Virus record (IMG/VR): IMGVR_UViG_3300031669_000001
Coordinates: 186,001-250,000 of that record
Length of the DNA: 64,000 bases
Strand: one strand, 5' to 3'
Shown: positions 1-64,000 of the stretch, in pieces
Numbering within the stretch: position 1 is the first letter of the stretch
Layout of the letters: every line of letters starts with the position of its first letter
The notes under the pieces: model-generated
Seen by the model: the letters and a program-made list of their open reading frames with translations, nothing else
What the model was told of the DNA's origin: nothing
Databases searched by the model: none
Position numbers and translations under genes: made by a program

Positions 1-17
1 AAATATAAGCTGGTCCT

Positions 18-497
18 TTATATCGCGCTTCTCAATGTATCTCTTGCTCTGTTGATTGCCTCTCCAAGCCAATTTGTACCCTTCCACTTCGACTTATCAA
101 GAGCATCTGCGTCATCTTCGTGAAGACCAATACCCCAGATGTTGTCAACTGGAGAAGCTTCAACAAATTCTACGTCACCAAAGCTCATCAGCTTTTCTTC
201 TAGAACTGGATCACTGAATTTTGCTAAGTTGGCGCGATATACTACATCTCTACAAACTTTATTCCATTCCGTAGCATCAAAGTTCTTGATCAGCCTACCT
301 AGTCGTTTTTGATCTCTTGGCGTCTTAGCTTCCATGATCAACGCTAAAGCTTCTTCGTCGTTGAAGAGTCGAGCCTTCTCAGCCATCATGTACTGCTCAC
401 AACAGTTGTACTTAATTCCATCGATGACCATGTCGTGCATGTGCCACTGACTGAAGATTCCACTCCAAAAGAGCACCATTCCATTTGCTTGTTTCAT
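18..497 (-). CDS. NADAR/YbiA family protein (ADP-ribose/N-glycosidase)
   Basis: FSQW, EQYMMAEKA..F.D, K.LGR, EASP.D.IWGIG, G.NWLG motifs. Confidence 0.9.
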   Translation of the reverse strand: MKQANGMVLFWSGIFSQWHMHDMVIDGIKYNCCEQYMMAEKARLFNDEEALALIMEAKTPRDQKRLGRLIKNFDATEWNKVCRDVVYRANLAKFSDPVLEEKLMSFGDVEFVEASPVDNIWGIGLHEDDADALDKSKWKGTNWLGEAINRARDTLRSAI

Positions 498-799
498 ACT
501 TCTATCCTCTCTATTACCTTCATGTCTTTACCGAGATACCACAGTCCACCTTGACTCTCTGGTCTAACGATGGTATCTAACAAATTGAACTCTACCTTAC
601 ACCAAACTCTATCCTTCTTTGAAAGATGTGGCGCTTCAGGCTTGCTACAAATGTGCCAACCTGGACGGAATGCAAAACCTTTGGTACGATGTTCTTCCAT
701 CTTGTACCAATGACCTTGAGTTATCCTTAACTTACGATTGATAAACAACGGCCCGAATGTACCATCCTTACGAAGTCTGAAAAGTTTGTAGCCAATCAT
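494..799 (-). CDS. hypothetical phage protein
   Basis: 101 aa ORF overlapping neighbours (coupled). Confidence 0.7.
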   Translation of the reverse strand: MIGYKLFRLRKDGTFGPLFINRKLRITQGHWYKMEEHRTKGFAFRPGWHICSKPEAPHLSKKDRVWCKVEFNLLDTIVRPESQGGLWYLGKDMKVIERIEV

Positions 800-1857
800 C
801 AGAATTGTAGTAGGTTACTAGTTTGCTTTGGCTCTTCAACGATAACTTTCTGCTCTTCCTTCGGCTTCTCGCCTTTTAGGAATCGTTGATTGTTCGCAAA
901 CATCTCAACGAAGCGCATCGCTTCTTCACTAACCTTCTGAAGCTTGTATTCACCGAGGAATCGAAGGAAGTGGAAATGCGAGTATGTACCTGTTATCTCA
1001 ACCTGCTGCTTAACGGTTTCTTCAAGAGTTTTCCTCAGATCTGGCGGTTGCTTGGTGAGGTCCATCAAGATGATGTTCTTTTCAAAGAGATCACCAACTC
1101 GATGAGTGATGGTCTCCGTAACATTCTGACCACTTGCATCTTCTCTTAGAACATCCTGCTTCCATACCTCATTCATGAAGTTGAGGCGTTCGTATTGATC
1201 TTCGTACGCCTTCTTGATGCGAGTCTCTCTAACTCGTGGATACGCGGATGGAACGCTGTCACCAGCATCTCCACGAACACACTTCTTGAACATCCAATAC
1301 TCCAGGTCAGGCTCATACTGCTTGTCATTTGGAGTGTTGCGTGGAACTCCATTGTCAGGGTTGATCAGTTGAACGTTCGGAAGACTTAACAATTGCGTAA
1401 AGTCCCTGTCACCAGAGATGATGATGATCTCATGTTCAGGCGAGGCGTAAAGTTGACAGTAAGCTGCGATACAATCATCCGCTTCCATCTTCTCTACGCA
1501 GAGGCAACAGATGGAAGTGTGTGAGGTGATCGTGTGTCTGAAAGCTTCAATGAGTTGATAGAAGTGCTTCATCTCAGGATCGATGATTCGACCGCTCTTG
1601 TAATTGACGACGGCATTTTCTTCTCTCGTGAATGTCTTACGCCAATTGTTAGCACCTTCAAACGCAAAGACTACGAAGTCAGGCTTGAACTTGTTGTACC
1701 ACTTGAAGATAGAGTAGAGCGAAATGTGCATGCACAGTCCGACAAGTTCATCAGTAGAAGAATCTCTAGCGTATGGACTACCCTTCTGCATAGCTGACAC
1801 TCGAAATAGAATGTTCGATACATCGACTACCAGCGATTTATTCGGGATTTTTTTCAT
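799..1857 (-). CDS. rnh: T4 Rnh-like RNase H / 5'-3' exonuclease
   Basis: VVD.SN, EADD.IA, SGDRDF.QL, GD.GD.VP motifs of the FEN/PIN 5' nuclease family. Confidence 0.88.
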   Translation of the reverse strand: MKKIPNKSLVVDVSNILFRVSAMQKGSPYARDSSTDELVGLCMHISLYSIFKWYNKFKPDFVVFAFEGANNWRKTFTREENAVVNYKSGRIIDPEMKHFYQLIEAFRHTITSHTSICCLCVEKMEADDCIAAYCQLYASPEHEIIIISGDRDFTQLLSLPNVQLINPDNGVPRNTPNDKQYEPDLEYWMFKKCVRGDAGDSVPSAYPRVRETRIKKAYEDQYERLNFMNEVWKQDVLREDASGQNVTETITHRVGDLFEKNIILMDLTKQPPDLRKTLEETVKQQVEITGTYSHFHFLRFLGEYKLQKVSEEAMRFVEMFANNQRFLKGEKPKEEQKVIVEEPKQTSNLLQF

Positions 1858-2120
1858 TTTGCTGCATAACCTCTAATCACGATAAAATTACAATCCTCTG
1901 GTTCATGAACTTGATAAAATGCAAATTCTTTCCAATCAGTTTTTTCTAATATGATTTTTAGGTCTTCGACGTTCATCTTAGATTTTTCTAACTTGAAAGA
2001 TGACGCTATAATAGGGTGCCCTCTATGTCTGCCTACAGGCATGGTCATATCAGGCAAAATTTTCAACCCGCTTTCTTCGAAGAGCTTTTTAATTTTTGAG
2101 ATCATATTCCAACAACGCAT
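1854..2120 (-). CDS. hypothetical protein
   Basis: ORF in operon; start uncertain. Confidence 0.55.
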   Translation of the reverse strand: MRCWNMISKIKKLFEESGLKILPDMTMPVGRHRGHPIIASSFKLEKSKMNVEDLKIILEKTDWKEFAFYQVHEPEDCNFIVIRGYAAK

Positions 2121-2271
2121 TCAGTGATTATCTTCAGTTTGATGGCTATGATTTCTGTAATTGGAATTCCACTATTCAAGATTGCGCTGTTGATGTCAAA
2201 CGCTTGAACTTCAAATTGTTGAATTTTAGGGATGCTGTAAGGCGTAAGCTTGTAAATTATCCAAGTTTCCA

Positions 2272-2454
2272 TTATTTGATCACTAGCTCTGCGCGCTTCT
2301 CTTTAACCCATTTGACTTTTGCTTCATCCCAACCTTTAGCCCAATCCAAATAAGATATAGAAAATTGGGTGAAGGGGTTTGATGATCTCGGTTTTCCGAG
2401 TATGAATGCATTACGACCCATAACTAGTGAAGAAACGTTTAGCATTTTAGTCAA
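2272..2454 (-). CDS. hypothetical protein
   Basis: 60 aa ORF with coupled overlaps. Confidence 0.55.
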   Translation of the reverse strand: MTKMLNVSSLVMGRNAFILGKPRSSNPFTQFSISYLDWAKGWDEAKVKWVKEKRAELVIK

Positions 2455-2607
2455 TCAGGATTTGTGGTGTTTGTTGAGATTCAACGATGCGTTTCTTGAA
2501 AGCTTCAACGATCTCTTTGATTTGATCTGGCGTCAAGTTGTCATCGACTTCTATATTGAACACTTTCCTACCATCCTTGGTGTCCATCTTGATTTCTTTC
2601 TTCATAG

Positions 2608-3174
2608 TTAATCCCTTTGTGTACTTTTAGTTGTGCGACGACGAGGAACCTTACGACTCTTCTTGATCGCAGTTGCACGCTCTTCAACCTGTCTTGCAGC
2701 TTCTGCAAGTTCAGCTGCAGCTTCATCGTCAAGATCATGGAATGCAGCGTCAACATCTTCCTTTGAAAGCATCGCTGGAGTGATGTCATCTGCAGCTTGA
2801 TGCGTGAGCAGTGATAGATACATCTGAACTGCTTCCTCTTCTGACTCTGCTTCGATTCCATTCTCAGCTAAGTGCCGAATGAAAGCCGTGTTCCAATCTA
2901 ACTCCATCTTGATGCGACCATCGTTGTCTATTCCAGAGTGAACCACGTCTAGACGTGGTTCTTCAAGCTCAACGTTTTCACGACCGCTGAAGAGGTCAAC
3001 GACAGCTTGATCATTCAGACCGTCTGTCAGGTCACCCATCTTCAACTTTATATTTTCAACGAAAGCTTTATTGTAGGATTTAACTTGAATCTTACCTGAA
3101 ATGATGTTGACATCTGCCCAAGGTTCTTTCTTACCACCTAGATATTTGTGCCAAAGTGAAGTAAAGAAGCTCAT
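2608..3174 (-). CDS. hypothetical protein
   Basis: 188 aa ORF with SD, acidic helical C-terminus. Confidence 0.75.
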   Translation of the reverse strand: MSFFTSLWHKYLGGKKEPWADVNIISGKIQVKSYNKAFVENIKLKMGDLTDGLNDQAVVDLFSGRENVELEEPRLDVVHSGIDNDGRIKMELDWNTAFIRHLAENGIEAESEEEAVQMYLSLLTHQAADDITPAMLSKEDVDAAFHDLDDEAAAELAEAARQVEERATAIKKSRKVPRRRTTKSTQRD

Positions 3175-3316
3175 TCAGCTTTCTCCTTTTGAAGAACTTG
3201 TGCTACAATTTCCATCGCCCAATAGACAACATCAACAACTTTCTCTGCTGTCTCGTCATCCACTTTGAGAGCTTTGATCTTGAGCATCAGATTAAGATTG
3301 AAGTCGACTGGCATGT

Positions 3317-4048
3317 TCATTGTGTCGGGAGGATGAAAAAGTCAAGGCCATTGACCTTGAAGGAGAAGATTCCACCTTCACCTAATTGCATTGGAAGAGG
3401 ATCGCAAGTCTTGAGAGCTTCTTTGAGAAGTGACACCAACGTTTTAGCTGGATACTTGTGACAGAAGGAACCATTGACAGAAGGTGCTTCTTCACCAATC
3501 CAAAGCGCATCATCTGGAAGTTCTGTAGAGAATACGTCTCTGTTTGCATCAACGAGTTCAATAGAAACGGTTGTACCATTCTTTGAAGCTATCGTTACTG
3601 CTTCTGCACCCATGGCGCTTACAGCTTGGTTGATGATGGGCAAACTTGCAGCACCGACCTTGATTTCCCAAACTAATGTGTCTGCGACATTCTTCGGAAC
3701 ACCTTTGACTGCTTCAACAGAAGCGCACCTGAATTGTGCCTTGACCTTGCCAGAAGACAGATCTAGAAGAGAGATGTCAGTGTTATTTGCAGCTTCAGTT
3801 GCAACGATGTCCAAAGTACCTTGATTCTTTACAAGGTTAAGACGCTGTCCGAGCTGATCGATTCGATTGATACCGATTTGTTTGCCGCCGAAGTCAGGAA
3901 CGTTTGCAGTTGTGATTATGACGACTTGTTGCTTCTCATCTATACCGCGGATCTTGCCGCCTTCGATGACAAGCTTCTTGATTCCTGCAACCATCGCGGT
4001 CTGCACTAGAGAATCGAGGGTCTTGATTGAGTCTGTTGAAAGTTTCAT
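3317..4048 (-). CDS. putative DNA polymerase sliding clamp (gp45-like)
   Basis: 243 aa, MKLS start as in gp45, alpha/beta pattern, next to the DNA polymerase. Confidence 0.6.
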   Translation of the reverse strand: MKLSTDSIKTLDSLVQTAMVAGIKKLVIEGGKIRGIDEKQQVVIITTANVPDFGGKQIGINRIDQLGQRLNLVKNQGTLDIVATEAANNTDISLLDLSSGKVKAQFRCASVEAVKGVPKNVADTLVWEIKVGAASLPIINQAVSAMGAEAVTIASKNGTTVSIELVDANRDVFSTELPDDALWIGEEAPSVNGSFCHKYPAKTLVSLLKEALKTCDPLPMQLGEGGIFSFKVNGLDFFILPTQ

Positions 4049-4109
4049 TTGGTCTCCGAGAGATTGATTTGGTCTATTTTATATTAGGTGTGGGAGTTTG
4101 TATATTTTG

Positions 4110-4358
4110 TCATTTCTTTATACACTCAATGATGTTCAGCTTTCTATTATATGCACGGTCTTCTGTCAACGCGATAACATACTGAACGCCATTTATTGTT
4201 TCAGAATATCCATTGCCAAGATCTTTAACCCTAGCTTCATATTTGTTAACTTTTGCGCATGCGGCATAAAAAGTTTGTTGTTTCTTTTCATAGTCACTTT
4301 TTAACTTCAACATACCTTCTATGGTCGCCGGCTTTGCTCTGCTCTTTCTTGTTGCCAT
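4110..4358 (-). CDS. hypothetical protein
   Basis: 82 aa ORF with SD. Confidence 0.6.
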   Translation of the reverse strand: MATRKSRAKPATIEGMLKLKSDYEKKQQTFYAACAKVNKYEARVKDLGNGYSETINGVQYVIALTEDRAYNRKLNIIECIKK

Positions 4359-4361
4359 GAT

Positions 4362-7163
4362 TTACTCCTCGTCAAAATTCAGTAGCTTGTTAACAACTAC
4401 CGTGTGTTCAGTTGGGACTTCCCAACCAATCGGTTCAAAGATGTTGCTGATCTTCTTGTCGATCAACTTTAACTCTGTGAGTCGAACATCAATCTCAAAA
4501 TTGTCAGTGAACCACTTTGGCAGTTCTTCTGTGTCAGAGTCGAACGCCATGCTTTTGAAGTCGTGTTCATTCTTCTTGAGCCACACGATCTTAATCTTTG
4601 ATCCAGAGATTATCTGACGAGTGTTCTGATCACCAAACATCTCAATGCATAAGTTATGGTTGATTGCTGGACGGACGTTGCCTGGAAGCTTTGCGTTTCC
4701 AAATCCAGGCTTCTCGATGCGCAACCACTTCTCATAGTAGTCTTCAAGGTTCTTGACAGAGGTTGTTGTCGCATAATCCAACGGCTTGACGTCATCCTTG
4801 TTGAAGTTTCTGCGGAATTCTATGATCTCATCATTGATCTTCTTCTTCGGTTTTTCTGTCAAGACATCCAACAGAACCTTCTTCAGCATTGTACGAATAG
4901 CTTCTGGAGTTGAGGAGATCTTGATGTCACTACCTTGAGACTTGAGCGCCTTCTTGTCATCGACGTCAATCTTAACTCCTTCAATGTCCTTCGCCAACAG
5001 GATGTACTTCTTCTTGGCGCTGAAGATACCTGCCGAAGCTACAATTTCACGGTTTGCCTTGATGAGAGTATCAAAACCTGGCTGACAGAAGAAGGCTTCA
5101 CGAACGAATGGTGCAAAGGATTCATTGACAGCCGCAGCGATCGCGTCAGCGCATTGAATTGCATCCTCGACGTTATCTTTGACTAGCTGTTCCATCACGA
5201 AGTAACAGCTATCAGTATCAGAGTAGATAGGACCGATGCCATGTGGAACATCCAACGTGTAAGCATTTTCAAATTCTCGCTTGCTGTTTTTAGTTTGCTT
5301 TGCCTTCGTTACTGTCTTGACAAGCTTAGGAGCACCTTCACCCATCAGATTGACCGCTACGGTATTGATCATGTGCGTGGTGATTTGACGACCAGAACCT
5401 GTTGTCGATGCACCAAGTCTTGGATCGTGGAACCTACAGAATTCATTCAAGGTTGCACCGTAAGTAGAGTTCAACAGAACTTTACGAACACCTTGCAACA
5501 TGTCGTAATACTCTGAAAGATCGCTGAGCCTTATGTACTCAGGATCTGTCTTGTCACCACAGACTTCCAGCCTTTCTGCAGCCATCTTGGCGTGCTTCTT
5601 CTTGAGGCCTTGCAGTTCCTTACGACCGTTGAACCAGTAGGTCAAGACCGCTGGGATAAGTCCTTCACCATTACCTTGATCAAGGATGGTGCCGTAAGCT
5701 GTAAGAGCGTACTTGTTATCCTTCAGGAAGTTGATCATATTTCCAGCGGTGATCTGAAGACCTGCATCTACAGGTTCTCCATCCTCGTCTAGAGGGTTGG
5801 TTCCTTCTGGAATGATCGTCACAGTTGCGTTCTGGGCTTCTTCATCCTCAGGGTGGAGGTTTGCGTAGTAGACTCTCTTCCAACCTTCCTCATACTCTTC
5901 AAGCTGTCCAACGATCTTTTCAGGTGACAGGTTTAACGTCCGGTACGTACTGGGGTACAGGGATGCCAAGTCAATAGATCCTATCATCTTGTGCAAGCCG
6001 ATCTTCGGTGTCATCACCAGAGCACCCTCTACGTACGATGAAGGCTTATGTGTCTTATCAAAGACAATTTCATTGCGGATTGAATGACTAAAGTTTATGA
6101 TAGCTGTATCGATCAGCTGCACCGAACCAAAGATGGCGGAGAAGTTTACCGTCGCCTCATGGACCATGGTGTTGGCAAGCTGAATGTACTTGAACTTCTT
6201 GTCGAGATCCAAGATACAGGTAACGTCGTGTCTATTGTACTTTAGGAAGTGGATGAAGTCATTGCGGTAGAGCTCGTAGAGGGTGCCTTCATAGTGCAGC
6301 TTAGGGACGTCTAACTCTTCTTCAGTGATAGCTGCTAGAGAGAATGATTGACGACCACCGAGGGTGAATTTCTTGAAGAGACCCATGTAATCGAGGTGGA
6401 CTCTGCTGAGAAGATCGATGACGATTTCCTTTTCCTTCGAACCCTTGAAGCGAAACTTTTCACCCCATCTAGGAGTAGGACCACCTTCAAAAGCTAGGTG
6501 GCGAAGTGCATGCTTACCAAATAAAAGTTCGATCCTCTTCGCGATGTACGGCATATCAAAGAATTCAGAGTTCCAACCTGACAGAATATCAATGTCTTGA
6601 ATGAGATCAATGAACGTTTGTAGAAGCTCTCGCTCACTGTTAAACAACCAATAGTTGTCATCGTGCATATCTTGAGGAAGAAGCGCACTTATTGGAATTC
6701 CAGCTTCCTTAGCGTTATTGATCCAGGTTTCTGGAGGAAGAGCTAAAGTGAAGTATGCTTTGACGGCGGTGTTGTAGACCGTGATCGCATTGATAGGCGC
6801 ATAGGGATTTGAGGCTCTAGGCCAACCAATTGCTGGATCGTAATCAACTTCTATATCCAAGAATCCGACTGAAACTACTGGGATCTTCTTCCCAAAGTAG
6901 CTCATCATAACCTTCTCTTGAGGGTGAAGATCGCTCTCGAATCGCTTTGGATGAGAACGACAGCCTGCGTCAAACTCACTTCTAGAGCTGAACTCCAGAA
7001 GCTTTAGCTTTTCACCTGTGATCGCCTTGAATGTTCCTTCTTCATCAGGAACGTAGAAATTGTATGGACTGTCGTATTCGCGCAGGTTGCGCTTGCCTGA
7101 TTCGGTCTTTTCCCAAACGAGAACCTTATCACGCCCACGTTCGTGGTATGAGGATATAAACAA
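4362..7163 (-). CDS. family B DNA polymerase (gp43-like), TTG start
   Basis: Exo motifs DIEVD, GWN..FD, YN..D; polymerase motifs DLASLYPS, K..LNS.YG, YSDTDS, KKKY. Confidence 0.97.
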   Translation of the reverse strand: MFISSYHERGRDKVLVWEKTESGKRNLREYDSPYNFYVPDEEGTFKAITGEKLKLLEFSSRSEFDAGCRSHPKRFESDLHPQEKVMMSYFGKKIPVVSVGFLDIEVDYDPAIGWPRASNPYAPINAITVYNTAVKAYFTLALPPETWINNAKEAGIPISALLPQDMHDDNYWLFNSERELLQTFIDLIQDIDILSGWNSEFFDMPYIAKRIELLFGKHALRHLAFEGGPTPRWGEKFRFKGSKEKEIVIDLLSRVHLDYMGLFKKFTLGGRQSFSLAAITEEELDVPKLHYEGTLYELYRNDFIHFLKYNRHDVTCILDLDKKFKYIQLANTMVHEATVNFSAIFGSVQLIDTAIINFSHSIRNEIVFDKTHKPSSYVEGALVMTPKIGLHKMIGSIDLASLYPSTYRTLNLSPEKIVGQLEEYEEGWKRVYYANLHPEDEEAQNATVTIIPEGTNPLDEDGEPVDAGLQITAGNMINFLKDNKYALTAYGTILDQGNGEGLIPAVLTYWFNGRKELQGLKKKHAKMAAERLEVCGDKTDPEYIRLSDLSEYYDMLQGVRKVLLNSTYGATLNEFCRFHDPRLGASTTGSGRQITTHMINTVAVNLMGEGAPKLVKTVTKAKQTKNSKREFENAYTLDVPHGIGPIYSDTDSCYFVMEQLVKDNVEDAIQCADAIAAAVNESFAPFVREAFFCQPGFDTLIKANREIVASAGIFSAKKKYILLAKDIEGVKIDVDDKKALKSQGSDIKISSTPEAIRTMLKKVLLDVLTEKPKKKINDEIIEFRRNFNKDDVKPLDYATTTSVKNLEDYYEKWLRIEKPGFGNAKLPGNVRPAINHNLCIEMFGDQNTRQIISGSKIKIVWLKKNEHDFKSMAFDSDTEELPKWFTDNFEIDVRLTELKLIDKKISNIFEPIGWEVPTEHTVVVNKLLNFDEE

Positions 7164-7181
7164 AATGACTCCTAAGAGTTA

Positions 7182-7216
7182 CGGCTTTTTATCTGTCAGA
7201 GCACGCCAGGCTCTGA
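7182..7216 (-). promoter_or_regulatory. hairpin/pseudoknot just upstream of the DNA polymerase SD (possible translational operator)
   Basis: TCAGAGC-CTGGCGT-GCTCTGA; loop TGGC can pair with GCCG after an A-rich linker. Confidence 0.45.
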
Positions 7217-7255
7217 TCAGGTTTTCAACTTACAGAGGATTTATAAAGTCTACGC

Positions 7256-7480
7256 TTAGAACTGATAGAGTAACGCACGTACCCTGTAATAAGCCTTTTC
7301 TGACTTATCAAACTCTACGAGACCCTTGGTAGCTAGGCGACCAAGAACAGATACTGGAGTGCGATTGAGGTGAGTAGCGATGAGATCGATAGCTGCGCCT
7401 GCTGCGTAGTTGACCAGAACATACTCATCGTCTGCTTCTGTCCAACGCTTTTGGTGATTTGCTGGTTTTTTGTCTGCCAT
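7256..7480 (-). CDS. small HTH-like protein
   Basis: KRWT..DD, IA.HLNRT..SV.GRL pattern. Confidence 0.6.
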   Translation of the reverse strand: MADKKPANHQKRWTEADDEYVLVNYAAGAAIDLIATHLNRTPVSVLGRLATKGLVEFDKSEKAYYRVRALLYQF

Positions 7481-7485
7481 GATTA

Positions 7486-7773
7486 CTACTCCTTAATGCC
7501 GAGACCAACTGCAAGATCGCTGATCTCTTCTATGTCGTGCTGTTGTTGATCGATAGTTCCTGGATTTATCTTTTCGGCAATCAATCCATTGAGAACTCTT
7601 GGTGGTATTCCAATGCTATTCTTTGCATCGACTAAGATGTCTTTGATTCCAAGCTGGTGTGTTTTCATTTTACTGCGATGAAGAACGATTTCTTCAATGA
7701 AGCCTTCGAGCTGCTTCTTTGTGACTGGGTTGTTGACGATAGTGTCGAGGTTGAAGGTTGCTGACTTTGCCAT
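7486..7773 (-). CDS. putative DsbA-like dsDNA-binding protein
   Basis: IKDI...AK...GI pattern, size and position near the polymerase. Confidence 0.55.
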   Translation of the reverse strand: MAKSATFNLDTIVNNPVTKKQLEGFIEEIVLHRSKMKTHQLGIKDILVDAKNSIGIPPRVLNGLIAEKINPGTIDQQQHDIEEISDLAVGLGIKE

Positions 7774-7820
7774 TTGGTATGTCTCCGAGTTGATAAGCTA
7801 TAATAGACATTGTAACATAC

Positions 7821-8138
7821 TCAGGTAGAAAGAACATTATCCCCCTGTTCATACTCTTTGAAGAGTTGCTGTACTAACTCTTCAAACTCACCAGACTCCA
7901 TCACCTTGATAATTTTTACGGGTTTATCTTCTACTTCATCTTCAATGAAGAATCTAGTGACTTCGACGCTGATATTATTCTTCACGTCAAACGTGGCGAA
8001 GACTATGTGACTGTCTGTCATGTCGTAATCACTGAAAAATGGTATCGACGGGTTCATCAACGTACCATTCCCCGTTAGAGGGAACATGTGAAGTTCGTCG
8101 TGTATCCTGACGATGACGATATTTGGTTTGGCAGTCAT
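7821..8138 (-). CDS. hypothetical protein
   Basis: ORF in operon. Confidence 0.65.
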   Translation of the reverse strand: MTAKPNIVIVRIHDELHMFPLTGNGTLMNPSIPFFSDYDMTDSHIVFATFDVKNNISVEVTRFFIEDEVEDKPVKIIKVMESGEFEELVQQLFKEYEQGDNVLST

Positions 8139-8632
8139 CAGTGATAAGACGATGTGAACGAATTGTGTGGAACGTTGATTGGAGAAAACACAAAGTCACC
8201 GTTGCCTGATAACTCGATGGCATCTTCTGTGAACATCACTTCATACTTGAACATCCATGAATTAGGGCTAAGCTCTGTTTCGTCATCGCCATCTGGATTG
8301 TCTGCAAAGAATATCACGCTGCAGCAATTTTCATCCCAGTCGCTCAAGAAATTTCCACCGTACTTGTTCGCCAACTCCTGCATAAGGTCATTGCTTTGAC
8401 CTAGTATCGCTGGATTTGCTACTGAGAACTGACTTACCTGATGTTCTTCTTTATCAGGGAAAATGGCTTCAAGCTTCTTGTCAAAGTCATCTATCGCGCC
8501 ATTCTTAGCTTCAGAATACGAGAGATACAGCTTCGAGCGAAGCTTAAAGTCTATCATCAAGCCTGTCATGGCTGTAACCTTCTGACGATCTAACATAGAC
8601 TTTACACGTGGATTTGTCAGGTTAAATGACAC
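8138..8632 (-). CDS. hypothetical protein
   Basis: 164 aa ORF. Confidence 0.65.
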   Translation of the reverse strand: MSFNLTNPRVKSMLDRQKVTAMTGLMIDFKLRSKLYLSYSEAKNGAIDDFDKKLEAIFPDKEEHQVSQFSVANPAILGQSNDLMQELANKYGGNFLSDWDENCCSVIFFADNPDGDDETELSPNSWMFKYEVMFTEDAIELSGNGDFVFSPINVPHNSFTSSYH

Positions 8633-8664
8633 TACGTAGTAAAAGTTTCTAATTTTAATTCTCC

Positions 8665-10095
8665 TTAAGTTGGACCGATGATGTAAGAATGCTTAAGACC
8701 TGCAGGTGCAGTGGTGGCACCTGCGGTCGATTGAGTCGCTAAAAGAGTTGCAGGTATTTTTTCGCTTGGAATTAAAGGTTGTAAAAGTTGCGTTAGCGTT
8801 GATTGTAAAGTTGTGAATTTATAAATTCCCGTTAATTGATCTTGACTAAACGTAAATGAGAAGCTGGTCGATGTAAATTCAGATCCACTCAAGAAAGCAT
8901 TTAGCTCTTTGTCCTTAAAGTCATAAGGATCTTTCGCTAACAATAAATTGGCTTCACTCAACTTGACGGGGAGTGGGGCTGTAGTGGTTACTTGGCCATT
9001 ACCTGATACGCCAGGACTGGTATTGATTGCTACAAAAACTGTTCCTATCGTAAATCCTATTGGAGCTCCATATAATTCCCAAGGAGTAGTTCCTAACGTT
9101 GAGATGGTGTATGTAGTGCCATCTACCATGCTTGTAGCCGCAATTGGTGAACCTGTTATGACTGTGATAGAATCTATTCCGTAACTTATGTCCTTTAGGA
9201 GGGTTGATAAATTCGTACAGTGCATCAAATAACGGATGCCGACCCCTGGAATGTTAGCCGCGTAATAATCACCCCAAGCACATTCATTTAAGAATGCTAC
9301 GTCAGATATAAATGGGAATGATACTCCATTAACAGATGGATTCAGCGTGTCAAATTCAAGAGCTATGATGCTACTTTGAGATACGTTTGCAGCCAAATCA
9401 TTGTATACGATAATTTCTATGACATTATTTTGCTCATAGATCGTTGGAGTAAATGTGATGCTTTGGTCCGGTATCGAAACGATGTAAGCTGACGGACTTA
9501 ATTCTATTCCATTTGAATAAACGCTGATGTTGTTTGTTGCATCGAATCTCAATGTGTTGGCATCAGGGCTGTTATCTGCACCGCTTATAACGTTGACTTC
9601 ACCAGTTTTGAGGTAAGTGTATAACGTAGATTGCAAAACGCTCGGTGAGATTGGGAAGATGTTCAACAAGATCTTTACGTTCTGTGGAAGAGCAACAGCA
9701 TCTACCTGAGTGTCCACTATTATTTGTGAACCTGTGGGATCTAATATAGAAAATTGATGACTTCCAATAGATGGAGTATCTGCAGTTCTCTTCAAGATCG
9801 CCATCGACAGCATACCAGCTCCGCCGCTAGTGTTGAGAGATACGCTTGGATCAGTTGGAAGAACAAGCGCAGGGTTGATCACCGTTCCACGTTGAATGTA
9901 ATCTTGAAGACCAGAAACCGGTGGAGTGAATAAGAATTTTTTTCCTGAGCTCTCACCAATTCTTGATAACTTACCTCTACACTTGTAAGTTATGATGCAG
10001 CGAATAGGATCTACCCGCTGACCACTGATCTGTAGCTCAGTCTGACGCTTGCAGGTATCGCATTGAAAGATGATGTATTTGTTGAGTGTGCTCAT
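8665..10095 (-). CDS. putative virion structural protein
   Basis: 476 aa, T/S/I/P rich, beta-rich, N-terminal CxxC, late-promoter-like GTAAATA upstream. Confidence 0.55.
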   Translation of the reverse strand: MSTLNKYIIFQCDTCKRQTELQISGQRVDPIRCIITYKCRGKLSRIGESSGKKFLFTPPVSGLQDYIQRGTVINPALVLPTDPSVSLNTSGGAGMLSMAILKRTADTPSIGSHQFSILDPTGSQIIVDTQVDAVALPQNVKILLNIFPISPSVLQSTLYTYLKTGEVNVISGADNSPDANTLRFDATNNISVYSNGIELSPSAYIVSIPDQSITFTPTIYEQNNVIEIIVYNDLAANVSQSSIIALEFDTLNPSVNGVSFPFISDVAFLNECAWGDYYAANIPGVGIRYLMHCTNLSTLLKDISYGIDSITVITGSPIAATSMVDGTTYTISTLGTTPWELYGAPIGFTIGTVFVAINTSPGVSGNGQVTTTAPLPVKLSEANLLLAKDPYDFKDKELNAFLSGSEFTSTSFSFTFSQDQLTGIYKFTTLQSTLTQLLQPLIPSEKIPATLLATQSTAGATTAPAGLKHSYIIGPT

Positions 10096-10260
10096 GTCTT
10101 ATTTACATCGATTTCACTTTAATTCGATCACTCCACGGCCACCAACTATTGCAAGCCAAACATTCACCGCTCTTTTGATTGATGAAAAAGTGCTTGAATC
10201 TGTGAATGTTGGGGCTATTACATTTAGGACAGAGATATTCTCTCTTGCCACCAGGACTTT

Positions 10261-10500
10261 TCATTGAACGTTGACTACAACATATTTTCGCAACGTCACA
10301 TCTTTATCTTGGCAGGTGTAACCGTCACCGTTTTTGAAGTTGATAACTTTGACGCACGTTCCGTCCTGACCTACGTAGACGTCAGGAAGGTCTAGATAAT
10401 TGAACAGGATGTGAATCAACAACATGCATGACACAACTAGAATGATGATAGAAGAAACGCTTACAGCCAATTGCTTGTTAGAGATCATTTGATACGACAT
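10261..10500 (-). CDS. small membrane-anchored protein
   Basis: N-terminal TM helix, two Cys. Confidence 0.6.
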   Translation of the reverse strand: MSYQMISNKQLAVSVSSIIILVVSCMLLIHILFNYLDLPDVYVGQDGTCVKVINFKNGDGYTCQDKDVTLRKYVVVNVQ

Positions 10501-10557
10501 GATTCTACTCCTATGATAAAAATTTATTCTATCATAAAGCGTAATGGAAGTAAACTT

Positions 10558-11157
10558 TTAAAGAGAGGCAGCAACACCAGTGATAAAATACTCTTTCATC
10601 TTCTTGACGGCTGCAAGAGTGTGTTGAATGTCCTCTAGCGAGTTGTGAATGCCGCGAGCAGGCAAACCGAGAGTTTTAAAGATGTCTTCTGAGAAGGTAA
10701 GCTCAAGAAGAACCGTTGCCATGGAGCAACTGTCTAAGATGGTAGGATGATAGTTGAATTCCATTCCAGCTGCATCCATCAATTGAATTGTAAAAGCTTT
10801 GTCAAAGAGAACTCTATGTCCTAACAACATGACGCTGTCAGTTCCAAGATACTTATTGACGAGGGCTGCAAGGTGCAGAGCACCTTCTTCCTGTGAAATT
10901 CCATGAGCTTCGAGATGCTCTCTGGTAATTCCGTGAACTGCTTGAGCTCCAGCTTCCCACTTGTAGATAGAGTTGAACTTTATCTCGTGATAGATACTTT
11001 CGACGGGTTCAAGAGTTTTGACGTCAAAGATGATAGCACCGTAGGAGATGCCTTGGTGCTTTGACGCATAATTTGGTAGTGAGTAGCCTGTAGTTTCCCA
11101 GTCTATCGCCAGTCCCCAAATAGGTAAATCATTTAACGCCATAATAAATACTCCCAA
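10558..11157 (-). CDS. DEDDh 3'-5' exonuclease (DnaQ/RNase T-like)
   Basis: IDWETTG, HGI, GH...FD, HNSLED motifs. Confidence 0.88.
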   Translation of the reverse strand: MGVFIMALNDLPIWGLAIDWETTGYSLPNYASKHQGISYGAIIFDVKTLEPVESIYHEIKFNSIYKWEAGAQAVHGITREHLEAHGISQEEGALHLAALVNKYLGTDSVMLLGHRVLFDKAFTIQLMDAAGMEFNYHPTILDSCSMATVLLELTFSEDIFKTLGLPARGIHNSLEDIQHTLAAVKKMKEYFITGVAASL

Positions 11158-11251
11158 TCAATAGGTGAAAACATGAATTTTATTCCAACTTGTCAAAAAC
11201 TCAATTGACTAAAAAATTCTACTGTGGCTATCAAGTTTTGGACAAGAAATA

Positions 11252-11476
11252 TTACTTCCTGTTTCTACGACGAGAAGCGGCTGCAATCTTTGCTTTACGT
11301 TTGGCTTTCGCCCATTGAGATAGCTTTCCACCAGACGTTAAGCTGACGTAAGCTTCCTTCTTTCCAGCGAGCTTAACTTTCGCTGCGTGATTAAGGCTTT
11401 CTGGTAGCTGAACGTAATCACTCGGTAAAGCTACATTTGGATTAAATTCCATCAAATGACCGGTGTTTGGATTCAT
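11252..11476 (-). CDS. hypothetical basic protein
   Basis: 74 aa, K/R-rich C-terminus. Confidence 0.65.
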   Translation of the reverse strand: MNPNTGHLMEFNPNVALPSDYVQLPESLNHAAKVKLAGKKEAYVSLTSGGKLSQWAKAKRKAKIAAASRRRNRK

Positions 11477-11775
11477 TTTGATTCTCCAGCGTCTCGCTCT
11501 TCCGTTTGGTTCTTCAGGGCTGCGATCAAACGACTAACGATGCTCGTTGCCTTGTCAAACATTTTACCTTGCATGTATGCTGGGCACTGATCGATGTCAT
11601 TGAGCGCGTATGCAAAGGCGACTTCAAAGTTGTAACGCTCTGATCCCTTGCGATTGTTTGTGCCGAAGTTCTTGATGAGCCTGCTAAAGCGCTCATTGAG
11701 TTCTTTCATGTGAAGTTCAGCGTTGAAGTAGGGTATTGGTGCCGAATGTTTTGTTGCCATTTTGTATATTCCCAT
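11473..11775 (-). CDS. hypothetical protein
   Basis: ORF coupled to the next gene. Confidence 0.6.
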   Translation of the reverse strand: MGIYKMATKHSAPIPYFNAELHMKELNERFSRLIKNFGTNNRKGSERYNFEVAFAYALNDIDQCPAYMQGKMFDKATSIVSRLIAALKNQTEERDAGESK

Positions 11776-11849
11776 TACGTTTATCGGAGAAGCCTCTGTA
11801 GTTTTCTAGACTACAGAAGCATTATATCTCTCGTGTAACAGGAAGTATA

Positions 11850-12536
11850 TTATTGACCGGGACCGTCTAAGTGACGAAGAATCTTCTCGATGAGTGGGTT
11901 ACGAACTATATCGCGCGCTGAGAATTCTGTTACACCGATGTCACCGGTGATACCTTTCAATCTATTTGTAGACCAAACCATTCCATTCTCCTGAACACCT
12001 TGAAGGTCAGATTGAGCAGTGTCACCTGTAATTACGATCTTGGAGTTGTAACCAATTCGAGTCAAGAACATCTTCATCTGTTCTTTAGTTGTATTCTGAG
12101 CTTCATCTAGAATCATGAATGACCTGTTCAGGCTTCGACCCCTCATGTAAGCAAGCGGAAGAATCTCGATTCGATTGTCTGCAAAGAGCTGTTTGGATCT
12201 GACGATGCCTATGTGATATTCGATAGCGTCAAACAGCGGCATGAGGTAAGGCGCGATCTTTTCATCCATGGTGCCTGGAAGGTAACCGATATCCTCAGTA
12301 GCAACAAGCGGTCTAGTGAGAATGATCTTATCAACTTCGTTTGAAAGCAATGCTTCGAGTGCTACGTATGTTGCAAGGTAAGTTTTACCAGTACCTGCGG
12401 GTCCTAGACAAAATGTAATCGTTGATTCTTTCATCATGCTCACGTAGAATTCTTGAGCAGAATTTAAGAGGGTTAGGGGTTTGATGAAGGTGTCTGATTG
12501 GACGAGGGACTTTTGGTAGCGCAGCTTCTTTGCCAT
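11850..12536 (-). CDS. phoH: PhoH family ATPase
   Basis: GPAGTGKT, LAYMRGRS, DEAQN, GD..QSD, RNPL. Confidence 0.95.
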   Translation of the reverse strand: MAKKLRYQKSLVQSDTFIKPLTLLNSAQEFYVSMMKESTITFCLGPAGTGKTYLATYVALEALLSNEVDKIILTRPLVATEDIGYLPGTMDEKIAPYLMPLFDAIEYHIGIVRSKQLFADNRIEILPLAYMRGRSLNRSFMILDEAQNTTKEQMKMFLTRIGYNSKIVITGDTAQSDLQGVQENGMVWSTNRLKGITGDIGVTEFSARDIVRNPLIEKILRHLDGPGQ

Positions 12537-12565
12537 TTAATGCTCCTGGTTGGTTATTTGGATGC

Positions 12566-12596
12566 AAAAAAGGCACCTAACGTAAAGTTAGGTGCC
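12566..12596 (-). terminator. intrinsic terminator
   Basis: 10-bp stem GGCACCTAAC/GTTAGGTGCC followed by a U run. Confidence 0.75.
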
Positions 12597-12618
12597 CTTT
12601 GTTTTGGGAAAACAGTTG

Positions 12619-12972
12619 TTACTCAAGATCTGGTACGTCGTCGCTTGCGTCAATTGCTGATTCAGGTATGGCAGAGTCTCTGATTTTGGTGACCTTTTTG
12701 TTCTTGTCTATCTTGAACCAATTTGTTGCGCCCGTACCGTCTGACCATTCTATCGTGAAGCTTCCAAAAAAGCTACCAGTCTTAGGATCATAGAGCCACT
12801 CGTCTACTTGAGCGTCATCTCCATCGTCTATGCTAAACTGGAATTTTTTATCGGTCTTTGAAAGATTTTCGATATGATCGTTGAATGGTTTGTACGCAGC
12901 TTTTCCTAGCTTTAATCTATTTGAAGTCACAGCTTCAGACAGAACTAAGAGTTTTTGCAGAATTTTAGTCAT
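12619..12972 (-). CDS. hypothetical protein (possible internal head protein)
   Basis: N-terminus ends L-S-E; late operon. Confidence 0.6.
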   Translation of the reverse strand: MTKILQKLLVLSEAVTSNRLKLGKAAYKPFNDHIENLSKTDKKFQFSIDDGDDAQVDEWLYDPKTGSFFGSFTIEWSDGTGATNWFKIDKNKKVTKIRDSAIPESAIDASDDVPDLE

Positions 12973-13354
12973 TAGCTTCGCGTGATGTAAACAGTTTCAG
13001 CCATTCAAGGTACTCTTGAGTAGGATTAGCATAAGCGTACAGAGCATCACGATCTTTGATCTGGAGCAACTCCCAGAGCTTTGATGCAATAGCCATCATC
13101 TCTGCTGGTGGGAGTGCTCTGAGGTGATCCAGTACTTCCTTAGAGGTTGAGATGTTACCATCGAACAGTGGGTTAGAGTTCTTGTAGAATTCGCCAAGCT
13201 TGAGCAGCTGCAGGAGGCGAGCCACAACCATGAATTCAAAGTGATTGTCCGCGTGTCCGCGACGAATGATGTTAGCAACAGACATCATAAGGTTCGGTTC
13301 AACGAAGCCGCCTTCATTGAACATTGTTGGTTTAGAAATTTCGTAGAGTTTCAT
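12965..13354 (-). CDS. hypothetical protein (MKLYEI N-terminus)
   Basis: Late promoter GATAAATA near 13381. Confidence 0.65.
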   Translation of the reverse strand: MKLYEISKPTMFNEGGFVEPNLMMSVANIIRRGHADNHFEFMVVARLLQLLKLGEFYKNSNPLFDGNISTSKEVLDHLRALPPAEMMAIASKLWELLQIKDRDALYAYANPTQEYLEWLKLFTSREAND

Positions 13355-13379
13355 GTTATCCCCAGTAGGACGATTTCAA

Positions 13380-13760
13380 TTATTTATCACTTACCTGCTT
13401 GTAAAGCAGATTATCATCGATTTTGATGTGATTAACTTCTGGATTCTTGGAGATGTAATAATATCCTCTTGGAGCTTTTACCGCCAATGATACGTATTCA
13501 AACAATCTTCCATCCTTCAGTCTGATCTGACTAGGAATTTCCTTACTATCGTAGAGGCCGAGACAACCAATGCGTTCAACGATAGTCAAATTGTCCTGCT
13601 CTTCCCTGTGTCTCTTGACCTCTTCATAGATGCTTGCGATAAATTGCTGCTCACGAAGATACTCTTCAAGTTCATATTGCTTGTATGCGGCGTACGCTAT
13701 AAAAATATTATAGCAAAGGTACGCGATCAGGGCGATGATGACGATTATCCAAAAATCCAT
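13380..13760 (-). CDS. membrane-anchored hypothetical protein
   Basis: N-terminal TM helix. Confidence 0.65.
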   Translation of the reverse strand: MDFWIIVIIALIAYLCYNIFIAYAAYKQYELEEYLREQQFIASIYEEVKRHREEQDNLTIVERIGCLGLYDSKEIPSQIRLKDGRLFEYVSLAVKAPRGYYYISKNPEVNHIKIDDNLLYKQVSDK

Positions 13761-13761
13761 T

Positions 13762-14352
13762 TTAGCTCCAAGGATCTTTTACAACGTCACATATCCCAAA
13801 TTTTAGCGCTTCTTTCGCGGAGATCCAACGATCGGCTGAGCTCAAAAGAATGTCATTGATCTGCTTTTCGTTCATCTTAGTATGACGTAGGAAGTGCTGT
13901 ACGAATCTTGACTGAAGATCATCTTCATGTTCTCTCTGCGCCACAAATTCGTGGTATCTGCCTTGTTGTTCTTGGCTAAATTGATGAGTCATGATGAAAG
14001 AATTCTTTGACATCAACCTCTTACCTTTTGTTCCACAGGTAAATAACAAGGCTGCCATTGAAGCTATCATTCCTATTCCGACAGTGTGAATTTCTAACTT
14101 ACTACTCTCCATGAGGTCAATGACGCCGAACGCATCATAGACACCACCACCTGGAGAATTGATGAGCAACGTAAGTGGCTGCTCTGGCGGAAAAATGTAA
14201 TTTGCCTTAATGATAAATTCGCAGAGATCTTCTGCAGATTCTTCATCTATATGCTTGAACAGCATGTAAGCACCAATCGATTGAAGAGAGAAGTTATCCA
14301 TCGTAACATCTTCTTTTGCATTTACAACTACGGTTTGTTGTTTTGCTGTCAT
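13762..14352 (-). CDS. clpP: ClpP-family protease
   Basis: INSPGG, G..ASMA, MTHQ, D.W.SA.EA...G..D. Confidence 0.9.
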   Translation of the reverse strand: MTAKQQTVVVNAKEDVTMDNFSLQSIGAYMLFKHIDEESAEDLCEFIIKANYIFPPEQPLTLLINSPGGGVYDAFGVIDLMESSKLEIHTVGIGMIASMAALLFTCGTKGKRLMSKNSFIMTHQFSQEQQGRYHEFVAQREHEDDLQSRFVQHFLRHTKMNEKQINDILLSSADRWISAKEALKFGICDVVKDPWS

Positions 14353-14395
14353 GAGTCTGCCTTGATTTTTGATGCCGTGAATCCGTTAACGGATG

Positions 14396-14998
14396 TTAAA
14401 TCAAACTTATGAGATAGATTCTATCAAAATCTTTCGTCTTGCTGCCTTTCTTACCATACTCGGTTCTTATGGAATATAGAGTCTTGTACATCTCTTCATT
14501 GTCATTACTTAACGCCAATTGAAATCGAATTTCATCTTTATCTCGAACGATCTTGAACCAAGGGGTTGCACGACCTTTCTTTTCAACTCTGAAGATTTCA
14601 TTCCATTGATGTGTGACATCTTTAATCGAGTTTTCACCTTCATCCAATATGGACTTTACTATCAGATCACGCTCTTCTGGCTTGTAAAGCATTGGAATTT
14701 TTACAGATGGAGATACTTCTGTTGGTTCACGATTTCTAGATGAGGTAACTTTCTCATCTTTCGATTCTACAGATAGCTCTGTTGAAGCTTTTGGATTTTG
14801 AAACAGTGCAAGTTGAACATCTTCTTCATCTAACTTGTATCTTTTAGACAGGGAGTTTGTTATTCTTGTCCAATCTTTTTCAAGCTGTTTTTTTAAGTCG
14901 AGAAGAATCTGCGTGTTGTAACGCTCTTGATAAAGAAGAAATCTTTCAGCTAGTTCGCCGCGAAGATCTTCTTGAATGATGAAGATTTGTAATGACAT
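14396..14998 (-). CDS. hypothetical protein
   Basis: 200 aa ORF. Confidence 0.65.
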   Translation of the reverse strand: MSLQIFIIQEDLRGELAERFLLYQERYNTQILLDLKKQLEKDWTRITNSLSKRYKLDEEDVQLALFQNPKASTELSVESKDEKVTSSRNREPTEVSPSVKIPMLYKPEERDLIVKSILDEGENSIKDVTHQWNEIFRVEKKGRATPWFKIVRDKDEIRFQLALSNDNEEMYKTLYSIRTEYGKKGSKTKDFDRIYLISLI

Positions 14999-15501
14999 CA
15001 GTTTTTTCTTTTCATGCCTGTGGGCAAGTAGTCGCTATAATACTTTTTGAATCGATCTTCATTATAAGGTTCATTCCATCCTTGATGAATGACATCTTTT
15101 AGATCAGCGATAGAAAACTCACCTTCTTTTGTGATGACTAACATTCCTCTACCAGCACCGTACTTTTTTGAATTGAGACGCAATCCTGTTACAATCAACT
15201 CTTCAAGCTCATCGCTATAAGAAACGTCTATGAGCTTAACCTTGATCGTATCTTTTGGTTGTGGTAGATTATATTTACGACGCAGTGGTCCTAGAGAGTT
15301 AAAGACTTTGCTATTGACATCATATTCAACGCTTACATTATTGATTTCGATTATATCAGAAAAGTAGACATATTGATCAGTACCAGACGGCTTAACATAG
15401 ACAGCAGGTTCATCTTTTAATGATGAGAATGAACTAACCTTCTGGACGTCACCGCTGTCCTTTGTTTTTATTCTATCTCCAGTTACTGGAACTACAAACA
15501 T
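14998..15501 (-). CDS. hypothetical protein
   Basis: 167 aa ORF. Confidence 0.65.
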   Translation of the reverse strand: MFVVPVTGDRIKTKDSGDVQKVSSFSSLKDEPAVYVKPSGTDQYVYFSDIIEINNVSVEYDVNSKVFNSLGPLRRKYNLPQPKDTIKVKLIDVSYSDELEELIVTGLRLNSKKYGAGRGMLVITKEGEFSIADLKDVIHQGWNEPYNEDRFKKYYSDYLPTGMKRKN

Positions 15502-15510
15502 TTGATGTCC

Positions 15511-15747
15511 TTAGGTTGCATCTGCATTTGCAGCAGCTTCTGCTTCAGCGGCTTCAGCAGCTTCAGCAGCTTCTGCTTCTTGACGTGCAGTGATTTCTTC
15601 TTCAGTTTCTACGTGTGGTGGATTAACACGATCGCGCATCTTTGCGCCTAATGCATCGTGAAAATTTGCTTTGGCAGCGTCCGGTTCATCCTTGATGAAG
15701 TTAGTGATCAAGTCCTTCAAGGTAGCTTTCATTTCGTCCTTATCCAT
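15511..15747 (-). CDS. putative prohead core/scaffold-like small protein
   Basis: Acidic EA-rich tail; TATAAATA late promoter near 15793-15800. Confidence 0.45.
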   Translation of the reverse strand: MDKDEMKATLKDLITNFIKDEPDAAKANFHDALGAKMRDRVNPPHVETEEEITARQEAEAAEAAEAAEAEAAANADAT

Positions 15748-15884
15748 TTTGATTTCCTTTGATTTAGTTGTTATCGCAATACAGCGATCTTGATATTTAT
15801 AGCGAGGGGCCGTATTCAGTTTTCAGAAACTAAAATGGCTCTTCTAAGAGAGCCATTCTATCATACTGTGAAGGTTGTTGATAT

Positions 15885-16901
15885 TTACGGGAACACGTAA
15901 AGCTTCTTCGTAAAGTGATCGCCGATCGTTTCGAGAATGATTGTCTCGATGATCTTCCAGTTGCCACCTGCAAGACCAGCGCCAATCATTGGGAAGATGA
16001 TGTCTAGCTTGCGACCATTGCTCTCTTCGACTATTTCAGCAAGCTTTTTCACCTTCTCAAAGCATTTGGCGATAGCTTCATAATCCACGTAGCGTTTATC
16101 ACCGCCACAGCTGTATTGAGTATTGGCATTTACGATGAATTTGAATGGAGAAACTTCGGCAAAAGATATTTCGCCGAGTCTAAGGCCGTCAAAGTCGCCG
16201 TGACCTGATCCACCAGCAGTAGAACTTTGATACTGGTCAATGTAGGCATCGTACGCAGTTGGGAATCTGCGTGCAACTTGTAGAGCGATGCCAGCACCCA
16301 TCACGCCTTGACAATTGCAGCCGTGAACGATGATACCCGTTTGTGGTGATAGGGCATCACCACTGAACTGCAAATAGTTTCTTCCTTGACCTTCTGGTGT
16401 AAATGCGCCTATCATTGCTTTGCTCCAATCAAAATTTACGTTATGATCAACATCTCTCACCAGTTGATCAGGGAGGTTTATCTTCGGCTGCCAATCATAC
16501 TGACGGCCGATTGTGATGTGCATTCTGTAATCTAGACGCAGTCCAAGTTCACGTCGAATCTCAATCAGACGATTAGATTCCACGGTGATAGACCAGAACT
16601 GCCAGTGGCGCTCGATACGAGTCGGATCATACTCGATTTCTACGGTATGACCTTGATACTTCTTCCACAGATCAATCTTGTCTTTGCCAATGCGCTCATC
16701 GCCCTTGACTACGGTGCAGTGAAGACCAAACATAGGACGCTGCAGAGTTAGCCACTGTCCAAACTTCTGGCGAAGGAACCACTGATAGTAGAGATCAAGT
16801 TGATCGCGCGGGAGCTCCACTATGAGAGTACGCTGTTTGTGCAGCTTCTTGAAGTCAGGACGAACAGGGTCATAGACCAACTTACCCTTTACTTTTATCA
16901 T
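15885..16901 (-). CDS. 2H phosphoesterase-like domain fused to a macrodomain
   Basis: Two HxT motifs (HCT, HIT) in the N-half; macro motifs HGCNC.G.MGAGIA, NA.TQ, P.IGAGLAGG.W. Confidence 0.8.
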   Translation of the reverse strand: MIKVKGKLVYDPVRPDFKKLHKQRTLIVELPRDQLDLYYQWFLRQKFGQWLTLQRPMFGLHCTVVKGDERIGKDKIDLWKKYQGHTVEIEYDPTRIERHWQFWSITVESNRLIEIRRELGLRLDYRMHITIGRQYDWQPKINLPDQLVRDVDHNVNFDWSKAMIGAFTPEGQGRNYLQFSGDALSPQTGIIVHGCNCQGVMGAGIALQVARRFPTAYDAYIDQYQSSTAGGSGHGDFDGLRLGEISFAEVSPFKFIVNANTQYSCGGDKRYVDYEAIAKCFEKVKKLAEIVEESNGRKLDIIFPMIGAGLAGGNWKIIETIILETIGDHFTKKLYVFP

Positions 16902-16916
16902 TGATCAACTCCTAAT

Positions 16917-16992
16917 TGGTCGCCCTGGAGGGATTCGAACCCTCGATCGCGATTTTAGAGATCGCAGCTTTACCGCTAAGCATTACAAGGCG
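16917..16992 (-). tRNA. amber suppressor tRNA (anticodon CTA)
   Basis: Acceptor CGCCTTG/CAGGGCG-A-CCA, anticodon arm GCGAT-CTCTAAA-ATCGC, T arm GAGGG-TTCGAAT-CCCTC. Confidence 0.88.
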
Positions 16993-17130
16993 TTTGGTTT
17001 AATTACAAGCTTCTAAATCTTTCCATTGACGACGAACTACTTGTCCTAAAAGAGCTTTACGAACGCGGCGCCGAGCTTTACGACCTGAGGCACCATGACC
17101 TAAATACATACGCTTAGAAACTGCTGACAT

Positions 17131-17334
17131 TTAAGCTCCTATCTCCATGCAATGTGCGTGATATTCTGCATCGCTGTTTTCAGCATCGTAAAGCCATGCG
17201 TGCTCTGCAGCTTGCTCAGCAGCTTGCAGACCCGGATCGCCTTCATCGAACCAATAATTTGCTTCATCTTCAGGAACACCTTTAGCTACCTCAGCCGCAA
17301 CGTAAGCTGCACGACCATCTTCATAATTAGCCAT
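17131..17334 (-). CDS. hypothetical acidic protein
   Basis: 67 aa ORF with SD. Confidence 0.6.
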   Translation of the reverse strand: MANYEDGRAAYVAAEVAKGVPEDEANYWFDEGDPGLQAAEQAAEHAWLYDAENSDAEYHAHCMEIGA

Positions 17335-17474
17335 TTTTCCTCCGAAGTTTTTCAGTGTATCGTTTCTCTTCTGCTTGAACTTTGCGAAGCCTTTTCAATC
17401 CAGGATCTATCGCTCTCATCTTTTTCATGATCTCAGCCTCGGCTTTTTTAGCCTTAACTGGATCATAGACGTGA

Positions 17475-17591
17475 TTAGTCAAAGTTCACGCTCTTGTTGC
17501 GCTTGAAGGATCCTTTTCCCTTCTTGGAGCGTACAATTTGAAGCTTGTACTTTGGTGTGCGGCAATCTTTGTGAACGATGGATGCTTTCAT
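17475..17591 (-). CDS. arfA: ArfA-like ribosome rescue peptide (38 aa; not in ORF track)
   Basis: MKASIVHKDCRTPKYKLQIVRSKKGKGSFKRNKSVNFD carries the KKGKGS(Y/F).R signature; SD and early promoter upstream. Confidence 0.75.
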   Translation of the reverse strand: MKASIVHKDCRTPKYKLQIVRSKKGKGSFKRNKSVNFD

Positions 17592-17616
17592 GATGTTTCC
17601 TTGATTTGATGGAGTA

Positions 17617-17646
17617 ATTATATCAAAGATTTATATGAAAGTAAAC
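17617..17646 (-). promoter_or_regulatory. T4-like early promoter (representative copy)
   Basis: GTTTACTTT...TGATATAAT; similar copies near 22380, 29490, 33380, 34517, 35483, 38780, 42392, 46893, 48410, 51518, 58134, 60831 (minus) and 49218 (plus). Confidence 0.8.
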
Positions 17647-17659
17647 TATTTTTGCACGT

Positions 17660-17938
17660 TTATCGCAAATAAACAGCGAAACTCGTTGCATCCTTCTTCA
17701 AACAGGTCGCTTTTCCGAGAAGCCCAGGTCTGCGAGTACCTCGATACTTGATGCTGATAGGAAGAATCTTGTTGATCTTTTTCATGACGTGCAGCATCTC
17801 AGGAGTAGCTGGAATCCCCTTCGCTATGGAAGATTCTGTGTTGGGGGATTTGTACAGGCACAGAGTAGCTAGCCCATTTGGTTCCAAGATGAACAAGGAA
17901 TTCGCTATCATCTTCTTGGATATCAGATCTACGTGCAT
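17660..17938 (-). CDS. hypothetical protein
   Basis: 92 aa ORF with SD. Confidence 0.6.
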   Translation of the reverse strand: MHVDLISKKMIANSLFILEPNGLATLCLYKSPNTESSIAKGIPATPEMLHVMKKINKILPISIKYRGTRRPGLLGKATCLKKDATSFAVYLR

Positions 17939-17939
17939 T

Positions 17940-18728
17940 TTATTCTCCTATAGTTGCAGTTTTTTTGAACATGAAAGTAGGGCTTATCGAGATCATGTCA
18001 GGCATGTCGATGAGCTTTACAGGTTTACGAGTTACCTTCTCTGAAGTCCTGTGCTTCTCTGGAATCTTTTCCAGCTCGTCAGTAGTCAGAGGACGAGTTT
18101 CTTCTACTCGCATGAAGTACGATCCTTTGCGGTAACAAGCATCGTATTCTTCCCAAGGATCACCAATATCACGAAGCATAGACTTCTTGATGTCACCATT
18201 GACGTTCTGCAGATCCTTGTGAGAGAAGTGAGACAGAGCTACCATCGTGATAGAATTTTTGATGGCATCCTTTTCTCTCCAGAGCAGGCAGAGATAAGCT
18301 TCGCGAATAGACGGAACTTGCCACACTCTTGCATCGAATATGGGAAGCCATTCCTTCTTAGACGGGAGATATTTTTCAAGATTTCTATTGAAGAACGCCG
18401 TAGCTGTTGCAGCTAGAACTGAACAGAGTTTTTGGTAACGTCCGTCAAACAGGTATTGAGAAGCGCTTGACTCAGGAAGATACCAGATCAGAGTTATCTC
18501 ATCTGATTGAGTGTAGCCTACGAGAGCGTTGGTTTCTTCTGTCAAGAAGCGAGTAGTTTCCTGCATCAGCTTTGTAAGATTCTCGTCGAAAGGTCGCTTC
18601 AGACCGCTTGTGAATGTGTGAAAAGCTCTTCCATCTAGCCGAGCTATCATCGGCATGCCTTTGGAGGCGCGCCGATCTGTTTCAACACCTTCAAGATTCT
18701 TCATGAGATCGCCTAAAGTATCAGCCAT
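17940..18728 (-). CDS. tRNA(His) guanylyltransferase Thg1-like
   Basis: RLDGRAFHTFT, YTQSDEI, FDGR.QK, FDARV, WRE.DA..NS; start set to MADTLG. Confidence 0.93.
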   Translation of the reverse strand: MADTLGDLMKNLEGVETDRRASKGMPMIARLDGRAFHTFTSGLKRPFDENLTKLMQETTRFLTEETNALVGYTQSDEITLIWYLPESSASQYLFDGRYQKLCSVLAATATAFFNRNLEKYLPSKKEWLPIFDARVWQVPSIREAYLCLLWREKDAIKNSITMVALSHFSHKDLQNVNGDIKKSMLRDIGDPWEEYDACYRKGSYFMRVEETRPLTTDELEKIPEKHRTSEKVTRKPVKLIDMPDMISISPTFMFKKTATIGE

Positions 18729-18818
18729 TTTGTAACACCTCGTTAACATTAGATGTTGAATTATAACATACTTTAGCCGACAAATAAATAGAAAGATTAA
18801 CTTTTTAAGGAATTTCTC

Positions 18819-19931
18819 ATGAAGAAAAACGTTAGGGCTCTTTTCATCCTCAAGAGGAGACAAGACTATAGCACTGATCTAGTGAACTTCACCAACTTTA
18901 CGGTGTCCACTGGAATGTATAACTCTGCGTCCTTCGTGAGCGATATGCTTAGCGAACACGGCGTCGAGTCAAAAGTAGTTGTGGTGATAGACAACAATGA
19001 CATCGATCGTGAAGTTAGAGATTTCAATCCAACTCACGTGTTTATAGAAGGCTACTGGGTAGTTCCAGAAAAATTTGACGTTCTCAAACCTCTTCATCCT
19101 TCTGTTACTTGGGTAATTCGTTGCCACAGTGAGCTTCCATTCTTAGCACAAGAAGGTATTGCAATTCAATGGACGTTTGATTATCTAGCAAGAGGTGTTA
19201 CTGTTTCTGGCAACAGTCCTCGTATCAACCGAGAGCTAAGAGTCATGGCGGCAGCTGTAGGTATAAGTCACGAAGTTATTGAAAGACAGATTCCTCTGCT
19301 CACAAACTTCTACCCTGTATCTGAGAATGTAGCTGTTCAACCTAGAATTGTTGGAGATACGATCAATGTTGGATGTTTTGGTTCACATCGTCCACTGAAG
19401 AATCATTTGATCCAAGCTCTAGCAGCTATCGAGTACGCAAATCAACGCGGCCTCAAGTTACGCTTTCACGTTAACTCTGGCCGCGTTGAGATGAATGGTA
19501 GCAATGGTTTGAAGAACTTGAAAGCTTTGTTCGCGAACATAAAAACCCACGAGCTGGTTGAACATCCATGGGCTTCTCATGAAGACTTCTTGGAAACAGT
19601 TCGCTCTATGGATCTTTGTCTTCAAGTTTCTTTCACAGAGACATTCAATATCGTCACTGCCGATGCAGTCAACTCTGGAGTTCCAGTCGTAGTGTCCGAC
19701 GAGATTCTCTGGGTTGAGGGACCATTTGCTGATCCTACCTCAACCACAGATATTGTCGAAACTATGAGTGAAGTGATGGCTAAACGTCATTACTTAATCG
19801 AGACTAATCGTCGCAACTTGAAAGCTTATTCCAAGCTAACTAAAAAGCATTGGATTGATTATCTCGAAGAAGTAAGTCCTCGTCACGGATTGAATCTTAT
19901 CATCCTAAACTTCAAGAACCTGTTCTTTTAG
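18819..19931 (+). CDS. glycosyltransferase (GT-B/GT4-like)
   Basis: R..KN, S..ETFNIV.ADA...GVPVV; late promoter ATAAATA upstream. Confidence 0.8.
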   Translation: MKKNVRALFILKRRQDYSTDLVNFTNFTVSTGMYNSASFVSDMLSEHGVESKVVVVIDNNDIDREVRDFNPTHVFIEGYWVVPEKFDVLKPLHPSVTWVIRCHSELPFLAQEGIAIQWTFDYLARGVTVSGNSPRINRELRVMAAAVGISHEVIERQIPLLTNFYPVSENVAVQPRIVGDTINVGCFGSHRPLKNHLIQALAAIEYANQRGLKLRFHVNSGRVEMNGSNGLKNLKALFANIKTHELVEHPWASHEDFLETVRSMDLCLQVSFTETFNIVTADAVNSGVPVVVSDEILWVEGPFADPTSTTDIVETMSEVMAKRHYLIETNRRNLKAYSKLTKKHWIDYLEEVSPRHGLNLIILNFKNLFF

Positions 19932-20443
19932 AACTTGTAACCCACGCCAGCGGTGAACACATCAGCATCGCCCCTGGCGTAGACCCTCAAGTCATTCCCA
20001 GAGTATAGAGCGTGCCACCAGCTAGCTTCGACATTCCAGTGATTCGTCACAGAATACTTGATAGAAGCTTTAGCCAGTAGGTCAGTTCGATACGTATCTT
20101 TGTAAGAGACTCCGTCAGTAGCAGTCACCGTAGTCGCTGTGAAGTAAGGTCCAATGGCAAAGGAAGTCCTTAACAGTGAGTTGAGAGCAAATTGGGCATC
20201 GATCATCGCGTAGATGCCATCACGCTTGTCAACACCTTGATGTCCTTCATTTAAGTAACCGAAGTCCCAACGGCCAAACTTTGTAGGTGTTTCTTGATAC
20301 ACACCCCAAGCGTTTGACTTTACGTCAGTTATAGAATTGGAAACTGCTCGGCCTCCAAAGACCCATAGAGTGGCAGTGTCAGCGCTTGCCACGGTTGTGA
20401 ACAACAATGATGCAACGAGCATCAACGATTGTAAAAATTTCAT
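19928..20443 (-). CDS. outer-membrane beta-barrel protein
   Basis: Signal peptide (ASA), alternating beta strands, C-terminal GVGYKF beta-signal. Confidence 0.75.
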   Translation of the reverse strand: MKFLQSLMLVASLLFTTVASADTATLWVFGGRAVSNSITDVKSNAWGVYQETPTKFGRWDFGYLNEGHQGVDKRDGIYAMIDAQFALNSLLRTSFAIGPYFTATTVTATDGVSYKDTYRTDLLAKASIKYSVTNHWNVEASWWHALYSGNDLRVYARGDADVFTAGVGYKF

Positions 20444-20485
20444 GTTACTAACTCCCCCGAATCAATTTTGAGGAAAACCCTCGTA

Positions 20486-21043
20486 CTACGCTTTTATCCA
20501 ACCCTTGTCTTCAAGGATTTGAATTATTTTGCCGGCACAATCACGACCAAATTTCATTCTTTGATAGCCTGTAGATCTTTCATCAAGCAGCTTCAAAATT
20601 TTATTGTCAAGCTCGATAGCTTCTTCTTTCGTTTGGCTTCTTCCAGTTGGATCATAAGACCTACCACGATCAATAAAGATGTCCAAGTTATCGTATTGAG
20701 CGTAAGCTTCATATACCACGCCCTTCAACGATTGCATCGGCCACTGTGGAGTGATGTACGCCAAGCTCATCAAGATTGGACTGTCTGTGATGACAAGTTC
20801 AACCTCATCTACAACGTTAGCTAGCCTAAAGTGCTGCTTGCCGAAGATGTATTCTTGCGCGCGAAACAGCTTGTTGCCACGCTTTTCCCAAGTAGCATCC
20901 TTTGCATACTCGAGAATTTCTTCTACTGATTTCTCCTGAAACTTCAGCTCAGCAAACGTTGCTGCTCTGATTGTGCTTTTACCAGCGCCAGGCCCACCGT
21001 ACAGATTGATCACTCTTGGTTTTTGAACGTATAGTCCTGTCAT
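20486..21043 (-). CDS. P-loop nucleotide kinase (NadR/AAA_28-like)
   Basis: GGPGAGKST, EYAKD, ITDSP, GR.Q. Confidence 0.8.
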   Translation of the reverse strand: MTGLYVQKPRVINLYGGPGAGKSTIRAATFAELKFQEKSVEEILEYAKDATWEKRGNKLFRAQEYIFGKQHFRLANVVDEVELVITDSPILMSLAYITPQWPMQSLKGVVYEAYAQYDNLDIFIDRGRSYDPTGRSQTKEEAIELDNKILKLLDERSTGYQRMKFGRDCAGKIIQILEDKGWIKA

Positions 21044-22374
21044 TCTTCTCTCTCATTCCATTTAGTTATTGCATCACCCATAACAAGACCAGTGTTGGAT
21101 CCAATCATGTAAGGTACTGATGGTCCTTGCGCTCCGCATTCACAAGTAACGTACACACGAACGGCAGGTTGACCATCGTAACCTATTCCAGTCGGTTGTT
21201 CACCACAGAACGGGCACAGTTCCAGTTGAGGATCACTCAACGCTTTCTTGACGGTAGCCTTCTTCGTATCATTTACAAAATCTTTGATTTCAGAAGGCTT
21301 CATGCCTTTGACAGCTTCTGTAAAGTCCAACTGTAACAAACGTGACACAGCGTGCTCCAATTGGATCAAAAATTTCTTCGAGCGCTTCATGTGAGTTTGA
21401 GTCATCGAGTTGATGAACTTTGAAACTTCTCTCAGCTTAACGCTCTTAACTTCTTCTCTGAACGAATTGACAACGTTGACGATCGGTTGTAGCAGAGGAT
21501 CTTCTTTGATCTTCAAGTCAGACTCGAACAATTCATTGATGAAGACACAGTTGTAGATCGCCTCGATGAACTTGCATTCACGAACGACATTAGTTGGAAC
21601 CCTAAAGGTTTCCAATTCTTTGTGAGTGAGATTTGTTACGTTCAAGCTCAAGAACATCTTCTGAACTGGAGTTAACGTAGATTCGATGTCATGCTCAAAT
21701 TCACTGAAATCGTGTTGACGATCCTTGACCAGACCACGTAGACGATTTACTTTATGTATCGCACCGATCTTCGACAAGAAATTCAAGCCTATGCTTGAAT
21801 GCTTCTCGGAAAATAATTTTTCCAATTCACCCCAGATGCGATCAGCAGACAGCGCGTCCAGTTCACCAGCGTTCACCAAATTTCTGCACAGCTCAATGGT
21901 GTCAGAGTGAATCAAGAAGCCGTAGCGAGCTGCGAAGCGAGCAACTCTCATGACGCGCAGAGGGTCTTCAGCGAACGCATCGCTGACGTGGCGGATGATA
22001 CCATTCTTCAGGTCTTCCATGCCGTTGAAAGGATCGATGTACTGATTGCCGTGACTCATTGCGATTGAATTTATCGTCAGATCACGACGAGACAGATCCT
22101 CTTCCAATGTAACGTCAGGGCTGAATTCAACTTCAAAGCCATGGTAGCCAGCAGCGACTTTCTTTTCGCGGCGAGCTAAAGCGTATTCTGAACCGTTTTC
22201 AGGGTGAAGGAAGACTGGAAAAGCGGCACCGACCTGCTTGTAACCTCGTTCAAGCATCCACTCAGGACTAGCACCGACTACAACGTAGTCGAAGTCCTTC
22301 GGAATGTTGCCGAGGATCAGGTCTCGAACGGCACCACCAACGAGATAAATTTGAGGATTCATTTCAGTTTTCAT
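21040..22374 (-). CDS. cca: tRNA nucleotidyltransferase (CCA-adding) with C-terminal CPFCG zinc-ribbon
   Basis: VGGAVRD, D.D, EEDL.RRDLTIN, EDPLR..R.ARF. Confidence 0.92.
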   Translation of the reverse strand: MKTEMNPQIYLVGGAVRDLILGNIPKDFDYVVVGASPEWMLERGYKQVGAAFPVFLHPENGSEYALARREKKVAAGYHGFEVEFSPDVTLEEDLSRRDLTINSIAMSHGNQYIDPFNGMEDLKNGIIRHVSDAFAEDPLRVMRVARFAARYGFLIHSDTIELCRNLVNAGELDALSADRIWGELEKLFSEKHSSIGLNFLSKIGAIHKVNRLRGLVKDRQHDFSEFEHDIESTLTPVQKMFLSLNVTNLTHKELETFRVPTNVVRECKFIEAIYNCVFINELFESDLKIKEDPLLQPIVNVVNSFREEVKSVKLREVSKFINSMTQTHMKRSKKFLIQLEHAVSRLLQLDFTEAVKGMKPSEIKDFVNDTKKATVKKALSDPQLELCPFCGEQPTGIGYDGQPAVRVYVTCECGAQGPSVPYMIGSNTGLVMGDAITKWNEREE

Positions 22375-22559
22375 GAGATGAATTATAACACAGTTCTCAC
22401 GAAAAGTATACGCTTATTGACACTTGATGCTCGTATTTGTCTTCGCAGCTTCATAACATGCAATCTTAATTTGGCCTTTTTCATAATCACTAAGTGCCAT
22501 TCCACCAAAAACGGCGATGAAAAAAGCACACATGATAACGACAACAGCAGTATTTGAAT

Positions 22560-23489
22560 TCATCTTGGAGTTCCTGGTAAGTGGTGCCAATTTAACTTCT
22601 CGGCGAGGGTGTTGTAGTAGCTATAAGTTAACTCTTTCATCTTTGGATGGATGAACTCTACCTTGCGATCAGCTCTCGTCACTTCAACGTTTTCACCGGG
22701 TTTAATTTCTAAGAAGAGATTACCATCGACGTAGATTTCAGCATCTCCGCTTACAAGTTCAAACTCAACGTTTGAAGTGTCAGTGATGATGAGTGGACGA
22801 GTAGACAGAGACTGAGCCATGATTGGCAGAATTTCAATCACTCTCGCGGTGGGGTGAATGATAGGGCCACCACCGGACAACGCGTAAGCGGTAGAGCCAG
22901 TTGGAGTTGTTACCATCAGACCATCTCCACGCGCGGTGTAGGCATATTCTCCGTCAACGCTTACCTTAAACTCAATGATTTTACCTGTTGAACGAGAGAT
23001 CACAACATCGTTCAACGCTGCCTTCCAGCCAATGATCCCTGGACGAAGAGGTCCACGTAGCGCTAACATCGTACGCTTCTCTATAGTGTACTCAACCTTT
23101 TCCAGCATCGTGATGATTCTATCTGAATCAAAATCGAAAGGAACATCAGTGATGAAGCCGACTCTTCCTAAGTTAATACCGAGGATTGGAATTCCAGCAT
23201 TACCGTCTGCAAGTGATTTTGCAGCATTCAACATCGTACCATCTCCACCCATCACGATGCAAACATCTGCTTTTTGAACAATTTCTCTCGAAGTTTTGAT
23301 ATGAATGGTCTCTTCGTGGGCCTTGAAAAAGTCTGTCCCGATGATCAGATTTAGCATTGTCTCTTCGTCAAAGATAGGTTCATGATCTCGTTTATAGATA
23401 GTCTCGGCGAAGTTTATCAGCATTCCGCTCAAATTTTTATGTGCAGAATCTGATTGCCCATTCTTTCGGCCTATCAGCGCGATCTTCAT
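22560..23489 (-). CDS. nadK: NAD(+) kinase
   Basis: GGDGT, GINLGRVGF, LND, DGL..TPTGSTAY.LS.GGP. Confidence 0.93.
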   Translation of the reverse strand: MKIALIGRKNGQSDSAHKNLSGMLINFAETIYKRDHEPIFDEETMLNLIIGTDFFKAHEETIHIKTSREIVQKADVCIVMGGDGTMLNAAKSLADGNAGIPILGINLGRVGFITDVPFDFDSDRIITMLEKVEYTIEKRTMLALRGPLRPGIIGWKAALNDVVISRSTGKIIEFKVSVDGEYAYTARGDGLMVTTPTGSTAYALSGGGPIIHPTARVIEILPIMAQSLSTRPLIITDTSNVEFELVSGDAEIYVDGNLFLEIKPGENVEVTRADRKVEFIHPKMKELTYSYYNTLAEKLNWHHLPGTPR

Positions 23490-23637
23490 TGGTTTCCTGC
23501 CTCAATGACAAAATCTAACACCGAATCGCCGGCATCTTCTTCGCCGGCGATTTGACAGCATATACAGATGATCGCAGCAAAAGGCAACGCGATCAATCTA
23601 AATGGCATCAACACGATTCTAACTGGTAAAGGTAATT

Positions 23638-24138
23638 TCATAACTTTTTCACTCCATCAAGGTCAACGCCGTTACGAATCAACTTTCGAAGCTTCATGAG
23701 ACGACTACAAAATTCATTTTGAGTAAGAACAGTTTCCATCTCACTTGAACGACCAATGTGATGCGTCAAGATCAAATCCTTGGTGTCCAGCAAAGCTTGT
23801 CTGTACTTTTCATTTGCTTTAGCAAGTTCGATGTAAGCTCTGTCCAATAGTCGTTGATACTCGACAGATTTTCTTGGGAAGAATTCACCTTTCCACCAAA
23901 GACCGAGCTTCAACTTCCAGTTATTATTGCGCTCTTTACCGCGCTGTTTAGCTTTGATTCCAGTGAGCTTACAAACTTCAACTTGAATGTGTTCCTTGTC
24001 AAATTTCAGCGCTTGCAGAAAGCCTTCCATTGAAGCGCATTCTACATCATCAAGGATAAACTTGAAAGATGTAAAGTTGCTCAAGTCCCCCGCTGGGTAG
24101 CTGCTCTTTGATCCTACGTCAAGCATGTTAACTGCCAT
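23638..24138 (-). CDS. T4 gp30.3-like (NADAR superfamily) protein
   Basis: LSNF, SMEGFLQ.LK, LL.T....LTH, TVLT..EF. Confidence 0.75.
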   Translation of the reverse strand: MAVNMLDVGSKSSYPAGDLSNFTSFKFILDDVECASMEGFLQALKFDKEHIQVEVCKLTGIKAKQRGKERNNNWKLKLGLWWKGEFFPRKSVEYQRLLDRAYIELAKANEKYRQALLDTKDLILTHHIGRSSEMETVLTQNEFCSRLMKLRKLIRNGVDLDGVKKL

Positions 24139-24616
24139 TTTTTACCTTTTCAAAGAGTTCTACCAACTCTATCCAATTCTCAACGTAATTATCATTGATC
24201 TTCTCTCCGCCAAACTTAATGACTGTTCCTGCAAAGTTATGCGCGTTCGCCCATTCAGGGTGATCATCAAGCAAAAAGTCTCGCTCCGTTCCAACGCAAC
24301 CCTTATCAGGGCTGATGATGATGTAATCTTTCATTCTTGGAAGATGTTCGTATAGCCAGAAGATCTTCTCAGATGCAGAGTATGGATTCTCAGAAGGAAT
24401 CTTTGTGAGCATCATGACGAAGATTCCCATGTCCAGCAACTTGTTTATTCCATCAATCGCGCCTGGAATAGGTTTCATGTTGCGGTATGCGCCGGGAATT
24501 ACTTTCAACTCCTTAGCCGTCAACATGAATTCACTCATTGAGCGTTCAAAGTCAACTGCGACCCCATCCATGTCAACGTAAATTCTTGGAACATCTGGGT
24601 AATCTCTAACGCTCAT
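24128..24616 (-). CDS. 5'(3')-deoxyribonucleotidase (HAD)
   Basis: YVDMDGV..DF, K..W, LLDD. Confidence 0.85.
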   Translation of the reverse strand: MSVRDYPDVPRIYVDMDGVAVDFERSMSEFMLTAKELKVIPGAYRNMKPIPGAIDGINKLLDMGIFVMMLTKIPSENPYSASEKIFWLYEHLPRMKDYIIISPDKGCVGTERDFLLDDHPEWANAHNFAGTVIKFGGEKINDNYVENWIELVELFEKVKNGS

Positions 24617-25065
24617 AGCACTTCCTTTGTATATTTGTCAAGAGCTCGTTTGAGTTCTGCCTTCTTTTCTGGAGACCAAGGTACGTGCATTCCAGGGAAT
24701 GGCGCGCATATTTTTAAGTGATGCTTGATAGGCTCTGGCTCCAGAGTGGTCGCATTGATTATAGCTTCAATCTTTGGATCGAGCTTCTGCGTTCCGTCCT
24801 TGAAGAGTCTCTCAATATCTTCATCGCTATTGATCTCGTAAGTTTTTATAGCTCCAGATTCTACTCCCTCAAACAACTTAACAAACTCGTCAGCCGTTAT
24901 GTCGAGAGCAGCTTCTTTTTCTGGTCCAGCTGGAATAGCGTCTATCTTTGACAGATGATCTTCGTTCCAGGTGATGTGGACATCCTTGATGCCACGCAGG
25001 GCTAACCTGTGGTACAGATCAACCCTGAGTTCTACAAATCCAAATAGTGGTGGAAAATTTAACAT
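24613..25065 (-). CDS. hypothetical protein
   Basis: 150 aa ORF. Confidence 0.6.
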   Translation of the reverse strand: MLNFPPLFGFVELRVDLYHRLALRGIKDVHITWNEDHLSKIDAIPAGPEKEAALDITADEFVKLFEGVESGAIKTYEINSDEDIERLFKDGTQKLDPKIEAIINATTLEPEPIKHHLKICAPFPGMHVPWSPEKKAELKRALDKYTKEVL

Positions 25066-25105
25066 GGAGACATTTTAACACAGTCAGGTCAAAATGTAAA
25101 CAGAA

Positions 25106-25756
25106 TTATGCGATCTTGCAAACTTCATTGTAGAATTTGAGGTCAAGCTCATTAAGAGCGTTGAGTTTTTCGAAAATTGCTGGAGAAACAACCCCTATCT
25201 GAGTATCATTTACCACAGGAATAGAAGATTGAATTGGAATGTTTACGAGCTTAGCTATCTTTTCCAAGAATTCTGGAAACTCTGCGTATATTCCGATGAT
25301 GGTGTATTGCTTGATGAAGGTGAGAGCGTCTTCCAAGATCTTGTCTTCTTCAGTTGCGTCACTCGTGCAAAAGTGTTTAACTTGTGCGTTAGTTATTGAA
25401 TCTAAAAAGTCTTGGTTGCTTTCTTCACCATCGCTGTTGAAGAATAAATTTGCACCTTCTTTGAGAGCTTTCACGTTTGGAAACATGGGTGGAATGCCAC
25501 CCATAGTGTAAAACATCCAAGATATTGCTCGGTCTACAGGTTCTCTGATACACGTAATGTACTGATAATCAGGATTTAACTTTTCACCTAGAGAAAAATC
25601 GATGTGAGCACAGATAATCTCATCAGAATGCTGTAGCAATTCAGAATGAGATTTTAGTAGATGATTGTCAGACACTTTGTCCTTCAATTCACCTGCCAAC
25701 CAATTATTGAGAGCTTGTCCAGCTGTCTTGGGAATATGATCAATGATTATTTTCAT
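25106..25756 (-). CDS. sulfotransferase family protein
   Basis: HIPKTAG (5'-PSB loop) and REP.DR..S (3'-PB). Confidence 0.85.
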   Translation of the reverse strand: MKIIIDHIPKTAGQALNNWLAGELKDKVSDNHLLKSHSELLQHSDEIICAHIDFSLGEKLNPDYQYITCIREPVDRAISWMFYTMGGIPPMFPNVKALKEGANLFFNSDGEESNQDFLDSITNAQVKHFCTSDATEEDKILEDALTFIKQYTIIGIYAEFPEFLEKIAKLVNIPIQSSIPVVNDTQIGVVSPAIFEKLNALNELDLKFYNEVCKIA

Positions 25757-25982
25757 TCTGAAGCTTCAGCCCTCTTGGTAGATGAGCGCTTTTTGTAGTT
25801 CAGGAAAGACTGATAAGCTTCAAACATGGAGATTCTGCACGCCCTCGTTTGATTCATTGTTGCAATCTTGAGCCACTTAGGGCATTTGAAGTGTTTATCT
25901 AACTTTGACATACTATTCCTTTATGTGATGGTTGATACTGAGTGAGCTTCAGGTTAACTGTTTGTCATTGCAAATATGTATC

Positions 25983-26234
25983 TTAGTCTGCTGCTGTGAT
26001 GAATGCACCAGCGATTGCAGTACATACCCAAAATGTTACAGCGCCTGTGAATCCTGCGAACATCATCTTGAGAACTCCAAAGCCTACGTCAGATACGACT
26101 GTGACTGGAGCCTTGATAGCGTTGATGATTTCTATTAGACCTCCAACGAACATCAACCAAAATCCTACGTAAATTCCAAGGCCAATGCCTGCTAGGAAAA
26201 GTAAAATTCCAATGACGAATAGTATAAGTTTCAT
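25983..26234 (-). CDS. membrane protein
   Basis: Two hydrophobic helices; start MKLIL with SD. Confidence 0.6.
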   Translation of the reverse strand: MKLILFVIGILLFLAGIGLGIYVGFWLMFVGGLIEIINAIKAPVTVVSDVGFGVLKMMFAGFTGAVTFWVCTAIAGAFITAAD

Positions 26235-26377
26235 TTTTAACTCCTTATGGGTGCTGAAAATTGCTTCTCTAGCGTACAACGTTCCTTACAGACCGGACAT
26301 ATTTTGGGTGGTACTTTGGTTCTCTTTTCAATAATTGCTTTACAGCACAGACATTTGAAAGAATAAACCACCATAGG

Positions 26378-26818
26378 TCAGGCCATATCGATAGCTGCGA
26401 TTATAGTGCGTTCAAGATCATGGAAGACAGGTACAGAGTATCTGTCAGCGAGCGCGTGTAGATACTTCATCTTTGGGGCATCTTTTGGATACCCTAATAC
26501 AACTCTTCCATCCTTTACGTAATGTCCAAACTCAATGTTTGTTGTCATCGCTGGCATCTTGTTGAGTTCACGAGGAACCCAAAAGACGATAGCAGTTGAC
26601 ACCTCAAGAGCCAACCACTCCCAGTTTACTTGAGCGTCGTATTCATAGCCGTCAGTGTAAACTCTATTTTCAGGAACGTAAACTGTGCCTTCAAAGTCAT
26701 GAAGCTCTAAAATTTTAAGAGCCTCGGGTCTCCATGATTCTGTTTTTGGGTCACGTGGTGTAGGACCTGCTAAGAAGATAGCAGGTGTGATTGACTCGCG
26801 AGCGTAAATGACATTCAT
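26378..26818 (-). CDS. nucleoside 2-deoxyribosyltransferase-like protein
   Basis: IFLAGP, W...A, Q..WE, FW.PR, T..EFG. Confidence 0.8.
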   Translation of the reverse strand: MNVIYARESITPAIFLAGPTPRDPKTESWRPEALKILELHDFEGTVYVPENRVYTDGYEYDAQVNWEWLALEVSTAIVFWVPRELNKMPAMTTNIEFGHYVKDGRVVLGYPKDAPKMKYLHALADRYSVPVFHDLERTIIAAIDMA

Positions 26819-26952
26819 GGTACACCTAGGCAGTTTTGAGCTACCGTCTTCCAATTGGGCTTACAAAATTATGCCAATTGAACGCTTTGACATTAAGCTA
26901 TAGGTGATTAGGTTTCCATTATATTACATCACTTTTAGAAAGTACAATTATT

Positions 26953-27630
26953 TTACATCCACATCTGTTCAAGCTTACCCTGACGAACATCTCTCAGACG
27001 CATCTTGACTTCACTGCGGTGATCTGTAACTTGATCGTCACGTTCTCTGTAAGTTCTAACCTTATCTCCACGCATTCCAGAGCCTCGATCTTCCTTACGC
27101 TTCTTGTCGAGAGCTTCATACTTTTGAGCGTCGTAGAATCTCTTCACTCGAGTTTCAAGCATCTCGCGCGCTGTCTTCTTGTTGTTGTACTGGCTTTTTG
27201 TAGAAGCTTTAGCCTCTATCCCAGTTGGAAGGTGACGCATGATCACGCAACTTTCAGTCTTGTTGCGGTGTTGACCACCTGGACCAGTATCTTTCGTTGT
27301 GAACATCAAGATGTCTTTCTCGTTGAGACTCCATTCACTTTCTTCAGGCACAACCATGGCCACTACTGTTACCGTTGAAGTGTGAACTCTACCTTTTCGT
27401 TCTGTTGGAGGGATTCTTTGCCACCGATGACCACCGCTTTCTTGCAGTAGCCTATTGACGAGATTGTCCGGCCCGTCGACCGTTAGATTGATTCAACCGT
27501 GCTCGGTTTCAACCTCAACGCCAGCACGAACGCGCTCGGCGAACTTACAATAGATCGCAGCTTGATCGCTGACGAGCAACTTTGCATCTTCTCCACCTTC
27601 ACCAGGTCGGATTTCCAATAACACTTTCAC
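26953..27630 (-). CDS. RF1-type peptide chain release factor lacking domain 1, with in-frame TGA at codon 46 (27493-27495)
   Basis: SD AAGGAG + GTG start; LEIRPGEGGEDA...EHG*...ESGGHRWQRIPPTERKGRVHTST...GPGGQHRNKTES...RGDKVRTY all in one frame. Confidence 0.88.
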
Positions 27631-27733
27631 TTTACTCTCCTTTTATTTCGATTAACCTTCACTGTAATGGCAATGCAAATTATCGTGCCAATTACGCACA
27701 AAACAGATAACACGTTGAATATGTCTGCAATCA

Positions 27734-27976
27734 TCAATAATTCTTCCTACCTCTGTTTTGATCTTGCCATGAACCTACCTGTGCATAGGTACATGAGCCT
27801 TTCGTTCCATCAGGATTCTCAAATTCAAGCTTCTGATTCTTCCTGTCATGATACGAAACTTTTCTGGCTGCAGTTTCACCAGGTTTAAGGGTTAAACCTT
27901 CAGGCCAAATCCAATCTCCAGCCTGAATGTTGCGGGCTTGGTTGGGATCCATCTCAAATAGTTGCTTTAGTTTCAT
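27734..27976 (-). CDS. hypothetical protein (MKLKQLFE N-terminus)
   Basis: Late promoter CATAAATA immediately upstream. Confidence 0.65.
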   Translation of the reverse strand: MKLKQLFEMDPNQARNIQAGDWIWPEGLTLKPGETAARKVSYHDRKNQKLEFENPDGTKGSCTYAQVGSWQDQNRGRKNY

Positions 27977-27984
27977 GCAACTAT

Positions 27985-28200
27985 TTATGTGACTGGATCC
28001 TTATCTGCTCTGAAGAGCGCGCACAAACAGCAGTGAAAGTCTTCGCAATATTCATGAGGGTCTGATTCTTCTTGGTTCAAGTTACAGTAACCGTCACCTG
28101 TATATCGTCCTTGATCGTCTCCATTGAAGGAGTAGTGCTTGCAAAAATCACAGCATGCACCACTAGCACCGTCTTCCACACAACCATTACAAAATATCAT
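27985..28200 (-). CDS. Cys-rich small protein
   Basis: Multiple CxxC motifs. Confidence 0.6.
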   Translation of the reverse strand: MIFCNGCVEDGASGACCDFCKHYSFNGDDQGRYTGDGYCNLNQEESDPHEYCEDFHCCLCALFRADKDPVT

Positions 28201-28317
28201 TTACGTTCCTTTAGTCGAACAACTTGAGATGACGAACGATTAGGTAGGTGCCCAATCCAGCGCAGAGCAAGACGACGGGATTTGTCGCCGCTATAGCACA
28301 AGCGTGCCAAAAGCTTA

Positions 28318-29073
28318 TCATACGATGAATAACTCCTTCGTTTTAAATGTACCAGCGTCTTTAACGTGAGGCCAATGGTTGATAACGTCCTGTATCAAAT
28401 TGAGAGCTCCGAGAAAATCGGCGTTCAAAGATTGCAGACCAGAGTTGTAGCAATTCGGGTCACCTTCTTCGGCGATGAAGGTGACATCTTCTTCTTTATT
28501 TGCAAACGTAAACATAATCCTGCCGCACATCGTGTAGGTGCGAAGAGTTGTAGGACCAAATTCTCCACTCATTCCACGTTGGTCAACGGCCGTGATCATG
28601 TCAAACATTCCTTGACGATACACTTGCCGTAAAAATTTATCAAAAGTTTGCTGTAGCACGATGCCTTGTGCGTTGCAATACGATTCAACCTGGTTGGAGA
28701 TGTATTTGTCATCTTCGAGAACGTCGGCGAGTAAAAATCCAATAGTCGTCTGCACAGCAGACTGGCGCTGGAACATGTTGCTCTCGCCAATATCAAGAAC
28801 ATTTGGAACAGAATGTTCAGTTTCCTTCTCGTACATCTTACGAAATTCTAACGTCTTATCACAAGTACCAGTTCGCAGCTCTTCGAAAGCGTCTACGCAA
28901 ATGTCATGAAGGAATGGTTCTATACGCCAGAAGTCATACTCGTCATCTTCAGGAATGCTTAAGTTTTCTAGATAATGCGCCAAGAACGCGGTAAATGTTC
29001 GCTGACCCTTCCAACGAAAGTCAAAGTTAGCGTGATGTACCTTGAGCTTTGAGATTAGTTCATTCTTGTGCAT
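28318..29073 (-). CDS. hypothetical protein
   Basis: 251 aa ORF. Confidence 0.7.
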   Translation of the reverse strand: MHKNELISKLKVHHANFDFRWKGQRTFTAFLAHYLENLSIPEDDEYDFWRIEPFLHDICVDAFEELRTGTCDKTLEFRKMYEKETEHSVPNVLDIGESNMFQRQSAVQTTIGFLLADVLEDDKYISNQVESYCNAQGIVLQQTFDKFLRQVYRQGMFDMITAVDQRGMSGEFGPTTLRTYTMCGRIMFTFANKEEDVTFIAEEGDPNCYNSGLQSLNADFLGALNLIQDVINHWPHVKDAGTFKTKELFIV

Positions 29074-29076
29074 TGT

Positions 29077-29460
29077 TTACACCGTTGCAGGTGCTTTTGC
29101 GAACCATTCTTTCGCATCTTCTGTTTCGCAGCGGAATTGTTTGCCAGGACGTTTTGGGTCTGTGAAGACGAAATTTGCACGGTGGCAACGTGGGAGATAA
29201 CCAACCAACTTGCGGCCGCGAGTACCTTCAGTTTGCAGGTTGTACAAGTTCATGTAGAACTTGAGTTGCTTGTCTTCACGAGATTCTGCACCTTCGATCT
29301 TCGCGGTAAGCTTTGTGTGAAACTCACCAGAGGAAAAGCTGATGTTACCAATTTCGAAGTTGATACCAACTTTGTCTCCGTACGCTTTCATTGCAGCATT
29401 GAGACCGGCGCGAATTGCTTTAAAATCAGTGTCTTTGGTGAAAGTTGTGATTTTAGCCAT
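29077..29460 (-). CDS. early hypothetical protein
   Basis: Directly after an early promoter, with SD. Confidence 0.7.
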   Translation of the reverse strand: MAKITTFTKDTDFKAIRAGLNAAMKAYGDKVGINFEIGNISFSSGEFHTKLTAKIEGAESREDKQLKFYMNLYNLQTEGTRGRKLVGYLPRCHRANFVFTDPKRPGKQFRCETEDAKEWFAKAPATV

Positions 29461-29678
29461 GATTACCTCTTAGTTGATTGATGATAGAGTAATTATATCA
29501 CAGCCAACTAAAAAGTACACAGTTATTTTAGGGGATTGATGAGAAAACTGCAAATTGTTCAGCTTGACCCTTACATTGCTTCAACTTTAAAACGGCCGGG
29601 GAATCTGGGTTCTGACGAATGTATTCTGTCATCGCTAGAACGAGTTCATACTGATTGAGTCTTTCGGTAGGTTCTTTC

Positions 29679-29911
29679 TTAGTTTGCTGATTCATTTTGT
29701 TCCTTTGATTTATTGATCACTTCGAGATGCTTGCGGATGTAACGCATGAACATCATGGCTTTGTCCTCTGGTAGGAAAGTAGCAGTTCCTGTATCAGCGA
29801 TGGGGACTGGGAATCAAAGCCACATTCTGTAGCGTACCACAGTTCACTCTGTCTGAAGTAAATGAAGCGAACTACCTTACCACCAGATACCATATCTTTG
29901 ATGCTGTTCAT
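29679..29911 (-). pseudogene. small phage gene with a 1-nt frameshift near 29813
   Basis: MNSIKDMV...ELWYATECGF continues in a shifted frame as FPVPIADTGTATFLPEDKAMMFMRYIRKHL. Confidence 0.6.
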
Positions 29912-30141
29912 TGCTTGACGCCATTCGGGCAATACATTTCATTTGCTACAACGACTACAGGAGGCGCTATCAACTCAAAGAACAATATCCCAACAACGAG
30001 GTTGAGCGCGCTGATCTTGTAAGTCAATTTAGGGTTTTGAGTTTCACCAACGCCGACGCAAGGGCCAAACTGTGTGCTATTTTCACAGCCTGATAGGAGC
30101 AGCGTTAATGCACAGACGGTGATTATGAACATTCTTTTCAT
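29908..30141 (-). CDS. lipoprotein
   Basis: Lipobox LLSGC. Confidence 0.7.
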   Translation of the reverse strand: MKRMFIITVCALTLLLSGCENSTQFGPCVGVGETQNPKLTYKISALNLVVGILFFELIAPPVVVVANEMYCPNGVKQ

Positions 30142-30508
30142 GATGCTTCCTCCAAAAGAAACATTGTATCTCTTTTGGTTGAGGATGTAAATTTATTCGT
30201 CGTTGAAGATCTTGACGATGAAGCCTGTGCCGTTGCATGATCCACAAGGTGGACTACCATCATCATCGTAGTAACCAGTACCATTGCATGCGATGCAAAT
30301 TTCTTCCTTGCTGTCTTCTTCAAGCTTCTTACCAAGCTCGATAGCGTTCTTGAGTGTCTTGTTCATTTCAGGAAAGACAAGATAAAGACCAATATAGTTA
30401 GGAACGTCCAAAGGTTTCCGCGGAAACGGCCAAGTGGATTGCTAGATGCATACCATATTTGTGCCATTATAAAGAACATACACATCACGATTAGATAGTG
30501 AATTTCCA

Positions 30509-30853
30509 TTATTTGTCCAGTAGATTGAGATCGAAGATAGACCATGGGGTTTTGAACTGTGAAGCCAAACCCTTCTCCATGATCACTCCAGGAGATGTAG
30601 CCCAACCGATAGAAGGAATGATGATCATCCCACTACATTTCATGAGAAGAGCTTCACAGTAGTTCTTCCAGTACTCGAGAGTGTTTGGAATTCCTAGTCC
30701 AGCAGATGCAAGGAAATGCTTGTACATTGGAGATACAGTGAGGATTCCGCGATGCGTTAGGTAAGCATCAACCTCAAGGAAGATCCTCATACGTTCCTCG
30801 ATCACTCTAGGATCATCGCTGCTGTATGGAGATGCAAGGTATATAAGACTCAT
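30509..30853 (-). CDS. DUF1937-like (deoxyribosyltransferase fold) protein
   Basis: IYLASPYS, SP..H, W..S.GV..E. Confidence 0.7.
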   Translation of the reverse strand: MSLIYLASPYSSDDPRVIEERMRIFLEVDAYLTHRGILTVSPMYKHFLASAGLGIPNTLEYWKNYCEALLMKCSGMIIIPSIGWATSPGVIMEKGLASQFKTPWSIFDLNLLDK

Positions 30854-31080
30854 ATATCCTCCAAGTAAGCGCTATCTTTAAGCACCATGATAGCAATCTT
30901 TTGAAGAGCTGTAGGTTCTCCTCCTTCAAGCATGAGCTCCAATGGAAGTCTTTCAAGCTCATTGATGGCGTCATCTATGAGATCAGTTTTGACGTAAGTT
31001 GCAGGCTTTAAGTGCAATCTCACTAGAGGCTTAGTCCCAAGAGGCACCAGGCGCTCTCGTAAAGTTTTGATGATGTCCAT
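30850..31080 (-). CDS. hypothetical protein
   Basis: Coupled ORF. Confidence 0.55.
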   Translation of the reverse strand: MDIIKTLRERLVPLGTKPLVRLHLKPATYVKTDLIDDAINELERLPLELMLEGGEPTALQKIAIMVLKDSAYLEDI

Positions 31081-31081
31081 G

Positions 31082-31300
31082 TTATCCTAACTTCCAGGTC
31101 CAAACGTCAAGACCTAAATCTTTGCAAAAGAGATCAATCTCCGCCATCTCCAAGCTGCCGCTGACAGTCCACCCACGTCGATGAATCATCTTTGCAGCTT
31201 GACGAAGCTTCTTGTTTTCCTCTGTTAATCGCAGAATCTCTGCAACGTCAGGAGCTCGTTCTCGCTGTAATTCTTCTTGCCTCAATTCTGTATAGTTCAT
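31082..31300 (-). CDS. hypothetical protein
   Basis: Coupled ORF. Confidence 0.55.
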   Translation of the reverse strand: MNYTELRQEELQRERAPDVAEILRLTEENKKLRQAAKMIHRRGWTVSGSLEMAEIDLFCKDLGLDVWTWKLG

Positions 31301-31686
31301 CCTAACCGGCTCCTGTTTAATCTACGTGCAAAACGGAGATTATCACCTGACCACTGTCCGAAGTTTGATTCTTTTCTTAACTTTTGAAACTTGACAGTAG
31401 CAGCTCCTTTTACTCGTGGATCGTTTATGTTGACACCAAGTTCTAGCGCAACTTCATTGCGTAGCTTCCTAAACGCTAGACGGAATGCATTGCGGCCATT
31501 GCCGAACTGTTTGCTGGCTTTGGCTAGCTTCACTCGATTCGATTTCTTTTTGCGAACTTCAACCTCAGACTCGCCTGACAATTGCATAAGCCTGCGGAGT
31601 TCCTTCGCTTCTTCCTTGTTAGGAATGTGGGCGCCTGTAACAGTGGCCGCGTGGTATTTTCTTCCTGATAAGTATCCGCAAGTCAT
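31297..31686 (-). CDS. hypothetical basic protein
   Basis: Coupled ORF. Confidence 0.6.
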   Translation of the reverse strand: MTCGYLSGRKYHAATVTGAHIPNKEEAKELRRLMQLSGESEVEVRKKKSNRVKLAKASKQFGNGRNAFRLAFRKLRNEVALELGVNINDPRVKGAATVKFQKLRKESNFGQWSGDNLRFARRLNRSRLG

Positions 31687-31867
31687 ATTTTCTCCAATTT
31701 ACAACGTCCAGCTAAAGGCAACCAGCGATATCCTTGAACTCTCATCCAGAGATATTCTGTACTGCGCGTTTGAATGCACCCGCAGTTAGAACATTTTCGC
31801 ATTGGCTCTGAGATGAAGCGTTCAGCTATTGACTGTTCAGGTGGATGATATTCTGACCATTCATGTT

Positions 31868-33346
31868 TCATTTGTCTGCAGGAACCAAGATCAGTTGAGT
31901 CTTGGCGCGCGTAGCTGCTACGTAGCAGAGGTTGGTTTCTTGATCCAGCTCCCAGTCTTTACGAGCCCATTTAGAAGGACCAGTTTGCAACCAGTAAACA
32001 TTTGTCCATTCACGTCCTTTGGACTTGTGAATCGAAGACAGAAGAACACTTTCGTCACCAACGTTGTCAGTGAAGATCTTGTCGATCTCGGTGCAGAGGG
32101 CTTCAACTGGATCAGTGTACTTCACTTTGGAAGCTTGTACACGAGTGATCAGCAGCTTCAAGCAGTTTACGCGGTCTTCAACAGCAACAGATTTGCTTTC
32201 TTGTTCCTTGGCGCGGTACTTTGCAGACTCACGTTCAAGGTGAGTGTCCAGGTGATTCAACAGAGCGTCGAAGCTCTTTGATTTCCAGCGGCGTGCGAGA
32301 GTCTTCAGACCTGTACCGATTTCGCGACCTTCAACCTTGGCAGGTATTCCAGCAGCGATGAATTGGTAGGCCATCTTCACGATTGGAGCGTTGAAGCGGC
32401 AGAGAATTGCATCACCAGGTTTTGCAACCGTTGTGATTTCAACTTCAGGTGCCAGATTCACTACTGCACCTTCAGGAGCAGACTCATGAGCTGTGATGTG
32501 AGATACGTATTTGCGTGCATACTCAACGACAGCTTTCGGGCAACGGTAAGTCACCGTCAGAGGAAGACGTTTCGCACTTACTGCAGCTGCGATCAGATCG
32601 AGAGCATCTGCGTCAGCACCTGTGAAGCCGTAGATCGCTTGATGACGATCACCTACAGCAACCAGACGGCCACCGCGTTTCAGCATCATCAGAGACAGAG
32701 CTCTACGAGCTGCGTTTGTGTCCTGTGCTTCATCAATCAGAACCCAGTCATATTCGTAAGCTTTGACTTTGTGAACCAATGGAGCGTAGATCATGTCGTC
32801 GAAGTCGATGACCTTCATGTCTTGCTCGATGGAACGTTGAAGAGTTTTCTTCGCGAGAGAGATGACAAGAGCGTCATTTTCGACTGTGTCGATGTCGAAG
32901 TGCTCGATCAGATCAAGCCAAGCTTGATTGTCGTCAGCGGAAGAGATCGCACCGATTGCAGCTTGCTTGGCGTAGGACACCAACTGCAGGACTTGCGTTT
33001 CGAAAGGAGCGTATTGAGGATTGCGACCAGCTGCATCGCGGAAGATCGTACGGCATTTTGCATTGTCGACCTTCACTGAACCTGCTACACGACGCCACAT
33101 GCCGAAACCGGCTGCATGCATCGTGGAGATAAACAGTTTTGCTTTTTGAGGAGCGCGAGTTTTGATTTCCTCGGCGATCTTCTTATTGTAAGCACCAAAG
33201 AAGATAGAACCTGTCATCAACTCCAGAGCTTTAATCAGAGTGGTAGTTTTTCCCGCACCAGCTACAGCTTCCAAAACACAGGAACCTTCACCATCTGTAA
33301 TCCAGCCGAAGAATGTTGCTTGTTGAGGGGATGCGATAAACGGCAT
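31868..33346 (-). CDS. UvrD/Rep-like SF1 helicase
   Basis: AVAGAGKTT, DEAQD, GD..QAIYGF, YRCP, SIHKSKGREW, YVAATRA. Confidence 0.95.
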   Translation of the reverse strand: MPFIASPQQATFFGWITDGEGSCVLEAVAGAGKTTTLIKALELMTGSIFFGAYNKKIAEEIKTRAPQKAKLFISTMHAAGFGMWRRVAGSVKVDNAKCRTIFRDAAGRNPQYAPFETQVLQLVSYAKQAAIGAISSADDNQAWLDLIEHFDIDTVENDALVISLAKKTLQRSIEQDMKVIDFDDMIYAPLVHKVKAYEYDWVLIDEAQDTNAARRALSLMMLKRGGRLVAVGDRHQAIYGFTGADADALDLIAAAVSAKRLPLTVTYRCPKAVVEYARKYVSHITAHESAPEGAVVNLAPEVEITTVAKPGDAILCRFNAPIVKMAYQFIAAGIPAKVEGREIGTGLKTLARRWKSKSFDALLNHLDTHLERESAKYRAKEQESKSVAVEDRVNCLKLLITRVQASKVKYTDPVEALCTEIDKIFTDNVGDESVLLSSIHKSKGREWTNVYWLQTGPSKWARKDWELDQETNLCYVAATRAKTQLILVPADK

Positions 33347-33425
33347 TTTTGCGTTCCTTACAATTATACAGTAAGATAATTATATCACAGCCATCAAAAA
33401 AGTACACACTTTCGTGCAAAAACTA

Positions 33426-34190
33426 TCATAGAACCTTCACGTCAACGCCACGTTCAGTGAGATAAGAGATCACGTCGGCGTGACGTGGATTTTCACCAGC
33501 GTTAAATTCAAACTCTACATGCTTGATGCCAGCTGCGACTATCGCCTCGCTATAATCAAACATCTGAGGAACATCTATTCCTGTCGTGTAGACGTAGACC
33601 ACCTTTCCACCGTTCTCGATGAACTTCCTGAAGATCTTCGTCAGAGCTTCGACGTTATAATTTCGAAGGTTTAGCACGTACGAGAAGTTTTTGTCTTTCT
33701 GGGACAGATAATCAATCGTGTGTTTCTCGAGCTTTGGATCGTTCTCCAAGTTGATGTACTTAGTGTACGATCTGACGACTGATGTATCTTCTCGCGAGTA
33801 AACGTATTCACGTTCGCTCAGAATCGTGTGGTAAGATGGCATGAAGTAGCAATAACCACCATTCTCATTTACAAGAACGGTTTCTCCGTTCTCGATAAAG
33901 TCAAAAAACCTTTTGATCTTTCCACTGACCAGCGCCGGGATTTCAAATAGAGGGTTTGACTCGTTCACGTAGGCGGTAGCCATCGCACCGTGGAATACTC
34001 CACCTCCATCTCCCGTCATGCGAAGGTGATCCCACTTATCAACTGGAATGTCACTGGTGACCAGCTTGTGGACTACATTCGATACTTCTTCATCGAGCAT
34101 CGCGCCGTAATCCATGACATCTCGTATGGTTTTCAGGGCTATATAATCGTGCTCTTGACCGAATTTGTCTTTGATGTGAACTGTTTTCAT
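33426..34190 (-). CDS. hypothetical protein
   Basis: 254 aa ORF. Confidence 0.7.
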   Translation of the reverse strand: MKTVHIKDKFGQEHDYIALKTIRDVMDYGAMLDEEVSNVVHKLVTSDIPVDKWDHLRMTGDGGGVFHGAMATAYVNESNPLFEIPALVSGKIKRFFDFIENGETVLVNENGGYCYFMPSYHTILSEREYVYSREDTSVVRSYTKYINLENDPKLEKHTIDYLSQKDKNFSYVLNLRNYNVEALTKIFRKFIENGGKVVYVYTTGIDVPQMFDYSEAIVAAGIKHVEFEFNAGENPRHADVISYLTERGVDVKVL

Positions 34191-34212
34191 GTTATCCTTT
34201 GTACTGTCATGC

Positions 34213-34464
34213 TTAAGATTTGATGGAGTAGGTCATAACTGGGAACGACCAGCCTCGTGAAGGACTTTCATTCCAACCTACAGCTTTGCCATTTGTTAAA
34301 AGCACCCAAGCGTAAACATTCTTATGCTTTCCTGGCCACTGTTGACCATATTTTGTCGAATCAAATTCTTGAACCACTTCAACATCTTTCAATTTGTACG
34401 CGGGAGTGTCATTGTACTCGCCTGTTGTGATGCCGTGGAATACGTCTTTCAAAGTAGTACTCAT
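34213..34464 (-). CDS. hypothetical protein
   Basis: SD GGAGG. Confidence 0.65.
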   Translation of the reverse strand: MSTTLKDVFHGITTGEYNDTPAYKLKDVEVVQEFDSTKYGQQWPGKHKNVYAWVLLTNGKAVGWNESPSRGWSFPVMTYSIKS

Positions 34465-34678
34465 GCTGCCTCCAAGAAGTAAATTTTAGGAATGTTAGTC
34501 CTTGATTTGATGGAGTAATTATATCACAGGTGTGAAGAAAGTAAACAATTTTGTGAGATTTTAATCAAGTTTTGTGCGATTCGAGCGAATCCTTGACGAT
34601 TTTGAAGCGATGGTGTAACGAGGTTGGAACTAAACTGTTCTCGCAGAGTACCATTTAATGGTATCCAGCGAGAACAGT

Positions 34679-35077
34679 TTACTTGAAGTTTGCAGCGTAT
34701 GTAAGAATTACTATCACTTGAGATAGCAGAGCATCAGCATCTATCTTCTTACCAGGTTTGATCAGCGATGATGCTATAGGACCTGCAAAGAATCCTTCAT
34801 CTGTAACCTTGAGAGCTCCGCTATGTGAACTCATGAAGTCCTTCAGATCTCTGGTGAGGCTGTCAAACTCGCTACGATCTTCCTTGCAGTCTGCTAGAAA
34901 GTGGTTGATCTTAACGGTGACGGTAACTTCAGATTTTCCTGTTGAACTAACTGACAATTCGTAGGTTTTATTCTTAAACGCTGTTGTGAATTCTTTCTTG
35001 AACTTATTGGCTGCATTAGTTGCATCCTTTAAGATAGAGTCTTCAGCTTCTAGGAATAAATTGAGATTTGTTTTCAT
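34679..35077 (-). CDS. hypothetical protein (MKTNLNLFLE N-terminus)
   Basis: Start reset because the longer ORF overlaps a tRNA; CATAAATA upstream. Confidence 0.65.
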   Translation of the reverse strand: MKTNLNLFLEAEDSILKDATNAANKFKKEFTTAFKNKTYELSVSSTGKSEVTVTVKINHFLADCKEDRSEFDSLTRDLKDFMSSHSGALKVTDEGFFAGPIASSLIKPGKKIDADALLSQVIVILTYAANFK

Positions 35078-35091
35078 GTCTTTATTTATGC

Positions 35092-35164
35092 GGGAACCCT
35101 CGAGCAGAGTCGAACTGCAACTACCAAGCTTAGGAGGCCTAGCGCTGATTCCGTCAGCGAGGGT
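35092..35164 (-). tRNA. tRNA-Arg(CCT), non-canonical short D arm, no encoded CCA
   Basis: ACCCTCG/CGAGGGT, loop CTCCTAA. Confidence 0.7.
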
Positions 35165-35256
35165 TAAGATGTGGTCTATGCTGATCCTAGACAAGAGAAG
35201 TTGCTCGCGGGACACCTCATCGGTTGATCGTCTCATCTCTTACAGTCATTCACACC

Positions 35257-35329
35257 GGGAACCCTCGAGAGGAGTTGAACCTCACCTACCAAGCTTCGGA
35301 GGCCTGACGCTAGTTCCGCTAGCGAGGGT
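35257..35329 (-). tRNA. tRNA-Arg(CCG), paralogue of the previous tRNA
   Basis: ACCCTCG/CGAGGGT, loop CTCCGAA. Confidence 0.7.
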
Positions 35330-35513
35330 GTAAAACGGCAAAGGACCCGCGGGTCCTTTGCTTTGGCAGTGTAATAGGAGTTAAGTCCTGCCTCTGATTG
35401 CTCCAGCCGGGGATGACTAGAGGTCTCCAGGGTTTTTGGAAAACCCAATCACTTTATTTTAGACTTCTTAACTTGAATGATCATTATAACACAGGTTTCC
35501 AGATAGTACACAT

Positions 35514-36128
35514 TTATTCGCCGTCTTCCGGGAGACCTTGGCTAAACAGTCTATCGTAGTACTCTTTCGTCTTGATCTTAACCATAAAGTCATCACCTTT
35601 AGCGATGACACCTTCGAAGACTGGGTACTTGCCTTCGCGAACGTCATTGATGAATGACTTATTGAGGTTGCCCTCGTATATCACTTCAGCAGTTTCCGGC
35701 ATTGAGCCGTAGATGTCAACGAATTGTTTAGGAGGAACGAATCCCTTCTTAAACAGAAAAACGTCAAACAGCTTCAACTCCTTCGCTTCACCCTCGACGT
35801 GCTTTCCGGCAAAGCTTGACGGACCAAAAAGCTCGGTAAACGCTGTGATGCGCTCGGGCTTCTTGACTATCTGAGTCGTGCGGTAAACTATTTCATCTGC
35901 TAACTTTTCCATGAATATCGGAATTGCTTCGCAGAAGATTGGAGCGGAAGCGTCAAACATTTGGCGCCTGGTGCCGAATTTGTTCCAACCTTTCTTAGGA
36001 GACCACTCCCAGCGAAGGTTAGAACCGTCATACTTGTAGAAAGCGATGCATGATTTACCTAATGGAGCTTTTGAAGCACCTAAAATAGTTGGATATTGTA
36101 ACATTTTGATGCCTTTCATGTGGGTCAT
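35514..36128 (-). CDS. ATP-dependent RNA ligase-like nucleotidyltransferase
   Basis: KYDGSN (motif I), ELFG, LFDV, EGVIAK, KIK. Confidence 0.8.
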   Translation of the reverse strand: MTHMKGIKMLQYPTILGASKAPLGKSCIAFYKYDGSNLRWEWSPKKGWNKFGTRRQMFDASAPIFCEAIPIFMEKLADEIVYRTTQIVKKPERITAFTELFGPSSFAGKHVEGEAKELKLFDVFLFKKGFVPPKQFVDIYGSMPETAEVIYEGNLNKSFINDVREGKYPVFEGVIAKGDDFMVKIKTKEYYDRLFSQGLPEDGE

Positions 36129-36135
36129 GAAAGCA

Positions 36136-36369
36136 TTACAATGGATTCTTTATGACGAAATCGAGGAAATCGCCTCTTTCAAGAGATGCCATGAAATCGA
36201 GATAAGCCTGAGACTACTTAACATCGTTCAAACTGTCTTCAGTCTCGAACAAGTGCAGCGCTGAAATCTCTAGGACTCTTTTCTTCACGTCAGCCATCGC
36301 TTTTGCTTCCAGAGAGTGATTAACTTCTGTGCTTGCGACTTGCTTTAATTGCGAGTTAATGACTTCCAT
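36136..36369 (-). CDS. small protein of 51 aa; in-frame TAG (36214-36216) then a 25-aa open extension
   Basis: SD AGGAG; MEVINSQ...NDVK*SQAYLDFMASLERGDFLDFVIKNPL. Confidence 0.55.
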
Positions 36370-36393
36370 GATGGTGATCTCCTATGTTATGTT

Positions 36394-36468
36394 TGGTGCA
36401 ATATGTTGGAATCGAACCAACCTTCCTGCAGTGTAGGTGCAGACGACAGCCACTCTCTTCAATATTGC
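36394..36468 (-). tRNA. tRNA-Val(TAC), C33
   Basis: CTGCA-CCTACAC-TGCAG, CCA. Confidence 0.75.
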
Positions 36469-36471
36469 GTG

Positions 36472-37196
36472 TGGTGCCCTCGGACGAGAATCGAACTGTC
36501 GACCTAATTGCCTTATCATTCGGCTAACGGTGCAATATATTCTTTATTGATTTGATTCAATGAGACTATTTTCAAATCAACACTGTTCTGTAATATAACT
36601 AATTCTATTTTCCTCGCATCAATCTTGGCAAGATAATCATTTTTCGTATCAAAATATTTGTCTCCAACTTTAAAATCAGGATAATATTTATGATCTATTC
36701 CATTATCGTCTATCCAAGGTAGCGGTGCAGGTCGTTCCCATATAATATTCAATTCTTCTAGAATCTGAGCAAATTTAATTTCATAAGAACTCTGAAGATA
36801 CACCTCAGTCCCGTCATTTTTCCTAAAATATAATTTCAGTTTAGATGTATGTCCACCTAAACCATTAGCTTTAGCTTTCTTAGATAAGTTGGCTTTAGAT
36901 TCATTTGTATGTATAGTACGCGTATGACCTTTTAACTTCTTACTACTTGCAAGACCATATTTAGTAACACGAGGGTCAGATTTATCTAATCCTTTATTCC
37001 ATGCTGACTTACCAGTCATACCATTTGTATACTTACGATCTGGGTTATCTTTGCATAGTCTTTCATGATTCCGTTGTGAATTAGTATTTTTACTCTCTTT
37101 ATTACAAAATTTACAAAATAGCATAAGTTTTCTCCTTAATACTATTTATAAATTATTTCTCAAAGTGAATTGCTCTACCGACTGAGCTACAAGGGC
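36472..37196 (-). pseudogene. tRNA (probably Thr) split by an endonuclease gene
   Basis: 5' half GCCCTTG-TA-GCTC..GAGC at about 37165-37196; 3' half T arm-CGAGGGC-A-CCA at 36472-36510. Confidence 0.75.
36516..37124 (-). CDS. putative homing endonuclease (zinc finger + PD-(D/E)xK domain)
   Basis: CxxC..H...C, AWNKG repeat, S.YE, YYPDF, DTK; TATAAATA upstream. Confidence 0.75.
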   Translation of the reverse strand: MLFCKFCNKESKNTNSQRNHERLCKDNPDRKYTNGMTGKSAWNKGLDKSDPRVTKYGLASSKKLKGHTRTIHTNESKANLSKKAKANGLGGHTSKLKLYFRKNDGTEVYLQSSYEIKFAQILEELNIIWERPAPLPWIDDNGIDHKYYPDFKVGDKYFDTKNDYLAKIDARKIELVILQNSVDLKIVSLNQINKEYIAPLAE

Positions 37197-37201
37197 GTTG
37201 A

Positions 37202-37276
37202 TGGTGCTCTGTGCTGGATTCGAACCAACTTCCACTTACTTACAAGGCAAGGCTTCACCGTCAAAGTTTACAGAGC
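37202..37276 (-). tRNA. tRNA-Thr(TGT)
   Basis: Cloverleaf, loop CTTGTAA, CCA. Confidence 0.85.
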
Positions 37277-37280
37277 ATCC

Positions 37281-37356
37281 AGGGGTGTCCAGACGGTTTC
37301 GAACCGTCACTACTCACTTCACAGGCGAGGGTGCAGACCACTACACTATGGACACC
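37281..37356 (-). tRNA. tRNA-His(GTG) with encoded G-1
   Basis: Loop CTGTGAA, C73. Confidence 0.85.
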
Positions 37357-37364
37357 ATTGATCT

Positions 37365-37472
37365 TACCCAAAGTAGGATTTGAACCTACATCTCCCCTTT
37401 TCTGTCTTCACGTGGTTTCCCATGCTCGCAAAGCTCTTACATAGAGTGCTCTACCATTGAAGCTATTCAGGT
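37365..37472 (-). ncRNA. tRNA-like RNA with an about 40-nt expanded anticodon region
   Basis: Acceptor ACCTGAA/TTTGGGT, canonical D arm and T arm, no CCA. Confidence 0.6.
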
Positions 37473-37545
37473 GGTGCTCCCACGAGGAATCGAACCTCGG
37501 ACTCTTGATTACGAAACAAGCATAAGACCACTTTACTATAGGAGC
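37472..37545 (-). tRNA. tRNA-Thr(CGT)
   Basis: Loop TTCGTAA, CCA. Confidence 0.85.
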
Positions 37546-37668
37546 AAATAACGAGACTTCCCAGCCCCGGCCTTGAAGGAGTCTGTTGATCAGAACTTAC
37601 TAAGCTCTAGTCTGGATGGACATTACGGAGCTGTTGGGTTTCAACGGGGAATTCTAGGCGTATCCCAT

Positions 37669-37742
37669 AGGAGCAGGTAACGGGAATCGAACCCGTGACT
37701 AAACATTGGCAATGTTTGATGATACCACTTCACTACACCCGG
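37669..37742 (-). tRNA. tRNA-Gly(GCC)
   Basis: Loop TTGCCAA, U73; 5' end overlaps the neighbouring tRNA. Confidence 0.75.
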
Positions 37743-37814
37743 TGCCCAAGGGGAGAATCGAACTCCCGTTCCATACTTACCAAGTATGAGTAATGACCAT
37801 TATACTACAAGGGC
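37740..37814 (-). tRNA. tRNA-Thr(GGT)
   Basis: Loop TTGGTAA. Confidence 0.85.
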
Positions 37815-37821
37815 TTGCATT

Positions 37822-37901
37822 TGGTGGGTCCCGCCAGATTCGAACTGAGCTCTCTCCCGATTATGAGTCGGACGCTTATACCAGATTTAAGCTTGAGACC
37901 C
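37822..37901 (-). tRNA. tRNA(CAT), Ile2 or Met
   Basis: Loop CTCATAA, CCA. Confidence 0.8.
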
Positions 37902-37974
37902 GGTAACTCCTAACAGAATCGAACTGTTGTGTCTGTCGAGTCAGGACAGTGCTCTACCATTGAGCTAAGGAGTT
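37901..37974 (-). tRNA. tRNA-Val(GAC)
   Basis: Loop CTGACTC. Confidence 0.8.
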
Positions 37975-38178
37975 GAAAAGAGCTACGTTGCAATACAGCG
38001 GTCGGGGAGACCTTGCAATGAAGTAGCTTAAAATTCAATCTTTGATGCGCGGAATGACTTGTGATTCTTTACGAACAGCTTGAACTTACGAGCCTTTCCA
38101 GCGTAAGCTCTCAGTACAACACAACCATGATAAGTGCGAACGGAACCGTATGCTTTCATTTTGGCCTCTTAAAATTAT

Positions 38179-38254
38179 TGGAGTCGCGTGTGGGAATCGA
38201 ACCCGACGTCTACGGTTTTGCAGACCGTTGCATGAACCACTCTACGAACGCGAC
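38179..38254 (-). tRNA. tRNA-Cys(GCA)
   Basis: Loop CTGCAAA, U73, CCA. Confidence 0.85.
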
Positions 38255-38277
38255 TTGGTTGGTGCCCAGTTAGAGCA

Positions 38278-38772
38278 CTATTTCTTTCTTGATACCTTCT
38301 TAACTCCACCGTCTGTGAAGATCAACTTGTGACCTTTTGCAAGGTTACAAGGTTGACACATAGTCTGCATATTGTCAACAGAGTTTGCTCCACCGTGATA
38401 CTTAGGCAGACGATGATCTGCATTCATCAAGATTTCCTTGCCATCTTCGTTGATGGCGTAGAGATTCATGATGACAGGTTTTCCAGGCTCAGCATCGTTA
38501 ATTTCAACAGCGAAGAATGAGCCTTCAATTCCACAACAACGACACTTTGTACCGTGAATCAAGAAAGTTCTCAGCTTGACGTTGTGAACGTTGATCAAGG
38601 TGTTGAACGCTTCCATCTCAACAGAAGGTGAGCTGCTATGAGGGAGTGAATCAATTTCTTTCATCGCGTCCAAGACACCGTCAACAGACAGGATTCCTAA
38701 CCGACGAAAGTTACGATGCTTCGCGACTAAAAAGTCGTCCATGAAAGAAGAGATTTTTGATATGTTCAACAT
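38278..38772 (-). CDS. HNH endonuclease family protein
   Basis: CxCC, DH..P...GG.N...N.Q..C..CN..K; start uncertain. Confidence 0.8.
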   Translation of the reverse strand: MLNISKISSFMDDFLVAKHRNFRRLGILSVDGVLDAMKEIDSLPHSSSPSVEMEAFNTLINVHNVKLRTFLIHGTKCRCCGIEGSFFAVEINDAEPGKPVIMNLYAINEDGKEILMNADHRLPKYHGGANSVDNMQTMCQPCNLAKGHKLIFTDGGVKKVSRKK

Positions 38773-38881
38773 TTGAGTAATTATATCACTGTTCATGTTG
38801 AAAGTAAACACAATTTGGTAGTACTCCACGGTTACGATCCGTGCCGTTGCAGCCCATCTGACCACTCTCCAGAGGATATGT

Positions 38882-38981
38882 TGGTAGTCCCGCTCGGACT
38901 CGAACCGAGAATGTGCGCTAATCTGGCGCCACAGAGTGCCACTTTATAAGGGTGGTGTTTTACCAATTAAACTACAGGACC
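38882..38981 (-). tRNA. tRNA-Ile(TAT) with long variable arm
   Basis: GGTCCTG/CGGGACT, loop CTTATAA, CCA. Confidence 0.8.
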
Positions 38982-39634
38982 AGTAATTCTATAAATTCTT
39001 CATTGATTAAGTCATTTGAAAGAACAACCACTTTGATGTTGTTCATTTTCATTGCAGATTTAATCTTTCGTTCATCTTTCTTGATCAGATAATCATTTTT
39101 TGGATCAAGAAAGATGTTTTGTTTTGGTAAATAAAAGTCTGGTATATATCTTCGTTTCTTACCGTTATCGTTCCAAATATATCCTTGTCGAACTTTAATC
39201 CACTCAATATTAAGTGAGTCTAAAATTTCAGCAACTCTAACCTCGTATGAAGACTCCAAAATTACTCCAGGCTTATACTCGACGTTCTTAGAATACTTTG
39301 AATGTTTTGTTAACCGTTTGCAAGCAATGATTGAAAGTTTTTCCTTCGTTTCTTCACAATGTGGATGGGAAAATATATAACCCTCTTTTTCCATTTGCCT
39401 TTTTCTTTCATTTCCCCTTGCGCCTGCTATTCTTTGCTGTTCTGGATTATGAGATCTACTTTTATGACCAGCGCATCCTTGAGATGACGAAAATTCCTTA
39501 GAGCAAATTTCACATACCCATTTTGTTTTCTTCTCTACTTGTCCCTTACATACAGCAACATGCTTGTTAAAATTAGGAACACTAATTTGCCGAGAACATT
39601 TAGGGCAATCTTTTTTCTGTTTAGAACCGTGCAT
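38972..39634 (-). CDS. putative homing endonuclease (C2H2 zinc fingers + PD-(D/E)xK)
   Basis: CPKC..H...C, CEIC...H....H, SSYE, YIPDF, DPKNDY. Confidence 0.75.
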   Translation of the reverse strand: MHGSKQKKDCPKCSRQISVPNFNKHVAVCKGQVEKKTKWVCEICSKEFSSSQGCAGHKSRSHNPEQQRIAGARGNERKRQMEKEGYIFSHPHCEETKEKLSIIACKRLTKHSKYSKNVEYKPGVILESSYEVRVAEILDSLNIEWIKVRQGYIWNDNGKKRRYIPDFYLPKQNIFLDPKNDYLIKKDERKIKSAMKMNNIKVVVLSNDLINEEFIELLVL

Positions 39635-39902
39635 AATACAAAGATCCCGCCGCTCACCAAAGCTGAGTACTAACGTTATTTCTTCTGCGCATTTTCTCGA
39701 GATTGTCGTAAAGCATTAAATCTCGGAAAAGTATTAATGCTGGAACTGGAAGATTTCAGCGTTTCATTCAATAACGCGTTCTCTTCCTCTCGTGTGAAAG
39801 GTTTACCTTTCATATATGCTTCTTCTTTAGTTGTGAATTTCATTGGGTAATCTCCTTAAAGATGAATAATATCATCCTTTTTGAGATAAGTACATTATTC
39901 TC

Positions 39903-39978
39903 TGGTCCCTCCCCGCGGGATCGAACCGCATCCTCTGGATTTTCAGTCCAGCGTACACACCAGTTATACGAAAGAGGG
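39903..39978 (-). tRNA. tRNA-Phe(GAA)
   Basis: Loop CTGAAAA, CCA. Confidence 0.85.
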
Positions 39979-39982
39979 ATGT

Positions 39983-40058
39983 TGGCAGGAGGTGTGAGAA
40001 TCGAACTCGACTAACCTTGCTTCAAAGGCAAGTATGCATACCATTGCATATACCTCCA
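39983..40058 (-). tRNA. tRNA-Gln(TTG)
   Basis: Loop CTTTGAA, G73, CCA. Confidence 0.75.
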
Positions 40059-40247
40059 ACATTCATTTGTGTTCTGGTCGTAACTCCAGCAGCTGATATT
40101 AGCCTCAATCTCCTGTTCCACGCTTCCAGCTTGCAAACCTTTCACGCTTCGACCTCAGAGGCACATGCCATGTTCTATAACGCTTCATTCGCGACTTCCA
40201 CGTTACGTCAGCCAGACATTCGATAACTTGCACTTGCTACACAAATT

Positions 40248-40321
40248 TGGCAGCCCCCGCTGGAATCGAACCAGCGTCTTCGGAGTCAGAGTCCGACACC
40301 CTACCATTAGACCAGGGGGCA
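40248..40321 (-). tRNA. tRNA-Gln(CTG)
   Basis: Loop CTCTGAC, CCA. Confidence 0.85.
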
Positions 40322-40330
40322 ATTGTTGTG

Positions 40331-40399
40331 CGGCCCAGGAAGGAGTCGAACCCTCTGCAGTCTGACTCAAAATCAAACGCGTATCCGATACACCAGGCA
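40331..40399 (-). tRNA. tRNA-Gln(TTG), miniature D arm
   Basis: Loop TTTTGAG, T arm intact, no CCA. Confidence 0.6.
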
Positions 40400-40430
40400 A
40401 TCTGGAGTTTTTGAAACTCCAGTTTAAAAC

Positions 40431-41195
40431 TTAACTTCTTAAATCCGCCATTAACTCTTCAAGTTCTTGAAGAGTCAAGTTCAACGGGGTTTTACCCGTC
40501 GTTTCAATCCATGACTTATCCACTATAGCGTACACTTCATCTGTGTACCTTGAGAAGAATTCCCAAGTCATCTTGTACTTTTTACCCCAAGATACGCAAG
40601 TAGGTCCTTGATCGTCATAAGCAATCAAGATGATAGCGTGACCACCTTCTGTAGCAGCAAGGTTAGGATCTTGACTCACCGTCCAAACTTGAGGAGGTTC
40701 ACCTGCCGCAAACATACTATTTGGGACGTTGAAGCCGATGTAAGCTAGACCGAATTCTGCGATAGTAAGCTTCACATCGTTGATGTTATTGTGATCGACT
40801 TCCATGAAGCCTAAGATCTTGTCACGAGTTCCATCACCTAACGGAATTCCTTCATTCAACAGGTACTGTAAAACGTACTGCTCAACTCCGCCTTGATCAG
40901 TTGCAGGATTCTGTGGGTTGTAACCTGTAGCAGCCTCGTAAAGATTCAAGACGCATCTGTCAGGTTCTGTTTGCTCTGTCAGCGTGTTAGCTGTCCAGAT
41001 CTGTCTTGCATGATAGACCGCAGCGCAGGTGCAATCTCCCAATCTATCATTGAGCATAACACCAAAGTCTGTGATGTTGTGCGACCAGTCAATAGCGGCT
41101 GGTGGGGTCGGTAGCGGTTTACCGTAAACTGCCCGCATATTTTTTATTTTAGGATTGAACGCTCTTGCCTGACGGCCGAGTTTCATCTTCATCAT
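40431..41195 (-). CDS. papain-fold cysteine peptidase-like protein
   Basis: GDCTCAA, GGHA.....YD, SWG; late promoter upstream. Confidence 0.75.
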   Translation of the reverse strand: MMKMKLGRQARAFNPKIKNMRAVYGKPLPTPPAAIDWSHNITDFGVMLNDRLGDCTCAAVYHARQIWTANTLTEQTEPDRCVLNLYEAATGYNPQNPATDQGGVEQYVLQYLLNEGIPLGDGTRDKILGFMEVDHNNINDVKLTIAEFGLAYIGFNVPNSMFAAGEPPQVWTVSQDPNLAATEGGHAIILIAYDDQGPTCVSWGKKYKMTWEFFSRYTDEVYAIVDKSWIETTGKTPLNLTLQELEELMADLRS

Positions 41196-41245
41196 AATAC
41201 CTCCTTGAAAGATTACTGGAGATATTTATGGACAAACTTGTATGG

Positions 41246-41316
41246 TAGCAGAGAATAAAACGTCGATGGGTATGGTTTCATTGTGAGCGAAGTAACCCGT
41301 GACTGCGCAGCTGCTA
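41246..41316 (-). ncRNA. Y-RNA-like handle family, copy 1 (minimal)
   Basis: TAGCA-GCTGCG...GTTACTTCG...TTATTCTC-TGCTA. Confidence 0.7.
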
Positions 41317-41390
41317 TGGTCCTTTCTGCAAGAATCGGACTTGCATCTATCGATTATCGGTCGATTGCTCTACCACTGAGCTAAGAAAGG
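41317..41390 (-). tRNA. tRNA-Ile(GAT), C33
   Basis: Loop CCGATAA, CCA. Confidence 0.8.
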
Positions 41391-41535
41391 ATTTGATCCT
41401 TGGCATCTTCTAAACCTTTGAAGAAGGCTTCGTTTGTGCCAGTGAATTCTATTCGTATAACTTTCATCTTCAAAACTTCCTGAAGGTACTTATCTTATAT
41501 CGAACCGCTTCTTTCGTGTTATGCTAAATGTACAG

Positions 41536-41612
41536 TGGGGTGAGCGACGGGAATTGAACCCGCTCTAAAAGCTTCACAGGCTTCGTTGCTGAACCATTAC
41601 AATACGCCCACC
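41536..41612 (-). tRNA. tRNA-His(GTG)
   Basis: Loop CTGTGAA, G-1, CCCA. Confidence 0.85.
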
Positions 41613-41630
41613 CCGATGTACACTTTAATT

Positions 41631-41704
41631 TGGTAGTCCCGGTCGGAATCGAACCGACGTGTTTCGCTAATCGGGCGAACACCTTACCATTAGATGACAG
41701 GACT
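41631..41704 (-). tRNA. tRNA-Ile(GAT), C33/U37
   Basis: Loop CCGATTA, CCA. Confidence 0.75.
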
Positions 41705-41716
41705 ACAACGATTGAA

Positions 41717-41787
41717 CGACATACGGGGAATCGAACCCGCGATCTCCGGCGTGAAGGCCAGGGTTTTGTCCGTTAAACTACACATCT
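41717..41787 (-). tRNA. Glu-like tRNA with a 6-nt anticodon loop (CTTCAC), no CCA
   Basis: D and T arms intact; stem CTGGC/GCCGG. Confidence 0.5.
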
Positions 41788-41870
41788 CAGATCTTTTTTC
41801 AAAACTTGCTGGAATCGATTAAAATCTGTCAATCGTGATCATATCCACGGCAGCAACCGCTTCAATAATT

Positions 41871-41945
41871 TGGCCGATTCGGTTGGATTTTCACCAACAC
41901 CTTCCCACCTTGTAGTGGGCCCTCTAAGAATTGAACTACGAATCG
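41871..41945 (-). tRNA. atypical tRNA of undetermined anticodon
   Basis: CGATTCG/CGAATCG-G-CCA; CCCAC-TACAAG-GTGGG; T loop TGAAAAT. Confidence 0.5.
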
Positions 41946-41949
41946 ATTA

Positions 41950-42025
41950 TGGTGGGTACCGTGGGATTCGAACCCACATCTTACGGATTAAGAGTCCGCC
42001 GTAATAGCCATTATACTAGATACCC
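41950..42025 (-). tRNA. tRNA-Lys(CTT)
   Basis: Loop CTCTTAA, CCA. Confidence 0.88.
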
Positions 42026-42122
42026 AAATAAGATCGTGTGGATTCGAACCACCACCGCGCTTAGAGCAGCACTCATCACGCTCTTATGGATTTTACCGGG
42101 AGCCATACCGGAAGTACGATCT

Positions 42123-42199
42123 TGGTCGGAATGGAGGGATTCGAACTCTCGACATCTTGCTCCCAAAGCAAGCGCACTACCAGGCTGTGCTACATTCCG
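42123..42199 (-). tRNA. tRNA-Pro(TGG)
   Basis: Loop TTTGGGA, CCA. Confidence 0.9.
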
Positions 42200-42267
42200 A
42201 TGTGCAACTCTCATCTAAGGTTGAATCATCCTGTCACCAGACCTGACCAATCCGAAAAGTTGTTGCA

Positions 42268-42342
42268 TGGTACACCCAACCGGATTCGAACCGGTATTTC
42301 CTGATTGAGGGTCAAGCGACCTAGCCGTTAGTCGATGAGTGT
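42268..42342 (-). tRNA. tRNA-Glu(CTC), C33
   Basis: Loop CCCTCAA, CCA. Confidence 0.8.
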
Positions 42343-42361
42343 AAAGTGTTTCTCATTATAG

Positions 42362-42420
42362 TCAATTCCTTTTGTTTGAATCGATAAAAGCATTATAACA
42401 CGATCTACAGAAAAGTACAC
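42362..42420 (-). repeat. about 60-bp early promoter/SD cassette, near-identical at 48379-48438 and partial at 46881-46919
   Basis: Shared GTTTGAATCGATAAAAGCATTATAACA.GATCTACAGAAAAGTACAC. Confidence 0.85.
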
Positions 42421-42540
42421 AACTATTTAAGTGAAAACGAAATTATTTTTGATAAACTCTGCAGTCGAATCTTCATTCGTGTACAACTTGAACTCGTTAG
42501 CGCCCATGTTGAAGTTCAATGTATCACCTAGTGTACATTT

Positions 42541-42618
42541 TGGTCAGGATGGTCGGATTCGAACCGACGGTCTCTCACTTCCGAGGCGAGTGGATTAGCC
42601 AGACTTTCCCACACCCTG
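42541..42618 (-). tRNA. tRNA-Pro(CGG)
   Basis: Loop CTCGGAA, CCA. Confidence 0.85.
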
Positions 42619-42620
42619 AT

Positions 42621-42742
42621 TGGTGGACATCACGAGAATCGAACTCGCTATCTTCAGGCGAAGCATATACCAAAGTTTACACTCATCCAGAGACCCCCAT
42701 TTGGTGGAGATTACGGGAATCGAACCCGCATACCTGATGCCC
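42621..42742 (-). ncRNA. two tandem tRNA-Ala-like pieces with swapped acceptor strands
   Basis: Two T arms and two ACCA ends; GGGCATC pairs 7/7 with the distal GATGTCC. Confidence 0.6.
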
Positions 42743-42744
42743 AT

Positions 42745-42819
42745 TGGTGGAGGCCGAGGGAGTTGAACCCTTCTAGACAAGATACTTGCAAGGCATCTCC
42801 GCAGCCCGCTGCTGCCCCC
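42745..42819 (-). tRNA. tRNA-Ala(TGC), atypical D arm
   Basis: G3:U70, loop CTTGCAA, CCA. Confidence 0.75.
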
Positions 42820-42829
42820 ATGAAACAAG

Positions 42830-42902
42830 TCCGATGTCCTAAGCCACTATGACGACCTCCAGCATTACCCGCTAGGCCGGGATTCGAACCCGGGTTTTCG
42901 GA
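42830..42902 (-). ncRNA. circularly permuted tRNA mimic
   Basis: TCCGA-T arm-closed acceptor-D arm-TCGGA. Confidence 0.7.
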
Positions 42903-42978
42903 AGGTGGAGGATGGGAGGTTCGAACTCCCGACCTATAGCTTGCAAAGCTACCGCTCTCCCAGCTGAGCTAATCCCCC
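42903..42978 (-). tRNA. tRNA-Ala(TGC)
   Basis: G3:U70, loop TTTGCAA. Confidence 0.9.
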
Positions 42979-42983
42979 ATCGT

Positions 42984-43051
42984 GACGGTGCTTTCCCACT
43001 AAGCTACTACCGATTTCTCAGTAGACAGGATTTGAACCATGTGTCTCCGCC
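42984..43051 (-). ncRNA. circularly permuted tRNA mimic
   Basis: GGCGG-T arm-CTACTGA GAAA TCGGTAG-TA-D arm-CCGTC. Confidence 0.75.
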
Positions 43052-43125
43052 GGTGCCCCCACACGGAATCGAACCGCGGTATCCTGATTACAAAACAGGT
43101 GTAATGACCATTATACGACAGGGGC
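43051..43125 (-). tRNA. tRNA-Thr(TGT)
   Basis: Loop TTTGTAA. Confidence 0.85.
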
Positions 43126-43131
43126 TTTATT

Positions 43132-43207
43132 TGGTACAGACGATTGGGATCGAACCAATATCCTCGGGGTTTCAAGCCGATACATGAACCATCATTGTTA
43201 CGTCTGC
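43132..43207 (-). tRNA. tRNA-Phe(GAA)
   Basis: Loop TTGAAAC, CCA. Confidence 0.75.
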
Positions 43208-43210
43208 ATT

Positions 43211-43319
43211 AAGTAGAGTAAAAGTTGTTTAGAGCTATTGCCACCTTGGCACCCCTGCTCTTGAAGAGCAGGGGATTAGAATCGAACTAACGAAGTATCT
43301 CTTAACATTGCAACTACTT
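43211..43319 (-). ncRNA. Y-RNA-like handle family, copy 2 (T-acceptor-D module)
   Basis: AAGTA-GTTGCA...GATACTTCG, T loop TTCGATT, 10-bp closed stem, TTTTACTC-TACTT. Confidence 0.75.
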
Positions 43320-43392
43320 GGTGGTGAGTGAAGGTATCGATCCTTCGTCTAAGCCTTATGAGAGCCTTGTTCTACCTTTGAACTAAATCACC
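43319..43392 (-). tRNA. tRNA-Met(CAT)
   Basis: Loop CTCATAA, CCA. Confidence 0.8.
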
Positions 43393-43416
43393 ACGATAGC
43401 TTTACCTATCGGAATA

Positions 43417-43492
43417 CGGTGGGTGCACTCGGTGTCGAACCGAAACTCTTAGGGTAAAAGCCTAATGTGCAGAGCCGCTACACTATACACCC
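43417..43492 (-). tRNA. tRNA-Lys(TTT)
   Basis: Loop CTTTTAC. Confidence 0.82.
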
Positions 43493-43499
43493 AAACTTC

Positions 43500-43591
43500 G
43501 GGTGGGACTGGTGGGATTCGAACCCACGATGTGAGCTTTCGCATGTACCGGATTAAAAGTCCGGTGTCTTCAACCTCTTGACTACAGACCC
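43500..43591 (-). tRNA. tRNA-Lys(TTT) with long variable arm
   Basis: Loop CTTTTAA, about 20-nt variable region. Confidence 0.78.
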
Positions 43592-43681
43592 ATTAAACAG
43601 CTTTGGAATCAGAGGTTGATTTACCAAAGCCATGGGTAGAAAATCGTTCCATGGCACATACTCCTTTTGTTGAAATTAAAT

Positions 43682-43756
43682 TGGTCCGCCCACGTGGAAT
43701 CGAACCACGGACCGGAGTTTAGAAGACTCCTGTTATATCCACTTAACTATGGGCAG
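43682..43756 (-). tRNA. tRNA-Arg(TCT)
   Basis: Loop CTTCTAA, CCA; 5' end overlaps the endonuclease stop codon. Confidence 0.88.
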
Positions 43757-44379
43757 AAACATTTTCTTCCTTTTGACCACCCTTGATCTAGGTAAGTCTG
43801 AAGAATATCTTTCTTGATCTTGATGGTTTTCTGTTGCTTTTCTGAGAAGATCCAGCAAGATCCAAATTGAGAGTTTCTATCACCGGATTGAGCAGATCTC
43901 ATTTTAGCTTTCGTATCTTCAGAGTGAGTCTTTCCGAACATCGGATTAGAGTCTGCTGAATTCAAATCGCTTAATTTTGCTCTTGATTCATATGAATGAG
44001 ATTTCCCTTGGAATTTTCCCTTGCCCATATTTGATTTTCTTGCAGCATTACTTGCATTGGACTCTATGCAGAACCCATTTCTTCTAATCTTTGTGATGTA
44101 TTCAAATCCACCGGTGCCGCCTCTTCTGAGGTTGTAGACATCATCACGAGAAAGAAACTCATCACTAACAATTTCTTTCTCCCTCGCATACATAGCTTCC
44201 GAATTCTCGAAAGTCTCAAGTATGACTTTTTCAAAGTTTTCGATCCCGTATCTTTTGATAGCACGACCGATAACTTTTCCAGAGCCCATGTACCCATCAT
44301 CAAAATTCTTGGTCTTATGAACTCCAACGTAGATTTTTCCATTCACCATGTTGGTGATTTGATAGATGCAATATTTCAT
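43747..44379 (-). CDS. GIY-YIG homing endonuclease (Seg-like) with NUMOD3 repeats
   Basis: CIY.ITN..NGKIYVG, YMGSG, YNL..GG.GG, GK.HS repeats. Confidence 0.9.
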   Translation of the reverse strand: MKYCIYQITNMVNGKIYVGVHKTKNFDDGYMGSGKVIGRAIKRYGIENFEKVILETFENSEAMYAREKEIVSDEFLSRDDVYNLRRGGTGGFEYITKIRRNGFCIESNASNAARKSNMGKGKFQGKSHSYESRAKLSDLNSADSNPMFGKTHSEDTKAKMRSAQSGDRNSQFGSCWIFSEKQQKTIKIKKDILQTYLDQGWSKGRKCFCP

Positions 44380-44408
44380 GCTTCTATTTATGGAGAATCC
44401 ACAACGTG

Positions 44409-44477
44409 TTGCGAACCCGGAATCGAACCGGCCTGATGGGTTATGAGCCCAACATGCGCCACTACATCTTTATCGCG
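44409..44477 (-). tRNA. initiator-like tRNA(CAT), atypical, no CCA
   Basis: C1xA72 mismatch, GGG/CCC anticodon stem. Confidence 0.6.
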
Positions 44478-44550
44478 GTCTCTCCGGCTGGACTCGAACC
44501 AGCATCGTCTGCGTTCCAAACACAGTGAACAACCTTTATCCCACAGAGAG
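44476..44550 (-). tRNA. tRNA-Pro(TGG)
   Basis: Loop TTTGGAA. Confidence 0.8.
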
Positions 44551-44565
44551 AAGGGTACTACTAAT

Positions 44566-44643
44566 TGGCCCTGTTGAATGGGTTCACACCATTATCACGC
44601 CGCCTAGGTGGCAGCTAGCATTGTAGTTTATGCTTACAACAGG
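44566..44643 (-). tRNA. atypical tRNA, nominally Arg(CCT), A33
   Basis: CCTGTTG/CAACAGG-G-CCA, loop CACCTAG, T loop TGTGAAC. Confidence 0.55.
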
Positions 44644-44647
44644 ATTG

Positions 44648-44723
44648 TGGCGTTCGCGGAGGGGATTGAACCCTCTTCTGGAGATTGAAAGTCTCCTGTC
44701 CTAACCATGTAGACGACGCGAAC
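44648..44723 (-). tRNA. tRNA-Glu(TTC)
   Basis: Loop CTTTCAA, CCA. Confidence 0.87.
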
Positions 44724-44918
44724 ATGAATGTAGCCTAAGCACCGACAGATAGGTTGCGATCCTACCCTGTTGCTCGAGTATGACACTGTCGTGGCATTCT
44801 CTTCTTCACAAGAGACCTCAGTTGTGACTTACGATCTCTTGATCATCTACATTGAGACTTCGTTACACTCGTACACCGAGCAATGACCGACGAGATAAAC
44901 TCGACGATCACCGAAGTC

Positions 44919-44992
44919 TGGCGGGCCAGAGGGGTGTCGAACCCCCGCGTGAAAATAGACAGTTTTCCATACTACCGTTATATGACTGACCC
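44919..44992 (-). tRNA. tRNA-Asp(GTC)
   Basis: Loop CTGTCTA, G73, CCA. Confidence 0.83.
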
Positions 44993-45046
44993 GTGGGATG
45001 CTTCAATTTTTATAGACGCGGAAGCAAAGGTCGCGCCATTGTTTGG

Positions 45047-45131
45047 AGTCAGAGAAGATGTCGGCAAGAGTGACTGGGCGATGCCCAAGTTTTCCATAAA
45101 CGAAGTAACTCTCATTCCTATGCAACTGACT
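45047..45131 (-). ncRNA. Y-RNA-like handle family, copy 3 (single hairpin payload)
   Basis: AGTCA-GTTGCATAG...GTTACTTCG...TCTTCTC-TGACT. Confidence 0.72.
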
Positions 45132-45206
45132 TGGTACACCTGCAGGGAATCGAACCCTGTATTCCAGCTTGAAGGGCTGGCCACTCAACCAATTGTATTC
45201 AGGTGT
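45132..45206 (-). tRNA. tRNA-Glu(TTC), C33
   Basis: Loop CCTTCAA, CCA. Confidence 0.8.
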
Positions 45207-45209
45207 GCA

Positions 45210-45284
45210 AGGCTCCCCAGGCTGGATTCGAACCAACGACCAAGTGATTAACAGTCACCTACTCTACCACTGAGCTACTAGGGA
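45210..45284 (-). tRNA. tRNA-Asn(GTT)
   Basis: Loop CTGTTAA; overlaps the endonuclease stop codon. Confidence 0.88.
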
Positions 45285-45880
45285 ATTGTTACAAAATCTT
45301 TTGCTATTTGAATCCACTGTTTTGGATCTTTGTACATCTTTTGCCATTCTATTCTAAGTACTTTCCATCCAAAATCTTTCAAAAATTTATCTTTTCGTTC
45401 ATCACGTTCTCGATATTCTTGAAATCGTTTGTGTTGTTCACCGTCGATCTCAATGCAGAGACTTTTATGAACCCAGGCAAAGTCAAGAGAGAAGTTGCCT
45501 AAGGAATATTCGCGAACATAATTTTTATCTTCAAACTCGTTTTCGATAACTTTCATGAAAAACTTTTCTGGATAACTTGGCATGTTGTTCCACCGAGATT
45601 TACCAATATTCCAAGCTCGTCCTTCAGAATGAGCTTTCTTCATTGATTCGCTTGTTAGCTGTTTAGTTTTGGAAGAAGGAATATGACCAGGTTTTCCCTT
45701 AAGTGCGATAGAAATTTTATTGGACATCTTCCAGATTCTTGGATCAGATTTATTCAAACCTTTAGTCCAAGAATCTTTACCAGCAAAGGGTTTATGATCT
45801 TTACCAGAACCGTGTGTTCTCCAAATATGAGTTCCAATACCCATTTTAGAAAATTCTTTATCGCAAAATGTACATTTCAT
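45278..45880 (-). CDS. putative homing endonuclease (zinc finger + DUF559/Vsr-like domain)
   Basis: CxxC..H....H, S.PE, DFAW, IEIDG.QH, RD..KD, GW.VLR; start set to MKCTFC. Confidence 0.8.
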   Translation of the reverse strand: MKCTFCDKEFSKMGIGTHIWRTHGSGKDHKPFAGKDSWTKGLNKSDPRIWKMSNKISIALKGKPGHIPSSKTKQLTSESMKKAHSEGRAWNIGKSRWNNMPSYPEKFFMKVIENEFEDKNYVREYSLGNFSLDFAWVHKSLCIEIDGEQHKRFQEYRERDERKDKFLKDFGWKVLRIEWQKMYKDPKQWIQIAKDFVTIP

Positions 45881-45917
45881 GTTGAATTGTAACACAGTTG
45901 AGAAAATAAGAACATTA

Positions 45918-46011
45918 TGGCTCCCCCAGCAGGATTCGAACCTGCATACCGTTCGCGACGGACTACGAGTGGTTAACAGCCACTTCACTTGCCAGTTATG
46001 TGTACGGGGGA
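45918..46011 (-). tRNA. tRNA-Asn(GTT) with long variable arm
   Basis: Loop CTGTTAA, variable hairpin CCGT/ACGG, CCA. Confidence 0.8.
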
Positions 46012-46016
46012 ATGTT

Positions 46017-46091
46017 TGGCGGTGTTCAGAGGAGTTGAACCTCAATCAAAAGGCCTCGGTGGCCTCCGTGCTAACGTTACACTAAAACACC
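46017..46091 (-). tRNA. tRNA-Arg(CCG), A33
   Basis: Loop CACCGAG, CCA. Confidence 0.65.
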
Positions 46092-46093
46092 AT

Positions 46094-46168
46094 GGGACCC
46101 CCGCACTGGAATCGAACCAGTATCTAAACGTTCGTAGCGTTTCGTCGTGTCCATTGGACTAACGGGAG
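46094..46168 (-). tRNA. tRNA-Arg(ACG)
   Basis: Loop CTACGAA. Confidence 0.85.
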
Positions 46169-46170
46169 TT

Positions 46171-46246
46171 TGGTGCACGGTGAAGGACTCGAACCTTCAT
46201 AATCAATCTTGTAAGGATTGCGGCTGACCTCTCACACCAACCGTGC
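46171..46246 (-). tRNA. tRNA-Val(TAC)
   Basis: Loop CTTACAA, CCA. Confidence 0.82.
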
Positions 46247-46451
46247 ATTGAGCAGTGGACAACTTCATCCACTGCACGTGGCTAGATGAACTACTCTGCC
46301 ATGTAAGCGGTCGTTTTTTCACTCCACAAGAGGAGCTTCATCCCGATTAATGTAACGGCAACCGTTACAAGCCACGCCCTCATTCGTCTAATTTTAAAGT
46401 GCCGACAGCGATCGCGTTCCGCATTGCACTTTTTACTGCTTTGAAAACAAC

Positions 46452-46474
46452 CGAGGAACCTTGAAGGTTCCTCG
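46452..46474 (-). terminator. terminator-like hairpin in front of the tRNA array
   Basis: CGAGGAACCTT/AAGGTTCCTCG followed by GTTGTTTT. Confidence 0.6.
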
Positions 46475-46500
46475 CTTTTGGATTACTAATTTAGGTTCTC

Positions 46501-46632
46501 TTAGTTCTGAGTTCCTGCTCCAATTACGAGGTTCTTTACTCTTTCATTCACGGCTGGCTGATTTACCTCACGGTTAATCCTGCAATCGCGTGCATGTTGT
46601 GTAAAGGGTTTCATTGTTATGGTAGTTTTCAT
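46501..46632 (-). CDS. 43-aa leader-like peptide
   Basis: Starts just after TATAAATA (46638-46645) and ends just before the hairpin. Confidence 0.4.
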   Translation of the reverse strand: MKTTITMKPFTQHARDCRINREVNQPAVNERVKNLVIGAGTQN

Positions 46633-46942
46633 GATTTTATTTATATGACAGCAAAAAATTCCAAATAAGTTAAGGTTCAAAGAACCATTAAGAGTGCTGC
46701 TTAGTTTTCAGCTTTGTAGTGAAAGTACATCACTGATCTTCAGACTAGCACTTTTAATGTTTCCTTCAAAGAAGCATTAAGGATGATTTTAAGTATCTTA
46801 GCTCTGAATCAGTAATCCACTTTAGCGTGGAACTTTATTCATCGTCAGGGTTACATACGATCATCTTTAATGTTTCCTCATCGATAAAAGCATTATAACA
46901 CGCTCTTCCAAAAAGTACATTACTTTGTGCAACTATTTTCAA

Positions 46943-47092
46943 AAGTACTCTGCAGGATAATCTCTCCGCTCTACCATTTGAGCTACCCAGCAGCGTTTGG
47001 CTACCGAGGCTGGATTCGAACCAACATCTGACTATGATCAATGATCCCATGCACGGAGGTCATTGACTGCAAAATTATCCTGCAAAGTACTT
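46943..47092 (-). ncRNA. permuted tRNA mimic closed by a 19-bp terminal stem
   Basis: T arm GTTGG-TTCGAAT-CCAGC, stem CTCGGTAGC/GCTGCTGGG, TA, D arm GCTC-AAATGGTA-GAGC. Confidence 0.7.
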
Positions 47093-47096
47093 GAGG

Positions 47097-47308
47097 TGGC
47101 GCTCTCGCAAGGATTCGAACCTCGACCTTGATGCCATTCACACGTGTTCGATAGGAAGTGGTAGACACATACGTGTCACTAACTACTAACGTGCTATCTT
47201 CATCAACATTACCCCGTGCCTTACCAATGCCTTTGATATTACGTTTGCACAACTCGTTTGACCCACAACAGTTCGCACGAGAATCTCAGGTTAGTCGGAT
47301 ACGAGAGC
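47097..47308 (-). ncRNA. 212-nt RNA with tRNA-like acceptor stem, T arm and CCA
   Basis: GCTCTCG/CGAGAGC-G-CCA; CGAGG-TTCGAAT-CCTTG. Confidence 0.7.
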
Positions 47309-47969
47309 GTAACCTCAAGTACTTTGCAGAAGAAACTCGTCTGAGGATTCGAACCTCTTAAGAGTGTGCGCACACCATACACCGAAATGTACCCCGTATA
47401 TCCACCACGGGCAAAGCTCTTTGATAAAACGGCTGCAGACCGGTAAATCTAGAGTAAGTTTCTTCAGCAAAGCACTTCAAATTTTATCTAACGGAGGTAG
47501 TTCGTCCGTTAGGGTAACTCATTTGAGTTACCTTTTAGCTCCAGAGGTAATTCGTCTGGACGGCAAGGGTGGTTAATCCCTTCTGTTCAAATTCTCTTTC
47601 GTCGACGGTCTGAGGATTCGAATCTCAGATTTGCCGCTCCGATGGCGCCATCTCGGCGAAAAAGAACTTTGTGAGGCTGCTTCAGCGAACGTTGTAGTGC
47701 ATGCGCTCAACATCCGACTTCCAGGATCCGTGCATCGCATGCGAGCCGATGCCTGGTATGCTTTTACATTACAAAAGCAGCTTTACAAAAGACGCCGTCA
47801 CGAACATTATACCGAAGAAAACCCATCCAACAAACGCGTCTTCCTTGTCGGTTTCCATAATCAACTGTCCAAGCAAAAAACCTGCTTACTAACCTAAATA
47901 GCACCAAGAGTTTCTCTGCCAAGCCATTGTAAAAATTGAATTATTTCTCTCATGCTTTACTCGTTGCAT

Positions 47970-48311
47970 CTACTGACAAACAGAAACAGTTGAGCACTTT
48001 TTGATAATTTCTTCAGTATTAATTGCGTCTACGTTACCTTTTGCTTGCGCGACCTGATCTTCATGATCTCCCCCCAGCTTACTTGCTGGAATGAGGAACA
48101 AGAAAACGGTAGCTGCATCAACATTTGCAGAATGATCCTGTGCAGCAGACGATACAGCAAGTTGCGTCTTTGCATTACACATAGCAGTTGATAACTCAGA
48201 GCACGAAAGGTTCGTGTATTTCTGCGGCGATACATAATCTGCATGAATACTCTCGGGACGAGTGGCACAACCAGCTAATAAAATTGCTGCTATAACTAAA
48301 ATCTTTTTCAT
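47970..48311 (-). CDS. lipoprotein
   Basis: Lipobox LLAGC. Confidence 0.8.
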   Translation of the reverse strand: MKKILVIAAILLAGCATRPESIHADYVSPQKYTNLSCSELSTAMCNAKTQLAVSSAAQDHSANVDAATVFLFLIPASKLGGDHEDQVAQAKGNVDAINTEEIIKKCSTVSVCQ

Positions 48312-48440
48312 TAAATTTTCCTTTAAAATTGAATTATTTCGCGCACTTCTTAGCGACTGCGAATCTAACCTTTCAAATCAATTCCTTTGTTGTTTGAATC
48401 GATAAAAGCATTATAACATGATCTACAGAAAAGTACACTA

Positions 48441-48650
48441 CTATTTACGAACTATTTGCACTATTTCACGGGAAGTAATGATCCTGCACTTTGATTCGAT
48501 CTCAGCGATTCGTTTCTTTGGGATGTCGTAATGATCTTTGTGGAACCAACAGGGCTTTATGTCGAGCTGTCGAGCCATCTCGTGAAGATTCTCGATAGAG
48601 TATGGAAGGCAGATAAGATGACGTGAACCGTCTGTAAGATATTCTAGCAT
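48441..48650 (-). CDS. DUF4031-like small protein
   Basis: HL......LH..A..L.I...WF...HYD. Confidence 0.65.
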   Translation of the reverse strand: MLEYLTDGSRHLICLPYSIENLHEMARQLDIKPCWFHKDHYDIPKKRIAEIESKCRIITSREIVQIVRK

Positions 48651-48682
48651 GTGACATTATATCACAAGTTTAGAGAGAAGTG

Positions 48683-48967
48683 TTAACCGAATTTCTTGCT
48701 TGTAACCTTACCAGTCTTATCATCGACCATGTAAGCTGTCATAGAAGGTTCTCCATCTTTGATGAATTGTTTGACGATCTTGATGTTCTTCTCTTCTTGA
48801 CCTCTATGGATGTAACCTGGAGAGTCAGTCCAAAATCCGTTCTTACGCTTTTCTACTCTACGCTGAGCTTCAGGTTCTTTCTTGTCACCAAACTTTGTGA
48901 CGTCGAACGCTCCTCCACTGATCTTCTTTACAACGTAGGTCGGTTCAAAGATTTCAAAAAGCTTCAA
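48683..48967 (-). CDS. hypothetical protein (MKLFEIFE N-terminus)
   Basis: TTG start with SD. Confidence 0.6.
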   Translation of the reverse strand: MKLFEIFEPTYVVKKISGGAFDVTKFGDKKEPEAQRRVEKRKNGFWTDSPGYIHRGQEEKNIKIVKQFIKDGEPSMTAYMVDDKTGKVTSKKFG

Positions 48968-49051
48968 GATAGATTTCCTTCGGCGTATCCTTTACCCCAA
49001 TCGATATAGAAGCGAGTAGGTTCTTCAATAATGGTGCTGATGGGTTCATTT

Positions 49052-49141
49052 TGACTCTTGTCGTCTGTCTAGGGCTTCTAATGACTCTTGTCGTCTGTCT
49101 AGGGCTTCTAATGACCCTTGTCGTCTGTCTAGGGCTTCTAA
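49052..49141. repeat. 3 x 30-bp tandem repeat inside a small minus-strand ORF (49046-49153; LEALDRRQES repeats)
   Basis: TGACTCTTGTCGTCTGTCTAGGGCTTCTAA x3 with one mismatch. Confidence 0.92.
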
Positions 49142-49289
49142 GTTGTCTACCATGTTTCGTTATCCGTGAAAAGATTGTTAAAACTATTTATGAAGATTAA
49201 CTTGTTATACTTCTCGTGTGTACTTTTCAGGCTGGTGTGATATAATAGCTCAAATAAATAAAAACGAAACATTAACTTAGGAGAATATT

Positions 49290-49520
49290 ATGAGTAAACC
49301 TCAATATGTATGCAAGGATTGTGGAACTGTAGGACCACGAGTAACTGTGGTTAAAGGTCACTTTGTCGTAGAGTTGCTTTTGTGGTGCTGCTTCGGCGTC
49401 CCTGGTTTGATCTATACTACTTGGCGAGTATTAACAAAGACGAATGGATGTGGATCGTGTGGATCGAAGAACATGATCAGCGTAAGTTCACCGATGGCTA
49501 AGAATTTTATGGAATCATGA
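49290..49520 (+). CDS. small zinc-ribbon membrane protein
   Basis: CxxC - hydrophobic hairpin - CxxC; own early promoter and SD. Confidence 0.7.
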   Translation: MSKPQYVCKDCGTVGPRVTVVKGHFVVELLLWCCFGVPGLIYTTWRVLTKTNGCGSCGSKNMISVSSPMAKNFMES

Positions 49521-49611
49521 ACATCTTCAAAGACGCTAAGCTCTTTAAGCTTCATAGATATTTGTCATCTCTTTGATTGACAACCAATGTTGATAAACTC
49601 CTGCACCAGTT

Positions 49612-49935
49612 TCATTTTGTAGAGTCCATGGATTTATTGATGCGATCTTGAATTTCTTGATACTGACGAGTGTAGCGTTCTAGCATAGCCTCGTCAATTG
49701 CGCTTAGCTTTCCGCCTTGCTGATTCTTCTTCAATTGAAGAGCAAAGATCTTATCGTCAAGGTCAGACGCTCTGTCTTGACTAATCTGGATTGAAAAGTT
49801 CTTCTGCACAGTTTGAAGATCTGCGGCTGTTGCGTAGTGAGAATCAAAAGCCCAAAATGCTCCAAGAATTGCTATGACTGCAGATACAGTTGCACTCGCT
49901 GTTGCAAGTGGTTTTTCTTTTATAAATTCCATCAT
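49612..49935 (-). CDS. membrane-anchored coiled-coil protein
   Basis: N-terminal TM helix. Confidence 0.6.
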   Translation of the reverse strand: MMEFIKEKPLATASATVSAVIAILGAFWAFDSHYATAADLQTVQKNFSIQISQDRASDLDDKIFALQLKKNQQGGKLSAIDEAMLERYTRQYQEIQDRINKSMDSTK

Positions 49936-49938
49936 GAT

Positions 49939-50367
49939 TTAGTCCTTCATATCCGTGATCGTAATGTTGAAGAAGACTTCGTCATTACGATTCTTTGCTT
50001 GTTTTATTGCATTCTTTACGCCTAACAGATTGCTATTTTTCTCAACGAGAGGGTTAACTGTTAGATCCATGATCTTGACGCTAGTACCAGAACGAACGGC
50101 TGCAAAGATAGCGTTCATTCCATCCTCTTCAACTATCGTAAGCATAGAGATGCGGCCTTCTGTAAAACGCTTGAAGGCTTTGCTTGGATCGTTAGATTGA
50201 TTTGATTGCTGGTGTTGGAGAAGCGTAAGTCTCTCAGAACTGAGATCAACTCCGATTGCGTTGCCGATCGATTCGAAGACGGTATCAAGTTGATCTAGCG
50301 GAACTCCCTGTGATCCGTCCGTAAAGAACTGATCGATCAAACTTGTTTTGATTTCTGATAACTTCAT
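49939..50367 (-). CDS. hypothetical protein (MKLSEI N-terminus)
   Basis: GATAAATA upstream. Confidence 0.65.
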   Translation of the reverse strand: MKLSEIKTSLIDQFFTDGSQGVPLDQLDTVFESIGNAIGVDLSSERLTLLQHQQSNQSNDPSKAFKRFTEGRISMLTIVEEDGMNAIFAAVRSGTSVKIMDLTVNPLVEKNSNLLGVKNAIKQAKNRNDEVFFNITITDMKD

Positions 50368-50434
50368 TGGATAAACCTTTCGAAAATAGCATTGCTCGAA
50401 AGTATTTATCGTTATTGATTCGAATTAGTTTCTA

Positions 50435-51496
50435 TTATCGTCGAATGACAGTTGTACCTTCGCTAAACGTGTCAGGCCTAAAGTTTGCAAGGTCGAGAGT
50501 TGAGATCCCGAGGGCAACTGTTACATCATACAGAATGGCTGTGACCTCTGCGGCGCTAAGTTTTCCTACCTTCATGTATTCTAGCAAGGCATCTGAGGTT
50601 TTGCAGTAAGCTATCAGGTTTTGGTTTGGCACCTGCTTTATTTTGGATTCTAGATGTGCTATCTGCTTTAAAGCTTCTTCAACATTCTCTGTATTTTGAA
50701 TCGTGAGAAATTCGATCTTAGAGTTCAACGATTCATTAGCTTTTTCGAGAGCTGTTATCTGATCGAGGGCTTCAGTTAAACCGTCATTGGCAGCTCGCAT
50801 AGTGCTGACAAATTGTTTTGTCATCTTGATCTGATGCTTCATTCGAAGCATGATCGTTTGATACGCGTGTTGGTACTCAGGGAACAACTTCATCGCGGTC
50901 TTCAACATAGACAAGAATATCGTCTCTGCTTCTGACCCGTACTGATCCATCTTGTCGACGGTGAACACATCGATCATGTGTTCAAGGTTATCGCATCGAT
51001 CAAGACCCTTAACGATAGATGCCGCTATCAGTTTCGCGATGTCTCTGATGTAAGTTTCTTTGTTCTTGTGTTCACCAGCGAATTTTTTGGTCAGCGCCCA
51101 GGTGTTTACGCTTACCTTTTCACCAAAGATTTGTGTGATCTGCTCGGTGGGTACGTCGTGATCTTCTTGAGAATCGTGAAGGAGCGCGATGACGATGCAA
51201 AGTTCTTCAATGTCGTCTGGAAGACCTTTGAGTTGAGTGACAGATAGGGCGATGCGGACTTGATGATGAAGGCTCGGAGTTACCTTGTCCTTGCGGAATC
51301 GCTGTTCAGCTGGAAGTCTGAACTCCAACTGCTCTATGAATCCAAGCGCTCGAATGCCTTGGACGTAGCCTTTGCCGAGCATGTAATACTTGAGCGCAGT
51401 CTTCTCTCGTTGAAACTGAAGTGCGTGTCGTTGTAAAACAGCTTTCATTGAATCAACGTCAGCGCCAGATTGATCGAGTATGTTAAAGTCAGTCAT
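50435..51496 (-). CDS. RelA/SpoT-type HD hydrolase with coiled-coil C-terminus
   Basis: RKD..TP...H, ALLHD..ED, LTK, K..DR.DN. Confidence 0.8.
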   Translation of the reverse strand: MTDFNILDQSGADVDSMKAVLQRHALQFQREKTALKYYMLGKGYVQGIRALGFIEQLEFRLPAEQRFRKDKVTPSLHHQVRIALSVTQLKGLPDDIEELCIVIALLHDSQEDHDVPTEQITQIFGEKVSVNTWALTKKFAGEHKNKETYIRDIAKLIAASIVKGLDRCDNLEHMIDVFTVDKMDQYGSEAETIFLSMLKTAMKLFPEYQHAYQTIMLRMKHQIKMTKQFVSTMRAANDGLTEALDQITALEKANESLNSKIEFLTIQNTENVEEALKQIAHLESKIKQVPNQNLIAYCKTSDALLEYMKVGKLSAAEVTAILYDVTVALGISTLDLANFRPDTFSEGTTVIRR

Positions 51497-51549
51497 AGAT
51501 TCTCCAATAGATGAATCATTATAACACACTTTATACAGAAAGGAAACAG

Positions 51550-51574
51550 AAAAAGGGGAGATTTCTCTCCCCTT
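51550..51574 (-). terminator. intrinsic terminator
   Basis: AAGGGGAGA/TCTCCCCTT plus U run. Confidence 0.7.
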
Positions 51575-51593
51575 ATGAAACTCCGGTGAACCC

Positions 51594-52319
51594 TTATTTC
51601 TTGTCAGATGGTGTGTTTGCGGTCACTGACTTATTTTTGATGTCATCATAAAGCTTAGACATGTCTACTCCAGCCGCTGCAGAGCACGCTCCGTCTGCGT
51701 AGTTGAATGAAGCTCCGCGCATCGATGAAGTTGCAAAGTTCACAGCTGTCATCGCGTCTAAAGTTCCAGTCTTGGTGTAGTCAAACGTCACTGAGTTGCT
51801 AGCCTTGATCCCCATTGAGGTTCCAACTGAACGAGCATCCATGTTGGTTCCTAGAAACAGAACTTCCCAGCCGTGTTCACCTTCAACGCCGCTGATCAAT
51901 TCCTTAACCTTAGCGTAGGTGTATTCTTTGCTGGCGTTCTCTTGTCCATCGGTCAAGATAGCTACGATCGTCTTCGTGTTCTTTGGATTTTCATCCTTGA
52001 ACGTGGAGATAGTTCTACCAACAGCGTCATAGAGAGCTGTGTAACCACGCGGTTGGAATGTGCTTGCATTTAGATCAGGCACGTTTTCGAGAGGAACGTT
52101 GTCGTGAACGACAAGATACTCATGGTCGAATTGAACCAACGATACTGTTACCTTACCTGGAACTTCCTTCTGACCTGCCAAGAAGGCATTGAACCCGCCG
52201 ATCGTTTCTTCCTTGATAGAGCTCATTGAACCCGAGCGATCGAGAATGAAGAAGATGCGAGCGTTAGCAGGCTTTTTGGATTTGGATTTTTTCTTTGGGG
52301 TTATCATTTTGTCTGTCAT
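51594..52319 (-). CDS. vWA domain protein
   Basis: DRSGSM, T.LYDA, LTDG.ENAS. Confidence 0.88.
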   Translation of the reverse strand: MTDKMITPKKKSKSKKPANARIFFILDRSGSMSSIKEETIGGFNAFLAGQKEVPGKVTVSLVQFDHEYLVVHDNVPLENVPDLNASTFQPRGYTALYDAVGRTISTFKDENPKNTKTIVAILTDGQENASKEYTYAKVKELISGVEGEHGWEVLFLGTNMDARSVGTSMGIKASNSVTFDYTKTGTLDAMTAVNFATSSMRGASFNYADGACSAAAGVDMSKLYDDIKNKSVTANTPSDKK

Positions 52320-52329
52320 TTTGTTCTCC

Positions 52330-53115
52330 TTAATAGATGATTTGTAGTGACGCGCCGCAGTTGGAACAGAATTTAGCGGAGGTTGATTTGCTGAGATATC
52401 CACACGAGTCGCATTCTGTCTTGCTGCGGGTGGTGACTGCGTTAGAAACGGATTTTCCTAGATGTTCTCCAAGCAGACGTAAGATCATCACGTGCTTGTG
52501 AGGTTCAAGTGCAAAGTTAGCAACCGAATTGAACTCCTGATCTGATACAGATCCAGGGGCTGTAATTCCAACACAGTTAGTGTATGCTCCAGGTATAGCA
52601 GCTGTGGAATTACTTGCTCCTATCGCACTGCTGTTTGCGCAAAAACCTCTAGCCATCAACGGGGATGGATCTCCAGTTGAACCGGCTGAATTCCAGAACG
52701 GAGGATAATTCGGTGGGGGATAAGGTTGATGCCAATTTGGAGTTACAGTCGTGATCGTTTGGATCACCTTTTCAAATTGAAACTCAACTCGAACTAAGCC
52801 ATCATCGACTCTGATACCTCGATGCTTTTCTATCGCTGAATTGCGCGCGATAAATTTGAATCGATTTCCTCGATCTAGATTGCCGTTCTTGATGAACCGT
52901 TCTAACTCTATTTCATCGTTAGGATCAACGACTAAAGATACTCCCTGCGTCGCATCGACTCCATCAATCTCGATCTTAACAGAAGCCCTGACAGAGTTCT
53001 TGTTCTTGATAAAGATGCTGTATTCGGTTTGAAATGGGAGGTAAACCTGATCTTCGAATTCTCGAAGTGCTTTGCCGTTAGCCTTGATGGCCACAGCGAG
53101 TTTATTGCTGTACAT
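52330..53115 (-). CDS. hypothetical protein with C-terminal double zinc ribbon
   Basis: CxxCG...KFCxxCG. Confidence 0.75.
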   Translation of the reverse strand: MYSNKLAVAIKANGKALREFEDQVYLPFQTEYSIFIKNKNSVRASVKIEIDGVDATQGVSLVVDPNDEIELERFIKNGNLDRGNRFKFIARNSAIEKHRGIRVDDGLVRVEFQFEKVIQTITTVTPNWHQPYPPPNYPPFWNSAGSTGDPSPLMARGFCANSSAIGASNSTAAIPGAYTNCVGITAPGSVSDQEFNSVANFALEPHKHVMILRLLGEHLGKSVSNAVTTRSKTECDSCGYLSKSTSAKFCSNCGASLQIIY

Positions 53116-53216
53116 AATGCTTCTCCTGCTGGGCGACTGACTGGCGTCCAATTACATAAGTCAGTTAAGCTCTTGATAAATTACACACCGAGCCAAGTTG
53201 TGTTCTGTACTTCTAT

Positions 53217-53510
53217 TTATACTCTCATCGCGCTTCCAGAAATCATTCCTGATAGCACGCTATCTAACCACCAACGTGGAAACTTTTCATCTTGATATAA
53301 TTCAAACTTGAACAAATTTCCTAACTCGATGTCTTCTTTCCACATCTCGACGTTCAAGTTCAACATCTTCTTACCGTGCATGAAGCCGTTGTTTTGACGG
53401 CATTTCGATCCACCATAAGATTCAAAGTTGTAAAGCTCGATCAAACATTCATCAGAAAAATCTAAGACATGTTCCCATTCTAAGGCGAACATTCTGTAAA
53501 TCTCAGTCAT
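53217..53510 (-). CDS. hypothetical protein
   Basis: 97 aa ORF. Confidence 0.6.
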   Translation of the reverse strand: MTEIYRMFALEWEHVLDFSDECLIELYNFESYGGSKCRQNNGFMHGKKMLNLNVEMWKEDIELGNLFKFELYQDEKFPRWWLDSVLSGMISGSAMRV

Positions 53511-53721
53511 TCGCAGAAACTTCGGCGAACAGCCTTTTACTGAGTGTCGTGGAATCCCATTTTGGTTGCCGCGTTTAGCATGTACATTTGACCTCTTACT
53601 TAAACAAGCGGCTCATTACCGCTGTCATTTTATCAATCCAACCTAACAGCAGACACACCAGAAACAGGATTACTCCAATGAGCATTCCAATTCCGAGGGC
53701 GGCTGCTGTCGAATTCATCGC

Positions 53722-53910
53722 TTAGATGAGGGTGGAAGCCTTGTAGCCCATGCTGTTCCACAGGATACGAGTCTTGCCGGCCGAGGTTGTTTGTTGTGCA
53801 CGAACTGTTACTTTCGAAGTGCGCTTTTGGATTGCTGTTTTGCCTTCGCGATAAACGCGAGTTCCTGCAGCGATCGAGATTTTCTTACCTACGAGATTTG
53901 TCTTTGACAT
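53722..53910 (-). CDS. small basic protein
   Basis: SD, 62 aa. Confidence 0.6.
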   Translation of the reverse strand: MSKTNLVGKKISIAAGTRVYREGKTAIQKRTSKVTVRAQQTTSAGKTRILWNSMGYKASTLI

Positions 53911-53970
53911 AATGAATTTCCTTATGAGTATGTTATGAAAAGAGGAATCAAATGATTCCTCGTTTGCTAC

Positions 53971-54174
53971 TTAAACAGCTTGGATATTGGAAGCTTGTGC
54001 TCCCTTTTGTCCTTGAGTCACGTCAAAGGAAACCTTCTGGCCTTCTTTGAGAGATTTGAAACCGCTCATGTTGATCGCAGAGAAGTGTGCGAACAAATCG
54101 TCACTACCTACATCTGGGGTAATGAAGCCAAAACCTTTAGCGTCATTGAACCACTTTACTGTACCTGTTGCCAT
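53971..54174 (-). CDS. cspA: cold-shock protein
   Basis: [21 protein letters not shown]. Confidence 0.96.
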
Positions 54175-54227
54175 TCTTATTTCTTTCTAAATTGAACAAT
54201 CACCGAAATTGATGATTGGGTAAAACA

Positions 54228-54568
54228 ATAAACTAGAGATGAGGGCAGATTATGCTCTTACCAAGCCTTTCGGCCGTCTTCCCTTTCGGGGTCGACATGG
54301 TAGCTTGAATTAACCATCCTCAAGCTTAGGACCACCTAACCGCACATGATCGGACATGCGCAACCAGCATGTTAAGCACCTAGTTTAGTCCAGGCTACGA
54401 CCCAGTTTATCGTCTGGGAACTATTCTGTGATCACCACAGACAGTGGGTAAACTATTTTCACACTCTTGCTTGGTTAGGTCGAGTGCTATCTTAAAGTTG
54501 CCCTTAAGAAGTAGTTCCATCAGCTTCACAAGTTGTCGAAGTATCACAATCTAATGCAGCTAGTTTAT
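54228..54568 (-). ncRNA. Y-RNA-like handle family, copy 4 (about 280-nt structured payload)
   Basis: ATAAACTA-GCTGCATTAGATTGT-GATACTTCG...ATAATCT-GCCCTCATCTC-TAGTTTAT. Confidence 0.7.
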
Positions 54569-54640
54569 CGGTAGCAGCAGGTGGAGTCGAACCACCGGAG
54601 ATAGGCTTATGAGACCTATTTGAATCCCATTCTCACTGCA
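54569..54640 (-). tRNA. tRNA(CAT), miniature D arm
   Basis: Loop CTCATAA, T arm intact. Confidence 0.6.
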
Positions 54641-54641
54641 A

Positions 54642-54766
54642 CATTGATGAGAAAAAGTTGATAGAGGCTTTTTGTGGCGGCTGTCCTACCACTGGACGAC
54701 TAGTCAGGAATCGAACCTGAGTTCGCTGCTTTGGGCGAAGTAACTCTTATCTACGCAACATCAATG
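54642..54766 (-). ncRNA. Y-RNA-like handle family, copy 5 (T arm then D arm)
   Basis: CATTGAT-GTTGCGTAG...GTTACTTCG, TCAGG-TTCGATT-CCTGA, GTCC-AGTGGTA-GGAC, TTTTTCTC-ATCAATG. Confidence 0.78.
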
Positions 54767-54916
54767 GTGCCATACAATCAGAGTCAACCAACTGCATGAC
54801 ATTTCAGCATTTTACCGGAGCTACCCGGCTTTCCTTCGAGGATCTTTAATACCGCCCTTTCGGGTGATGGTACAAGAATTGCTGAACCCCTAGTGGAAGT
54901 GCCCTTCCACACCGTT

Positions 54917-54990
54917 TGGAGCGGGTAGAGGGAATCGAACCCTCCACTGAACCTTGGCAAGGTTCCGAGTTACCACTACACCACACCCGC
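54917..54990 (-). tRNA. tRNA-Gly(GCC)
   Basis: Loop TTGCCAA, CCA. Confidence 0.88.
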
Positions 54991-55105
54991 TAGATGAACA
55001 TTCAAAGAATGTCATCCGTCTCCACCATCTAATGATCAGCTCCACTAGAAGAGTTACCACCTAAGGTACCATCCAATGATCGGCTCCATTGGAAGAGTTA
55101 TAAGT

Positions 55106-55236
55106 TGAATCGAGAAAGAGGCGAAAAGAGAGATTTTAGGGTTTTGCCATTAAACTATACCCACTAGGGGCAGCCGGAATCGAACCGACGTCACTCGTTT
55201 AAGAGACGAAGTAACTCTTTTCTGTGCAACGATTCA
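55106..55236 (-). ncRNA. Y-RNA-like handle family, copy 6 (T-acceptor-D module)
   Basis: GTCGG-TTCGATT-CCGGC, TGCCC/GGGTA, TA, GTTT-AATGGCA-AAAC inside the handle. Confidence 0.8.
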
Positions 55237-55311
55237 GGTGCGGGATGAGAGAATCGAACTCTACTATTCCTGGGTGGAAGCCAGGCGTGTAACCAATGAC
55301 ACCTATCACGC
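55236..55311 (-). tRNA. tRNA-Gly(TCC)
   Basis: Loop CTTCCAC. Confidence 0.75.
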
Positions 55312-55316
55312 AAAGG

Positions 55317-55402
55317 GATGGAGAAAAAGTCGGTAAGGGAGACTGGCCGAAGCCAAGGTTAACAAAAAGTAAACGAAGTAGCCCTAATCCTATGCAACCA
55401 TC
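55317..55402 (-). ncRNA. Y-RNA-like handle family, copy 7
   Basis: GATG-GTTGCATAG...GCTACTTCG...TTTTTCTC-CATC. Confidence 0.72.
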
Positions 55403-55403
55403 T

Positions 55404-55477
55404 TGGAGCGGGTGAAGAGAATCGAACTCTCGTCATAAGTTTGGAAAACTTCAGCTCTACCATTGAGCTACACCCGC
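55404..55477 (-). tRNA. tRNA-Gly(TCC)
   Basis: Loop TTTCCAA, CCA. Confidence 0.88.
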
Positions 55478-55579
55478 GTTGCTTTACTGCAATTTCAGCC
55501 ATAATAACATAACTTTCTGAGAAAGTACAATATTATTTGCAGCGGTAATTATTTATGACTGGGCAATTTTTATGAAAAG

Positions 55580-56167
55580 TTAAGTTTTTCTACTTGTATT
55601 CGCATTCATAATCCATTGATAGTTGAAGTCAAAGTCATCTTGATCTCCGACTGTAGCCATCTCTCCACTAGGAAGAAACTTCCCGATAACGAGAACATCA
55701 CCAGCATCTACCTTGTTCAAGAGACGGTACAGTCTCTTGTTTGCGCCAGACGCATTAGCGTAATCACCTTCAACCTGACCATAAAGGTCGGCATTATACT
55801 TTTCAGAGATGAATTTTGCAACAGCTGCAGAACGACTTACCCCTGCATGACAATGAACTATAACCCGCTCACACGTTATCCTATTCAAAAAATCTATGAT
55901 TGCTTTTGCATGATTTGCATCAGGCAGGCGTAGGTTGTGCCACAGAACTGGACCATCAGGGTCAGCGTCAGGGACGGCACCCAAAGGTTCATGAATAGTT
56001 TCTTCTTCCAGATCATCAAAGCTCAGCCTTAGGATCGAGAAAAAGCCATCATTTATCAAGGCTTTAGGATCTCCAGGGGAAGTAATTGAGATTATAGCGG
56101 TGTCAGAGCGTACAACTTCTCGATGTTCCATCCAACGCTGACTAACGAATTTAACGGTTTTGATCAT
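55580..56167 (-). CDS. protein tyrosine/dual-specificity phosphatase family
   Basis: VHCHAGVSRS (CX5R), F.D. Confidence 0.88.
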   Translation of the reverse strand: MIKTVKFVSQRWMEHREVVRSDTAIISITSPGDPKALINDGFFSILRLSFDDLEEETIHEPLGAVPDADPDGPVLWHNLRLPDANHAKAIIDFLNRITCERVIVHCHAGVSRSAAVAKFISEKYNADLYGQVEGDYANASGANKRLYRLLNKVDAGDVLVIGKFLPSGEMATVGDQDDFDFNYQWIMNANTSRKT

Positions 56168-56290
56168 AAGGCATTGTAACACAAACAATCAAGAAAGTAA
56201 AATAAACTTAGGAGAGGTGTTATCCTCTCCTAATATGGTACTATGTCTAAGAGGCTTCAGGCTACCCGTGAGCATCCTGAAGCACGTAGA

Positions 56291-56650
56291 TCACTCGTAG
56301 TTGATCTTGCTGATTCTATCCTTCACGTCTGCAACGTCGAGTCCAGAGAGTTCGATGAGTTTCTTCTCCATCGAGCTGTCCTTTCTATTGTACCAGAACA
56401 GTAAAGAACTGGCAGCTGCTTCAAGACCTTGCCATTTCCTGCCGCCGTTTGCGAGCTTGTTCTTATTTGTGATTGGAGAGAACGCTCCTTTCTTGGGATC
56501 ACGACCGAGAATGAGATCGTGAAGTAAGAAAAATCGAGAGTCGAGCTTTGCATTATCCTTGGTGATGCTCTTCCAGTAAGCGAAGTACTCAGACATATCG
56601 CGACGAGCTTCGATTTCGGTGGCTGGTTTTTCCATAGTCATTGTTTCCAT
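56291..56650 (-). CDS. hypothetical protein
   Basis: SD; FSPITN.NKL.NG motif. Confidence 0.7.
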   Translation of the reverse strand: METMTMEKPATEIEARRDMSEYFAYWKSITKDNAKLDSRFFLLHDLILGRDPKKGAFSPITNKNKLANGGRKWQGLEAAASSLLFWYNRKDSSMEKKLIELSGLDVADVKDRISKINYE

Positions 56651-56662
56651 TTTGATTCTCCT

Positions 56663-57115
56663 TTAAAATTTAAGTTGTGAGAGTGCAGAAGATACTTTTT
56701 CTTGCACGTGTTTTGATATTGCCTGGTTACTGTAAGTGCTTACTTCACGCTTGATGCTACTTTCAAGGTAATGCTTTTGAAGTTCAACTGCTTCTGTAGC
56801 AGCTTTCCTAACCAATTGAGAAAATTCTCGAGCAATAAGATCTTTCACTGACTGTTTGATCTCATCACTTATTGCATTGTTAAGCGTGAATTTTGAGTTC
56901 CACCCACCAGAATGTGAGCCATACTTTTTCGCAAGATTTAATTTCTCGGCATTTGCGGCAGTTTGAACTGCAAGTTGGATTTCAGAATCGACGCCTTTGA
57001 CGTACCGTTGTGCTATGTTTGCTATCACAGCGCCTTGAACCTGAATCAAAAATTCAGGATCTTTCTCGATGATAGAGGCGAGGGCGTTTGTATCTAAGCT
57101 GATTTTGACTGTCAT
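56663..57115 (-). CDS. hypothetical protein
   Basis: SD, helical. Confidence 0.7.
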   Translation of the reverse strand: MTVKISLDTNALASIIEKDPEFLIQVQGAVIANIAQRYVKGVDSEIQLAVQTAANAEKLNLAKKYGSHSGGWNSKFTLNNAISDEIKQSVKDLIAREFSQLVRKAATEAVELQKHYLESSIKREVSTYSNQAISKHVQEKVSSALSQLKF

Positions 57116-57116
57116 G

Positions 57117-57596
57117 TTATTCTCCTTTGGTTTGAAAATCGTCTGTTAAGTTGCAAGATTGCGGGTGAAGACAATGACCTACATCGCTACAGCATTCACA
57201 GACTGTTAGCTCATCGATTTGGTCTTGTAAAAATTTCTTGCGATTGTCTATGTCTGCAAGTTCAGCTTTAAAATTTGCAAGCTTCTCTTTTCGTTCTTCA
57301 CGTTCCTCTTCAGCTTTTTTCAGCTGTTTTTCAAGAGCGTAACGTTCGTTGATAAGTCTGATGATCTCTGTTTCGCGAGGATGACTGCGAATGATCGTGC
57401 AACCATCAGAATGCTCGATCAAGTTGATGTCTTTGATCTCAAATCCATCTCCAAATTCTTCAGCACTTCGCATATCATCGAGACAATCAGTGATGAGAGC
57501 TTCCTCAGTGTCATAACGTCTCTTGATTTCCCACGATTGACCGCAGCAAGAACAACGATAGCCGTTGTCACCACGAGCTATTAGCTGTATGCTCAT
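57117..57596 (-). CDS. hypothetical protein
   Basis: SD, Cys motifs, coiled coil. Confidence 0.7.
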   Translation of the reverse strand: MSIQLIARGDNGYRCSCCGQSWEIKRRYDTEEALITDCLDDMRSAEEFGDGFEIKDINLIEHSDGCTIIRSHPRETEIIRLINERYALEKQLKKAEEEREERKEKLANFKAELADIDNRKKFLQDQIDELTVCECCSDVGHCLHPQSCNLTDDFQTKGE

Positions 57597-57970
57597 TTTG
57601 ATTCTCCTTTAGTTGATTTGAAAAGACGATACTTTTTGAAGTGATGACGATGCTCTTGTGTAATCGGGAGAGTCGCAAGGGCTGTGTGGCTTGGGGAATA
57701 GCCAAGGTTATCGTCAGGCTCGTAGAAGAGCGCGCAGTCGATACCTAAGGTAGTTACGTGTTGGTAAGCTTTGAGAAGGTGTTCTTCGCTGTTAGCTTCG
57801 AGAAGAACGAGTGAAGTTGTCTCGTCAAACGTTGTGCCGGCGTGGCCAGCCTTGAGACCTGCTTCGAATGTTGCGTGAGCCGCCTGAACGATCTGCTGTT
57901 CGAGGGGTAGATCCTTGCGGATGAAGGTGTAGCAGTACGACTTTGGTTGAACCTACAGAGCTGCTTTCAT
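57593..57970 (-). CDS. Pth2-like peptidyl-tRNA hydrolase with in-frame TAG at codon 6 (57953-57955); not in ORF track
   Basis: MKAAL*VQPKSYCYTFIRKDLPLEQQIVQAAHA...LVLLEA.SEE.L...FYEPD...TALAT.P...FKKYRLF; alternative in-frame start at 58102. Confidence 0.75.
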
Positions 57971-58354
57971 GATGCTTCCTTTCAGTTTGTTGCGGGATTG
58001 ATAAACTGCTTTGCGATAATCTTTCAGCTTTTTCTCAATGAGAGCTTGATCGTAGATACCACGAACGATTCCTTCTTCTCTTTTGTTTTCAGCTTTGATC
58101 ATTTCGCCTTATTTATAAAATTTCAGAGGATTCATTATAACATAAACACCCAGAAAGTAAACTGTTTTAATCAAAAAGTTGAGCAACAGTCAGCTACAAC
58201 TTTACACAATTTTGTTCAACTGGAAGAGTCATGTCACCATTTTCCAGTTGATAGGCAAGAACTTCAAGGACGCTGGCCTCGTAAGTCAAACCCACAAGAG
58301 TCAATTCAACGGCGAATTCAGTTGCCTTCTTCGCGATTTCTACAGCGCCTTTTG

Positions 58355-58612
58355 TCATGATGCACGCTCGAGATTTGGTTTGATTTCGACGTCAAATTTC
58401 ATCTGCGCGATTTCTCGAAGCGTTGGGGCTTTGCTAGGATCAAAATCAACCTTTGTAGCTCCAACATCGGCGCTGAGATCGATGTCCAACTGTAGTTGTC
58501 GACCAGTGTGGAATCCTTTAGCGTAACCAAGTTGAAGCTGAGGTGTCGCTTGATCCCACTTAACTTCAAAATCTTTTTCGAATGATGCTCGCATTGCCTG
58601 ATTATTCCTCAT
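58355..58612 (-). CDS. hypothetical protein
   Basis: SD before MRNN. Confidence 0.55.
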   Translation of the reverse strand: MRNNQAMRASFEKDFEVKWDQATPQLQLGYAKGFHTGRQLQLDIDLSADVGATKVDFDPSKAPTLREIAQMKFDVEIKPNLERAS

Positions 58613-59345
58613 CTTGTTCTCCTGAGAGTTTAGCGGAAGCTTTTTGAACGATTTCAAATATTTGGTGATAATTGTAAGGAGATTTAACGTAAGTATCTTT
58701 CGGTGGTTCCTGCAGAGGCCTCCAATACGTTATGTGATCTGCACTTACCGTACCAATTGGACTTCCATTTGGTGAGAACAGCTGACACGCCAAGATCCAG
58801 TGATCACCTAGCTCTTCTGAAAAACCGACTTCCATTACCCAGCCATGAATTACCTTTTGATCGGGATGCTTCTCACCAATCTTCATCGCTGCTAGGCTAT
58901 TGCGAATATCTTCATCCTGTGTTCCACGAACATCCTTGACAAACAGGATTTCTTCACCCTCATCAGGGAGATGTTTACCATCACGAACCAAGAACCAGCC
59001 ATCATCTGTTGGGAAGTGTGTCTTTGGAAGATCTTTTGCTTCGGGGAAGATGTACTTACCTTCATGACTGACAGGAATTCCATCCTCGTAGTACGCGATT
59101 TCGCATGAACCTACAAATTCACCATCTGCCCGGTGCACATCGCCGGTTCCATCACAATCGCCACAGGTTTCATATCGATGTTTGAATGCACATGGAGTTG
59201 GACCTGATACATGTCCAGGGCAAGGCGCTGGCATGTCATACTCAAACTGGCACCCGGCGCATTCTTCGTGCGTTCTGCTTGTCTTTTGCCAAGCTAACAG
59301 CTCTTTGTCAGTATAACCATAGATGTTGAATTTATTTGACATATT
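58602..59345 (-). CDS. hypothetical protein
   Basis: Cys-rich N-half, ITYW.PL..PP (DUF551-like) C-terminus. Confidence 0.6.
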   Translation of the reverse strand, partial: NMSNKFNIYGYTDKELLAWQKTSRTHEECAGCQFEYDMPAPCPGHVSGPTPCAFKHRYETCGDCDGTGDVHRADGEFVGSCEIAYYEDGIPVSHEGKYIFPEAKDLPKTHFPTDDGWFLVRDGKHLPDEGEEILFVKDVRGTQDEDIRNSLAAMKIGEKHPDQKVIHGWVMEVGFSEELGDHWILACQLFSPNGSPIGTVSADHITYWRPLQEPPKDTYVKSPYNYHQIFEIVQKASAKLSGEQDEE

Positions 59346-59658
59346 TTCCATCCGGTAAGAGATATTCTTTTTCATAACTGTCGAAGCCAGATTTGACTTG
59401 ACCCACGCGGCCTTGAACTGAACACCAATCAGGAAGTTTCTTCAAGTGTTCTTCTAGAGAATCTCTGAAGTGAACCTTTTGACATGCATCACAGTACCAT
59501 CCCATATCACTAGAAGCTTGTCTGCACAGGTGATTGTAACCGCGAGCCCAACGGCTGCTGATAGAATCATCCTTGATCATAGCACCACAATTTGGGCAAT
59601 CGTGAACTTTCATCTTCGTGTAGAAGAAGCTCTTTATTTTTTTCACGATTTGTTTCAT
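59332..59658 (-). CDS. Cys-rich hypothetical protein
   Basis: CPNCG, CDAC. Confidence 0.55.
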   Translation of the reverse strand: MKQIVKKIKSFFYTKMKVHDCPNCGAMIKDDSISSRWARGYNHLCRQASSDMGWYCDACQKVHFRDSLEEHLKKLPDWCSVQGRVGQVKSGFDSYEKEYLLPDGKYVK

Positions 59659-59836
59659 TTGGAGAGCCTCACCAACGGCACACATTCTGCCTTGTCTTCA
59701 TCAATTCGAGAACCGTTTCCATGCTTTCTCTTTTCTATCAAACATGCATCCCAGCTAGGAAACTCGACTGCATACTGTGGAGTCCAATCACACATTCTTC
59801 CAGAACATATGTAGACGATCAAAACAACGCTCATGT

Positions 59837-60151
59837 TCATTCTGAGTCCTTTATATTTGCAATGTATTCACCAGTTTCAGCAAATGTTATTAAGAATGGT
59901 AAAAGTTGTTTCACCATCGACTGAGTCAAGTGCATTCTCGACTTAACATTTTCATTCCCCATCTGAGGACCTGTATTGTCAACCCCGAACCAAATTGCTG
60001 CTTCAGTTGCCAAACTACTATCCTGCAAGGAGCAAGTTTGTCCATATCTGTCATCAAATTTAATGTGGCCTAAACCTCGGCCTCCAATGCTGCGTTCGAG
60101 GATAGTTTCAGTCTGCTCATAATCATTGACAATTGACGTTTTAGTTGGCAT
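59837..60151 (-). CDS. conserved phage hypothetical protein
   Basis: CSLQ.SSLATE..IW.G, RMHLT. Confidence 0.65.
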   Translation of the reverse strand: MPTKTSIVNDYEQTETILERSIGGRGLGHIKFDDRYGQTCSLQDSSLATEAAIWFGVDNTGPQMGNENVKSRMHLTQSMVKQLLPFLITFAETGEYIANIKDSE

Positions 60152-60355
60152 TCTTGACTCCTTTTGCTGTCTTTTCAATCCTCAGTTCTTCCAATAACTG
60201 TGAAATTCTTTCACCCTTCATAAACTGATCAGACGGGTCACATGCAGCCATAGCAAAGGGATCTGTACCATCATCCCATGCAGCGGAGGAAGCTTCGATT
60301 TCTCGTTCGAGCTCCTCTATCTCTGCAAGAATCTGAAGAATCTTTGAGTTACACA

Positions 60356-60802
60356 TTATCGCAATCCCAAAGCTTTTGCTTCTTCATCTGTGAGCTTTGC
60401 ACGAGCTGTAACTCGAATAGCTTCGATACGTTTTTCTTCTGCAACTCGCTCGTAGTACGCTTTGACTTCAGCTTCTGCCTCTTCTAGATTGTAAAGATCA
60501 TCCATGATCTTAGGAACAACCGTTATAGTAAGACGCTTGTCATAATCTCCGTTGCGCGCGTAATGGTTGAGCAAAAGCTTTCCAGGGAACAGACTTTCAT
60601 TCCTATCAATGCTAAAGTCCTCAATAGTTGCATACTCGATGATGACAGTCAATAGACGATCTTTATAGTTTACTGTGGCAGCTGCGAATTGTTCGGCTTG
60701 CTCTCTTAGATACTTTTCGCGAGCTGCAACTTGTGCGGCCTCACGAGCTGCTTTTTTCGCTGCTGCAATTTCACGTTTTTGTTCTTTGCTGAGTTCGGCC
60801 AT
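60356..60802 (-). CDS. early hypothetical protein
   Basis: Follows an early promoter; ends KLT.EE..ALG. Confidence 0.65.
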   Translation of the reverse strand: MAELSKEQKREIAAAKKAAREAAQVAAREKYLREQAEQFAAATVNYKDRLLTVIIEYATIEDFSIDRNESLFPGKLLLNHYARNGDYDKRLTITVVPKIMDDLYNLEEAEAEVKAYYERVAEEKRIEAIRVTARAKLTDEEAKALGLR

Positions 60803-60875
60803 GTTTGTCTCTTGTTTGATCGATGAAGTAATTATAACACATCCATCAAAAAAGTACACACTTTTGTGACGAAAC

Positions 60876-60906
60876 AAAGGGGAATCTATAAAATAGATTC
60901 CCCTTT
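60876..60906. terminator. terminator hairpin
   Basis: AAAGGGGAATCTAT/ATAGATTCCCCTTT. Confidence 0.7.
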
Positions 60907-60921
60907 TGAGTACTTAGGCTA

Positions 60922-61629
60922 TTAGAACTTGCCGAAGGTTGCTTTGGACAGCTTATCAAAAGTTCCACCAAAGAGTGAAACAAATCGTTCTATCAGTTGC
61001 TTGATAACGCGTGACAGTAGCAGCAAGATCAAGGTGATAGGCCAAGAGCATCCTGCGCCGACGATGAAGTATTTGCAAGCTGCAAATCGTGGAGGCAAGA
61101 TTTCGTTGACTTGTGCATCCAGCTGTTCCTTGTTGACATTTGCCTGCTTGCTTTCGCTACGAAGAAGATCCGTGTCTTTTAGATGGATTCCTAGTGAACC
61201 GTTGGGGTCATCGAATATGTCATTGATAGCATAATGATCATCTAGAGTGTTGTACTTACGAATAGACAGTTGAACATCTTCAGGAAGGTCGGCTGCCCAA
61301 TCAGGAACAGTTTCTTTGTTGAGTCGACGATCAAATCTTTCCTTAGCTTTCCAGTTATAGAAGATCCAATACACAAATGACGTTACTAGACCCGCGATGA
61401 TGTAAGCTGCGATGAGGTAGAGAATTGTAGTTGTGGCACCGTGATTCACGATCAGCGGGTTTATGTCACCCCTAAAGTAGATGTAGGCTAGAACAGCAGA
61501 TACAGTCATCCAAAATGTAGAGCCGCTAAAGCTCTTTTCGTTGTTAAAAGCGAACGCTGGTACGATGCTGACAAGTGCTCCAATTGGAACAAGCCAAATA
61601 AGAGCAAAGTCTAAAATTGCTTCAAGCAT
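60922..61629 (-). CDS. multi-pass membrane protein
   Basis: Four hydrophobic segments. Confidence 0.7.
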   Translation of the reverse strand: MLEAILDFALIWLVPIGALVSIVPAFAFNNEKSFSGSTFWMTVSAVLAYIYFRGDINPLIVNHGATTTILYLIAAYIIAGLVTSFVYWIFYNWKAKERFDRRLNKETVPDWAADLPEDVQLSIRKYNTLDDHYAINDIFDDPNGSLGIHLKDTDLLRSESKQANVNKEQLDAQVNEILPPRFAACKYFIVGAGCSWPITLILLLLSRVIKQLIERFVSLFGGTFDKLSKATFGKF

Positions 61630-61674
61630 GATTTTTCCTTTGAAAGAGGGAGAGGAATTCCTCTCCCAGTTGAA

Positions 61675-62472
61675 TTATGCCAGTACTGCGTCTTGGGCGA
61701 CAGGAGCCTTCATCCAATCCAGAAGCTCTTGAGAGATCAAACGCTCGTTCAATTGATCGTCAGGCAGATTGACGAATTCTTTGTAGTCGCCGACGTGATC
61801 GAAGTACACGTTGCTGTACTTGTCTGCGAGACTTTGAATGTAATTGAACTGACTGACATTTTTGTTCACGCCGAGGAAGATGATGTACATTTGATCGCCG
61901 CGGGCTTCAGACTCTGCAAGCAGACGAGAAGTTTCAGAACGATCGCTGTTTTCACCATCTGTCACGAACAACACCAGGCTCTTGCGCTTGTTGGCCTTGA
62001 ATGCTTCTGCTGGTTTGCGACCAAGCAGGCGGCTGAAGAAGCCTTTGCTTTCAGTTGCAGGAGCATCATCTTCAGGCAGGTAGCCGAAGAGTTGAAGTGC
62101 TTGACGAAGAGCTGGAGCATACTGAGTGCCACCATCCCATGGACCGCAACCGACGACGTTCTTGGCGATGAAGTTTGTGTAGTTCTTTTCAGTGACGGAA
62201 CCGACGTGTTCGCTGCTATTTGCAAATGCGATAGTGTCCAGTTTCTTGTCAGGATCAAACAGCATACCCCATGGAGTCAGACGCTCCAGAAGTAGCTCAG
62301 TGATCGCAGGTTCACTACGGTGAGACTGGTGTGCGTCGACAAATGATCCACTCACATCAAGGATAAAGCACAGCTCCATGACTGGTGGTGTAGTGATGCC
62401 GGCTTTGGCCAGGCAGAGAGTGAGAGACTTCTTAGTCTCGTTCAGTTTTTCGAGGTTGAGTTGTAGTGCCAT
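61675..62472 (-). CDS. vWA (TerF-associated) domain protein
   Basis: LDVSGS, GGT.Y, FVTDGEN, E...W; Ter context. Confidence 0.82.
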   Translation of the reverse strand: MALQLNLEKLNETKKSLTLCLAKAGITTPPVMELCFILDVSGSFVDAHQSHRSEPAITELLLERLTPWGMLFDPDKKLDTIAFANSSEHVGSVTEKNYTNFIAKNVVGCGPWDGGTQYAPALRQALQLFGYLPEDDAPATESKGFFSRLLGRKPAEAFKANKRKSLVLFVTDGENSDRSETSRLLAESEARGDQMYIIFLGVNKNVSQFNYIQSLADKYSNVYFDHVGDYKEFVNLPDDQLNERLISQELLDWMKAPVAQDAVLA

Positions 62473-62474
62473 GA

Positions 62475-63473
62475 TTAAATTGCTCCTTTTGATGTTGCAC
62501 GAATTTCTTCAAGCTTGTTTTTGGCGAGGATCCTGTTAGACTCATCATTTAGATAATTCAGAGTCGTTACGGAGATCCAACTGGGTATGGTAGTCAAGAC
62601 GGTATCAATCAACAATGCATTGATATTCTTCATAGACTGAACTACCGTTGAAGACATTAACTTCATCTCCAACAAATTGTTCCAGCTCTTAGTTAGGGAC
62701 ACTAACCTCATATCGATCATGTCACGTTCATCCTGAGGACGAATCCTCGAGAGAATGTTGTTTGCCAAGATCAAAATTCTAACGTTGTTCTCAGTTTCAA
62801 GAATTTTGTTAACGAGATCAGACATCTCTTTTGTGGCTGGTTCTAATTGCGTACTTACCGTTCTTAAAATTGTTACACACTTCTCCAACTGGTTTACATT
62901 ATCTTCAAACTTCGTATCGCTATGCATGAAGTTGAAGATGCCCTTTGATTCAAACCACTCATACAACCGGTCAATCAGTTCATTGACGCGGTTTAACATA
63001 GATCTTGCATCGACGAAAGCTCTTGTTTTAGAAAGCTCCATGAATTGCGAAGCTAACCGTGCGGCCTCTTTTTGCTCATCGATACCAAAATCACTCCAAT
63101 CCCTGGATGCACCTTTTGCTGGAAGATTTCTTACTAACAACTCTCTCGCAGCGTTTAGATCTTTATCATCAGAAGTTGGATCTGCAAGCTTCAACTCTGC
63201 TAATGTTGGAATATCAACTACTACACGTTCACCTTTTAAAGCATTGGCTGGAGCAAAAGAAGTTGGAGCTGCTTGCTTTCTTTCTACCGGCGCGACAGGA
63301 TCCTTTTTCGGCGCAGTTTTTGGCAACGCGTTGGGTTTGAAAGATGGTCCCGTCGAAGAACCTACAATCGTAGGACTACTAGATCCAGTATAACCTATAG
63401 AGGTAGGACCAATCTGTGGTCCTACCGGTGCAGATTTTACCGCTCCAGCCAATGATGTAGGTTTGAAATCCAC
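62475..63473 (-). CDS. TelA-like toxic anion resistance protein
   Basis: Pro-rich N-terminus, long helical region, TTIP.W; between terD-like and vWA genes. Confidence 0.55.
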   Translation of the reverse strand: MDFKPTSLAGAVKSAPVGPQIGPTSIGYTGSSSPTIVGSSTGPSFKPNALPKTAPKKDPVAPVERKQAAPTSFAPANALKGERVVVDIPTLAELKLADPTSDDKDLNAARELLVRNLPAKGASRDWSDFGIDEQKEAARLASQFMELSKTRAFVDARSMLNRVNELIDRLYEWFESKGIFNFMHSDTKFEDNVNQLEKCVTILRTVSTQLEPATKEMSDLVNKILETENNVRILILANNILSRIRPQDERDMIDMRLVSLTKSWNNLLEMKLMSSTVVQSMKNINALLIDTVLTTIPSWISVTTLNYLNDESNRILAKNKLEEIRATSKGAI

Positions 63474-63475
63474 GT

Positions 63476-64000
63476 TTAGGAGAAGTGACCAAGTACTTCG
63501 TTGAAGTCTTGGTCGAAGCCGACCGCCATTGGGTAGAACGAGATGGTGTTTGTTGGATCGATGATGATGGATCCCATTTGCACACCGACAAACTCGCCGA
63601 ATTGAGCAGACAGATTAGCGTCAAACACTGACTTGCCGTCGCCATCCTCGATGATAACGCGAGGGTTGGTAACATGCTTGAACTTGCTGGTACCACTTTG
63701 TGGGTGGATCATCGCGATCAGCGGGATTTCGATGGCGCTGTTGGCCTTTGGAGTCAGCTTTGATGGATCGATCAGGACGAATTCGTCATCTTCACCGTCA
63801 TCATCACCACCTTCGAGAGCATCCGCGCTGTGGATCAGAGCGCCGCCGTGAATTTGGAATGTGCCATCAGCTGCTTTGTCCAAGGTACCGACGATGTCGC
63901 CTTTGATCTTTCGCTTGACATTGTACGTGGAAAGGATGTCATCGAAGCTTTCAACTGTAGCGGCGGTGCCGTCATTTGTGCACAGGAATGCATGGAGATC
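63476..64000 (-). CDS. TerD/TerZ family stress protein (5' end outside the window)
   Basis: DLHAF, HS.D...G...G.DDE, F.PM.VG. Confidence 0.8.
   Translation of the reverse strand, partial: DLHAFLCTNDGTAATVESFDDILSTYNVKRKIKGDIVGTLDKAADGTFQIHGGALIHSADALEGGDDDGEDDEFVLIDPSKLTPKANSAIEIPLIAMIHPQSGTSKFKHVTNPRVIIEDGDGKSVFDANLSAQFGEFVGVQMGSIIIDPTNTISFYPMAVGFDQDFNEVLGHFS

What the first reader, a model, noticed from the sequence alone, without database searches (positions are those of the whole stretch)
57593..58102. Unannotated Pth2-like hydrolase reachable only through an amber codon
Seen: 119 sense codons with Pth2-like motifs (IRKDL, QAAHA, EPD, TALA) follow TAG 57953-57955 and have no in-frame ATG, GTG or TTG of their own. 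In-frame starts lie upstream at 57970 (SD AAGGAAG, 5 codons before TAG) and 58102 (behind both an early and a late promoter). The stop overlaps the next gene's ATG, as in intact operons here. Inference: expression depends on the CUA tRNA or on RF1 failure.
Basis: partly seen in the sequence, partly recalled or inferred. Interest (0 to 1): 0.8.

Follow-up and report, generated by a model that had tools for sequence, protein, structure and literature searches.

The report
Amber-gated Pth2-like hydrolase in jumbo phages
A small phage gene for a peptidyl-tRNA-hydrolase-like enzyme carries a deliberately kept UAG stop codon just after its start, so it is probably made only when the phage's own stop-reading (suppressor) tRNA is active; the same design is found in about 90 related large phages and gives their puzzling suppressor tRNAs a first conserved target.

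Summary
On the minus strand, SD-ATG (57970) plus four codons runs into TAG 57953-57955. After it come 119 sense codons with no ATG/GTG/TTG, ending in a TGA that overlaps the next gene's ATG.

The 119-codon piece is a Pth2-fold protein: Pfam PTH2 scores above its cut-off, the AlphaFold model has pLDDT 90, and the top Foldseek matches are archaeal and human Pth2.

The TAG is neither an accident nor an error. Of 114 distinct homologues from phage genomes and metagenomes:
- 87 have SD-ATG, 0-12 codons, then TAG directly before the domain.
- 4 have TAA there, and none has TGA.
- 23 have an ordinary or ambiguous start.

The post-TAG frame is under purifying selection (dN/dS 0.03-0.24). A tRNA with anticodon CUA lies on the same strand within 10 kb in 27 of 33 TAG-bearing loci with long flanks. 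In this window it is at 16917-16992. Other TAG codons in the window behave as normal stops.

Best reading: programmed amber readthrough ties production of the hydrolase to suppressor-tRNA activity. Why the two are coupled remains inference. GenBank records omit or truncate this gene, and no paper found links it to the suppressor tRNAs.

The parts
57975..57981 (-). Shine-Dalgarno-like AAGGAAG, 4 nt upstream of the leader ATG
   Evidence: Read directly. An SD-like motif precedes the leader ATG in 35 of 39 TAG-bearing homologues.
57956..57970 (-). Five-codon leader (ATG AAA GCA GCT CTG; MKAAL)
   Evidence: The same leader is present in relative L014. Leaders of ATG plus 0-12 codons occur across the family, most often one extra codon.
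57953..57955 (-). In-frame amber codon TAG, followed by G: the proposed readthrough site
   Evidence: TAG is kept at the equivalent place in 87 of 114 distinct homologues. The next base is A in 22, G in 15, C in 2 and T in 0.
57596..57952 (-). 119-codon Pth2-fold domain with no canonical start codon of its own
   Evidence: Pfam PTH2 27.7 bits against a cut-off of 23. AF2 model pLDDT 90.4. Foldseek top matches are Pth2 structures 2zv3, 1wn2, 3erj, 1q7s and 1xty. dN/dS 0.12-0.16 against L014, L085 and L025.
57593..57595 (-). TGA stop of the Pth2-like gene, overlapping ATG 57596 of the next ORF (ATGA)
16917..16992 (-). Phage tRNA with anticodon CUA (class I, A73, CCA encoded): the presumed decoder of the TAG
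   Evidence: ARAGORN. Rfam tRNA model 44 bits with an ordinary cloverleaf. A homologous tRNA-CUA in phage CBB lies 3.7 kb from its Pth2-like gene.
58110..58117 (-). T4-type late-promoter motif TATAAATA upstream of the locus
   Evidence: 5 matches, all on the minus strand, 1.2 expected. This is motif-level evidence only.
58134..58161 (-). Sigma-70-like promoter TTTACT-16-TATAAT with a TG extension
   Evidence: 10 of 12 positions match. This is motif-level evidence only.
57956..58102 (-). 49-codon in-frame upstream ORF ending at the same TAG; probably not a conserved gene
   Evidence: No Pfam or PHROG hit. No tblastn hit in any related locus. The frame is closed by TAA in L014.

Best explanation
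The locus is an intact, recoded gene.

Proposed mechanism:
1. Ribosomes start at ATG 57970 and make a five-residue leader.
2. They meet UAG as codon 6.
3. The phage's own tRNA(CUA), at 16917-16992, competes with RF1 and inserts an amino acid.
4. Translation then continues through 119 codons to give a 125-residue protein with the Pth2 (peptidyl-tRNA hydrolase 2) fold.

The UAG is a conserved device, not damage. It makes synthesis of the hydrolase depend on, and scale with, the activity of the suppressor tRNA.

Because the UAG sits at the very start, a failed attempt costs only a short peptide, and the identity of the inserted residue does not matter for the fold.

What is shown: conservation of the stop, selection on the downstream frame, the fold, and genomic linkage to tRNA-CUA genes.

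What is inferred: that readthrough actually occurs, and the purpose of the coupling. My preferred purpose is that the hydrolase works on the suppressor tRNA or on products of suppression, either as a negative-feedback governor or for clean-up. The next option is that the UAG acts as a timer reporting that the phage tRNA pool is made and charged.
For: Conservation of the stop:
- TAG at the same place, after SD-ATG plus 1-2 codons, in Ralstonia phage RsoM2USA, Cronobacter phage GAP32 and Salmonella phage Arash.
- The same in Acinetobacter phage ME3, Xanthomonas phage XacN1 and a 595-kb uncultured phage.
- The same in IMG/VR, metagenome and MAG contigs. Totals are 87 TAG, 4 TAA, 0 TGA and 23 ordinary or ambiguous starts among 114 distinct sequences.
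- On the family tree, TAG occupies all major clades on both sides of the midpoint root.
- Synonymous divergence between TAG-bearing pairs is at or near saturation (dS 1.3-1.5 or not computable), yet TAG is kept.

Selection on the downstream frame: dN/dS is 0.03-0.24.

Linkage to tRNA-CUA:
- The tRNA is on the same strand in all 120 instances.
- It lies within 10 kb in 27 of 33 TAG loci with long flanks, against 3 of 11 normal-start loci (naive Fisher p 0.0017).
- The window has its own copy.
- The published papers on RsoM2USA and XacN1 report CUA suppressor tRNAs with no known target (PMC8504454, PMC5852040).

Specificity: control ORFs show no excess of TAG, and other TAG codons in the window act as plain stops.

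Context: a purine follows TAG in 37 of 39 cases. From my own knowledge, that favours amber suppression in E. coli.

Fold.
Against: - There is no direct evidence of readthrough, of the inserted amino acid, or of enzymatic activity.
- Six TAG-bearing loci with long flanks show no tRNA-CUA within 10 kb. One of them is this window, where the tRNA is 41 kb away. In L027 the syntenic slot holds a tRNA-Arg(CCG).
- Four lineages have TAA, which a CUA anticodon should not read, and no tRNA was found in their flanks.
- The association test is not corrected for shared ancestry. The independent-pairs test had only two supported pairs and no power.
- The family lacks the two-residue 'GK' loop that carries the canonical Pth2 lysine, so its chemistry may differ from peptidyl-tRNA hydrolysis.
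- Nine homologues with an ordinary start also sit next to a tRNA-CUA. Gating therefore cannot be the whole story.
Confidence: 0.8

Rival explanations
1. RF1 sensor without the suppressor. The early UAG is read through by near-cognate host tRNAs only when RF1 activity is low. The hydrolase is then induced by poor termination, using prfB-like logic, and the tRNA-CUA is incidental.
For: An early in-frame stop in a translation-related gene recalls prfB. Four lineages carry TAA. Some TAG loci lack a nearby tRNA-CUA.
Against: tRNA-CUA genes are linked on the same strand in most loci, often in 2-3 copies within 1-4 kb. TGA is the leakiest stop for near-cognate readthrough (my own knowledge) and never occurs. 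No stimulatory RNA structure follows the TAG (z +0.93).
Confidence: 0.08
2. Leader peptide plus reinitiation. The short ORF ending in TAG is a regulatory upstream ORF. The hydrolase is started separately at a non-canonical codon just after the TAG, with no readthrough.
For: ATT, a weak start codon, directly follows TAG in 8 of 39 homologues. L067 has ATG right after TAG, XacN1 has an ATG five codons after it, and L132 has a GTG just after its TAG.
Against: In most homologues the codons after TAG are GTT, AAC, AAT, GTA, ACC, CTA or AAG, none of which is a usable start. In the window the first near-start codon is ATC at codon 11, next to the invariant Arg, and starting there would remove the conserved first strand. 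The leader ATG is always in frame with the domain, which reinitiation does not require.
Confidence: 0.05
3. Dead gene or error. The TAG is a recent nonsense mutation or a sequencing or assembly artefact, and the ORF is a decaying pseudogene.
For: A single in-frame stop and no start codon are what a fresh pseudogene looks like. GenBank annotators skipped or truncated the gene.
Against: Independent assemblies (L014, L085) show the same TAG with different neighbouring substitutions. 87 distinct homologues share it. No other stops or frameshifts interrupt the 105-140-codon frame. dN/dS is 0.03-0.24.
Confidence: 0.02
4. Genome-wide reassignment of TAG to a sense codon (code 15), as in some crAss-like and Lak phages. 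On this reading the gene is ordinary under another code.
For: A source gene caller translated the TAG of relatives as Q. P0001 reads MKAAL-Q-VQPK, but the DNA has TAG. The phage encodes a tRNA-CUA.
Against: The Pth2-like gene is the only coding-looking segment in the 64-kb window that follows a TAG without a start. ORFs ending in TAG are followed by short open stretches like those after TAA and TGA: median 7 codons, maximum 41. Across 1.97 Mb of loci, non-Pth2 'leader-stop' cases show no TAG excess. The XacN1 authors found nothing beyond 18 TAG stops (PMC5852040).
Confidence: 0.02

Closest known systems
Archaeal/eukaryotic peptidyl-tRNA hydrolase 2 (Pth2, PF01981; e.g. M. jannaschii 2zv3, S. 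solfataricus 1xty, human PTRH2/Bit1 1q7s)
   Same: Same fold (TM 0.65-0.75, probability 1.0). It shares the RxDL and Q..HA motifs, and the Asp aligned with the canonical 'DAG' Asp. It scores above the Pfam cut-off. [quoted passage not shown]
   Different: It is a phage-specific subfamily: only 6 MAG contigs were found among 185,579 species genomes. It lacks the 'GK' loop with the canonical lysine and has its own invariant Glu78 and Arg102. Canonical Pth2 genes are not known, to me or in the library searched, to carry an in-frame stop.
prfB (RF2) autoregulation through an early in-frame UGA
   Same: A translation-termination-related gene carries an early in-frame stop codon, and how often that stop is passed sets the output of the gene.
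   Different: prfB needs a +1 frameshift, and its product reads that very stop.
Stop-codon recoding with suppressor tRNAs in crAss-like, Lak and other huge phages (code 15 or 4)
   Same: A phage-encoded tRNA-CUA gives meaning to UAG during infection, and recoding is thought to time expression.
   Different: In those phages many, mostly late, genes hold many in-frame TAGs. Here the code is standard and a single small gene carries one TAG at codon 2-13. In two related loci a second gene does the same.
Lambda bar minigenes and the pth(rap) phenotype
   Same: Two- to few-codon ORFs ending in a stop are classic sources of peptidyl-tRNA drop-off, which is the substrate of peptidyl-tRNA hydrolase (my own knowledge). 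The leader here is such a minigene, and it sits in front of a hydrolase gene.
   Different: The bar minigenes are stand-alone and toxic in Pth-poor hosts. Here the minigene is fused in frame to the hydrolase, and nothing about drop-off was tested.
Classical viral leaky-stop genes (Q-beta A1 protein, MuLV gag-pol)
   Same: One in-frame stop is passed at a set frequency to yield a longer product.
   Different: Those use host near-cognate tRNAs, place the stop after a complete functional protein, and often use RNA structures. Here the pre-stop product is a 1-13-residue peptide, the virus supplies a cognate suppressor, and no structure is predicted.

Membership tests
Pth2 (PF01981) | Sequence match to the family profile above the curated cut-off | tested here: met
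   27.7 bits against 23, E 3.5e-6, profile positions 5-105 of 115. A profile of 20 members hits PDB Pth2 chains 24bt and 2zv3.
Pth2 (PF01981) | Pth2 alpha/beta fold | tested here: met
   AF2 model pLDDT 90.4, pTM 0.84. The top 15 Foldseek PDB hits are Pth2 structures, apart from the structural-genomics entries 1rlk (Ta0108) and 2gax (Atu0240), which are deposited as proteins of unknown function. TM 0.57-0.75.
Pth2 (PF01981) | Catalytic Asp of the 'DAG' segment (Asp86 in S. solfataricus Pth2; the residue role is from my own knowledge) | tested here: met
   Asp80 (in EPD) aligns with the D of 'KDAG' or 'RDAG' in 24bt and 2zv3. It is invariant in 39 sequences.
Pth2 (PF01981) | Catalytic Lys in the 'GK' loop after RxDL (Lys18 in S. 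solfataricus Pth2; the residue role is from my own knowledge) | tested here: not met
   The family has a two-residue deletion at this loop and Gln where the PDB chains have Lys (alignment). There is no conserved Lys nearby.
Pth2 (PF01981) | Hydrolysis of peptidyl-tRNA, or complementation of pth(ts) | not testable with these tools
   Needs an enzyme assay or genetics.
Programmed stop-codon readthrough gene served by a cognate suppressor tRNA | In-frame stop conserved among homologues at the same place | tested here: met
   87 TAG plus 4 TAA of 114 distinct homologues, 8-18 codons before the invariant Arg.
Programmed stop-codon readthrough gene served by a cognate suppressor tRNA | Coding constraint on the frame behind the stop | tested here: met
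   dN/dS 0.03-0.24 in nine pairs. Two more pairs were saturated at synonymous sites.
Programmed stop-codon readthrough gene served by a cognate suppressor tRNA | Cognate suppressor tRNA encoded by the same genome | tested here: met
   Window tRNA-CUA at 16917-16992. tRNA-CUA within 10 kb in 27 of 33 long-flank TAG loci.
Programmed stop-codon readthrough gene served by a cognate suppressor tRNA | Full-length readthrough protein observed | not testable with these tools
   Needs proteomics or a reporter assay.
Genome-wide TAG reassignment (code 15) | Many conserved genes with in-frame TAG; TAG not used as a terminator | tested here: not met
prfB-type autoregulatory recoding | Frameshift at the early stop | tested here: not met
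   Leader ATG and domain are in the same frame in every case.
prfB-type autoregulatory recoding | The product acts on decoding of its own stop codon | not testable with these tools
   Hypothesis only.
Pyrrolysine system (ARAGORN labels the tRNA 'Pyl') | tRNA-Pyl architecture: 6-bp anticodon stem, 3-nt variable loop, shortened D-loop (my own knowledge) | tested here: not met
   The Rfam tRNA alignment shows a standard 5-bp anticodon stem, a 5-nt variable loop and a normal D-arm. The 'Pyl' label only reflects the CUA anticodon.

The most novel reading that the evidence does not exclude
The Pth2-like protein and the tRNA-CUA genes form one self-regulating module. On this reading the hydrolase acts on the suppressor tRNA itself: on its aminoacyl or peptidyl form, or on ribosomes holding it at UAG. 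Its own leader UAG then closes a feedback loop that sets how UAG is decoded in the infected cell. That would be a virus-encoded governor, or even a surrogate, of amber termination. The tight linkage of tRNA-CUA to homologues that have no TAG, and a second TAG-gated gene in some phages, fit a small suppressor-controlled regulon.
Probability: 0.25. Interest if true: 0.92.

Novelty: new variant of a known kind. Interest (0 to 1): 0.85.

Why it matters
Large tRNA-rich phages that use the standard code have repeatedly been reported to carry amber suppressor tRNAs with no known purpose. The XacN1 paper states that no target gene could be found (PMC5852040), and the RsoM2USA paper only speculates (PMC8504454).

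A conserved one-codon target, sitting in a gene of the tRNA-recycling fold and usually next to the suppressor, gives that question a concrete and testable answer. The test could be done in cultured phages of Cronobacter, Pectobacterium, Acinetobacter, Salmonella and Ralstonia.

It also has practical value for annotation:
- The gene is missing or truncated in GenBank records.
- It is split into a 77-position 'unknown function' PHROG.
- Some gene callers translate its TAG as Q.

Finally, it would be a compact natural example of a tRNA-gated translational switch.

Tried and rejected
- **Close DNA relatives.** megablast and blastn of the region against 50,697 phage records found none, only tRNA matches.
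- **Second start-less segment after a TAG (9599-9826).** It is not coding: the frame upstream is full of stops.
- **Upstream 49-codon ORF as a conserved gene or fusion partner.** It has no homologue.
- **Conserved protein partner.** Neighbouring ORFs are shared only with the closest relatives. The downstream 159-aa ORF gives weak partial hits only.
- **Amino-acid identity of the tRNA-CUA from similarity to other phage tRNAs.** There is no clear parent: best identities are 0.67-0.72, spread over many types. The tRNA-Arg(CCG) in the syntenic slot of L027 is unrelated.
- **RNA structure that might stimulate readthrough.** None was found (z +0.93).
- **CTAG or another DNA motif as the conserved element.** Only 14 of 39 sites form CTAG.
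- **Phylogenetically independent test of TAG against tRNA-CUA.** There were too few independent contrasts.
- **Relatives of the second TAG-gated ORF.** The scan found only the query itself.
- **Structure prediction.** I did not resend those.
- **Literature.** Eight full-text searches found no paper linking the Pth2-like gene to suppressor tRNAs.
- **Canonical catalytic residues of Pth2.** I could not confirm them from a held paper, so they are marked as my own knowledge.
- **Handling of the pieces.** The two pieces of the gene were always searched apart and were never joined.

Full report
**What is in the window.** All features below are on the minus strand.
- A Shine-Dalgarno-like AAGGAAG (57981-57975) precedes ATG 57970.
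- Four more codons give the leader MKAAL, and they run into TAG 57955-57953.
- The same frame stays open for 119 codons (57952-57596). It holds no ATG, GTG or TTG.
- It ends in a TGA that overlaps the ATG of the next ORF.
- A further in-frame ATG at 58102 opens a 49-codon ORF that ends at the same TAG.
- Upstream of that ATG are a sigma-70-like site and a T4-type late motif TATAAATA. All five copies of that motif in the window are on the minus strand, against 1.2 expected.

The window comes from a 345-kb uncultured phage contig. It has 42 tRNA genes, including one with anticodon CUA at 16917-16992. It has no close DNA relative among 50,697 phage records.

**What the 119 codons encode.**
- The piece matches Pfam PTH2 above the curated cut-off.
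- An alignment of 39 relatives gives a confident model (pLDDT 90.4).
- The best structural matches are nearly all archaeal and human Pth2 (2zv3, 1wn2, 3erj, 1q7s, 1xty; TM 0.65-0.75).
- Among viral models the best matches are the XacN1 and RaK2 proteins.
- The family keeps the RxDL and Q..HA motifs and the Asp that aligns with the canonical 'DAG' aspartate.
- It lacks the short 'GK' loop that carries the canonical lysine, and it has its own invariant Glu78 and Arg102.

I therefore call it a divergent Pth2-fold protein of untested activity. It is essentially phage-specific. A scan of one genome from each of 185,579 species found six hits, all on MAG contigs. PHROGs lists the family as 'unknown function', and one of the two matching families is a 77-position stub.

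**The stop codon is conserved.** tblastn found 33 phage records with a homologue, and many had no annotated gene under the match. Reading the DNA showed the reason. All of the following have an SD, an ATG, one or two codons, then TAG, then the domain:
- RsoM2USA (ML-TAG)
- GAP32 (MAQ-TAG)
- Arash (ML-TAG)
- ME3 (MT-TAG)
- XacN1 (MK-TAG)
- a 595-kb uncultured phage (MTH-TAG)

Annotators either skipped the gene or began it at an internal codon.

Scans of IMG/VR, JGI metagenomes and GTDB genomes, plus contigs recovered through protein hits, raised the census to 114 distinct sequences:
- 87 have TAG.
- 4 have TAA.
- None has TGA.
- 23 have an ordinary or ambiguous start.

Other regularities:
- The leader is ATG plus 0-12 codons, most often one.
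- An SD-like motif is present in 35 of 39 cases.
- TAG sits 8-15 codons before the invariant Arg.
- The next base is a purine in 37 of 39 cases and never T.

One apparent counter-example turned out not to be one. P0001 reads Q at the site, but its DNA has TAG, and the source had translated it under another code.

**It is not chance, decay or a global code change.**
- A control scan of 1.97 Mb for the same architecture gave 56 TAG, 2 TAA and 0 TGA in Pth2-like genes. All other ORFs with an SD gave 5 TAG, 7 TAA and 4 TGA.
- dN/dS of the post-TAG frame is 0.03-0.24 between TAG-bearing pairs. Synonymous sites are often saturated, and still the TAG persists.
- On a tree of 110 sequences, TAG occupies every major clade. 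Ordinary starts form a few clades and single nested leaves. TAA arose four separate times inside TAG clades.
- In the window, the Pth2-like gene is the only coding-looking start-less segment behind a TAG.
- TAG-terminated ORFs in the window are followed by short open stretches, like ORFs ending in the other stops.
- No stable RNA structure follows the TAG.

**Link to the suppressor tRNA.**
- ARAGORN finds tRNA-CUA genes near the gene in Arash, CBB, GAP32, ME3 and most metagenomic loci. They usually lie 0.3-4 kb away, often in two or three different copies.
- They are always on the same strand as the gene (120 of 120 instances).
- Among loci with at least 5 kb on both sides, 27 of 33 TAG-bearing genes have a tRNA-CUA within reach, against 3 of 11 genes with ordinary starts. 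The naive Fisher p is 0.0017.
- The contrast-based test that allows for shared ancestry had no power.
- One of the six exceptions is this window, where the tRNA lies 41 kb away.
- Published genome papers report CUA suppressors in XacN1 and RsoM2USA. They state or imply that their targets are unknown.
- The Iyer et al. survey notes PTH2 in jumbo phages but draws no link to suppressors.
- Eight searches found no paper that makes the link.

**How it most likely works.**
- *Shown:* the gene can yield its domain only if UAG is decoded, and selection has kept it so.
- *Inferred:* the phage tRNA-CUA is the decoder. Output therefore depends on the amount of processed, charged suppressor relative to RF1.
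- *From my own knowledge:* the early position keeps failed products tiny. It may also favour the tRNA over RF1, because very short nascent chains terminate poorly and tend to drop off. A purine after UAG favours amber suppression.

*Why the coupling is kept is open.* Nine homologues with ordinary starts still sit beside a tRNA-CUA. For that reason I favour a functional pairing, in which the hydrolase acts on the suppressor tRNA or on by-products of suppression, either as a feedback governor or for clean-up. A timer or 'tRNA pool ready' checkpoint is the main alternative. The amino acid inserted could not be inferred. The site lies outside the folded core, so the choice should not matter.

**Open problems.**
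- The four TAA variants have no tRNA in their flanks.
- L027 has a tRNA-Arg(CCG) in the syntenic slot.
- The missing canonical lysine leaves the chemistry uncertain.
- Nothing here demonstrates readthrough or enzyme activity.

**Verdict.** The parts are of known kinds: a Pth2 fold, an amber suppressor tRNA and stop-codon readthrough. The conserved circuit that joins them in standard-code jumbo phages appears to be undescribed in the literature I could search.

Noticed in passing
L041:11960-12439 (+) and L054:~9569-10027 (+): A second, unrelated 150-157-residue ORF with no Pfam match. It has the same SD-ATG-ACA-TAG leader and lies between the Pth2-like gene and the tRNA-CUA cluster. The suppressor may therefore gate more than one gene in some phages.
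   Followed up: partly
L006 and L007:5317-5396; L005:5975-6051 (= L025:12975-13051): ARAGORN calls tRNAs with four-base anticodons. One ('ctag') is directly after a tRNA-CUA. Another ('ttgt') is in the window's 74%-identical relative. They could be quadruplet decoders or miscalls.
   Followed up: no
L021 (XacN1 AP018399.1):5446-6303: In XacN1 an MK-TAG leader precedes a 283-codon ORF that joins an unknown ~170-residue N-terminal domain (no Pfam hit) to the Pth2-like domain. The record annotates it from an internal ATG as hypothetical ORF364. The XacN1 paper reports finding no target for that phage's two CUA suppressors.
   Followed up: partly
L092:~4950-4960: ATG is followed directly by TAG (a start-stop) before the domain. 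This is the shortest possible leader.
   Followed up: no
L015-L017, L078, L098, L112: Four independent lineages have TAA instead of TAG at the site, and no tRNA gene of any kind lies in the fetched flanks. Whether an ochre (UUA) suppressor exists elsewhere in those genomes is unknown. tRNAs called 'tta' occur in L042, L052 and L063.
   Followed up: partly
window 35258-46246 and 54570-55477 (minus strand): Dense tRNA arrays, 42 genes in the window. They include unusually long calls (43500-43592 Lys, 45918-46011 Asn; possible introns) and an odd two-base anticodon call at 41716-41789.
   Followed up: no
window 15885-16901 (-): A 338-residue ORF immediately downstream of the tRNA-CUA has a Macro domain (PF01661, 33 bits against a cut-off of 22).
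   Followed up: no
window 55580-56188 (-): An ORF with an HCxxGxxRS phosphatase signature. The match to the dual-specificity phosphatase family is below its cut-off (24.8 against 33.5 bits).
   Followed up: no
window 15794, 37143, 46638, 53214, 58110 (minus strand): Five exact TATAAATA motifs, all on the coding strand, against 1.2 expected. This is consistent with T4-type late promoters in this phage.
   Followed up: partly
L036, L041, L143 and others: Up to three structurally different tRNA-CUA genes sit side by side. Of 84 distinct tRNA-CUA sequences, 40 have G1-C72 with A73, 10 have A1-U72 with G73, and a few have U73. This suggests charging by different synthetases.
   Followed up: partly
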